DNA from: Chlorokybus atmophyticus
Taxonomy: Eukaryota; Plantae; Mesostigma and Chlorokybus algae
Assembly (NCBI GenBank): GCA_009103225.1
Contig: RHPI01003169.1
Coordinates: 228,006 to 280,303 of the forward strand
DNA: 52,298 bases
Direction of reading: 5' to 3'
Below are positions 1-52,298 of this stretch, one piece after another (within the stretch, counting starts at the first letter, position 1; each line of letters opens with the position of its first letter). The translations under genes were made by a program, and so were the position numbers. A model generated the notes under the pieces. The model saw only the letters and a program-made list of their open reading frames with translations, had not been told where the DNA came from and did not search any database.

Positions 1-153
1 TCCCTCCCCCACACACCAACCATTGCAACGCCTGGGCGGGCGGTAGTTGCAAGGAGTGTTTCCGTCCCAGCCATATGGTGCGCAAGCATGCGTGCGTATG
101 CGTGCTCATGTTTGTGTTACTCTCAGCAACTTCATACGTACGTATAGACACAG

Positions 154-1377
154 GCTCACTCACTTGTCCTCAATACTGCCAGCCCGCTGCCGAAGGACTG
201 CCCCAGACATTGCGTAAGGCCAGCAGCGCGGTGCCACCAGTGGTGATCCAGAGCGTCACCTTTTTGCGGGGTAGCCCGACGCTGCTGCATAGAGGGCGCG
301 CGTCTGGGGGCCACTGCAATGAGATTCACCTGCTAAACAGGTGAGCGGAGAGGGAAGGGGAGGGAAGGGCGCACACACGTGCACGCGCAAGCGCACGCAT
401 ACGGGCTTGCGCCGTGTGCAAGCATGCATGTGCTCTTCATGCACGCATGCACGTACACACATACGCACACTTCTTCGTTGTAGCAACTGCCCGCACTTTC
501 CAGTGCGGTTTATGAGCAACGTACTGTAGGCTCGCTCATAGACCGCACTGAATAGTGCTTTCTCAGAGCCAGTTGCTGTTGGCTGGCTCATAGACCGCAC
601 TGTCTAGTGCGGCCTGTGAGCCAGTTTTGCACGTACACTATGCATGTACATTTGTGTTGCCCCCCTCCCTTCCACGTCTTCCTCCTTACAGACAAATGTG
701 TACACGCATAGAAGTTTGCGCGCATGCGCATGTGAACACGCATGTACACATGCATGCACTAACGCGCACGTGCACGCGCAGAAACACGGCCCGTCCGGGA
801 CGGTCCCCCAAGCTCGCAATCAGCAACTTGCTGCTTTGCTTACATAGCACTACTACTACTATCACCTCGCCCCAGCTGCCCGTGCTCAACACCATCTTTA
901 AGGTGCGACGAGGGTGTGTGCGCAAGTGCATGAGTGTGCGTTTATGCGTGTGTGCACGAATGCGCGCGTATATGTTTGTGTCTTGTGAAACGTTAGTTAT
1001 GTATGAAAATGCACGCACGTGCACATTTGAATTTGCAATTGGGCTCATAGACCGCACTGTTCAATGCAACCTATGAGGCAATTGCCATGCCAGTCGTGCT
1101 CATAGGCTGCCTCATAGGCTGCACTGAACACTGTTCAATGCAGCATATAAGGCAGTTTGAACAGTTCTTTGACTGTTTGCGCGTATATGTGTTGAACAAA
1201 CGAACACATGGGACAACACGTACAAGCATCACACCACACATACACACACCACACCACAACACACATCTACTAGCATTGGGTGCTGATTGCGCAGTGGTTG
1301 CTGGTCTTGTCGTCGCTGGCGTACTCGCTCTTCAACCTCGGCCTGCTGCATGCCAGTCCACCTTATGTGCAACAGAG
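154..1377 (+). pseudogene. Spliced Kelch-repeat-like gene fragment (putative exons 154-340, 782-902, 1295-1377)
   Basis: AG/GT-bounded segments with donors GTGAGC (341), GTGCGA (903) and GTGCAA (1378). They join in frame to give ..GSPTLLHRGR..CNEIHLLN..VLNTIFK|WLLV, resembling Kelch blade motifs (LLFGGR..NEV..LD; VL.T..KW). Homologous exons with matching donor positions occur in copy 2. Confidence 0.45.
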
Positions 1378-2037
1378 GTGCAACACGTGCAGGCCCCGCA
1401 CAACAGTTAAGGTGGCACTCGACTGGGATGGAGGCCCGGGCGTGCGGTTGTGACTTGTGCGTGCGTGCATGTACATTTGTGCAGGTAGTTGAGGTACTCA
1501 ACTTGCACTAGGTTTGAGTAGGTTAAACCGTTTGTGGTGGTTGTTTGCTTGTGTAGATGCTGCGTCCATTGACTTGTTGATGATATACCATTATTTATGT
1601 TACAATGCCACCAATTATGTTGTGTGTCTGCTTGCTTTCATGTGCATGGCGTTGCGTGGCAGACCAACATAATGAAAATCAGTGTTATCAGTGCAGCATG
1701 ACAGGCTCCATATCATGCATGTTTAAGCATGATGAACAGCCTGCCCATTGGCTGAGCAGCGCAATGGGTCTACCGCTCAGCTCCTCAGCAACACAAGCCG
1801 TTGAGGAGCTGAGCACATACACATGCAGCACTAGAAGTGCGGCATACTGAAAGACCGCACAAGAGCTCGCCTCCCTGCCGCCCTGGGCTGGCTCAACGGC
1901 GATGTGACAGCTGCCTCCGCCGCCGCTGAAGAGCCAGCCCGCTGAGCTGGCTCTGGCTGCTTCATGGCAGCCAAAGGCCAGCCTTGTACGACCTCCCTCT
2001 CCATAACCTCCAGCAGGGCGACCTCCCCGCCGTCGTC

Positions 2038-2061
2038 GTTGTTGTTGTTGTTGTTGTTGTT
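2038..2061 (+). repeat. (GTT)8 microsatellite
   Basis: Directly visible; preceded by (GTC)2. Confidence 0.95.
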
Positions 2062-2140
2062 TACAGCGCCCCTGGCGCTAACATTTGTTGCTCTGAGCGC
2101 TGTTTGAGGAGGAAGGAGGAGGGGGGGAAGGAGGGGCGGC

Positions 2141-3208
2141 ATGCAGCAGCCCGGCTCAGCTGGAGGCAACCCGTGGTGGCCGTACGAGTATCCTAACGCC
2201 TGGGCGAACACCTGGCTGCTGCCACCAACTGAAGGGTTTGAGCTGCAGCGCCTTGGTGCCGGCACGCGAGCGGTGGATTTGCAAGCTTTGGGGCAGCGGC
2301 TGGGCGTCGGCGTGATCGTGGACAACGCGTATCGCGTGGACATCTTGCGTCAAGTGGACACACAGGCAGGCCCTGGGCGTCCCTTGCATGACCGTTTAAT
2401 TGTTGCTTTGGGCCCTCTGCAGGGGGAACCCCTTGTACGTGTTGCCTTGGAGACGTCGGAGTCTCCAATCCCGTTGCCGCTCAACTACCTGGTGCAGCAA
2501 CGCAGCGGCGACAACACAGGGTGGTGGGACGCTTTTGACAACGTGGTCTCTCCGCGGCGCATGCGCGAGCACTTGAGAGAAGGACAAACCCCTCGCGCTC
2601 AAAACAGGGAGACAGTACTTGGGGGGCGCATCTTGTGGAGACGAGAGACGCGGCCCGCGCATGGCAGGTTCCCGGGACTCTCCCCACCGTCACCAGACCC
2701 TGAGGCGCAGATGGTCCCCGCTGAGGGGCCGTACCTACCCCCGCTCCCCCCTGCGCAGGCGGTCGCGCAGCCCCAACCGCCGCGGCCCCGTGCCCTACTC
2801 GTACCAACGTCGGAGCCCTGGTCGGGGTCGCAGCAGGAGCCGCAGCCCTCTGCGCCGATGCCAACGTCGCTCGCCAATCAGGCGCAGCTGGAGCCCCCGG
2901 GCAGGAAGATTGCATCACCCCCCATCTCCGCGGCTGCAGGCGGAGCAGTCGGGAGCGCCTCTCCTGCCTCAGAAGGCACCAGTTCCGTCCGTGCCAACAC
3001 TGAACGTCTCAGCTCCCCTCCCGCCAGCTCTGGCGGTGCCTCCTCCGCCCGCTTTCGTCACGCCATCGCTAGGCGTCGCACCAGGCGCGCCTTGCGACGC
3101 TGGCGGAAGAAGCGTGCCAGCGCCGCTGCCGCCTTCGACAACCTCGCGACCACCCTCGATGCTGAGTTTGGGCTCCTTGCATACTCAGAATCCTCAGGCA
3201 GCGACTGA
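2141..3208 (+). CDS. ORF1a of the YR retrotransposon (probable N-terminal part of the gag-like protein)
   Basis: 355-aa ORF with a complex N-terminal 150 aa. It overlaps ORF 2619-4400 in another frame. Confidence 0.5.
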   Translation: MQQPGSAGGNPWWPYEYPNAWANTWLLPPTEGFELQRLGAGTRAVDLQALGQRLGVGVIVDNAYRVDILRQVDTQAGPGRPLHDRLIVALGPLQGEPLVRVALETSESPIPLPLNYLVQQRSGDNTGWWDAFDNVVSPRRMREHLREGQTPRAQNRETVLGGRILWRRETRPAHGRFPGLSPPSPDPEAQMVPAEGPYLPPLPPAQAVAQPQPPRPRALLVPTSEPWSGSQQEPQPSAPMPTSLANQAQLEPPGRKIASPPISAAAGGAVGSASPASEGTSSVRANTERLSSPPASSGGASSARFRHAIARRRTRRALRRWRKKRASAAAAFDNLATTLDAEFGLLAYSESSGSD

Positions 3209-4400
3209 TGTGGCTGCGTTGCTAGCAGCGGGTGGCTTGCAGGCGCTGCTAGGACGCTTGGTGTGTGCGGAGCTAAGCGTGGGACAATGGACGCTCGCGC
3301 GCGTGGAGGGCGTGATCGATGCTGCCGCCGGCCTCGTTCTTGTGCGCACGCTACCCGCCAACCAGCCCCTGCAGGTGTCGACCTCCGTCCTAACCTTGGC
3401 GAGTGCCGACCCCTCTACAATCGCACCACCACTAGCGGCGCAACCGGCCCCTTTCATACCTCACCCCACCGTGCCTCCAGCTGTGGGAGCCAACCCCTCT
3501 ACAATTGCAACCCCGCTGACGACGCAGCCAGCCCCATGCACACCTCACCCCACAGTCCCTTCAGCTGCAACGCCTGGGCGCTCGTTTGCGGAGGCGAAGG
3601 GCATGAAGCTAGCAGCTGATGGTGTACATGTCACCCACTTCACGCGCACCTCGCACTTTGTGCGTGTCCGCAACAACATTGTTAACCGCTTCACGGGAGA
3701 TGCGGCGCACAAGGGATTGTTGCAGCAACTACACAAATCGAAGATGATCACGGACACGCAATATCCGCTCATGGCGGCGTACGTACATGTGTTGCTGGAA
3801 ACGTGTTTGTACAAAGAATTTGGGGACGTTCATGCTTCACTGTTCGGGGAGGACTGCGCTCGGGCCCTCGAGGCGAGTAAGTTGGACCTGTCCATGGGCT
3901 ACACAGAGGCGCACCTCATCACCGAGCTGCTGGACTTCTACACGGAGGTGCGGAAGGAGGCAGCCACTCAGCTTGGACAATACCAACACATGACAAGGTA
4001 CGCGCGTTTGTTGCAGGGTATGCCTTTGTGTCGCGCCTTTCCATTCCTTTCTCCAACATTCTACTTCAAGCACTGCCTTGGGCAGTTGCAAACCACTCAT
4101 GAGCCTACAAGCCTCCTTTTGCTGCCCTCGGGGCAAAGCCAAGGAGAGCTTGTCGCCGTCCAGGCATGGCCTGTGACGTGCTCTGCATGGCCATGCTCAA
4201 TGTTTATGCACCGGCGCAGGTGTTTCCAAACCAACTTGCCAAAGCCGCTCCCCAATGGTGGAGACAAGGCCAAAGGAGCTGCACCTGCAAGCGGCGTGGA
4301 CAACGCCACCAACAATGGCAGCAACAATAACCACAATAGCAAGCAAGCCGTTGCCGGCAACAACAGAGGGTGGCGTAGATACCAAGACAGGAAGGCGTGA
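2619..4400 (+). CDS. ORF1b, gag-like protein of the YR retrotransposon (RS-rich, Pro-rich, putative beta-barrel, helical C-terminal domain)
   Basis: 593-aa open frame (no ATG at its start) immediately upstream of RT. It has RSRSRSP repeats and a basic/Asn-rich C terminus typical in position for DIRS ORF1. Confidence 0.7.
   Translation: MGGASCGDERRGPRMAGSRDSPHRHQTLRRRWSPLRGRTYPRSPLRRRSRSPNRRGPVPYSYQRRSPGRGRSRSRSPLRRCQRRSPIRRSWSPRAGRLHHPPSPRLQAEQSGAPLLPQKAPVPSVPTLNVSAPLPPALAVPPPPAFVTPSLGVAPGAPCDAGGRSVPAPLPPSTTSRPPSMLSLGSLHTQNPQAATDVAALLAAGGLQALLGRLVCAELSVGQWTLARVEGVIDAAAGLVLVRTLPANQPLQVSTSVLTLASADPSTIAPPLAAQPAPFIPHPTVPPAVGANPSTIATPLTTQPAPCTPHPTVPSAATPGRSFAEAKGMKLAADGVHVTHFTRTSHFVRVRNNIVNRFTGDAAHKGLLQQLHKSKMITDTQYPLMAAYVHVLLETCLYKEFGDVHASLFGEDCARALEASKLDLSMGYTEAHLITELLDFYTEVRKEAATQLGQYQHMTRYARLLQGMPLCRAFPFLSPTFYFKHCLGQLQTTHEPTSLLLLPSGQSQGELVAVQAWPVTCSAWPCSMFMHRRRCFQTNLPKPLPNGGDKAKGAAPASGVDNATNNGSNNNHNSKQAVAGNNRGWRRYQDRKA
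3405..3567 (+). repeat. 84-nt (28-aa) tandem duplication in ORF1b
   Basis: ADPSTIAPPLAAQPAPFIPHPTVPPAVG / ANPSTIATPLTTQPAPCTPHPTVPSA; unit starts at 3405 and 3489. Confidence 0.9.
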
Positions 4401-4488
4401 GTAGCATAGGACAGGATACCTTGTGTATAACCCCGTGTGCAATCGATTTTGTTGTGTCTTATACCATGTGATTGCTTGAGATTGGTGC

Positions 4489-6999
4489 ATGAATCGTGTG
4501 TTTGCGCCCTTGGTTACTGTTGTGTCTCATTCCAGCGTGCACGAACCAGTTGCAAGTGCTGCGCTACCATCAGCTGCTGATTCACCTGGCGATGCCTCCG
4601 CGGAATGCTGCATGGTCACCAGCACACGCTTCTCACTTCCCTCTCAAGCACACAGAAGCACGCAGTCAATGCGCACCCAGCAGCCCGCAAGTGCAAACGC
4701 ACGCGTGCGCAGTGCTGATTCGCTGGCCCCGCGCAGCACCCAAGATGAGCACGAGGACGAAGCAGCCTTTGAGGCGGCGTGCCATCAGTTGGATACGCAG
4801 CCTCATGCTCAACACAATGCAGCATCTTGGCAACCAGCACGCGCGTGGCCTACGCCACGGCAGCACCATCCGTGGTCGGAGGAGCTGCAGGCGGCGACTG
4901 TGCAAGCAGTGCTGGACAAACTTGAGAGAGTGGGGGATGAGCCCGAGCTGCCTCTATGTTCGGAGGACAGCTGGCGCGTACAGCTAAGCGCTTTCATGCA
5001 CGATGCCGGTGACTTCGTAGCTGCAGGGCCGCGAGCACATTTGCATGCATGGCAGCTCTGGCTGCGCGCTACCAAGCACCCAATGGCGTCGCGAGTGCTG
5101 AGCTGGCTCAGCTCTGGCTACCCCTTGCATTTTCAAGGGACTGCAACAGCTCCGGAGCAGAAGTGTGGACAGGTGCAGTTGCTGCTGCGCTCAGAAGGTT
5201 GGTCGCATGCTCGCATCCGTGCTGCCCTGCGCGCATCAGCACCTCCGCCTATTGTGTTGCGCAATCGTGCCTCGTTGCAAGAGCACAAGGAGTTTGTGGT
5301 GGAGGAGCTTACCACGCTGGTGCGCACGGGGGCTATCACCCCGGTGCCAGCCAATGCAGCAAAGCAGGTGATCTCGGGCATGGGGGTTGTAGTTACAAGC
5401 AAGAAACGTTTGGTGGTGGATCTTCGCTACATCAACCTCTTCCTCGCACACATACCTTTCCACTACGAGCGCTTAACGGACGTGTTACACTACACCAAAG
5501 TAGGAGCATGGCAAGCAAGCTTTGACTTGAAAAGCGGATACCACCACATTCCCATCCGCGCACGTGACACCAATTACTTGTGCGTGGCCTTTGAAGGTCA
5601 GGTGTTCAGATGGAACGTGCTCCCCTTTGGACTGAATCAAGCATGCTATGCATTTACAATGGTGCAGCTTGTCATCCACAAGCCATTGCGAAGTGCGGGC
5701 ATTGGCACCCTCAGCTACATAGATGACATGCACACGGCGCACCGCAACAAAGGGCATCTACTATGGCGTATTGAGCTGATCATGCAGCTCTGTGCGGCAC
5801 TGCGCGAGTTCTTTGGACTGTCTAAGTGCAATGCTTTCCCCACCATGCGCTTGCAGCTACTGGGGCTCATTGTGGACTCGCAAGTGGGCGCTTTCTCGGT
5901 GCCCGAAGCCAAGCTTGAGGACCTTGACGTGCTGCTTGAGGACACGCTGGCGCGCCCAACGCTCACCAACAAAGTGCTGGCGCGCATAGCAGGCAAGCTA
6001 ATCAGCCTACGCCTGGCCGTTCCTCCCGTGCTGCTATTTGCTAGGTCGCTCATGGAAGTAGTGAACTACGCCAACACTTGGGAAGCACCATTTGCAGCGC
6101 CGGCCATTACAAAAGAGTTCATTGCGTGGTTGCGATCAGCCATGCGGATGTACACAGCCAGCGCTTGGTGGAAACCGCCTAGCTCCATTCTGCTGCGCGC
6201 AGATGCATCAGGAGAGAAGGGCTGGGGTGCGGTGACACCGTGGGGCCACGTGCAGGGCAACTTCACACCGGTTGAGCTGGAGCTGTCCCCGGCAGTCAAG
6301 GAAGGGCTGGCGTATGTTGCCGTGATCATAGAGGCAGCTCGCCGCTTCCCAAACCTGCGGCACACAACCGTCATGCTTGAAGGGGACTGTCAACCAGCTC
6401 TGCAAGCTCTCTCCAAGCTGGTCTCCCCTTCGCCTTACCTAAGAGCCCTGCTCTATAAGCTGTGGGGAGTGCTCTGGGCCAGGGATCTCCACTTGCGTTG
6501 CTCGTGGCAGCCGCGCGAGCGGCTGCAGTTGGAAGACTGGCTCTCCAAAACCGCGGATGCGGGCGATTGGGCCCTGCGCACAACAACGCGTGATCAAGTG
6601 ATAGCGCGATGGGGTGCACCGTCTGTAGACATGTTTGCTTCGGAGGTCAATACCGTTGCTCCCGCCTTCTTCTCCGCTTGTAACAGCCCGGGCTCGAGTG
6701 GCAACGCTCTCACCTCCGGTTGGGACTGCGCCCCGCGCGGCCTCTTGTGGGTCCTTCCGCCCTTGGCCCTGCTGGGCACGGCAGTACAGTTGGTTGCGCA
6801 CGCTCGACGTGATTGCGTGTTGGTTGTGCCTCAATGGACACAGAAACCTTGGTGGCCACAAGTTCTGGGGCTACCTATTCATGAGTCTATGCTACTTCAT
6901 GCACACCCCGCTCTGTTTGTGAGGGGTAGGAGAGTGCCTGCGCACATCCCTAGCCCGGGCAAATACCCGCATGTGGCATTCTATATAGCGTTCACCTGA
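4489..6999 (+). CDS. DIRS-type reverse transcriptase - RNase H - Dam-like methyltransferase
   Basis: 836-aa intact ORF. RT motifs: KKRLVVDLRYIN, FDLKSGYHHI, LPFGL, YIDD. RNase H motifs: ADAS..GWGA, KE, EGDCQ, EDWLSK. MT motifs: VDMFAS, WVLPP, VVPQW..KPWWP. Confidence 0.92.
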   Translation: MNRVFAPLVTVVSHSSVHEPVASAALPSAADSPGDASAECCMVTSTRFSLPSQAHRSTQSMRTQQPASANARVRSADSLAPRSTQDEHEDEAAFEAACHQLDTQPHAQHNAASWQPARAWPTPRQHHPWSEELQAATVQAVLDKLERVGDEPELPLCSEDSWRVQLSAFMHDAGDFVAAGPRAHLHAWQLWLRATKHPMASRVLSWLSSGYPLHFQGTATAPEQKCGQVQLLLRSEGWSHARIRAALRASAPPPIVLRNRASLQEHKEFVVEELTTLVRTGAITPVPANAAKQVISGMGVVVTSKKRLVVDLRYINLFLAHIPFHYERLTDVLHYTKVGAWQASFDLKSGYHHIPIRARDTNYLCVAFEGQVFRWNVLPFGLNQACYAFTMVQLVIHKPLRSAGIGTLSYIDDMHTAHRNKGHLLWRIELIMQLCAALREFFGLSKCNAFPTMRLQLLGLIVDSQVGAFSVPEAKLEDLDVLLEDTLARPTLTNKVLARIAGKLISLRLAVPPVLLFARSLMEVVNYANTWEAPFAAPAITKEFIAWLRSAMRMYTASAWWKPPSSILLRADASGEKGWGAVTPWGHVQGNFTPVELELSPAVKEGLAYVAVIIEAARRFPNLRHTTVMLEGDCQPALQALSKLVSPSPYLRALLYKLWGVLWARDLHLRCSWQPRERLQLEDWLSKTADAGDWALRTTTRDQVIARWGAPSVDMFASEVNTVAPAFFSACNSPGSSGNALTSGWDCAPRGLLWVLPPLALLGTAVQLVAHARRDCVLVVPQWTQKPWWPQVLGLPIHESMLLHAHPALFVRGRRVPAHIPSPGKYPHVAFYIAFT

Positions 7000-8099
7000 T
7001 GAGACGGGCACAAGTAGTGCCGCACCATGGCCTCAGTCCGCCACAAACCCTGTTGTTGTAGCTCTGCCATGGTCATGCCTTGTTCTTGGCCGTGTTGCAC
7101 ACCACCTCGCCTGAAACTATGCAGCGTCACATGTGGCTTGTCAATGCCGCTAGCCAGCAGGTGCTTGCGTAACGCCTTGTTAGCCGCGGCAGTTTGTAGA
7201 GGTCCGTCCAGCCACTTTCTTTTGCTTTGATGCATGCCACGGAACAAATAGCCCGTGCCAAGCTCCATGTTGTGCTGACGCGCACACTCTACAAACTGCC
7301 CCATCTCCTGATGCATGTCAAAGAGAATGCCACCATGCGTAAGTGGGATAGCCGGGGGCAACATGTCCTTCCAGTTCTTTAGCACCCCTGTGCGGACTTG
7401 TAAGCCCACTTCTGTTTGCTGTAGTTGGTGCGACTGCAGCTGGCACGCTTCACCGCCCCTCTGCCAACTACACCACAAGTATCGGAACAGCAATCGGTCC
7501 CGCATAGGAAGCAACACTTCGGGCCCGCTTGTAGCCTGTACTTGTGCGTCCAAGTGCGTTGACAGCGTGCGCACGTCGCTCACTATAAAAGGCTCAGCTT
7601 GATGAGGCTGTACACCAGCCTCGACAACCCCTCGCTGATACGCCTTTACATACTCAATAACTTCGGGTGCTCGGCAAGGATTTCCAGTTGCCATGATGCT
7701 GTCCCATGCGCTGCCCCTCCCGATTCTGGCAAAGCCGTTGGTCAAGCTGGTCAGCATGTTCCGAAGGGACTTGGCAGCTAATTGTTGTCTGCCAGTGGCA
7801 TCAGCGCATCGGGCACGAACAGAGTGCTTGGGCAACCAATATGAATGAACATACGCCCGCACATAATGTGGGCCCACGCTAGTGACGCTCTCGCTGTGCT
7901 GCTGCACGTGCTGCGCAAACTCTCGCCACACGGTGCAGCACGCGCGACGATGCCTCTCGCCAACAGCAGCTCGACTGGCTGCGTGTGACTCAGCAACCGC
8001 TTGTAGAAAACGCTGCTGCATGGCCGGGTTGGTAGCCGCAGGGGCATAATCTGCGTGGCCAAGGTCTGCTACTTGCAGGCTACGACCATATTGCTCCAC
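6981..8099 (-). CDS. Tyrosine recombinase of the YR retrotransposon
   Basis: 372-aa ORF with the catalytic set R (WQRGGE), HxxR (LHSFRRGG), W (GLWRT) and Y (VRHYL). The start is uncertain: the called start is GTG and the first ATG is downstream. Confidence 0.92.
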   Translation of the reverse strand: MEQYGRSLQVADLGHADYAPAATNPAMQQRFLQAVAESHAASRAAVGERHRRACCTVWREFAQHVQQHSESVTSVGPHYVRAYVHSYWLPKHSVRARCADATGRQQLAAKSLRNMLTSLTNGFARIGRGSAWDSIMATGNPCRAPEVIEYVKAYQRGVVEAGVQPHQAEPFIVSDVRTLSTHLDAQVQATSGPEVLLPMRDRLLFRYLWCSWQRGGEACQLQSHQLQQTEVGLQVRTGVLKNWKDMLPPAIPLTHGGILFDMHQEMGQFVECARQHNMELGTGYLFRGMHQSKRKWLDGPLQTAAANKALRKHLLASGIDKPHVTLHSFRRGGVQHGQEQGMTMAELQQQGLWRTEAMVRHYLCPSHQVNAI

Positions 8100-8942
8100 T
8101 GCCTGCCCAAACCCGGCCCTACAAACAAATTTTGGCAGTAAGTAACATTGGGCTGACCGTGCTGTGTTATCCCTCTGAGGATGAGCAGCTCAACGGCTGC
8201 TCTCTACTGCCAAATTTGTATGAGCTGAGCAACGTCGATACACCCAATGCAAAGCATGCAACAACAATGTTGTTAACGTCTATTGCCAGATGGCTACATC
8301 AAGCAGCAACTCTGCATGTTGTCGTCATGGCCTGGTGAACGTCACCAGGCCATGACTGTGCAGAGCGGCTGCTGAGGACGCCATGGCCTGGCGGCCGTCT
8401 TTGGCCTGGTCATACTAAGCTGGAAGCGACCAGCATGACCAAGCCAGCGGCGTGGCCTGGTGCTTTTGGTATGCAGCACCAGGCCGCCCGCCAGGCCACC
8501 AGCAGCGGCGGCCCAACGGCGGTTAGCTGCGGCTTAATCGCCGCAGCTGACCGCAGTTAGCCAAGCACAGTTTATTCGCTGCATTTTACCGCCGGTCAGT
8601 TCACTTGACCTGTCTGGCTGTAGCCCACCGGTCAACAAACCATGGTTTAAACTATTAGGAGACGCGCACCAGCCATGGTCCGTAGGTATAGACCACGGCT
8701 TCTGTCACAGGCAATGAGACTTGCAAAACACCACATTGGACCAATGATGGTCCTTCATTAAACTACACGAAACCATGTATGGTCCGATTCATACCAGTCT
8801 CTGACCGAAACCACGGCTGGTCCAGGCCGAGGACCAAGCTTGACAGACCCGCATTTTTGGACCAGCCCTGGTTCGGACCAAGGCGTTTAAACCCTGGTCC
8901 GTACGTGCGGACCAGGGCTGTCCGTGGAAAAAATTCCGTGTG

Positions 8943-9160
8943 TCTATTGTACTCGAAGACGAAGGACGAGCATGCGAGTCTTCTACGGCGATGTTGCAGC
9001 GTTTACGCGAGCAGAAGTTGTACGCTCAGCTACAGAAGTGCAAGTTTCTGCTACGCGAGGTGGGGTATCTGGGCCACATTGTGTCACATGAAGGGATCAA
9101 GCAGGACCCTAGCAAAGTGCAAGTGGTGCGCGAATGGTCTGCCCCGACCAACGTGAAAGA
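8943..9160 (+). pseudogene. pol: Gypsy RT fragment (same family as A/B/C)
   Basis: LLYSKTKDEHASLLRR..LREQKLYAQLQKCKFLLREVGYLGHIVSHEGIKQDPSKVQVVREW..PTNVK; truncated on both sides. Confidence 0.9.
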
Positions 9161-9865
9161 TTGTGTTCAATGAGCAAAACAATTCAACGCAACGCATCAT
9201 TATATGATAGAATTTTGCGTTGCGCAAAAGTCGATCTATTCAACCCGTATTATACGTAAAGAGTGGCTTCGCCGTTACGTCGCGGTTTGTGGATAAAATT
9301 GACGTATGAACTACAACGTAGCGACATTAAATGTGCAATTGCTAAGTACAATGTCAAAAGCATCTTGAGCCGCCACGAGCAACGACGAACGGGAAACAAC
9401 GGATACAAAGCCGCGGGCATTTGCGGCATAACGTCGTAGTTACAATTTGGAGCGCAGTCTAAAACGCGCGTTTTTATTGGTACGAGGTTGAGTGCCCCCC
9501 ATACCCTCAAAGAATCTTGTAACAAATCATGATAACTGCCATTCTACAGGGCTCATCATATTGCAATCTATCGCTTTCTTAATCAATTCGTTTGGGCAAC
9601 GGGCTATGCATCAGCTAAATCAACCCCAAAGGCAACATGGATAGCTGATTTATACATCCATAACTATACAGTACAACGTTTATACGATATGAGAGACATG
9701 CAAATTGGCTATCCAATTCACAAAGCACACCACTACACCTGCAGCAATAGGCACAAGCACTTGTGTATGTCACACAAGGGTCGCTGGTCTTATGGCATCA
9801 TACTACAACAATTATAAAATAATGTACAAAAGTTACCGATCATAATAATTAACTTAAGAGTATGT

Positions 9866-10809
9866 TGTAACGCGGCTAGTTATACTCCAAGTCAAGTGCT
9901 TAGGAAATCACATGTGTGTATATGTCAGTGTGCAAACATACATATCACAAGTTGACAACAAGCATATGTGCTTGTTGCCAACAATGTGTTGGTCAAGTAG
10001 TTGTAAATTACTTGACTAGTGTTTAATCACAAAGTACCGCATGTTTGCGGTACTGGTAGTGCGACAATTCCCGCCGCACATTTGCGGTACCTGAGTTGGG
10101 AGCCGCGGCGTGACTGCCGCGCGCAACTCGCCGGGCTCGACGACGCGCTATTAGACAGTGGCGGGCTTAGCCGCTACGCCACAGCCAAGAAGGCTCTAGA
10201 ATAAATCGAGAACAATCAGTAGTTGTGCACTAGTTGTCTCTCGAATGTGTGTCTTATGTGGCCATATATTGTGGCACAAGATACATAAGACAAACTCATG
10301 AGATATTCTAGCAATCTCGGTGGTTGATTATACCCAAGGATGAAAAACTCTTGAAGATGATTGGTGTGAATAAATAATAGGTGATGTGAGATTACATACC
10401 ACAAGTTGGATGGCCGCCTTTGATTACACTAGGCTCCGAGCGAGGCACCATTGGTGGATACACCCACCTAACCTTGAGGAGTAGATAAGCCACAAGAGTA
10501 TATAAGTGAGCTAGCATGAGAGGTAAAGGCATTGGTGCTTGGTTGGTGGCATTGCCTTGGTGTGCGCGCTCGCGTGGGTCATTCTTATGGGGTGTTCGGG
10601 TGCGAGGCCATTCAAGGGGGTGCCAAGCTTCTTCAACCTGAAGATGTGTTGCTTGTCCTCGTGTAACACTTGTGTGTGAGTGTGTTCACATGGAGGGCGT
10701 GCTTACACTTGTGTATGAGAGTGTATGCACTGTGTGAGTGCGTGCACAAGGTACAGTGCATAACCTTCTTAGGTGAGAGCTAAGTGCTCAAACATAGGGT
10801 GGCGTTACA
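9866..10809 (+). repeat. Putative 5' LTR of D
   Basis: The right end GCGTTACA precedes the PBS. The left end is chosen from the matching inverted 8-mer TGTAACGC. A TATA-like TATATAAG lies near 10500. No second LTR is available to confirm. Confidence 0.5.
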
Positions 10810-10810
10810 T

Positions 10811-10822
10811 TGGTATCGGAGC
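10811..10822 (+). promoter_or_regulatory. Primer-binding site (tRNAiMet) of D
   Basis: TGGTATCGGAGC one base after ...TTACA. Confidence 0.9.
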
Positions 10823-10914
10823 TAAGGCTGAGATTATGGGGAACCTTTGAGTTTGTGGGCCTATCTAGAGTTGCTTGAAGGTCACTCATTGAAGTTTGTG
10901 TGTGCTAGGGCACT

Positions 10915-11658
10915 ATGGCGGAAGCTAGCCCCAACTCGGGCAATGTGGCTCAACGCATCCTCGCCGCTCAATTTATGAACTTGAGTGGAGGGACGCCGGA
11001 GGGAGCGGCGCATTACCCCATAAAAGCGGCACCGTTGACCAAGCCATCATTTGATGAGTTGAACACCTCAGGGAAGGCCACGTTCAATAACATCGCTATG
11101 GGCACGGTGGCGCAAAAGGCCGAGGGGTTCAAGACGCTTGTGTATTTGCTCGCGAGGGAGCAAGTACGCATGCATTGCTTGGAGCTTTGGGAGGGGGCTA
11201 TGAGACATATGGCGCTGCATGACTCACTCCTTGTGCGTGTGGGTAGGCTCGAGGACAACATATTGGAGCTCGAAAAAGACCTCTCCACATGGCGCGTCAA
11301 AGTTGGGGCGCAAGAGGAGGCTCTCAAGCATCTCAACAACACGAGCCGGTTGGTGAACAAGCCCAAGACCTTCTCCGGCGAGAAGGGGCAAAGCATTGAC
11401 GTATGGTTGCAACAAATGGAGGCGTACTTGTCAAGCACGCCGACCTCGGAGTGGGTCAAGGTGGGGATGGCATTCTTGGAGGCCGATCCGCTCACCATTT
11501 GGTACCATGCTCAAGGCCCACTAACCGAGGAGCTCAAGTATAGTTGGATGCACTTCAAGAAGGCGTTGTGAGACCAGTACCTTCCCATTGACCCCGTGCA
11601 AGATGCACGCGACGAGCTTGAAGAACTTAAGATGTCGGGATTGGCAGAGGAGTATGCA
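10915..11658 (+). pseudogene. gag: gag of D, 5' part (interrupted by C)
   Basis: KPKTFSGEKGQSIDVWLQQMEAYL..W..FKKAL; it resumes after C as AEEYA|RRFKLLVAKIR. Confidence 0.85.
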
Positions 11659-12327
11659 TGTGACGGTGCTCGTGCCTTGTCACCTCTGAGTTAGTCCAAT
11701 CAACAACCCTCTCACCAAGACACGGTATTCACACCGGAACCTTGCCCACTCTGCCAAGCACACACGCGCCCCCCGCCACTCGCGTACGCACGCGCATGCG
11801 TTCGAAGCTACACACCGACTTGTGTAGTGCCTTGGATCGTCACACAAACGAGCACACACCAGTGGACACACGCTAGCAACCCCTTCCAAACCACCACCAA
11901 GCTTGTGCACCCGAAACTAGGGAGCTAAAGTTTGTATTGCACATTGTAGAATGTCGCTGTTATACCTCCCAATCTCGCACATGCTACTGTCTAGACGGTT
12001 CCTGTGCTACACAAAACTACATGGTAAGATGTTATTGCACAACCTTATAATATACTTAGACCTTTTTTACGCACCAAAGATCTCCTGATTAGGTGCTCAT
12101 ATGGTCCAGTTATACTACTTGGCGCCAGGCCCTTTCAGAAATCTGGTCGAGCCCTTCTCGACTGGGCCTCCGTTTTCTGGCACCTTCTGGACTAGTCCTG
12201 CCCCTCGGTCGATATCCGCGGCAGACTCATAACTCGCAGATATCTGCCACAAGTCATGAAAACGTGGTGCTCGATAAATGGGCCAAAAAAGGTCTTAAAA
12301 TCATGAAACTTGGCCTCGACTGTTACA
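11659..12327 (-). repeat. 3' LTR of C
   Basis: Homologous to 18600-19265, 22670-23338 and 36887-37558; adjacent to a polypurine tract. Confidence 0.95.
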
Positions 12328-12339
12328 CTCCTCCCCCCC

Positions 12340-14375
12340 TGGGTGAGCTTTCTCCTCGAAGCTCTCGAGGATTCTCCAGTCGTTGTTGCAAATACTACTG
12401 CAGGATATGTTGTGCAAACGCCAAGTGTGCCTCCGGTTCTCAAGTGGCTTCATGCATCGGGTAGCCTTTCCACTTCACCAAATATTTGTGCACGTTGCGC
12501 ACCATCTTCTCACCCTATATGTCCTCCACTTCGTATTCCATATGACTTTCTGTAGCCAACTCAGGCGGTGGACGCAATGGTGGCTCTCCTCGATATGATT
12601 TCAGCAGGGATATGTGAAAGACAGGGTGGATGTGCAAAGAGTCGGGCAGTTGCAATTTGTACGCCACGTTCAAAACCACTTTTATGACATGAAATGGCCC
12701 AAGCCAGCGCTCACTTAAGCTGCGAACTCCAGCACGCACCCATAAGTTCCTCGCTAAAAGCAATACCATGTTACTTTCTCTAAATGTGACATGTCGGCAA
12801 TGCGCGTCTGCGTACTGGTTTTGCCTATTTTGTGCCACCAATACCGCCTCTCTCGCTGCATTGCTGATGTCCACACACGTTGCAAGAAAATTGCTTACTG
12901 CTTCCACATCAACGTCACTTTGTCGCGGGGTCCACGCCGTCAGCGGTGTCAGCGGGTGTTGGCCGTAGTTCATGAGAAAGGGGATGACACCCGTGCTTGC
13001 ATTGGTGTGGTTGTTAATGGCAAATTCCACCACTTCCAGCGACTCCGCCCAGTTGTCTTGCCGTGCATTTACGTAGCAGCACAACATACTTTCAATCACA
13101 CGGTTGGCTCGCTCCGTTTGGCCATCAGTTTGGGGGTGGAAAGCCGTGTTAAATTGTAAGGTAGTACCCAATACACTGTGCATTGCAGTATGCACCATGC
13201 AGCGCCTCCCAAAATTTACTTGTAAAGCGAGGATTGCGATCGCTCACAATGCTTCGTGGTAGTTCGTGGAAACGAAAAACATGCTTTATAAATAAGCTTG
13301 CTGCCTTCGGTGCCGTGCAACACTCACAACACGATGCGAAGCATACCATTGTGCTGGTTTTGTCTATGAACGCGAGTATTGCGTCGTACCCTGCTGTTGT
13401 CTTCGGCAGTCCCGTAATCAAGTACATGGTAACTTGCTCGCGCTTGGACAATGGCACGGGAAGAGGTTGTAGCAACCCACCTGGCTTTTGGTTGCTTGCT
13501 TTCACCCTTTGATATGCGTCGCACAACGCCACATAGACGCGTACATCACGATGCATCTCCCGCCAGTAACAGCGTTGTTTCAAGCTTGCCAATGTCCTCT
13601 CCACTCCTTGGTGGCCAGCAATGGGTACGTCATGAGCTTCCTTTAGAAGTTGAACACGTATATGTGCGACATTGGGCATGTACAAGATGCCATAGTAGGC
13701 CGTCTTGCTTTGTCCAATGTCCACTTGTGTCCGTTGCTGTGCTCTCCATGTCCCGCAAGACTCTCCTACCCTTTGTGTCTTTGCAAAGCACTTGTCGGAT
13801 CTAGTCGGCCCACTCCGGTTGCACTTGAGCTTGTGCTTCAACCGGCTTAGAGCGTCGGCCACACTATTAGACCTGCCGGGCTTGTACTTGATCTTAAAGT
13901 TAAAAAGTTGAAAGAACTCCAACCACCGCGCTTGTCTCCAGCTCAAATGTGGTTGTGTCTGTAAGTACCTCGATGGGGAATGGTCCGTCTCCAGCACAAA
14001 CCTTTTGCCCTCAAGAAAGCATCGCCATTGTCGCAGCGCCATCACTTGCGCCAATAGCTCCTTCTTGTGCACAGGGTAGTTCAGCTCTGCTTCACTCAAT
14101 TTCTGACTAAAGAACGCTACAGGTTGAAGACCCATGCCTTGGTCTTGCTGTAACACAGCTCCCACAGCTGTGTCGGATGCGTCACAAGCCAAAGTGAAGG
14201 GTTCGACCATGTCGGGGTGAGACAAGACGGGTGCCTCTATCAATGCCTTCTTCAACGCAGCAAATGCATGCTCTTCCTTAATAGACCAGCTCCATGACTT
14301 CCCTTTCTTGAGTAGGGTGGTCAATGGGGCCGCAACGCGCAAAAATCCCATAACAAACTTGCGATACTACCCAGC
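12340..14375 (-). pseudogene. pol: pol of C, 3' part: RT end, RNase H, integrase, chromodomain (stops and frameshifts)
   Basis: ACDASDTAVGAVLQQ, ETDHSP, HDVPIAGHQGVERT, FHPQTDGQTERAN, WLGPF, EYEVEDI..YLVKWKGYP. Confidence 0.93.
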
Positions 14376-14378
14376 AAG

Positions 14379-15824
14379 CACCGGTAGAAATGGGTTTCGG
14401 CAAGTCAGGCTGGGTCCGCAACTTTGTAACGGACGGAGCCGGACATATATTGCGGATTTTATAAACTTCACGGCGGATTCGTATATATGTTATAATTGTA
14501 GCCAAGATATTGTTGCAACATGTCACAAACGGCACTCTGCCGCTGACAATCATAAGCACCGAATCCTCAACAACATTAAGCATTCGGCGGTGACGTAATT
14601 AAGGTTTAGGTCGTGAGAAAGCCATGTGTACATCGTGATTACGGTTGTAACCAAATCATTAACAATGCGACTATACTCCCCGACGCAATTGAGAATGCGG
14701 CGACAGTATAAAAATGCATTGATGCTGCATGCTAAAGCTATACACATCATCATGTACGTAGTGATCGATTCCATTAATAGTACATTAATGTACACTTAAC
14801 AAGGTGTGTGTTATGATCATAATTTTGCATTGGTACACACCCCAATGATTTCAAGACCTCATCATTGCAAAGATTAACCCCGCGGCCTATCCATGGCTTG
14901 CCCCGCGCCTGCTACTAGCAAGCTGCGGGGCAAGCAAGTACATGTAGAAGGCTGCTACTTGCATGTGTTATGACTAGTCCTAGCACATGAGTTAAAGACT
15001 TCCCCAACTCACCGCAAACAACCTTGCCAAAACAGGTGACGCAGGGAACTTAATGCAAACAGCTGCCAGTTATAAAGCGCTGCGATTGAACGGGACGGCA
15101 GGTCTAACACGTTCTTCATCCTCAAGTCATCTACATTCTCGTAATTTCCTTCATGATACGTATTAAGAATGAAAACACATGTACAAGTTATATACATAAA
15201 CGGCTACCGGCTTATAAATGTATATTGTATATACATACGTATATGTACATATATACATATATATGTATAACCACTATATCCATGCATGTAATCCATTCAA
15301 CAATTCTTGCGGCACGTAAGACAATTGAGGCAGTTTACAAAGGTCATAACAGTTACACTTGCCATGCTACGTGCCTTGTATTGTTGTAGTCTAGTTGGTC
15401 AAGGTTTAGGTCGTTGCTTGCACGCCTTGACAGGCGCATCCGCACAGGTTCGAAACCCGGCGACATGGTCGCAAATCCCGCTGCGTTGCGACTTTTTGGG
15501 TTTTTGGGTTTGCCGCGAACTGCAGCCATAACATATTGGGGTTACATCACGCATTAAGTTTGATCCCCTTAATTCATGACCTAACCAAAAGATCGTACAG
15601 GATGTGGACATAATTAATTTCAAGAAAAGACGGCTATCGATTTTAATGCACACCAACTACTTGACCTTAATGGCAGCCAAATACCAAACTAAGTTGTGGC
15701 TGCAGCAGGTAAAATTGCAAAATCCAATACGTTGCTTACATGCGGATCCCTAATTAAGTTATAGCTAGATCTCCATTGAAGTTAAGGGCAAGGCCGAACT
15801 GTTGGGGGGGCATTTCTACCGGTG
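14379..15824. mobile_element. 1446-bp non-autonomous DNA transposon, CACCG termini (CACTA/CMC-like)
   Basis: Perfect 14-bp TIR CACCGGTAGAAATG (14379-14392, 15811-15824) and 3-bp TSD AAG. Removing it restores the RT sequence of C. No credible ORF. Confidence 0.9.
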
Positions 15825-15827
15825 AAG

Positions 15828-17500
15828 GTCCAAGAACGACATTACCTCCTTCACGTTGGTCGGGGCAGACCATTCGCGCACCACTTGTTAGGGTCCGGCT
15901 TGGTCCCTTCATGTGACACAATGTGGCCCAGGTACTCCACCTCGCGTAGCAGAAACTTGCACTTATATAGCTGAGCGTACAACTTGTGCTCGCGTAAATG
16001 CTGCAACACGCGCCGTAGAAGACTCACATGCTTGTCCCTCGTTTTCGAGTAAACTAAAATGTCGTCGAGGTACACGAGGACTCCATTACCCAGCAAGTCA
16101 GCAAAAACGCTGTTCATCAACGTCTGAAATGTCGCTAGCGTGTTCGTAAGCCCAAACGACATCACTAATCACTCATAAAGTCCATCGCGCGTGTTGAATG
16201 CTGTCTTCTCCAGGTCCTCAGGTGCGATGCGGATCCAATGATAATCCAGCAAGATCAAGTGTGATAAAGTACTGCGTACCTTGTAGCTGCTCTAGCAACT
16301 CGTCAATACGCAGTAGTGGAAAGCAATTTTTCTTTGTAATGGTGTTGAGCGCTCGGTAGGCAATGCACATACGCAGGCTCCCGTTCTTCTTTCGCACGAA
16401 CGGTATTGGTGCACCATAAGGTGACTTACTTGGCCGGATGTAACCTCTCTTTGGAAGATCCGCTTTTTGCTTCTCGGCCTCCTCCAACTCCCGAGGTAAC
16501 AAGTTATATACAGGCCTGTAGGGTGGCTTGTGCACGCCCTCAATCAACCCCACACGGTGATCGACGCTCCGTGAGGGTGGTTGACCAGCTGGAAGTCCAT
16601 CGACAATGATATCTCGATAGTCCTGAAGAAGTTTGCACACCTTGGGGTCTATCGTGGCTGTCTCAGTGCAGTCACTCAGCTTCGGTGCTGACTTTGATGT
16701 GCTCTGACGCACCACGCACAACCATGCAGCCTTCGCTTTTGTGGGGATAGCAGCCTCCTCAAGTGCACATAGAAAACTTGAGCAATGCTAATCCCACCTG
16801 ATTACGCGTGCCGTGCCTTTTCGGTGCTTGTATCCCCTTGCAGGTGCTCAACACACGTGCGCATACTTGCCTTAGCGACGTCCAACGCAGCTATGACAAA
16901 GCCCTTCTTGCTTTCCTCGCAAGAGTGGTCTTCTACATCGATGGAGCACGCGCGTAGACCTTGAATGGACTCTCCATCGTTTCCCTTGATGGTGAGCACA
17001 CGCTTCCTCTAATTAATAGATGGGTTATGTTGCCACAGCCACGATAGTCCCCAAATTCCATCAAACCCGTGCCGTAGGGTGATGCAGCAGAGACGCATAT
17101 TCTCCTTCAACTTCCCCATGTGAACACACAACTCCTTGGTTGGAAACGCAGCACCGGTACCTCCAGAGGGTGGTTCCCCATCAGCGAGTTTCACTTCTCT
17201 TCCTCGTAATGGTGAAAGCCAACGGTAGCGCCGTGCAACCTCCTCACTCATGAAGTTGCTGTTTGCTCCACTATCAACCATCAGGTTGCACTCCCTCCAT
17301 TGTCCTCGGTCATCATCAATGCGTGCTTGAAAGCCCAACGTACTTTGTTCCCTCCTCGCTTGCGTAACTTACCACCATGAGCGTGTTCATAGCCACCTCC
17401 ATTTTCTTCCTTCGTTGCGATATCACAATCTTCATTTGTGCGTGAGGCTCCCCCTCATCCCCAGCGATAGCCTCCTTACCTACTGGGGGGAGTCGTTTCC
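15828..17500 (-). pseudogene. pol: pol of C, 5' part: protease and RT (frameshifted)
   Basis: [58 protein letters not shown]. Confidence 0.93.
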
Positions 17501-18490
17501 CTGATCCTTCACGCCATCTTCCTACATTGCATTGATGTGTCGAGCGCGATATATGTTGCCAGCTGATGCAGACGTTTGCGTGCGCCGCTTCGAGCAATTG
17601 AACGCGAAATGTCTTGTCGAACCGCACACGTAACACTTGCGCACGCTGCTACCTGCCTTTCCACGTCCACCATGCTTCGCCACGCCGTTCCGCGTGTGTA
17701 CGGCACCCACCTCCATTGGTGCTGGTCCAAAATCAGCCCTCCACCTTCCTTTGCAAGTTGTGAACATGGTTCCCTTCGTGTCCATGCATGTTGAGAGCTT
17801 CCCTTAGATTGATCACCACGCTCTTGCTTGCTCCCACGCCTCCAGTCAGCGTTTGTTGCAGAAGGTTCGAAGTACAACACGTCGAGACGCTCCGCGATGC
17901 GTATAGCTTCCGCCAAAGTTTTAGGGTCCCGTAACTCCACTTCTTTGCGTCCCAAAGGTTTTAAACCACGTGTGTACCAGTCCAATTGCTCTTCCTCGAT
18001 CATGTTGGGATAGACATCACCAAACGCTAAAACGTAGCCGTGTACGCCGTCACCGACCCCGTTTGCACAAGCGCTGCAATTTTATCGCGTGCGGCCTTCA
18101 CACTCTCCACGGGAACAAATTGATGCCTGATCTCCAAAGCCAACTCTTCCATAGAGGTAATGGTAGCGCCAACCCACTTGCAACACGCGTACAACGATGT
18201 CTCCACCTTTAAGCAATGTCGCTGCAACCTCCACGTGCAGATGCGTAGGCACCTCCGCGAGCTTCAACCAAGACGATACTTGAAAAATCCATTCGTTTAT
18301 TGCATCTCCATCACGTTGACCTTTGAATGCCTTGGGCTTTGAAACCTTCACATGCACGCGCGAGCTTGATGCCAGGGGAACTTGTACACGCGCCATCGCA
18401 TGCTCATACGCCTCATGTTGTGCTTGTGCCGCCGCTTGAGTGTGATGAAGCTCTTCCCTCGATGCTAAGGTGGCAGCTTGAAGCTCTTCC
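17480..18490 (-). pseudogene. gag: gag of C (frameshifted) with CCHC knuckle
   Basis: HVKVSKPKAFKGQRDGD, EEQLDWYTRGLKP, CYVCGSTRHFAFNC. Confidence 0.9.
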
Positions 18491-18599
18491 ATGCGAGCAT
18501 CCTTTATCTTCACTAACACTACACTCCGGTTCCGAATGAAAAGTGTAAACGCCCACACACTTCATCTCTCACTTTCGTAAACCACGCTCCAATACCGGT

Positions 18600-19265
18600 T
18601 GTGACGTTGCTCGTGCCTTGTCACCTGTGAGTTGGTCGAATCAACAACCCTCTCACCAAGACACGGTATTCACCGGAACCTTGCCCCCTCTGCCAAGCAC
18701 ACATGCGCGCCCCGCCACTCGCATATGCACGCGCATGCGCTCGCAGCTACACACCGACTTGTGTAGCGCCTTCAATTGTCACACAAGCAAGCACACACCA
18801 GTGGACACATGCTAGCAACCCATGCTAACCGCCACCAAGCTTGCACACAAGAAACTAGAGAGCTAAAGGTTGTATTGCACATCGTAGATTGTCGCTTTTA
18901 TACGCACCAGTTTGCACATGCTACTGTCTAGACGATTCCCGTGCTACACAAAACTACATGGTAAGATGTTATTGCACAACCTTGTAGTATACTTAGACCT
19001 TTCTTACGCACCAAAGATCTCCTGATTAGGTGCTCATATGGTCAAGTTATACTACTTGGCGCCAGGCCCTTCAAGAAATCTGGTCGAGCCCTTCTCGACT
19101 GGGCCTCCGTTTTCTGGCACCTTCCGGACTGGTCTTGGGGCCCCGGTCAATATCCGCGGCAGACTCATAACTCGCCGATATCTGCCACAAGTCATGAAAA
19201 CGTGGTGCTCGGTAGATGGGCCAAAGAAGGTCCTAAAATCATTAAACTTGGCCTCGATTGTTACA
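18600..19265 (-). repeat. 5' LTR of C
   Basis: Homologous to 11659-12327 with scattered mismatches; followed on the minus strand by a degenerate PBS. Confidence 0.95.
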
Positions 19266-19270
19266 ATGCA

Positions 19271-19770
19271 CGCCGCTTCAAACTCCTCGTGGCCAAGATC
19301 CGTGCGAGAGGAGGTCAAATGAGTAGCTGCAAGATGGTGCACAAGTTCAAGCGTGGACTCAACACCAAGCTACAAGGCATGCAAACGGTGTATCAAAACA
19401 TCAAGACCGGCAAGCCATGAGAAGGGGCGGAGTTTGACCTCCTCGAAGCGGCTACTTTGGAAGCAATGAGGGCACTCAACACCGTAAAGGAGAGGGAGAG
19501 AGGAGGGAGAGATCCTACTCCTCGCGGCGATGGCTCGAAGAAGAGCAAGTTCGTCAAGGGCAAAGGCAAGGGTAAGGAGCCCTTCAAACCCATCGGCCAC
19601 TCCAAGTCAGAGGGCAAGGAGCCGGCCAAGTAGAAGGAGAACTACATCCCCCTCAATCTCTCCATGGACAAGTAGGCCAAGCCTCTCATGGAGGGCAAGT
19701 GTCTCTTTTGCAAGAAGCCCGGTCACCGTCTCGCGATATGCCCCGACAAACCTAGCACTAATAGATAGGA
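19271..19770 (+). pseudogene. gag: gag of D, 3' part with zinc knuckle
   Basis: RRFKLLVAKIR..HKFKRGLN; GKCLFCKKPGHRLAICP. Confidence 0.85.
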
Positions 19771-20127
19771 ATTCGGGGTGGCTAAGGTAGGAGCAGCAGC
19801 TACAAAGACACCATGTGTTGGCTTAATGGATAAGTTTCCATTTGCTTGTGATGTAGCTTTGGACTTGAAATGCATGGGATTGCATGCGATAAGTGAGGTG
19901 AATGAAGCGCACGCAAATGTTCTCGTGTATGTGCCTCCTTGCAAGTTAAGTTAAGTGTTACTAAAAACGACCATACAAAAGTACTTAGATCACAAGCGTG
20001 ATAACCCGAGCACGAGAGCAATTGTTCTCACGCCGATATTCAAGGGCACTTGGTCGGCAATGCTAAAGACCTTCGTAAGATACAAGGTCTTGTCCAAGGA
20101 AGGAAAGGGCACTAACACTCACTAATC

Positions 20128-22669
20128 ATGTGGCATGATAACCTTGGTCACCGTGGTCAAGAGGAGCCAGAAGAAGAGTCTCTACTATGGGTACTTGATG
20201 GCAACATGCTTGGTAGGAATGTGGGTGTGCTTGTACACACCGGCACGGTGTGCAACTTGATCAATTTAGGGTTGTTGAATCGTGCAATACGCATGAAAGC
20301 TTGTCATGACAAGTTTACTACCATTGATGGCGCGCCTGTCACAGCCCACTCAATGTACCTTCCCGTTACATCCCCCCCAACTGAAGAACGCTGACGTCCT
20401 CGGCAGCTAGCTCCCATCAGCTGGGGAATCATCCCAGGGGTCTGGTTAGGGTCGGTCAATGGCCCCACCTCCCAAGGATCGGCCAATTTAGGCCCATACC
20501 GGTCAACGCGCGCATAGCGCACCGCCGGCCCCACAGGTCGCATCACGACAGGCAGATCGCGCCCTGCCGCGCCGACTGAACGCCGGCACAACCGCCAATA
20601 GGCAAGTCGCAACCCATCGATGATGTCAGTTATGAAGTGACCATTTACGATGTTACTGGATCCAGAAACAACGATCACGAAATTCGTGTGCAAGGCAGGA
20701 ATCGAACCCTGGTCTCAAGCTCCGATGACCAATGACACAGCCCACTCGACCACAAAAGACTTGGTGCTTTTATAGTCAATTTGTGGTAATTTTATGTACC
20801 TTCCCGTTACAGTGCCCATATTGGTGCTTGGCCAAGTTGAGCTTCAAGTCAACATAGGCAACTACTCTAGTATGGTGTTGCTTCGTGGTGTGGACATGAG
20901 GATGCAAGGCATTTAAATAATCCTAGGCCAAAATTGGCAGTTGCGTTTACGTGCAATACTAGATGCGGGGAAGAAATTGTGCACCGTGTTTGGGGGAGAG
21001 CACAAGTATGAGATTTTGGTGTCTCAACGAAAGATCCCAACTTTAAGNNNNNNNNNNNNNNNNNNNNNNNNNNNNNNNNNNNNNNNNNNNNNNNNNNNNN
21101 NNNNNNNNNNNNNNNNNNNNNNNNNNNNNNNNNNNNNNNNNNNNNNNNNNNNNNNNNNNNNNNNNNNNNNNNNNNNNNNNNNNNNNNNNNNNNNNNNNNN
21201 NNNNNNNNNNNNNNNNNNNNNNNNNNNNNNNNNNAGCGATGTGGGGGGGGGGGCGCGCAAGCGCGTGGTTCCTTTGGTAAGCTACCACCGCGACGGGGAA
21301 GAAGGCCTCGGTAGTGAAGCTCGTGGTGCACAACACGCGGGGAGTGCTTCTGCAAATAAGAACCAAGAGCTCCACCCTATTGTTGTCAACAATTTGGACG
21401 TGTTCAAGGACGAACTACCTTCACTCCCCATCGAAGTGCGACACTTGGCATGCAATACCCCTCAAGGATGAGAACAAAGTGCCTCCATCAAGGCCTTTGT
21501 GTAAGCGAAGCCCGGTTGAGTACGCGGAAATGGAGCAGCAAATTTCAATGCTACTTGAGAAGAAGTTGATTGATGTGCGTGGACTAGCGAGCTTTGAACA
21601 ATAACACCGTGAAGAACAAGTATCCCATCCCATGGATTGATGACTTGTACGATCAATTGGGCAAGGCAAAGATGTTTAGTGCATTGGACTTGACGGCGTG
21701 TGTACCATCAGTATACCATCAGATTTGGATTACCAAAGAGGATATTCCTAAGACCGCCTTCAGAACACCTAAGGGACATTTTTAATACAAAGTGTTGCCC
21801 TTTGGTTTGACCAATGCACCCGTTACTTTTCAAGCGGTAATGAACCACATTGTTGCTCCATATATCAACAAGTTTGTACTTGTCTATCTCGATGACATTT
21901 GGGTGGTATAATGAGAATGAGGAGGAGCATGCTAAGCACCTCCAACTAGTGTTGAACACACTAGTTGGAGGTGCAAGAATAAGTTTCATGCTTGCTTAAA
22001 GAAATGTCGCTTCTTTTAAGAAGAGGTGTTGTTGTTTCTTGGGCACGTTGTTGGTAATGGAACCATCAAGGCCGACCCTGCAAAGGTAGGCATAGTGAAG
22101 GAATGGCCTTTACCGAAGAATGTGTCCGACTTGCGGTCATTTTTGGGCCTTGCTAACTACTTTAGACGCTTCTACATAGGGTACGTGGTTAAAGCAACGC
22201 CGCTCACTAAGTTGTTGAGCAAGGACATCGAATGGAGTTGAGGAGAGACACAACAACAAGCCTGTGATGGCATCAAAGGTGCATTAGTGAATGCACCATG
22301 TTGCAAATGCCGGACTTCTCCCAACCCTTTGAGATGGATGCTAGCTTGCACGGCACCGGTGCGGTGTTGTTGCAAGATGGACATCTCGTTGCTTTCGAGT
22401 CACACAAGTTTAGTGACGCCGAGCGCAACTACACCACAACCGAGCAAGAGTTGCTTGGTGTAATAAACGCCTTGTTGAAATGGCGTTGTTACTTAGACAG
22501 GGTGAAGTTCAAGGTTGTAACCGACCACAATCCCCTCATCTACCTTCCCCAACAACCCAAATTGTCACGAAAACAAGCACGGTGGGCAGAGTTCATATCG
22601 CGCTTGACTTTGAGTTGGAGTATAGGCCAGGGAGGATCAATGTTGCGGATTCTTAAAGTAGAGCGCCCG
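20128..22669 (+). pseudogene. pol: pol of D: protease (split by the TRIM), RT, RNase H; contains an N gap at 21048-21234
   Basis: VLVHTG..CNLI, TIDGAP|[59 protein letters not shown]. Confidence 0.88.
20337..20811 (-). mobile_element. 475-bp TRIM-like miniature LTR element
   Basis: Direct repeats 20337-20370 (34 bp) and 20733-20811 (79 bp) share both ends (CACAGCCCACTC..ATGTACCTTCCCGTTACA). PPT 20371-20378, PBS-like 20719-20731, TSD GCGCC/GTGCC. Excision restores the host protease. Confidence 0.8.
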
Positions 22670-23338
22670 TGTAACAGTCAAGGCCAAATTTCGTGATTTT
22701 CATGGCCATTTTAGGCCTTATTTGTGAGGTATCATGTTTTTCATGACTTGTGGCGGATATCGGCGAGTTGCGAGTCTGCCGCAGATATCGACCGGCCCAG
22801 GGCCAGTCTGGAAGACGCCAGAAAACGGAGGGCCCGTCGAGAGGGCTCGACTAGATTTCTGGAAGGGCCTGGCGCCAAGTAGTATAACTTGACCATATGA
22901 GCAGCAAATGAGGAGATCTTTGGTGCGTCGGAAAGGTCTAGAATTGTACTACAAGATTTTGCAAGAATATCTTAGCTTCTAGTTCCGTCTAGCGCGAGAA
23001 TCGTCTAGACAGTAGCATGTGCAGACTAGTAGGTATAAAAGTGACATTTTACAATTTGCAATACAACCTTTAGCTCCCTGGTTTCTTGTGTGCAAGCCTG
23101 GTGGTGGTTAACAGGGGTTGCTAGCGTGTGTCCACTGGTGTGTGCTTGCTTGTGTGACGATCCAAAGCGCTACACAAGTCGGTGTGTAGCTTCGAGCGCG
23201 TGCGCGTGTGTACGCGGGCGGCGGGGCGCGCGTATGTGCTTGGCAGAGGGGGCAAGGTTCCGGTGTGAATACTATGTCTTGGTAAGAGGGTTGTTGCTTG
23301 GACCAACTCACAGGCAACAAGGCACGAGCACCGTCACA
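22670..23338 (+). repeat. 5' LTR of A
   Basis: TGTAACAG..CCGTCACA; close match to the LTRs of B. Confidence 0.95.
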
Positions 23339-23340
23339 AC

Positions 23341-23352
23341 TGGTATCGGAGC
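23341..23352 (+). promoter_or_regulatory. PBS (tRNAiMet) of A
   Basis: TGGTATCGGAGC 2 nt after the LTR. Confidence 0.93.
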
Positions 23353-23429
23353 TACGGTTGCGGAGGTGCGAGTGTGGTAGCGTTTTAAGCGACGAGGCTG
23401 CGTTTACACTCTACTTATGAAGGAAAGGA

Positions 23430-23704
23430 GGTAAAGACGGAGGATGTCCGTGTTGAGGAACTACAAAATGCAGTCTTGGCACTGCAAGAAGAGCTTCATC
23501 ACATGCAAGCGGCGGCACAAGCACAACGCGAGGCTTACGAGCGTGCCATGGCGCGTGCACAAGTTCCCACGGCGTCAAGCTCGCGCGTGCATGTGAAGAT
23601 GCCAAAGCCTAAGCCATTAAAATGTCAGCGTGATGGAGATGCAGTAGACGAATGGATCTTTCAAGTGTCGTCTTGGTTGAAGCTCACGGAGGTGCCCATG
23701 CATC
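23430..23704 (+). pseudogene. gag: gag of A, 5' part
   Basis: EELHHMQAAAQ..HVKMPKPKPLKCQRDGDAVDEWIFQVSSWLKLTEVPMH, interrupted at 23704. Confidence 0.9.
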
Positions 23705-26700
23705 CACACGGAATTTTTTCCGCGGACCAGCCCTGGTCCGCACGTACGGACCAGGGCCAAAACGCCAGGGCGGCTTGGAGCCGGGACAAGGGTCGCCCGC
23801 CTTGGTCTGCGCGCGGAGACCAAGCCTGGTCTAAAAATGCGGGTTTGTCACGCTTGGTCCTCGGACCATGATGAGGGCTGATCCGGGTGAAAGCCGGCTA
23901 TAATCGGACCGAGTATGCTTTTTTGCAAGGACCAGCATTTGTCAGGTATTAATTTGCAGCAAGACTGACCAATCCTGTACCTGCCTGTAACAGGAGCTAC
24001 GGACCATAGCTGGTGCGCGATAATCTACATCATGCGTTTTGTTGACCGGCCGGCTGCAACCGGACCGACAAAACATTTTACCGGCAATATTACAAAATGC
24101 TGTGAATTGATTGTGTTCCGACGGCTACCTACAGTCAGCTGCTGCAATAAGCTGCAGCTTAATTGCCGCAGCTCACCGCAATTGGGCTGCCGCTGCTGGT
24201 GGCCTGGCGGGCGGCCTGGTGCTCGATATCAAGAGCACCAGGCTACGCCGCTGGCTTGGTCATGCTGGCCTGGTGACGACCAGGCCAGCATGGTCAGGCC
24301 ATGGCTTGTGAGCCACAAGTTGTGGCGCCGCCGCCGTTGTCACAACACTGACCAGGCCATGACCAGCAAACGTTCGTTGGGCCATCTGCTCGTCATGGCC
24401 TGATGGCAGAGTCAATACATGCATGCTCAGCTATCTTATAGCTATCTTATGCTGACCCTGTTGCAGTCAACCACAACCCATAAGGTTGTAACCCTTGATT
24501 TCCGCATCATGCAGTGTAACAGCATATATGCATGCAGCAGCATTCATGCTTACGACAGCACACAGATACATACGAATTAACAAGGACAAATGTATAACCT
24601 CAATAAATTTCAATATGCGATGCTACAACCAAAACAACACACCTATATACATCTGCAAGCTAACTGAGAATCTTCAAGCATGCACACACCATCTACCTAT
24701 ATATAGCAAACGCAATAAGCACATGCGCGCACGCACACATGGAAACCTTTGAACAGCAAACTCAAAATATGACACTTGTGATCTTGTTGTGTAGACAAGA
24801 GAACTAACTCATACCTGTTGGCCCGGTCTAGTGCCCGCTCCTCACCCCTGTTCATTGCTGCCACACCTTGGCTGGTTTGCGAGGTCTGCACGCGCGTGTA
24901 GCTAATACTGTGCATGGGTGCGGCAAGCGTGCAATTGTCAGCACTGTTGATGTCTGCGTGTGCGTATGCGTGCAAAGAAGTAGGTGCACTTGCGGGCACA
25001 TGCATGTATGCGAGGCAGCTTGCGCTTGCAGCCGCCTATAACTTCCAGAAGCTGATTTGGTAGCGCTGGCCTATGGGCCGCACTGGTCAGTGCGGCTCAT
25101 GAGCCAGCAATACCTAATCAGCCAGCCTCATAGGCTGCCTCGGATAGTGCAGCCTATGAGGCTGCACTATCATAGTTGCCAACAACTGTGTGTGCACGTG
25201 CATGCGTGTGTGACCAAAAACACTTGCATGCATGCATGCGCCTGTGTGTACCATGCATTCTATGAGCCCAATAGGAGAATTGGTCGTGCACATTCACAAT
25301 CAGCGCACCTTGAAGCTAGAGAGCACGAGCAGCGGGGCGAGGTAGTGCTTGCATATGCAAAGCCGTGCACTACAACTTCTCTGTTCTCAGCAGCAGGTGC
25401 TGATTGCCAGCTTGGGCAATCTGCGTACCTGCACGTGTGCGTGCGCATGAGCGCATGGACGTGTGCCACGCAGTGCGCATGCTTCAAGCTGTTGCATGTG
25501 CGCATCTCTGCAAGGAGGAAGCGGGGGGGGGGGGGGGGGGGGNGTTCCCGTGCTTAGTGTACACGCAGAACTGGCTCATAGGCGGCACTGGATAGTGCGG
25601 CCTATGAGCCAGCCTACAGCAACTTGCGGCACCGTGTCGCCTATGAGACAATTACTGTTCGATTACACGATTCCAACAAATGTATATGTGTTCGCGTGCA
25701 AGCGCGTGCGACAAAGAGCCCATAAGAGAGTGTAAGGCAGATTTAGAGGACATGCATGCTTGCACGCGCATGCCCGTGTGCGTGCGCGTGCGCATGCATG
25801 TATGCGCGCACATATCTGCCCTTCCCTCCCCTTTCCCCTCCGCTTACCTTTTGTTCAGCTGTTGCACCTCGTTGTAGCATCCCCGACTGGCAGTCTTGCG
25901 CCCTGTGAACAGCAGCAGCGTTGGGCTCCCCCCCACCCCACCCACCACCACCCACACACACACCACACCACCACCACCAGCGGTAATGCCCGGAGCATTA
26001 CTAGATTACCAATGCGACTGGCCTTGCAGCATCATGGGCACTCTGCGGCAGGCTGGCAATGTTTCTATAGCTATAGGGGACATGTGAGTGAGCATGTGTC
26101 ACACATGCTGCATGTACGTATATAGTATCTATGTACATGTGAAGCCGAAAGCCACACACACGCACGCATGCACACGCGTACTATGGTACACGCATGCACG
26201 CGTCTCATATGCCTGGCGTGTGTCGCGTTGCTGCATGTAGCTGCTTGACGTGTACAGACAAAGAAAGAAACGATGAAGTGGCCAAACCACTCTCATGAGC
26301 GGCACTAGTCAGTGCCGTCTGTGCGCCCAACTACGGCGACCATCTCATAGGCTGCGCTGAACAGCCTGTGAGACGGCCCGCTCATAGGCACTGTTCAGTG
26401 CAGCCTATGAGTCCGCCTCATAGGCTGCACTGAACAGTGCCTATGAGGCGGGGTTATAGGCTGTTGTGTGCACTGAACATTGCAGCCTATGAGCCCGACC
26501 ATGAGTGTCAATGTTTGTGCGTGCACATTCAAGCATAAGCAATGTTCAATGTCTCTCAATGCACTCTGATGCGCATGCGCACACGCACACTCCGAGGCAT
26601 CGCACCTTAAAGATGGTGGAGAGGTCCANGAGCCAGCCCATAGCAACTGGCTCATAGGCCGCACGGGAAAATGCGGTCTATGAGCCCGATGTTGAATGTC

Positions 26701-29310
26701 AGTGTGTACGTGACTATGTATGCACACATGCAGGTTTACGTGCGTGTGTCATGCAGAGCACATGTGTACTTGCTCACGCACATGCATGTGTACTTGCTCA
26801 CGCGCATGTTCTCCTCTGCCCCCCCCCCCCCCCCCCCNNNNNNNNNNNNNNNNNNNNNNNNNNNNNNNNNNNNNNNNNNNNNNNNNNNNNNNNNNNNNGT
26901 CCTGCGCCCTGAGAAGAGCAGCAGCAGGCTCCCCACCGACAGCGATGTCCCGAGTCAGCGGTGTGCAGTGACTGTTCAGACATGCGTACAACCGAAGATG
27001 TGTGTGACTTTGCACAAATAGTCACGCATAAACACGCCTAAGCACAGGCGCATGCGCTTACACGCAGATGTAAGCGCATGAACACACATACGCGCACACA
27101 CATGCATACACGCATGAAGATGCACACGCACGCGCGCGCCTCAAAGCGTTGTGGGTGTACCTCATGCACACATACACACGTGCTCACACACAGCCGCCTA
27201 TGACTTTTACAACCAATGACCAGCTGGCATAGGCTGCATTGGATAGTGCGGTCTTTGAGCCCATCTATAGCAACCGTCCATAGGCGGCACTGGTTGTGAC
27301 CAGTGCCGCCTATTAGACGGTTGTTACAGATCTATGAGCTGATTCCATTGAGTGTGTGTATGTTTGTATGTGTACATGCGTGTGTGTCAATTGCAAGAGC
27401 CCGTGAAAAATGAAGACAGAGTAAGCGCACGTGCATTCTTGCACGCGCATGCCCGTATGCAAGCACTTGTGCGTGTGTATGCGCAAGCGAGCGAGCGAAT
27501 GCATGCGTGCGTGCGCTGAGTGCTTGACCATGCCCACCTGTCGGTAGGCTCCACTGCCAATGTTTTCCGTCAGTCTCAAACTACCTCAACGCGACTTGGT
27601 GGTGTAGCAGGTGAAGGGTCCGGCATGTGGCTTCTGGCAGGGGCAGAACGGGCTACCTCCGGCCAAGTTGGTTGAGTTTGCTGACTGTGCGCAGGACTTG
27701 TCACACTTATACGGTGAGCCCTGCAGAGTTGAGTGAGCACGTGCTGATGTGTGTGTGAACGTGATGAGAGGAGAGGGGGAGAGAGATGCGGAGACACGTA
27801 TACATGTGAAGAAAGGTACCCACACATAAAAGTACGTGTACGCATGCACATGTACACAAATGTACACACGCACAAATGCACACGCGCGCATACACGCGCA
27901 CGCGCACACATCAAAGGTTCTGGACCTGCAGAGTTCTCGCCAGCACTCCAAAGTGATCTACCATCCGAGACAGCCATAGTAGTTTGTCGCAATGCATGCG
28001 CTGATTGCACTGTGGCGCAACAGCAACGCCAGCTGCACAAGCAGCAAATACATGGGGAACAAGTGCATTGGCAAGTGTGCAAACTGACAATGAACTGCAT
28101 ACCAACAATGTGTGTTAGCCAACGGCTAGGCTGTGCATGCCTGGTGCACTTGAAGAACCAACGACAGCACTCTTTCGCAACCTGTTTCCCAAGCTGTGCG
28201 CCACGTTGTTGCCCCCAAATCTCAAATATGTAGTTACGCCTATGCCGCCATCCCAGCGCCAAATCAGCTGAGACGTCACAAGTTCACTGTGAAATGCACA
28301 CTGCGAAATATGGACGTTGTGGAAGATAACACAATGCATGTGCGTGCTAGACTGCTCAGGTAGAGTTAAGCAAATGCATATCAAGAGCCATACACCATAT
28401 ATACCTGCCGGGAATGCACTGAACGTGCAACTGGTCCAAGAGACTCTGCGTGCAAGCATGCAGGTGGCCATGACACCAGACAATGCGGCTGCAGCTGCTG
28501 TAGCAGCTGCGGCGGTTGTTGCCATGGCTAGTGTTGTTGATTTGCTGTTGTGAAGCTTTGCAACACTGTAGCTTCGCAAGCTACAGCCGCTGGCAGCGGC
28601 TGTAGCTTGCGGTCAACACCATCGGCTGATGCTGCTGCCGCAGCCGACACAAGCACAACCACCACTGTCACAATAACAATGGTGTCACTACAACAACTAG
28701 CTCACAGCAAGCCACAAGGAATGCAATGTTGTGAAGATTCAGTACCACCGCATGCACTAGGCCTACCCCCAGCACCGCCGCCTCCAGCTCCATTAGCTTG
28801 CCGGTTGCAATGCAGTGCCTCAATGCGACCTCAGTTGCGATTAGGGTTTTAGCACGGGATAAGTTCAAGTACAGCCGTACTTACCGCTTTGCTGACGTGT
28901 GTAAGGTCGCGGCCCATCATGCCAGACATCTTCGGTCATTGCGTACGTCTTGGACCAATGGACTCAAGTGACGCGCTACAATGTACCTGGTCCCACGAGA
29001 CGGCTGCATACGGACCAGGTCTGGTTCACGGCACCTGCACACCTGTACCAGTGCTGCTGTGGTTCGCAGGTCGCGTGCGTCGCAACCAGCCCTGGTCCTA
29101 TCATGCAATGCTCGTGCCGTACTAGTGCTGTACCGGTCTACAAGCCGCGGGGTACGCGACGAGCCCTCATTCGGACCATGCCGGCGGGCTCCAGGGCCGG
29201 ACCACCAGTGGTCCGGTTACGTCGGACCAGTCGCAGCACTGGTATGCTAGAACGTACCAGACGTGGTCTGCGGGCCGCGTACGACTGGTCCGCGCGTAAA
29301 AAGCCCTGTA
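23705..29310 (+). mobile_element. 5.6-kb CACAC-ended (CACTA/CMC-like) element with gene-fragment cargo, copy 2
   Basis: TSD ATC (23702-23704, 29311-29313) inside gag of A. Imperfect 26-bp TIR (19/26 match). Clustered GGACCA/TGGTCC subterminal repeats at both ends. Confidence 0.82.
25309..28267 (-). pseudogene. Spliced Kelch-repeat-like cargo fragments (putative exons 28182-28267, about 26900-26980, 25848-about 25935, 25309-25428)
   Basis: Translations TYLRFGGNNVAHSLGN, VGSLLLLFSGRR, GSPTLLLFTGRKTASRGCYNEVQQLN and YLAPLLVLSSFK. Donors GTAAGC and GTGCGC. Frameshifts are present. Confidence 0.5.
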
Positions 29311-30073
29311 ATCTGCACGTGGAGGTTGCAGCGACATTGCTTGAAGGTGCAGCACTTGTATGGTGGAGACATCGTTGTACGCGTGTTGCAAGTGGGTTGG
29401 CGCTACCATTGACCACCATGGAAGAGTTGGCACTGGAGGTCAGGCATCAATTGTTCCCATTGAGAGCGTGAAGGCCGCACGCGACAAACTTGCAACCTTT
29501 GTACAAAAGGGGTCGGTGATGGCGTACACAGCGGCATTTCAGCGATTAGTGATGTCCATACCCAATATGACCGAGGAGGAGCAGCTGGACAGGTATACAC
29601 GTGGTTTGAAACCTTTGGGGCGTAAAAAAGTGGAGCTACGGGACCCGAAGACACTCGCGGAGGCTATACGCATCGCGGAGCGTCTCGACGCGTTGTACTT
29701 CAAGTCCACCACAAGAAACATTGACTGGAGGCAAAGGCATGGTAATCAGCCCCGGGGAGGCTTTCAACATGCATGGAGATGAGGAGAACCAAGTTTAGCG
29801 CTTGCCAATTGAGGTGGAGCTGACTCTGGGCCTGCACCAATGGAGGTGGGTGCCGTACACACGCGTGGAAGTGAGGCGAAGCACGGCGGACGTGGTGAAA
29901 GAGGTAAAGGGGTGCGCAAGTATTATGCGTGTGGGTCGACTGAGCATTTGGCGTTTGGATGCCCCAAACGAAGCACGCAAAGGCCAACACCGGATGGCAA
30001 CCCTCGCCGTGATCGTCGCGTCAACATCATGGAGCAAATTGGCGTGGAGCAGGAAAACGACTTCCCCCAGTAG
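29311..30073 (+). pseudogene. gag: gag of A, 3' part with CCHC knuckle remnant
   Basis: LHVEVAATLLEGAALVWWRHRC, EEEQLDRYTRGLKP, YYACGSTEHLAFGC, ENDFPQ*. Confidence 0.92.
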
Positions 30074-33000
30074 GTGAGGAGGCCACTGCTGGGGATAGGA
30101 AGGAGCCTCGTGCACGGACAAATGCTGTAACATTTCCATTAAGGAAGCAAGAGGAGATGGCTATGAACGCGCCAACGGTGGTGAGTTATGCAAAAGAGGA
30201 GACAACAAAGTACTTCGGGCTTCGAGCACACATTTGCGATGACCAAGGACAATGGAGAGAGTGTAAGCTCGTAATTGATAGCGGTGCCAACATCAACTTT
30301 ATGAGTATTGATATTGCGCGGCGTTACAGTTGGCTTTCGTCATTACAAGGAGGTGAAGTGAAGCTCGCTGATGGAGAGCCACCCTGTGGAGGTAATGGCG
30401 CTGCGTTCATGACCAAAGAGTTGTGCGTTCGCATTGGGAAGATGAAAGTGAACATGCGATTTTGCTGCATCACCCTACGGAACGGGTTTGACAGGATTTT
30501 TGGACTATTGTGGCTATGGCAACATAATCCATTCATTGGAGGAAGCGCGTGCTCTCCATCGAACGAAATGGTGGAGAGTCCATTCAAGCTACGTCGGACG
30601 TCATCGAGGCACGGCACGCACAATCAGGTGGTACGACAATTGACAAGATCTCTTATGTGCAATTGAGGAAGTTATTGTCTCTACGGAAGGCAAAGGCTGC
30701 ATGGTTGTGCGTGGTGCGCGAAAACACTGCAAAGTCAGCACCGGCTGGGTGACGATGTTAAGACGGCTACAATGGACCCCGAGGTGTGTAAACTTGTTAA
30801 AGAATACCAAAATATCATGGTGGACGGACTTCTATTTGATCTACCACCTCCACGGAGCGTAGACCACCGTGTGGAGCTGATTGCGGGCGTGCACAAGCCA
30901 CCGTATCGACCCGTATACAAGTTGTCACCTTTGGAGCTGGAAGAGGCCGAGAGGCAGGTGGCGGGCTTGCTAAAGAGAGGCTACATCAGGCCTAGTAAGT
31001 CCCCTTATGGTGCACCTATTTTGTTTGTACGGAAGAAGAACGGGAGCTTGCGCATGTGCGTCGACTACCGAGCTCGCAACTACATGACGAAGAGGAATTG
31101 CTTTCCACTCCCACGTATCGACGAGTTGCTATAGCAATTGCAAGGTGCGCAGTACTTCACAACACTTGATCTTGCTTAAGGTTATCACCAAATCCGCATC
31201 GCCCCCGAGGATGTGGAGAAAACAGCTTTAACCACACGTCATGGGCACTACGAGTGGTTGGTTATGTCCTTCGGACTTACGAACGCGCCGGCAACATTTC
31301 AAACACTAATGAACAGCGTTTTTGCTGACTTGATTGGTAAGGGAGTCCTCGTGTACCTCGACGACATTTTGGTGTACGCGAAGACAAAGGAGGATCACGT
31401 GGCACTTTTACGGCGCGTGTTGCAGCGTTTGCGCGAACACAAGTTGTACGCCCAGCTACAAAAGTGCAAATTCTTGCTTCAAGAGTGTCGTGTCGCATGA
31501 AGGCATTAAAGCCGGACCCCAACAAAGTGCAGGTGGTGCGCGAGTGGGCTTCCCCGACCAACGTAAAGGAGGTGATGTCCTTTGTAAGCCTTGCGGGGTT
31601 ATATCGCAAGTTTATCATGGGGTTTTCGCGCATAGCTGCTCCCTTAACTGCCCTACTCAAGAAGGGAAAGCCTTGGAGCTGGTCAGCAACATAGGAACAT
31701 GCATTTATTGCGTTGAAGAAGGCGCTGACGGAGGCACTTGTCCTGGCTCACCCCGACATGGAAAAGACATTTATGTTGGCTTGCGACGCGTCCGACACAG
31801 CCATAGGAGCTGTTTTGCAGCAAGACCATGGCAATGGACTTCAACCAGTAGCATTCTTCAGCAAAAAGATGAGTGGTGCGGAGCTGAATTACCCTGTGCA
31901 CGCGAAGGAACTTTTGGCGCATGTAATGGCGCTACGACAATGGCGTTGTTATCTGGAAGGCAAAAAGTTCGTGCTTGAGACGGATCACTCTCCACTGAGG
32001 TACTTACAAACACAACCTCATCCAAGGCGCAGACAAGCACGATGGCTGGAGTTTTTTCAATTTTTTGACTTCGATATCAAGTACAAGCCCGGTATGTCAA
32101 ATGGTGTTGCTGACGCGCTAAGCCGGCTTAATGCAATTGAGGCACTCGCTCAAGTGCAGCCCGAGTGGACCGACCAGATTCGGCAAGTGCTTCAAAAAGA
32201 CACGGAGGGTATGAAAGTGTTGCAAGAGCTGGAAAGTGCAGCTACGGACACTAGTGGGCATTGGTCAATGCGCGCGACGAGCTACTATGGCACCACGGGC
32301 GCTTGTACATCCCCAACGTCGCGCATATCCGTGCGAAATTGCTGAAGGAAGCTCATGACATGCCGATCGCTGGTCACCAAGGGTTAGAGAGGACTTTGGC
32401 AAGCTTGAAGCAGCGTTTTTACTGGCGAGAGATGCATCACGATGTGCGCGACTACGTGGCGTTGTGCGACGCATGCCAAAGGGTGAAGGCAAGCAACCAA
32501 AAGCCAGGTGGGTTGCTTTAAACTCTCCCTGTGCCATTGTCCGAGTGAGAGCAAGTTACCATGGACTTCATCACGGGGCTACCAAAGACAAAAGAAGGGT
32601 ACGACGCTACACTTGTGTTCGTCGACAAAACCAGCAAAATTATACGCTTGGCACCGTGTGGTGAGTCTTGCACGGCACTGGAGGCAGCACGCTTGTTCTT
32701 GATGCATGTGTTTCGTTCTTATGGATTACCACAAAGCATTGTGAGTGATCGCGACCCGCGCTTTACAAGTAAGTTTTGGGAGGCGCTGCATAGTGCACTG
32801 GGTACCACACTGAAGTTTAGCACGGCATTCCACCGCAAACTGATGGGCAAACGAAGCGGGCCAACCGTGTGATTGAGGACATGATGCGTTGCTACGTTAA
32901 CGCGCGACAAGACAATTGGGCGAAGCTGCCTTGAGTTGGTGGAGTTTGCGATCAACAACCACCACAATGCAAGCATAGGTGTCACTCCCTTCCTTATGAA

Positions 33001-33329
33001 CTACGGGCAACAACCATTTACACCGTTGAAGGCATGGACACCGCGACGACACGACGTGCGTGTGGAGGCAGCTAGGGAAAATGACTTCCTCACAAAGTGC
33101 ACGGACATTAATAAGGCAGCTAGGGAGGCGCTATTGATGGCACAAAACAGGCAGAAGCAGTACGCAAACGCGCATCGCCGACACCTCACGTTGCAGGAAG
33201 GCGACATTGTGTTACTCTCCACGAAGCATGTACAGGTGCGTACGGGAGTTCGCAAGCTGAACGAACGGTGGTTGGGACCATTTAAGGTAGCAAAGTTATT
33301 TTGGACATGGCGTACAAGCTGGAGCTACC
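30052..33329 (+). pseudogene. pol: pol of A (protease, RT, RNase H, integrase; many stops and frameshifts)
   Basis: LVIDSGAN, YLDDIL, ACDASD, ETDHSPL, MDFITGLP, DRDPRFTS, WLGPF. Confidence 0.93.
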
Positions 33330-33555
33330 TGTCGGGTCGAGGAGAGTCGAGGGTCACACTGTCTCGGGCCGCTGCACGGAAAAACATGCTTGCTAGCCAT
33401 GTTGTAACATATAGCAAAAGTAAAAGATAACCCAGCTCATATGGCGCGGAGTGCTTGATGGAGCTGCTCCGCTGTCACTGAATTACACGGATATGTGGGA
33501 GCGGGGTTCTCCTTAATGTACATGCTGTGGTGTAGGACACACAGTCAACAAGTCA
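33330..33555 (-). repeat. LTR-like direct repeat, copy 1 (226 bp)
   Basis: Matches 34148-34376; minus strand TGACTTG..CCCGACA. Confidence 0.8.
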
Positions 33556-34147
33556 CTACTATAGGTAGTGCTGTTTACACAGTTCTTTGCATGAGCGGAA
33601 AATGTGTTACACTGTTAAGTGAGGTGAATGAGCAAGCAACACGTGGATACTATGCCATGACTGATGCCAACAAACACATTGCAACCAGGCACACCAAGCT
33701 CACAGCAATGACAAGCATGATGCACACGAGCGTGCACAGGCTCTCACACAGTGAGGGGGTTCTTGGTAACCGGGATGACGTGTTCGCAGTTCAAGTCGTT
33801 TCACAAGCTCGTAGCTTTCTCACTCACAGTGTCACTAGCTGATCCGGTGAACACTGTGACTACTTATACAAGTCAAATCGTGACTGTTCAGAATATAAGC
33901 TAACGGTCATATTGAGGCTATTTTTACAGCAATTACCACTCGTTTTAAAACACAACTTATAACCGAACTCACAACTGAACAGCTACGCGCGGTGCCTATG
34001 TAGGCTATGGTCGTGAGCTACTCTGGAGTCATGACCTAGCTACTGGTCAGTGATGCATGCGCGCTGGTATGCTGGTAGACCGGGCGATGGTTCCGATGTA
34101 GGCATGCTCGATGAAGGCTGGTATGCGCGGGCACTAGGCATGGCAGC

Positions 34148-34376
34148 TGTCGGGTCGAGGGGAGTCGAGGGTCACACTGTCTCGGGCCGCTGCAGGGAAA
34201 GACATGCTAGCCCTGTTGCTGCAACATGTTGTAACATGTAGCAAAAGTAAAATATAACTCAGCTCGTATGGCGCAGAGTTCTTGGTGGAGCTGCTCCGCT
34301 GAAGCACACGGACATGTGGAGGCGATGTTCTCCTTGGTGTACATGCTGTGCTGTAGGACACACAGTCAACAAGCCA
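34148..34376 (-). repeat. LTR-like direct repeat, copy 2 (229 bp), next to the PPT of F
   Basis: Minus strand AGGGGGGGT|TGGCTTG..CCCGACA; matches 33330-33555. Confidence 0.8.
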
Positions 34377-34451
34377 ACCCCCCTAAGTTTCTGGGGAGGT
34401 TTTAGCTCCAGAGCTCAGTTGCTTACGCAGGTGAGGAGGGCCGTTGGTGCG

Positions 34452-34586
34452 GCAATCGTTGCACTAGTACTCCTCCATGGGTATTGCGTCCAATGGGGGC
34501 TCCAGACAATAGCAATGCAGGCCCTTGTCACAGCCATTGCAGAGCATTATGAGTGCGTCGTCGCCGGCGCTGCCGCAGCGTTCACA
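34452..34586 (-). pseudogene. PHD finger at the C terminus of F integrase
   Basis: CERCGSAGDDALIMLCNGCDKGLHCYCLEPPLDAIPMEEY*CNDC = C4HC3, with the usual W replaced by TAG. Confidence 0.88.
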
Positions 34587-34699
34587 GCGTGTGCTGCGGG
34601 CGGGGCGAGCGTGCTGGATGCGCGCAAAGCCAGCTATGCACGGACATGTGGTGACATGGCGTGCAGTTTACCATGTTGTCTTTCAACCTCTCGCCATTT

Positions 34700-35800
34700 T
34701 GACCGAGGAGGTCCAGCACTCATGCGGGGTACACCTTGAGTACCTTGTAGACGGTGCGGCCCACGGAAGTGTCGAGCGTGTCCTTGTTGGCTGCCATGCG
34801 GTAGGCGAAGTCCCCTGCTTGAAACCGTTGTTGGCGCTCCTTGTAGAAGCCGCTCCGCACGCGCTCGTAGCGCAGAGTGTCGCGGTGCTGTGCGATGCGC
34901 AGGTTGTTGAAGGCCATCGGGACGGTGTGTTCGAGCAGCGCGGCGCGTGTGGTAATGTCGTGGTACATCTGGTCAGGACTGTCGAGGTTGTTCACCACAC
35001 GGTCTTAACGAACGGAACGGAACGGAAGCAATGGTGGACGCCCGAACAATAGGTAGTATGGGCTGTACTCGCGCAGAGCCGCCTGCTTCGACAACCGGTA
35101 TCCAAGGGCCACCCACAGAAGGTGGTCGTCCCAGGTGTTCTTCTCATATTCCAGCACGTACTTGCGGAGTGCCTTCTGGATAGTCTGTACTGTCCGCTCG
35201 GCGAGACCGTCGGCTTGGGGATGGTCACGCGAAGTGCGGCGATGAGTGATATAGCATTTGTCCAGCAGGGTGCCGAACTCCCCTCTGGACTCAGTGCCTT
35301 GATCGGTGATGACCTTAGCGCAGCTGCCGAACCGGCTGAGGACATGGGAGAGGAAGGCTTAAGACATCCTTTTGCTGCTCTTGTCAGGTAATGGCACCAG
35401 CTCCACCCATATGAATTTGGAGAAGTGCTTGATTATGACCAGGATGTAACGGTTGCCATGTGCCGAGGATGCCAAGTCTCCCAAGATGTTGAGTCCCCAG
35501 CAATAGAAAAGACCGGAGATGGGGAGAGGGTGCAAGGTGGCGCTGCATGTGTTGAGGCTGGCGCGTATCACGTCACACTATTGGCAGCGATTGACGAACC
35601 CCTGCACCTGTTTGAACAGCCCATACTACCAATATTGCGCCTTTACCAGGCTGACTGTACGCTTGACACCGAAGTGTCTAAGCTCAGTGTGGAGGGCAGC
35701 AATAATACCCTTGCGGGTGGCTGGTGTTGGCACCTCCTTGTCTTCGTCATGGACGCGGCGATAAAGCTTGTCATCCGCCCACCAATAGTGGCGGGTGCGT
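34700..35800 (-). pseudogene. pol: Integrase of F
   Basis: LHTELRHFGVKRT, WGLNILG, KHFSKFIWVELVPL, VITDQG, HPQADGLAERTVQTIQKAL, SPYYLLFGR. Confidence 0.9.
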
Positions 35801-36139
35801 TGATTGACATGGTCTTTCTCGTGCGCTCATGTTGGAGGGAAGCTGGCCACTTTGAAGGAAGGAGAGTGATGGCTTGTCCAGCCATATGTCCTGCCTGGTG
35901 TCGGTGGGTGCCAGCTCGGTGTCGTCGACTTCAATGTCGACCGCGTGGACATTCCCTCGGGGTGTGGTCACTGTGGGGCCGGTAGATTGAAGGGCATGCA
36001 TCTCCTCTGCCGTTCAGGTGGCGGTCGTGATAATCTAACGCTCCGAACGTAACGCGGCAACAGTAAACATGGCCGCTACGGTGGGAGCTGCTGCTGCAGG
36101 GCCGAGCTCGTGCCGAGCTCCGGTTGCATTGTTGGTACT

Positions 36140-36886
36140 GAGGTGAGGGTTGCGACTGAGGCCATCGGCGTCTTGGTTGGTGAGGCCGGCGCGGTGGTCG
36201 ATCTTAAAGTCATACTTCTGCAACAACAGGGCCAGCGAGCGAGTTTCCCTGTCAGATGTTGGTTAGTCATCAACCACTTGAGTGGCTAATGATCGGTGAT
36301 AGGAATTGCCGCCCAAAGAGGAAAGGTCTGAAGAAGGAGATGGCCCACACTGCAGCGAGGCACTCCCCCTCGTAGCTGCTGTAGTTGGCCTCAGCGCTGT
36401 TGTTGCTTCGGCTGGTGTACGACACCACCCGCTCTTTCTTGTTCTCATTGTGCTGCATCAGCACAGCCCCCATCCCAAGCTTGCTCCAGTCGGCGTGGAG
36501 GATGAAGGGCTTGGTGTAGTCAGGGCGTTGCAGGATGGGAGCAGTGGTAAGCCTGCCTTTTAGCTCTTCAAACGCCTGCTGTTGTGGCTCCTTTCACGCA
36601 AACTCCACTTCCTTTTTTAGAACCTCGTTGAGGGGTCGCGTAATCTTTGCGAAGTCCTTTACGAACCGGCGATAGTAGTTGGGTAGGCCCAGAAAGGCGC
36701 GCAGGCGCGTAAGGTCCGTTGGAGCAGGGATAGCTATCAAAGCCTCCACCTTCGCCTGCTGTACGTACACACCGTGGGGCACAATCATGTGCCCTAGGTA
36801 GGGTACCCCGAGTGAAGCAGGTGCACTTGTCGGGGTGCACCGTCATCCCCACCCCCTTGTGTCTCTCCAGCGCCTCCTTGATGTAC
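36140..36886 (-). pseudogene. pol: RT 3' end and RNase H of F
   Basis: RAFLGLPNYYRRFV, HADWSKLGMGAVL, SYEGECLAAVW, HRAGLTNQDADGLSR. Confidence 0.9.
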
Positions 36887-37558
36887 TGTGACGGTGCTCG
36901 TGCCTTGTCACCTGTGAGTTGGTCCAATCAACAACCCTCTCACCAAGACACGGTTTTCACACCGGAACCTTGCCCCCTCTGCCAAGCACACACGCGCGCC
37001 CCGCCACTCGCGTACGCACGCGCATGCGCTCGAAGCTACACACCGACTTGTGTAGTGCCTTGGATCGTCACACAAGCAAGCACACACCAGTGGCCACACG
37101 CTAGCAACCCCTGCTAACCACCACCAAGCTTGCACACCAGAAACTAGGGAGCTAAAGGTTGTATTGCAAATTGTAGAATGTCACTTTTATACCTACCAGT
37201 CTGCACATGCTACTGTCTAGACGATTCTAGCGCTAGACGGAACTAGAAGCTAAGATATTCTTGCAGAATCTTGTAGTACACTTCTAGACCTTTCCAACGC
37301 ACCAAAGATCTCCTAATTTGCTGCTCATATGGTCAAGTTATACTACTTGGCGCCAGGCCCTTCCAGAAATCTGGTCGAGCCCTTCTCGACTGGCCCTCCG
37401 TTTTCTGGCACCTTCCGGACTGGTCTTGGGGCCCCGGTCGATATGCGCGGCAGACTCATAACTCGCCGATATCCGCCACAAGTCATTAGAAACATGTACC
37501 TTACGAATAAGGCCTAAAACGGCCATGAAAATCACAGAATTTGGCCTTGACTGTTACA
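36887..37558 (-). repeat. 3' LTR of B (672 bp)
   Basis: TGT..ACA ends, adjacent PPT, apparently identical to 42728-43399. Confidence 0.95.
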
Positions 37559-40500
37559 CTCCTCCCCCCCCCCAGGTGAGCTTCGTCCTCGAAGCTCGCG
37601 AGGTTGTCGTCGAGCAAGATAGGCACGCACAACGTCTTGAGCATTAGTCAAGTGTGCCTCTGGCTCCCAGGATGCTTCATGCAACGGATAGCCCTTCCAT
37701 TTCACTAAGAACTTGCGTACGCCATGCACAAACTTCTCACCAAGGATGTCTTCTACCTCCCACTCGGGTTCACCGTCTGTGCCAACTTCGGGGGGTGGCC
37801 TTTCTGGCGGTTGTCCTCGATATGCTTTCAGAAGGGAGACGTGAAAAACGGGGTGCACACGCATGGTGTCGGGTAGCTCCAACTTGTACGCCACGTCCGA
37901 GATAACTTTGCTGACCTTAAATGGTCCCAACCAGCGTTCATTCAGCTTGCGAACTCCCGTACGCACCTGGACGTGCTTCGCGGAGAGTAACACAATGTCG
38001 CCTTCCTGAAACGTGAGGTGTCGGCGATGCGCGTCCGCGTACTGCTTCTGCCGATTTTGTGCCACCAATAACGCATCCCTAGCTGCCTTGTTAATGTCCG
38101 CGCACTTTGTAAGGAAGTCATTAGCTGCCTCCACACGCACGTCATGTCGTCGCGGTGTCCATGCCGTCAACGGTGTCAATGGATGTTGCCCGTAGTTCAT
38201 AAGGAAGGGAGTGACACCTGTGCTTGCATTGTGGTGGTTGTTGATCGCAAACTCAACCAACTCAAGCAGCTCCTCCCAATTGTCTTGTCGCGCGTTAACG
38301 TAGCAACGCAGCATGTCCTCGATCACACGGTTGGCCCGCTCCGTTTGCCCATCAGTTTGCGGGTGGAATGCCGTGCTAAACTTCAGTGTGGTACCCAGTG
38401 CACTATGCAGCGCCTCCCAAAACTTACTTGTAAAGCGCGGGTCGCGATCACTCACAATGCTTCGTGGTAATCCATGAGAACGAAATACATGCTTCACGAA
38501 CAAGCGTGCTGCCTCCGGTGCCGTGCAAGACTCACTACACGGTGCCAAGCGTACCATTTTGCTGGTTTTATCGACGAACACAAGTATAGCGTCGTACCCT
38601 TCTTTTGTCTTTGGTAGCCCCGTGATAAAGTCCATGGTAACTTGCTCCCACTTGGACAATGGCACAGGGAGAGGTTGCAGCAACCCACCTGGCTTTTGGT
38701 TGCTTGCCTTCACCCTTTGGCATGCGTCGCACAACGCCACGTAGTCGCGCACATCGCGATGCATCTCTCGCCAGTAAAAACGCTGTTTTAAGCTTGCCAA
38801 AGTCCTTTCCAACCCTTGGTGACCAGCAATGGGCACGTCATGAGCTTCCTTCAGCAACTTCACACGGATATGCGCGACGTTGGGGATGTACAAGCGCCCA
38901 TGGTGCCACAGCAGCCCGTCGCGCATTGACCAGTGCCCACTTGTGTCCGTAGCTGTATTTTTCAGCTCTTGCAACACTTTCATACCCTCCGTGTCTTCAC
39001 GAAGCACTTGCCGAATCTGGTCGGTCCACTCGGGCTGCACTTGAGCGAGTGCCTCAATTGCATTAAGCCGGCTCAGCGCGTCAGCAACACCATATGACGT
39101 ACCGGGCTAGTACTTGATATCGAAGTTAAAAAGTTGAAAGAACTCAAGCCATCGAGCTTGTCTGCGACTCAGATGAGGTTGTGTTTGTAAGTACCTCAGT
39201 GGAGAGTGATCCGTCTCAAGCACGAACTTTTTGCCTTCCCAAAAACAACGCCATTGTCGTAGCGCCATGACTTGCGCTAAAAGTTCCTTCTCGTGCACGG
39301 GGTAATTCAGCTCCGCACCACTCATCTTCTTGCTGAAGAATGCTACTGGCTGAAGGCCGTTGCCATGGTCTTGCTGCAAAACAGCTCCTACGGCTGTGTC
39401 GGACGCGTCGCAAGCCACAATAAATGTCTTTTCCATGTTGGGGTGAGCCAGGACTGGTGCCTCCGTCAGCGCCTTCTTCAACGCAGCAAATGCATGTTCC
39501 TCTGTTGCTGACCAGCTCCAATGCTTTCCCTTCTTGAGTAGGGCAGTCAAGGGAGCAGCTATGCGCGAAAACCCCATGATAAACTTGCGATAATACCCCG
39601 CAAGGCCTAAAAAGGACATCACCTCCTTTACATTGGTCGGGGCAGCCCACTCGCGTACCACCTGCACTTTGTTGGGGTCCGGCTTGATGCCTTCATGCGA
39701 CATAATGTGGCCTAGGTACTCCACCTCTCGAAGCAAGAATTTTCACTTCTGTAGCTGGGCGTACAACTTGTGTTCGCGCAAACGCTGCAACACGCGCCGT
39801 AGAAGTGCTACGTGCTCCTCCTTTGTTGTCGCGTACACCAAAATGTCGTCGAGGTACACGAGGACTCCCGTACCAATCAAGTCAGCAAAAACGCTGTTCA
39901 TAAGCGTTTGAAATGTTGCCGGTGCGTTCGTAAGTCCGAAGGACATGACCAACCACTCATAGTGCCCATAACGTGTGTTAAAAGCTGTTTTCTCCACATC
40001 CTCGGGCGCGATGCGAATTTGGTGATAACCTCCAGCAAGATCAAGTGTTGTGAAGTACTGCGCACCTTGCAATTGCTCCAGCAACTCGTCGATACGTGGG
40101 AGTGGAAAGCAATTCCTCTTCGTGATGTTGTTGAGAGCTCGGTAGTCGACGCACATGCGCAAGCTCCCGTTTTTCTTTCGTACAAACAAAATAGGTGCAC
40201 CATAGGGGGACTTACTAAGCCTGATGTAGCCTCTTTTCAGCAAGTCCGCCACCTGCCTCTCGGCCTCTTCCAGTTCCAAAGGTGACAGCTTGTATACGAG
40301 TCGATACGGTGGCTTGTGCACGCCCTCAATCAGCTCCACACGGTGGTCTACGCTCCGTGGAGGTGGTAGACCAGATGGAAGTCCGTCCACCATGATATCT
40401 TGGTATTCTTTAACAAGTTTACACACCTCGGGGTCCATAGTAGCCGTCTGAACATCGTCACTCAGCTCCGGTGCTGACTTTGCAGTGTTTTCGCGCACCA

Positions 40501-41164
40501 CGCACAACCATGCAGCCTTTGCCTTCCGTGGAGACAATAACTTCCTCAATTGCACATAAGAGATCTGGGCAATTGTCGTACCACCTAATTGTGCGTGCCG
40601 CGCCTCGATGACGTCCGATGCAGCTTGAATGGACTCTCCACCGTTTCGCTCGATGGTGAGCACGCGCTTCCTCCAATTGATGGCTGGATTATGTTGCCAT
40701 AGCCACGGTAGTCCCAAAATCCCATCAAACCCGTTCCGTAGGGTGATGCAGCAAAATCGCATGCTCTCCTTCATCTTCCCAATGCGAACGCACAACTCTT
40801 TGGTCATAAACGCAGCGCCATCACCTCCAGAGGGTGGCTCTCCATCAGCGAGCTTCACTTCACCTCCTCGTAATGACGAAAGCCAACCGTAACGCCGCGC
40901 AATATCAATACTCATAAAGTTGCTGTTGGCACCGCTATCAATCATGAGCTTACACTCTCTCCATCGTCCTTGGTCATCGCAAATGTGTGCTCGAAGCCCG
41001 AAGTACTTTGTTGTCTCCTCGTTTGCATAACTCACCACCATTGGCGCGTTCAAAGCCATCTCCTCTTGCTTCTTTAATGGAAATGTCACAGCATCCGTCC
41101 GTGCATGAGGCTCCTTCCTATCCCCAGCAGTAGCCTCCTCACCTACTGGGGGAAGTCGTTTTCC
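37532..41164 (-). pseudogene. pol: pol of B: protease, RT, RNase H, integrase, chromodomain; two in-frame nonsense codons
   Basis: ORFs 39743-41089, 39107-39736 and 37532-39040 are in one frame, separated by TGA and TAG. C-terminal WEVEDILGEKF..FLVKWKGYP..SWEPEAHL chromodomain. Confidence 0.95.
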
Positions 41165-42165
41165 TGCTCCACGCCATTTTGCTCCATGGTGTTGACGCGA
41201 CGATCACGGCGAGGGTTGCCATCCGGTGTTGGCCTTTGCGTGCTTCGTTTGGGGCATCCGTACGCCAAATGCTCCGTCAACCCACACGCATAACACTTGC
41301 GCACACCTTTACCTCTTTCACCACGTCCGCCGTGCTTCGCCTCACTTCCATCTGTGTGTATGGCACCCACCTCCATTGGTGCAGGCCCAGAGTCAGCTCC
41401 ACCTCCAATTGCAAGTGCTAAACTTGGTTTTCCTCGTCTCCATGCATGTTGAACGCCTCCCCGGGGCTGATCACCATGTCTTTGTCTCCAGTCAGTGTTT
41501 CTTGTGGTGGACTTGAAGTACAACGCGTCGAGACGCTCCGCCATGCGTATAGCCTCCGCGAGTGTCTTCGGGTCCCGTAGCTCCACTTCTTTACACCCTA
41601 AAGGTTTTAAACCACGTGTATACCTGTCCAACTGCTCCTCCTCGGTCATATTGGGTATGGACATCACCAATCGCTGAAACGCGGCCGTGTACGCCATCAC
41701 CGACCCCATTTGCACAAGGGCTGCAAGTTTGTCGCGTGCGGCCTTCACGCTCTCAACGGGAACGAACTGATGTCTGACCTCCAGTGCCAACTCTTCCATG
41801 GTGGTCAATGGTAGCGCCAACCCATTTATAACACGCGTACATCGATGCCTCCACCACACAAGTGCTGCACCTTCAAGCAATGTCGCTGCAACCTCCACGT
41901 GCAGATGCGTGGGCACCTCCGTGAGCTTCAACCAAGACGATACTTGAAAAATCCATTCATCCACTGCATCTCCATCACGTTGACCCTTGAATGGCTTGGG
42001 CTTTGGCACCTTCACATGCACGCGCGAGCTTGATGCCATGGGAATTTGTACACGCGCCATCGCATGCTCATACGCCTAGCGTTGTGCCGCCGCTTGAGTG
42101 TGATGAAGCTCTTCCCTCAGTGCCAAGATGGCAGCTTGAAGCTCTTCCATGCGAGGATCCTCCAT
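41143..42165 (-). pseudogene. gag: gag of B with CCHC knuckle; one nonsense codon at 42076-42078
   Basis: ATG at 42165 is in frame with ORF 41143-42060; CYACGLTEHLAYGC. Confidence 0.92.
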
Positions 42166-42245
42166 CTCCACTAACACACTACACTCCGCTTCCGAATGAA
42201 AAGTGTAAACGCCCACACACTTCCTCTCTCACCTTCGTAAACCGT

Positions 42246-42257
42246 GCTCCGATACCA
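42246..42257 (-). promoter_or_regulatory. PBS (tRNAiMet) of B
   Basis: TGGTATCGGAGC on the minus strand, 2 nt from the LTR end. Confidence 0.93.
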
Positions 42258-42281
42258 GTTGTGACGGTGCTCGTGCCTTGN

Positions 42282-43399
42282 GTTCTCATTGTGCTGCATC
42301 AGCACAGCCCCCATCCCAAGCTTGCTCCAGTCGGCGTGGAGGATGAAGGGCTTGGTGTAGTCAGGGCGTTGCAGGATGGGAGCAGTGGTAAGCCTGCCTT
42401 TTAGCTCTTCAAACGCCTGCTGTTGTGGCTCCTTTCACGCAAACTCCACTTCCTTTTTTAGAACCTCGTTGAGGGGTCGCGTAATCTTTGCGAAGTCCTT
42501 TACGAACCGGCGATAGTAGTTGGGTAGGCCCAGAAAGGCGCGCAGGCGCGTAAGGTCCGTTGGAGCAGGGATAGCTATCAAAGCCTCCACCTTCGCCTGC
42601 TGTACGTACACACCGTGGGGCACAATCATGTGCCCTAGGTAGGGTACCCCGAGTGAAGCAGGTGCACTTGTCGGGGTGCACCGTCATCCCCACCCCCTTG
42701 TGTCTCTCCAGCGCCTCCTTGATGTATTGTGACGGTGCTCGTGCCTTGTCACCTGTGAGTTGGTCCAATCAACAACCCTCTCACCAAGACACGGTTTTCA
42801 CACCGGAACCTTGCCCCCTCTGCCAAGCACACACGCGCGCCCCGCCACTCGCGTACGCACGCGCATGCGCTCGAAGCTACACACCGACTTGTGTAGTGCC
42901 TTGGATCGTCACACAAGCAAGCACACACCAGTGGCCACACGCTAGCAACCCCTGCTAACCACCACCAAGCTTGCACACCAGAAACTAGGGAGCTAAAGGT
43001 TGTATTGCAAATTGTAGAATGTCACTTTTATACCTACCAGTCTGCACATGCTACTGTCTAGACGATTCTAGCGCTAGACGGAACTAGAAGCTAAGATATT
43101 CTTGCAGAATCTTGTAGTACACTTCTAGACCTTTCCAACGCACCAAAGATCTCCTAATTTGCTGCTCATATGGTCAAGTTATACTACTTGGCGCCAGGCC
43201 CTTCCAGAAATCTGGTCGAGCCCTTCTCGACTGGCCCTCCGTTTTCTGGCACCTTCCGGACTGGTCTTGGGGCCCCGGTCGATATGCGCGGCAGACTCAT
43301 AACTCGCCGATATCCGCCACAAGTCATTAGAAACATGTACCTTACGAATAAGGCCTAAAACGGCCATGAAAATCACAGAATTTGGCCTTGACTGTTACA
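42282..43399. repeat. 1118-bp near-exact duplicate of 36441-37558 (F RT/RH flank plus B LTR)
   Basis: Same length and same ORF translations; starts right after a single N; one mismatch seen (36886 C vs 42727 T). Confidence 0.93.
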
Positions 43400-43404
43400 T
43401 GTAC

Positions 43405-44150
43405 TGTAGGTGCTCTTTGTTGCTACGGCTGCAGATGAGAATGTCGTCAATGTAGCATCGCGCGAAGTCCAGCCCCTTCAAGGCTTTGTCCATGACGCGT
43501 TGGAACTTGGCAGGAGCATTCTTCAGTCCGAAGGGCATGAACTTCCACTGGTACAGCTGCCGGTTGCCCCAGAAAGAGGTCTTGTGCTTGTCCTCCTCCT
43601 TAATGGCGATCTAGTTGTACCCTTGTCGCATGTCCAGGATGCTAAAGACGGTATAGTCTCCTACATCATCAAAGATACCCTCTGCAGTAGGCATTGGATG
43701 TTTGTCTTGTTTGGCTTTGTGGTTGAGGGGGCGATAGTTGCCGCACATACGCCGGTCTGTTCAGTTGCCTGCTGAATCCTTCATGGGCATGACGATCGCG
43801 GCCGCAAAGTCCAATGTGGACTCCTCAATCAGCCTTGCACCTCTGCTCCACCAGGTCTTCTGCCAACTTGGAGAGTCGGTACTGTCGTCGAGACATCGGT
43901 GTCCACTAACTCGATGTTCATCAAGTAAACGAAACAAACGCCCAGTTCCTTCACACTGAAGCTGAACTGACTCCTCCACTTGTTGAGGAGAGCCTCAAGT
44001 TGTTCTTGCGTCTGGCCTGTAGCCAGTGGTCCAATGGCATGGGACCAAGAGATAGCGTTGGCGACTACTGGGATGTCCTCCACAATAACTGCTGCCTGCT
44101 CCTCCATATGGGCAATTTCGAGGGCTATGTGTGCCGCTTTGGTCTCTTGC
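43405..44150 (-). pseudogene. pol: RT of F, 5' part
   Basis: WSHAIGP..QLEALLNKWRSQFSFSVKELG, RMCGNYRPLN, ILDMRQGYN, MPFGLKNAPAKFQR, CYIDDIL. Confidence 0.92.
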
Positions 44151-44234
44151 ACGCGATCGGCCCCCCACCCCCACCAGGTATTCGAGCTCTTGAAAGGGCA
44201 CATGGCGGTCCTGGAGAGCAAAGCATATTTTCAA

Positions 44235-45190
44235 TTACCAGACCATGCTGTTCTGGTCCATGGTGCGTCCCAACAGCTGACATTGGTGACTGTCGGTCAG
44301 CGTGGAACCTGTAATACTGCCTGAAGAGAGTTCCATGGCGCGCTCGCGCTCACGTGCGTTGGGTTTCTCCAGTCGGCTTGTGTTGGAATCCAACACCATG
44401 CCTTCGCCTTGGTTGCGGAAGGCGTATGATCCGGGGTAAGACACCAGAGTGGGGAGCGCACCACGTGGTTGACCAGGCTGACTGCACTGGTGAAAGTGCT
44501 GGTGATCATGTCGTGTGACTGGTTGTGCTGTACGCCCAGGGTCCAGGATAGCGTCAACGGTGAAGTCGCGTGGACGACTGCTGTGCAGATATTCAATAGC
44601 AAAGAGATCCTCAACTGTAGCCAGGTTGGTCCACTTGGCGCGGACGCGATGAGCACGGGAGCCATAACGCGCTGCGTTGATGTTGAGAGGGTGTCCCAGT
44701 AAAGAAACATTTGTCGAAAGCTGTTGGCCACGTGATAGCGCTTATCGTCCTCGGAGTGCACATTCTCGATGATGTATCCTCGAGGATTGGACAGCTGGTT
44801 GCTCTGCAGGCTTTTAAAGACACGCAGCAGTTCCAAGATGAGTTGCGAGCGAGGATCAGCGAGTCCTGGGCCTCTGCCGGCTCAGGAGTGTCCCTGACAC
44901 TTCCATCCTGCTATCAGCAGATCGATGTTGCCCACCGCCAGGAGGTGATCCGCAATGATTAAACGGATGGCCTGTGGCAGTGTCTTTAAACTGCCCTGTA
45001 GTGCCGATAGCGGCAACCGCTGCGGGTAGCATTTGTGTAGGTGGCGCAGGTGGTGGCATAAGGCAATTTGTGCGTGTGGTTCAAAGTCACAGTAGAAGTA
45101 CTTGGTGACCGTCGCGCCGGTGTTGAGGACAGCGGCGAGGCCACTACCTATAACTCCAGATAGTTCCAACACGGTGATGCCTTGTTGTCG
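44235..45190 (-). pseudogene. C5 cytosine DNA methyltransferase domain within pol of F
   Basis: Motifs in order: I ITVLELSGVIGSGL; IV DLLIAGWKCQGHS*AG; VI YIIENV; VIII GSRAHRVRAKWTNL; IX NARERERAM; X LLGRTMDQN. Contains one stop and frameshifts. Confidence 0.88.
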
Positions 45191-45432
45191 ACATAATACG
45201 TGAAACTCCACTACTCCAATGGCCACCTGTTGTTGCTCCTGGACCGCAGCTTGGTCCTTGTAGAGAAGGAACCGTGAAGTGAGCCGTGGTCTGGTCAGTA
45301 GTAGATGTGCGACCACTTGTGCGCGCCAGCGGCGTTCCGCTGGTGTTTGGTGGGCCACTTCTTCAGTGGTATCTTTTTGAGATTTGTTGTATGGGATAGG
45401 AGCGTCGTGGTCAGAGTTGTGGGTGACCACCG

Positions 45433-45540
45433 CAGCTGATCTGTCAATGGTTGTCGAAACCGACCTGTGGGTGGCTGTTGCAGCTGACCTGTTAGTGGTT
45501 GGTGACAGCGACCTGTAGGTGGCTGTTGCAGCTGACCTTC
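45433..45540 (-). repeat. 48-nt (16-aa) tandem repeat, about 2.3 copies, in the PR-DNMT linker
   Basis: RSAATATYRSLSPTTN/RSAATATHRSVSTTID/RSAA; CAGCTGA at 45433, 45481 and 45529. Confidence 0.85.
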
Positions 45541-45939
45541 GGTGAGAGTGAGTGCAAGGAGCAGTTCCCTCATTGAGACCCAATCCGTCCCTTTGTGGCA
45601 CGATGTTTGGCCTGCCAACACCGTCTGTTTGAAACACAGCCAGTGGTAGCTACCCCACCAGCACGCTGCTCGCACGCGAGCAAGGCAGTTGGACTGCTAT
45701 CGCCGCACCTGTTCGGTAGCGCGAAGAAGACAATCGTGACATCAAATGCGCCACAGCAAATGTACCCGGTCTATGGCCTTCCAAGCACCAGGGGCGGCAT
45801 TGCTGCGTGGCAAACAGCGCTGGGAGTGCCATGGATGACCTCGGCCATTACCATAGCGAATGCAGTTCCTCCCGCAATGGTGGAGTGCATAGGGCGTCTC
45901 ATGCTTAAAACAATGGATAAGCGATGTGACTACCCCCGT

Positions 45940-46694
45940 GTCATGGAACTATGAGGCTTGAGTGTGGTGCACTGTATTGATGCTTAATGCCACACGGCGG
46001 ACTGATTGTTGAATGTTGCATGGCACATTCAATTGTGGTGACAGTTGTGCAGTGACAGCTGCCTGGTATGGTACACATCCACATGCAAAAGTCTTAGCAT
46101 ACGATTAGCCATGCCTAACTGACTGATATGCCTCAAACTCAGAGTAGTGAGACAAGTACATGTGTCACGTGGAAGTGCAGTAAACGTCACCCAATACTTG
46201 CCCTCTTGTACACTGGCGCTGTCCTTGTCAAACATGGGGAGCAGCTGGACAATGCCTTTTACTTGCTCCAGAGTCACGACATCAAGATGTGGACCCCCTT
46301 GACGTTTTTCCCATTCCAGAGTGATGCACTTTGTGTCGCTCGTCACATCCAGCTTCGTGTACCAGCGGACAAACACGACCTCCTTCCACACGCGCTCGCC
46401 GCTACCACCCCACACCACCACGCGCAGAAAAAGAAGTGCCTGAGCCCACCACGTCACGTTCACACCGTCCTCATCACCTTCCAACTCAAGTGTAGAGAAT
46501 CAAGGCCGCCCATGGAACATCCCAGTTGCGCGCGCCATGCTCACTCCTGATGTCATGTACACCGCTGCGCCTCCGTTCACCACGCGAACAGCACGCCACC
46601 CGTCGACCAACTCCAGTTGTTCCCTCCTCAACCAGTTGTCCAGGGTGGCAGGCAGCTTGTCGGCGAATGGACTCCTCAGGGCGATTTGGCGGCT
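45940..46694 (-). pseudogene. Inserted fragment resembling the C terminus of a Plavaka/CACTA-related transposase
   Basis: RATGMFHGRP*FS..WWAQALLF..VFVRWY..CITLEW..LDVVTLEQVKGIVQLLPMF..YWV. It splits the F protease between DKVRGF and RLSIVL; GTAG flanks both junctions. Confidence 0.55.
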
Positions 46695-46920
46695 ACGCGC
46701 AAATCCGCGCACCTTGTCACGGCTGCCGGTTGCGGTGTCGAGCACGTTTGGGCATGGCATCAGCTCAGCGTCGGTGATGCCAAGGTCGCGTGCGAGGTAA
46801 CGTCCGACGATGACAGGCGGGGCTTCAGAGTCCAGCATCACACGCTTGGGTGCTCGTCCATTGATAGTGACATGCTTGCCTTGGTTGGCGATCATGGCTG
46901 CATTGGCGTGGATGCGCAGC
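46695..46920 (-). pseudogene. pol: Aspartic protease of F, N-terminal part
   Basis: VTINGRAPKRVMLDSEAPPVIVG (DSGA-like), TATGSRDKVRG. Confidence 0.75.
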
Positions 46921-47299
46921 CGCTTTAATCGTCGGTAGCGTGTGCGTGGGGTGACGGCTGCTCCAGGCTCCTCTGATGGAGCCGAGCGTAGTGCGGCAAG
47001 CGCCCCTCGACCAGCTGGGTCTTGCGAACCTCCTTGTCCGCGGCCTAGCCCGAACCGTCCTTGTTCTAGCTGTTGGTATACACGCTGTATACCAACAGCT
47101 AAAACAAGGACGGTTCGGGTGCTGGCGGTGCTGCCTGTGGTTGCCCTGGTTGTGGCGCAGGGGGGTTGCGCCTCCATGTGGCCGGGGTCATTCCTAGTGG
47201 CATAACCAGTGGCTGTTGAGGAAACCCTGAAGGACCGGGTGTTTGTGGGCCTGCCTCGCGTGCAGCCTGTTCTACAACACAAGTCCAGCGTACAGCATG

Positions 47300-48900
47300 A
47301 GCTGCCTCCCTGACCAGTGTACCTTCCTATGTGGCTGTTGAATTGTTGACCACGTCACTCCAGCGGTGATTATGAGGCATGGGCTCGAGATGCACTGCGC
47401 GCAGGAGCCGCGCTCTTATATCGTGGGTAATGGTGGGAACCCTTAAGATCCCTGCCATGTAGGCATCCCATCTGCCATAGACCACCCCCATTTGTAGCAC
47501 CGTTGTTGCTCGTGCCCTCACAATGAGGTAAATCTTTGGGTGTTGGACAAGCTGCTCATAAGTGTTGAAGATATTTCTACATCCAGGCGAACGGTCAGCT
47601 TGCCCTCTGAATAGGAATGGCCGCGAGAAGGCTCTAGGCGAGGACTCGAGTCCGGAGTTTGGCGATCTCCATACCTGCACGAGAATCGTCATAACTCGGT
47701 AGTTACTCCACCGATTTGGACGTTCTAGAGCTCAGTAGATAGCCTTGGAAGTAGCTACAAGATGCTTTTTAAAACGCAGCATTCAAATAAGTGTAGCGAA
47801 CGTGGTAGTTTCTAGAGTAGACAGGTGTATTCCTGGCGGGTATAAAACCCGCGGACATGATGGCAATAGATGGTCTTAGTCTTAGTCTTGTTGTTGCAGC
47901 CTCTTGGCGTTGGTGTTGGGTGGCGTGCACACATGTGCATGTGTAGGTTTGCCAACGCATCTCAACAATAAGAAGCTGCGATGCGTCTGCATTGCCGCTC
48001 TGCTTCCACCCCTGGCAACCTCAATATGGCCTTTTGAGCTCTAAGGTGTCAGTGGCAACCGAGGCAACCTCGTCATAGGCTTGCCGTAGCGAGCGAAGGA
48101 AGGCGTCCAACCATAACAATCTGGTGCCGAATGCGAACAGAGGGACTGCGGGGTGAGTGGTGACTAGCCAAGTCACTACTCTTGCTCGAGCTGCATTGCC
48201 ACCTTCTCGCATCCTCAGCAGCCGTCTCAGGCCGATGCCTTCTTGTCGATGTAGCATGGTTGCTTGTCGCAACAGGCTGTGCAAAGTTGCTGTTCTCCTG
48301 TTGAGCCTAACCCATCCCGCTGTATACACCCTTGTGGTGTGAGGTAGCCTCTCCCTGGATCCCATTGATCGTCAGGCAAGTCTTCCAACAAGGCGGGTAG
48401 CAGCGGGGCAATCACCCCCGTAGTTTGTTGGGCCAGCACCCGCGCCAAGTCAATGTCGGGCTCATCAACGAGAGGTGTCGTGCTGGATGATGGGCCAGCG
48501 ACTGTTGGTTGAAGAACGCCAGCACGAGCATCGGCAAGGGCTTGCGTTCTTGCATTGATTGCTGCCGCTTGGTCATGTCGCCAAGTGAACGCCTGTTCTG
48601 GAGCGGTGTATTGCTCATGAAGCCGAACGGTACTGAGGGGCGTAGTTCTTCGTTGTCACCCAGAGGCATGTCGGCTATATCAGCGATGTGCTGCTGTACG
48701 TTGGGTTGCCGGTCCCAATACGTGTCCAGCGGGCTTGGCTCAAAAGATTCATGACGGACTGGTGTGGGCTGGCGTGGCGCAGTCTTCATGTCATTATGCA
48801 GAGTCAAAAACAGCTGTAGTGCCAACTCCAGTACAACAGGTGTTCTGGCCACAAAGACGCGGTCTCGCATGGGAGGCGCCATGCCGGCGAGGATTTCATC
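47300..48900 (-). pseudogene. Degenerate gag-like region of F
   Basis: Broken, protein-like minus-strand ORFs directly upstream of the protease; no diagnostic motif recognised. Confidence 0.4.
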
Positions 48901-50754
48901 CTCCAGTTGCCGCTGAGTCTGTTCTGGCAGGGTGTGATATTTAAACGGTGGGAAAACGCGATCACTGCGGTCAACGCGAGTTATGCGCTCTTCTCCGCGC
49001 TAAAAAGCAATGGTAGTGGGATCTGCTCAACGCATGATGGTCTCCCATGCGCGCTCAGCCTGCTGACCTCGCGGGACAGCCTAAATGACATCGAGGGCGG
49101 GCAATATATGCAACAGCTTGGACCGCTTTCGGCTGTTGACCATGTTTGATGATGCAGTAACCATAGCGTGTAATCAAGTAGCGTTAAAGGGTAGAGTGGA
49201 TCAGTTAGAACGAGGGTGAGTAGTGGCGGCATGTCTTTGGGGTATGGGGCCTGTCCCGACATCGTACAGCCAAAAACGCGGCCATTTTAACCACTAACTG
49301 CGCTGCAATTGCATCAAATCGCCAGCCAATTTTGGTCGCCATTGGCAAGCAGTTGCCGCTGAGATATTTTTCAACATCTTTTGTGCATCTTTGCAATGAT
49401 TGGCCAATTCGCTGCCTTTTTTCGCAACGACTGTTGACATCGTTGTGATCCCATTTGGTCAAATCCATGCGTGACCAAATGGTGGCCTAACGATGCAATT
49501 TGTGTTTGGTTAAATCTTAACGTGAAGGTAATTCAAGTTAGCATTATTTTTATGGTTGTAACCTCGGCATTGATCACTGAATCTCGCAGCACGTACCGTG
49601 GCGTGAAAGTTACGTTAAATTAAGTTTTGAGACACTTAACTGCAGGTTGCTAGCCATATCGCACCATATTGCACCATATGTACTCCATATTGGAACATAT
49701 GTGCTTCATTTTGCAACACATCAGAGATATTGTTTTGCCACCTTAAATAAGTGTTACATCTTAAATCATTTGGGCCATATGCAACAATATGCCGGCATGT
49801 GCATCGTGCTCATTATTGATATTCATTTGCATATAATCTGAGCAGTTGCATGAAGTGGGGATATGTTTTGGACGGTCGAGATCTATATGTTAAAAGGTCG
49901 AACGGCTGATAGCTGATAATCGCCGCCTAGCCAATGAGCGGCATGCGGGCCGCGCAGCCCGGCAGTCGCGGGTGCCGCATGTGATGCCCTTGGGGGGTGA
50001 GGTTTGCGTGTGCCCTAATGCCGGCCGCCCCGCCCAATCAGCCGCCCCGCTCGTTCCATAATTTACTACATGTACAATATGTGTTTTGCCTTTTTTCTAG
50101 CTTTATTAACGCTTTACGAAGGGCTTTTATAAGCTGTACAAGCGGTGCTCTGCTGCCGCGCGCGACTTCGCCTGCGACCAGCCCGGCAGCTGCCTGCCTG
50201 CGACGTATCTGCTATGTGACGCGGACTGCATAGTCAGCTACCGCTGCGCAGTACCTTGTGACGCGGACTGCCCTGTCAGCTGCCGCGTGAAATGTAGCGA
50301 CGCGCGGGGTAGCAGTCTGCACTTATACAGGTCCTTTAGATTTGGTAAATTATCGACAAAACGCCTGGTTGTTAAGCTGCTTAGTTGTTGTGCTTGTATA
50401 AATAGAAACCCTGTGTAATACAACCAACTCTTGTTTTCTGCTCTCTGCTGTGAGTATGCTGGTGTATGCTTGAGAGAGGCGTGATCCAAGGCACACTACT
50501 GCGTTCTTGCTTGGCGTGGGAAGTAGTAGTGTTCGCGTGCGTGTGCGTGCTCGACGCGTGCGTGCGTGCGCGGGAGAAGACAAGGTTCCGGTGTGAAGAC
50601 TGTGCTCAGCTGCACACATGTGTTGTATGACTTGTGTGCTGTGTATGTGAGCACGAGCATCGTTACAGTGGTATTGGAGCCCTTGGAAGGGTTGAGTTTC
50701 TTGTTTACAAAGGGTATTAACTATATCTTTGGTGTGTGAGGTATTTTTCTGTTT

Positions 50755-51799
50755 ATGGACGCTACCATGGATGATGCACGTGTTGTGGAGCTTCAGCAAG
50801 TGCTGGTCGCTGCTCATGAGGAGCTACATCGTGTTCAAGCATCTGCCCAAGCTCAAGCGGCACAATTTCAAGAAGTCTTGGCACAAGCGCGCGCGGCTAC
50901 GCCTATTGCTGCACCTGTGGCTCTTCCACCAGCCTCTCATCACGTAAAAGTGCCAAAATCAAAGCCACTCAAGGGCCAGAGGGATGGTGACTGCGTCGAG
51001 GAGTGGGTGTTTGCTATCTCTTTATGATTGAAGCTCACCGAAGTACCCGTACATCTCCATATCGATGTGGCTGCTACTTTCTTTGAGGGAGCTGCACTTC
51101 TGTGGTGGCGTCATCGTTGTGCTCGTGTGGAAGCTGGTCTCGAGGTCCCCTTTGTCACCGTGGCTGAGCTGGCCGCTGAGGTGAAGAAACAGTTCGTACC
51201 GGTGCAAAGCATGAAGACAAGACGCGATCAGCTCTACACTTGTGCAAACGCAGTCCGTGATGGCCTACACATCTGCGTTTCAGCGTCTTGTGCTCTCTAT
51301 ACCGAACATGACTGAGGAGGAGCAGCTGGACCGCTATACGCGCGGGTTGAAGACTCTTTGTCGCAAGGAAGTTGAGCTTCGTGACGCCAAGTCTCTTGCG
51401 GAGGCCATTCTCATCGCCGAGCGTAAGGACGTGTTGTACTTCAAGGGTACTGCCAAAGACACTGATTGTGGGCGCTTCAATCAGTCACGGGAAGGTTTGT
51501 ATCGCTTGTACACACCTTTCGAAGCTGGTTCGGGAGCTGCAACAGCTGCGGGGGCTGGCTCGGGACCTACACCAATGGAGTTGGGTGTTTTCCATGCTTC
51601 AAAGAGGGGTGTGAAGGGTCGGGAAGATGCCAAGGCAGTTCGGAAGTGTTGGGAGTGCTCTTTCACTGAACATATGCGCTCCAACTGCCCCATCTTCAAG
51701 GCAAAGTTGGCTGCACATGCACGCAACGCGCGCGGCGGTGGACGTGTGAATACGGTGGAGGAGGAGATGTTGCAATCGGGAAACGGCTCACCTCAGTAG
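50755..51799 (+). pseudogene. gag: gag of E (stop at about 51025, frameshift at about 51240)
   Basis: HVKVPKSKPLKGQRDGD, EEEQLDRYTRGLK, CWECSFTEHMRSNC. Confidence 0.9.
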
Positions 51800-52298
51800 C
51801 TAAGGAGGCTGCTGCTGGGGTTGAGATGGAGCCTCTTTTTGATGTTGACAGTTCAGAGCCTTTCGTGGATGCGTCGGTGACTGTTGGCGGCATGTATACG
51901 TGCGCGACGGCGACACGAAACGGTGTGGTTCGTGTGCCCGATGAGGCGAGGCAGATGCTGACCGTCACGGCCATGATTTGCAAGGGTGATGGGCCTTGGG
52001 TGGAGTAAATTGCTGGTGGATAGCGGCGCGAACAGCAACTTCATGAATCGGGAGGTTGCGCGTCGACACAAGTGGCTTTCGTGGGCGAATGCCGGCTCCG
52101 AACTCTCGCGAACGGCCGTGCGCCAACCGGAGCTGCGAAGCTGAGCAAAGAGCTTGAAGTCCACGTGGGGATGATAAAGGATAGCCTACAGTTTTGCTGC
52201 CTCAAGCTCGGCCACGGCTTTGATGGCATTTTGGGGCTACCTTGGCTTTGGACACATAACCCCGCCATTAATTGGAGGAAGCGCCTAATTGCTGCCCC
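51778..52298 (+). pseudogene. pol: pol 5' part of E (protease)
   Basis: LLVDSGANSNFM, GFDGILGLPWLWTHNPAINW. Confidence 0.88.

Follow-up and report, generated by a model that had tools for sequence, protein, structure and literature searches.

A probable Gypsy-DNMT3 retrotransposon, now degraded, in the alga Chlorokybus atmophyticus, with a predicted DNMT3-type methyltransferase domain between its protease and reverse transcriptase

The charophyte Klebsormidium nitens is known to have Gypsy elements with DNMT3-like domains in their Pol open reading frame (ORF; de Mendoza et al. 2018, Nat Commun 9:1341, PMC5890265). These Gypsy-DNMT3 elements have Ka/Ks values below 0.2 and repeats in a DIRS-like A-coding-B-A-B arrangement, and the self-methylation of their cDNA has been proposed as the role of the enzyme (PMC5890265). 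When expressed in yeast, the DNMT3 enzymes of the dinoflagellate DIRS elements methylate CG sites de novo; the Klebsormidium Gypsy enzyme gave no methylation in the same assay, a result that the authors themselves call inconclusive (PMC5890265). The Gypsy-DNMT3 elements are still cited as streptophyte in a 2025 paper and a 2026 preprint, and our literature search found no paper that names either Chlorokybus or the chlorophytes for elements of this kind.

The DNA analysed here, referred to as the window, is a stretch of 52,298 nucleotides of Chlorokybus atmophyticus (assembly GCA_009103225.1, contig RHPI01003169.1, positions 228,006 to 280,303). A C5 cytosine methyltransferase domain is encoded on its minus strand, from 45190 to 44238, which agrees almost exactly with the interval of 44235-45190 given by the original prediction, made from the sequence alone. 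Judging by its sequence, the domain is part of pol in a Ty3/Gypsy element of the Gypsy-DNMT3 kind (PMC5890265). The likeness to KnitGypsy-Dnmt3 (PMC5890265) includes a Ty3/Gypsy Pol ORF with a non-rearranged DNMT3-like domain, a streptophyte algal host, purifying selection, and silenced copies. The two differ in host, and the window copy is dead; the comparison is drawn from the text description of the Klebsormidium element rather than from its domain order, and no Klebsormidium protein was found among the named matches of the window domain and its family. The SymbioDIRS-Dnmt3 of Symbiodinium (PMC5890265) also carries a DNMT3-type domain in a retroelement pol, in two domain orders, and with a demonstrated de novo CG methylation activity, but it differs in its DIRS backbone, its tyrosine recombinase, its dinoflagellate host, and its independent acquisition of the domain.

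The methyltransferase domain of the window is divided into three stop-free, collinear pieces, which match adjacent and non-overlapping columns of a family profile built from 14 sequences (A2; hhalign). Piece A (44885-45190, minus strand) covers motifs I-IV and aligns with columns 103-207 (E 1.2e-23), ending in motif IV, GWKCQGHS. Piece A shares 41% identity (E 8e-24) with an ORF that passes PF00145 in L002, one of two loci (L001 and L002) of an ENA assembly that hold degraded copies with the same layout as the window copy. Motif IV is followed directly by an in-frame TGA stop (44882-44884, minus strand), at a position where the relatives have an arginine (GHSRAG), which is consistent with a CGA to TGA change. 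Piece B (44708-44881, minus strand) contains motifs V-VI (ENV) and matches columns 209-265 (E 4.8e-13), ending at a 1-nt frameshift near 44711, before piece C (44238-44711, minus strand, within a stop-free stretch of 44238-44741), which includes motif VIII (AHRVRAKWTN), the target-recognition region, and motifs IX-X (ERERAM and LLGRTMD), and which matches columns 266-422 (E 1.7e-41) and 14 homologous proteins, at 42-57% identity. When both breaks are read through as X, residues 2-319 align with the DNMT domains of intact polyproteins, with 41-44% identity and E ~1e-73. The conserved motifs I, IV, VI, VIII, IX, and X occur in canonical order, both in the placement of the three pieces on A2 and in the alignment of A2 with DNMT3A, which covers the blocks of motif I, motifs IV-VIII, and motifs IX-X. 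Motif I is degenerate, reading LSGVIGSG here versus LFSGIG or LFAGLS in the relatives. The catalytic cysteine is present in motif IV (GWKCQG), as had been predicted, though it is preceded by a lysine, so that the Pro-Cys dipeptide is absent.

The detection of the methylase depended on profile searches, given that raw-piece Pfam and phmmer searches were insufficient. None of the window pieces matched PF00145 in Pfam, even at E<=10, a lack of match that the original prediction had named, formally, as grounds for its own rejection, and pieces A and C had no phmmer match in the PDB. The relatives that align with these pieces do pass PF00145 (the L002 ORF with 41 bits, 1.9e-10; P0068 with 46 bits, 5.9e-12; P0057 with 64 bits), as do 12 of the 14 members of A2 (best 2.6e-17). 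Since the pieces align both with PF00145-positive relatives and with the family profile, the missing match is a problem of sensitivity. The presence of a C5 methyltransferase domain in the region was confirmed.

The class of the methylase was evaluated by comparing A2 with all PDB sequences. DNMT3A/B/C fill the top 29 places (6e-22 to 7e-17), tobacco DRM (2.6e-10), M.HhaI (1e-9), and DRM2 (1e-8) come after them, and a profile of the C-terminal half alone matches DNMT3A/B/C only. The motif order is also non-rearranged, unlike that of DRM and, given this preference of the profile and the order of the motifs, the domain is predicted to be of the DNMT3 type. The cellular DNMT3A and DNMT3B are its best relatives of solved structure (E 6e-22), with the same motif order, and motifs VIII and X of the retroelement domain are DNMT3-like. 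The retroelement domain differs from these enzymes, however, in the absence of the PWWP and ADD domains, in its location inside a polyprotein, and in its motif IV, which is GW(E/P)CQ in the retroelement family versus GSPCN in the cellular enzymes.

The other domains of the element are found on the same strand. The aspartic protease (46692-47075, minus strand) was located by tblastn with residues 596-719 of the polyprotein P0283 and with the protease ORFs of L001 and L002, and has a weak Pfam match (Asp_protease_2, E 0.0034); its active-site triplet is DSE in the window versus DTG in the relatives. The N-terminal half of the reverse transcriptase (RT), up to the YIDD motif, occupies 43401-43841 on the minus strand (Pfam RVT_1, 4.8e-14; tblastn), and is interrupted by a TAG stop at 43611-43613. 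The location of the methylase between the protease and the RT, which had been predicted, is thus confirmed, but the distance to the RT, which was expected to be about 300 nt, is ~480 nt, with the first conserved RT block starting from ~43760. The RT thumb and the RNase H are found at 36273-36881 (minus strand; Pfam RT_RNaseH_2, 1e-33), with frameshifts, and the integrase, with its H2C2 zinc finger and DDE core, at 34651-35844 (minus strand; 44% identity with P0283 residues 1890-2278 in tblastn, E 7e-97; Pfam Integrase_H2C2, 7e-5), with both stops and frameshifts. These domains follow the Ty3/Gypsy order of protease, RT, RNase H, and DDE integrase (Pfam, tblastn). The C-terminus of the integrase lacks a chromodomain, and has instead a PHD finger (34443-34589, minus strand; Pfam PHD, 1.3e-7), which is cut by a TAG at 34464-34466.

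The 3' non-coding end of the element (33329-34376, minus strand) contains two direct repeats, at 34147-34376 and 33329-33555, which are 84-94% identical and lie ~820 bp apart. As two B-like repeats, they are compatible with the B-A-B layout of KnitGypsy-Dnmt3. A search for a 5' copy of these repeats, which would match the 5' repeat A, recovered nothing significant. At 33329, the element stops and abuts a truncated chromovirus of the plus strand. On the 5' side, no gag was found in 46500-51500, either with a profile of the gag regions of the relatives or in a search for CCHC knuckles. The copy thus seems to have lost its 5' part, as neither gag, nor a CCHC knuckle, nor a 5' repeat was found upstream of the protease.

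The original prediction had missed a nested chromovirus that divides the RT (36887-43399, minus strand; Pfam, blastn), an apparently intact element of the gag-PR-RT-RH-INT-chromodomain type inserted in the RT of the DNMT-bearing element. Its two LTRs (36887-37558 and 42728-43399) are 672 bp long, start with TG, end with CA, and are identical to each other, and the insertion is flanked by a 5-bp target site duplication (TSD), TGTAC, at 36882-36886 and 43400-43404. The gag, PR-RT, RNase H, and INT-chromodomain ORFs of this element are all open. The identity of the LTRs reflects either a very young insertion or the assembly of both from the same reads. The prediction had also overlooked a 446-bp duplicate of the host-element sequence 36441-36886, found at 42282-42727, adjoining a single N at 42281 that marks a scaffold gap, and the initial 21 nt of the LTR recur at 42260-42280; the duplication around the N (42260-42727) is probably an artefact of scaffold joining. 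A longer LTR of 1118 bp (36441-37558 and 42282-43399) was considered and rejected, given that tblastn places RT-thumb and RNase H coding sequence of the DNMT-bearing element inside it, and the artefact inflates the apparent LTR.

Once the nested element and one copy of the TSD are removed, the DNMT-bearing element is collinear with residues 596-2350 of P0283, from the protease to the PHD finger (tblastn), and a single tblastn HSP spans the C-terminal half of the DNMT, the RT, and the excised junction. The predicted order of PR-DNMT-RT-RH-INT-PHD is thus real, based on this collinearity across the junction and on the Pfam matches to RNase H, H2C2, and PHD below 36886.

Other mobile elements were observed in the window. 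The plus-strand chromovirus at 22669-33329 belongs to the same family as the nested element (93% identity); it has an interruption from 23704 to 29311, and its integrase is cut off at 33329, with the remaining end absent from the window. A third chromovirus copy, at 11659-19274, shares 80-91% identity with the nested element and has LTRs of ~680 bp. A DIRS-like element at 2141-8099 has a plus-strand ORF of 836 aa with RVT_1 (5e-11) and a minus-strand tyrosine recombinase of 372 aa (Phage_integrase, 6e-7), both of them open; this is probably the element that the original prediction had described as "kangaroo-like".

A profile search of 1.84 billion cluster representatives recovered 1263 family representatives at E<=1e-3, 286 of them at E<=1e-30. 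The mapping of the domains of 322 fetched members revealed two architectures, a PR-DNMT-RT type and an RT-RH-DNMT-INT type. The former, PR-DNMT-RT-RH-INT(-PHD), has roughly 30 members, 26 of which form a single clan in the DNMT tree. The same domain order as in the window is found in intact single ORFs, that is, P0283 (2358 aa), P0167 (2327 aa), P0172 (2138 aa), and P0068 (2188 aa). In P0068, the zf-CCHC, protease, PF00145 (5.9e-12), RVT_1, RNase H, and rve domains were identified, and P0283 also has the PHD finger. The named members of this type are from Closterium sp. NIES-53 and NIES-54, and the DNMT-only fragments of Spirogloea, Marchantia, and Calypogeia have their best typed matches in the same group, which means that every named relative of the PR-DNMT-RT type, counting those placed by best typed matches, is a streptophyte.

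The second type, (PR-)RT-RH-DNMT-INT-PHD, has ~190 members, and those with a named source come from chlorophytes (Scenedesmus, Monoraphidium, Haematococcus, and Cymbomonas). Examples of these elements, such as KAF8056149.1 ("pol", Scenedesmus sp. PABB004) and MNEG_11595 (Monoraphidium neglectum), carry a domain of the same DNMT3-like family, with 35-45% identity, and share with the PR-DNMT-RT type both the PHD finger after the integrase and the variation between Glu and Pro before the catalytic cysteine. They differ in the location of the DNMT, which lies between the RNase H and the integrase rather than between the protease and the RT, and both the DNMT tree and the RT-RH tree set them apart as a clan of their own. 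No paper describing these chlorophyte elements was found in the literature search. Three proteins considered as candidates for the PR-DNMT type (P0260, P0295, and P0051) were rejected, as they are placed among the RT-RH-DNMT-INT members in the DNMT tree and have gaps of 313-643 aa; they are probably of the latter type, with an undetected RT. Some of the RT-RH-DNMT-INT-PHD elements have additional modules, including a Tudor-like PTM/DIR17 domain after the PHD (P0029) and a G-patch after the DNMT (P0021 and others among P0191, P0204, and P0234). One polyprotein of this type, P0215 (1974 aa), bears the NCBI label of a "Minisyncoccia bacterium" MAG, and is probably an algal contig that was binned wrongly.

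The original prediction had regarded the host as a possible chlorophyte, and the element as either a wider distribution or an independent capture of the methylase. The DNMT tree goes against this reading, given that the window falls inside the clan of 26 rows, all of the PR-DNMT-RT type (SH-aLRT 99, from a quick tree search). The RT-RH tree recovers the same bipartition of the two architectures (SH-aLRT 99), and places the window nearest to P0281, P0283, and a Closterium protein. All the named PR-DNMT-RT members are streptophytes, and the window copy thus sits in the group in which Gypsy-DNMT3 was described (PMC5890265). This affinity is in keeping with the host, as Chlorokybus is a streptophyte alga. 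As Gypsy-DNMT3 was already published in 2018 from a streptophyte alga, Klebsormidium, neither a chlorophyte host nor an independent capture is supported.

The region is best explained, with a high degree of confidence, as encoding the methyltransferase domain of a Ty3/Gypsy retrotransposon of the Gypsy-DNMT3 kind that has decayed and lost its 5' part. The main alternative concerns not the origin of the domain, but its activity. The residue before the catalytic cysteine of the C5 methyltransferases is a near-universal proline, and a glutamate at this site is unusual. Across the members P0015-P0322, motif IV is GWECQ in ~2/3 of the cases and GWPCQ in ~1/3, in both architectures and in intact ORFs, while the lysine of the window is a single transition away from Glu. 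With Glu in place of Pro in ~2/3 of the family, the enzyme may have an altered activity, or one that is not directed at DNA. In this case, the domain would be an inherited part of pol that is no longer a DNA cytosine methyltransferase and that, with Glu or Lys for Pro, may methylate RNA, bind DNA, or act as a structural spacer, an alternative that is also consistent with the lack of methylation by the Klebsormidium enzyme in yeast (PMC5890265). The DNMT domain of the related elements is shown to be under purifying selection, with a dN/dS of 0.15 over 147 codons of the C-terminal half (L001 versus L002), in agreement with the Ka/Ks below 0.2 of Klebsormidium (PMC5890265), but this selection shows that the domain has a function, and not which one. 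The family nevertheless retains the cysteine, the ENV, the RxR of motif VIII, and motifs IX-X throughout, approximately a third of its members have the canonical Pro-Cys, and the closest relatives of solved structure are DNA enzymes, all of which make a loss of DNA methylation activity unlikely.

The domain could also be foreign to the retrotransposon, having landed between the protease and the RT as a host DNMT3 pseudogene or as part of another methylase-bearing mobile element. Some features of the window are in line with an insertion of this type, in particular the unusually long spacer between the protease and the DNMT (45191-46691, minus strand; ~500 codons or ~1.5 kb), which has no Pfam match and no recognisable domain, contains 48-nt tandem repeats at 45432-45538, and has no homology that could be found with the relatives. 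Contigs from public sequencing runs also cover the linker stretch 45552-46708 at 100-340x, versus 5-80x for the DNMT, a several-fold difference in depth, with the alignments ending on both sides, and the gag was not found. A more abundant relative may have this stretch in common, or the stretch may represent a repeat of its own. The step in depth resembles an insertion between the protease and the DNMT, but neither a TSD, nor terminal repeats, nor another copy of the stretch was found in the window; at one of its boundaries, there is a shared 8-mer with an offset of ~19 nt, which suggests an indel between copies. The length of the linker itself varies from 33 to 165 aa among the confirmed PR-DNMT-RT members. 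The original prediction had proposed that the methylase would be foreign if it had its own insertion boundaries and were absent from other copies of this RT family, but no TSD or terminal repeats were found flanking the DNMT, and in the intact relatives, with which the window is collinear, the protease, DNMT, and RT are read in a single ORF. As the DNMT and RT-RH trees split the two architectures in the same way, the DNMT appears to have been inherited with the element, and a foreign origin is largely refuted, and highly improbable. The idea that the motif matches are due to chance or to a cross-frame artefact, with no methylase at all, may derive from the lack of PF00145 and PDB matches of the raw pieces, but is refuted by the matches to adjacent columns of one profile (E 1e-23, 5e-13, and 2e-41), the 14 direct homologues with 42-57% identity, and the 1263 family representatives, and is not a serious contender.

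The window copy of this degraded Gypsy-DNMT3 element is dead, as had been predicted, based on its stops, its frameshifts, and the degenerate motif I. The reading frame of the DNMT is broken by the TGA at 44882-44884 and by the frameshift near 44711, while the RT carries a TAG and frameshifts, and the RNase H, integrase, and PHD finger are also broken. Each of the three stops that were examined could have arisen by a transition from the codon of the relatives, with a TGA at an Arg position, a TAG at a Gln, and a TAG at a Trp. The observed/expected ratio of CpG is 0.77-0.80 in the element, slightly lower than the window average of 0.84, and this deficit is too weak to represent a clear footprint of self-methylation. 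Contigs from the public runs are 90-99% like the DNMT region, though they are short, with shares of 0.16 or less, and they indicate the existence of other copies. No RNA runs holding the DNMT region were found among the public sequencing runs.

In the intact relatives, a single polyprotein reads gag-PR-DNMT3-like-RT-RNaseH-INT-PHD. The methylase would thus be produced together with the enzymes of replication, and may be packaged with the RT and the integrase in the particle. Its likeliest job would be the methylation of the cytosines of the nascent cDNA, or of the DNA at the integration site, which would make the new copy resemble the resident DNA of the host. This role in DNA self-methylation, which was part of the original prediction and had already been proposed in PMC5890265, is offered here tentatively, as a possibility that falls somewhat short of an even chance. 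The C-terminal PHD finger probably steers the integration through the tails of histone H3, by analogy with the chromodomain of the chromoviruses. Chromoviruses such as the nested element have a Gypsy LTR-type backbone with a chromatin-reader module at the C-terminus of the integrase, as in the DNMT-bearing element, but their reader is a chromodomain and they have no DNMT, whereas the DNMT-bearing element has a PHD finger and the additional DNMT domain. The copy in the window is capable of none of these steps. It has been silenced and has decayed through transitions, and the chromovirus landed in its RT at a later point.

Retrotransposons that carry the silencing enzyme of their hosts have turned a tool of defence to their own use, which is rare for a parasite. 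The window copy adds a streptophyte alga to the hosts and shows the full PR-DNMT-RT-RH-INT-PHD layout but, being dead and of a kind already published, it has little weight alone, and the wider survey of the family may be of greater importance. In size and in distribution, the family goes far beyond what is stated in the literature that was found, and its two architectures follow the divide between the chlorophytes and the streptophytes among the named members. It is conceivable, with a probability that approaches but does not reach one half, that these elements form one large and old Gypsy lineage, with an integrase-PHD and a DNMT3-like domain, which spans the whole of the green lineage in two fixed architectures, one with streptophyte and one with chlorophyte named members, with the DNMT and the RT having co-diverged, and mostly with Glu before the catalytic cysteine. 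If this is true, either the capture of the methylase predates the split between the chlorophytes and the streptophytes, or the module passed from one Gypsy lineage to another, and the chemistry of the enzyme may be unusual. The non-canonical Glu-Cys of most of the members could also explain why no activity was seen with the only Gypsy enzyme tested.
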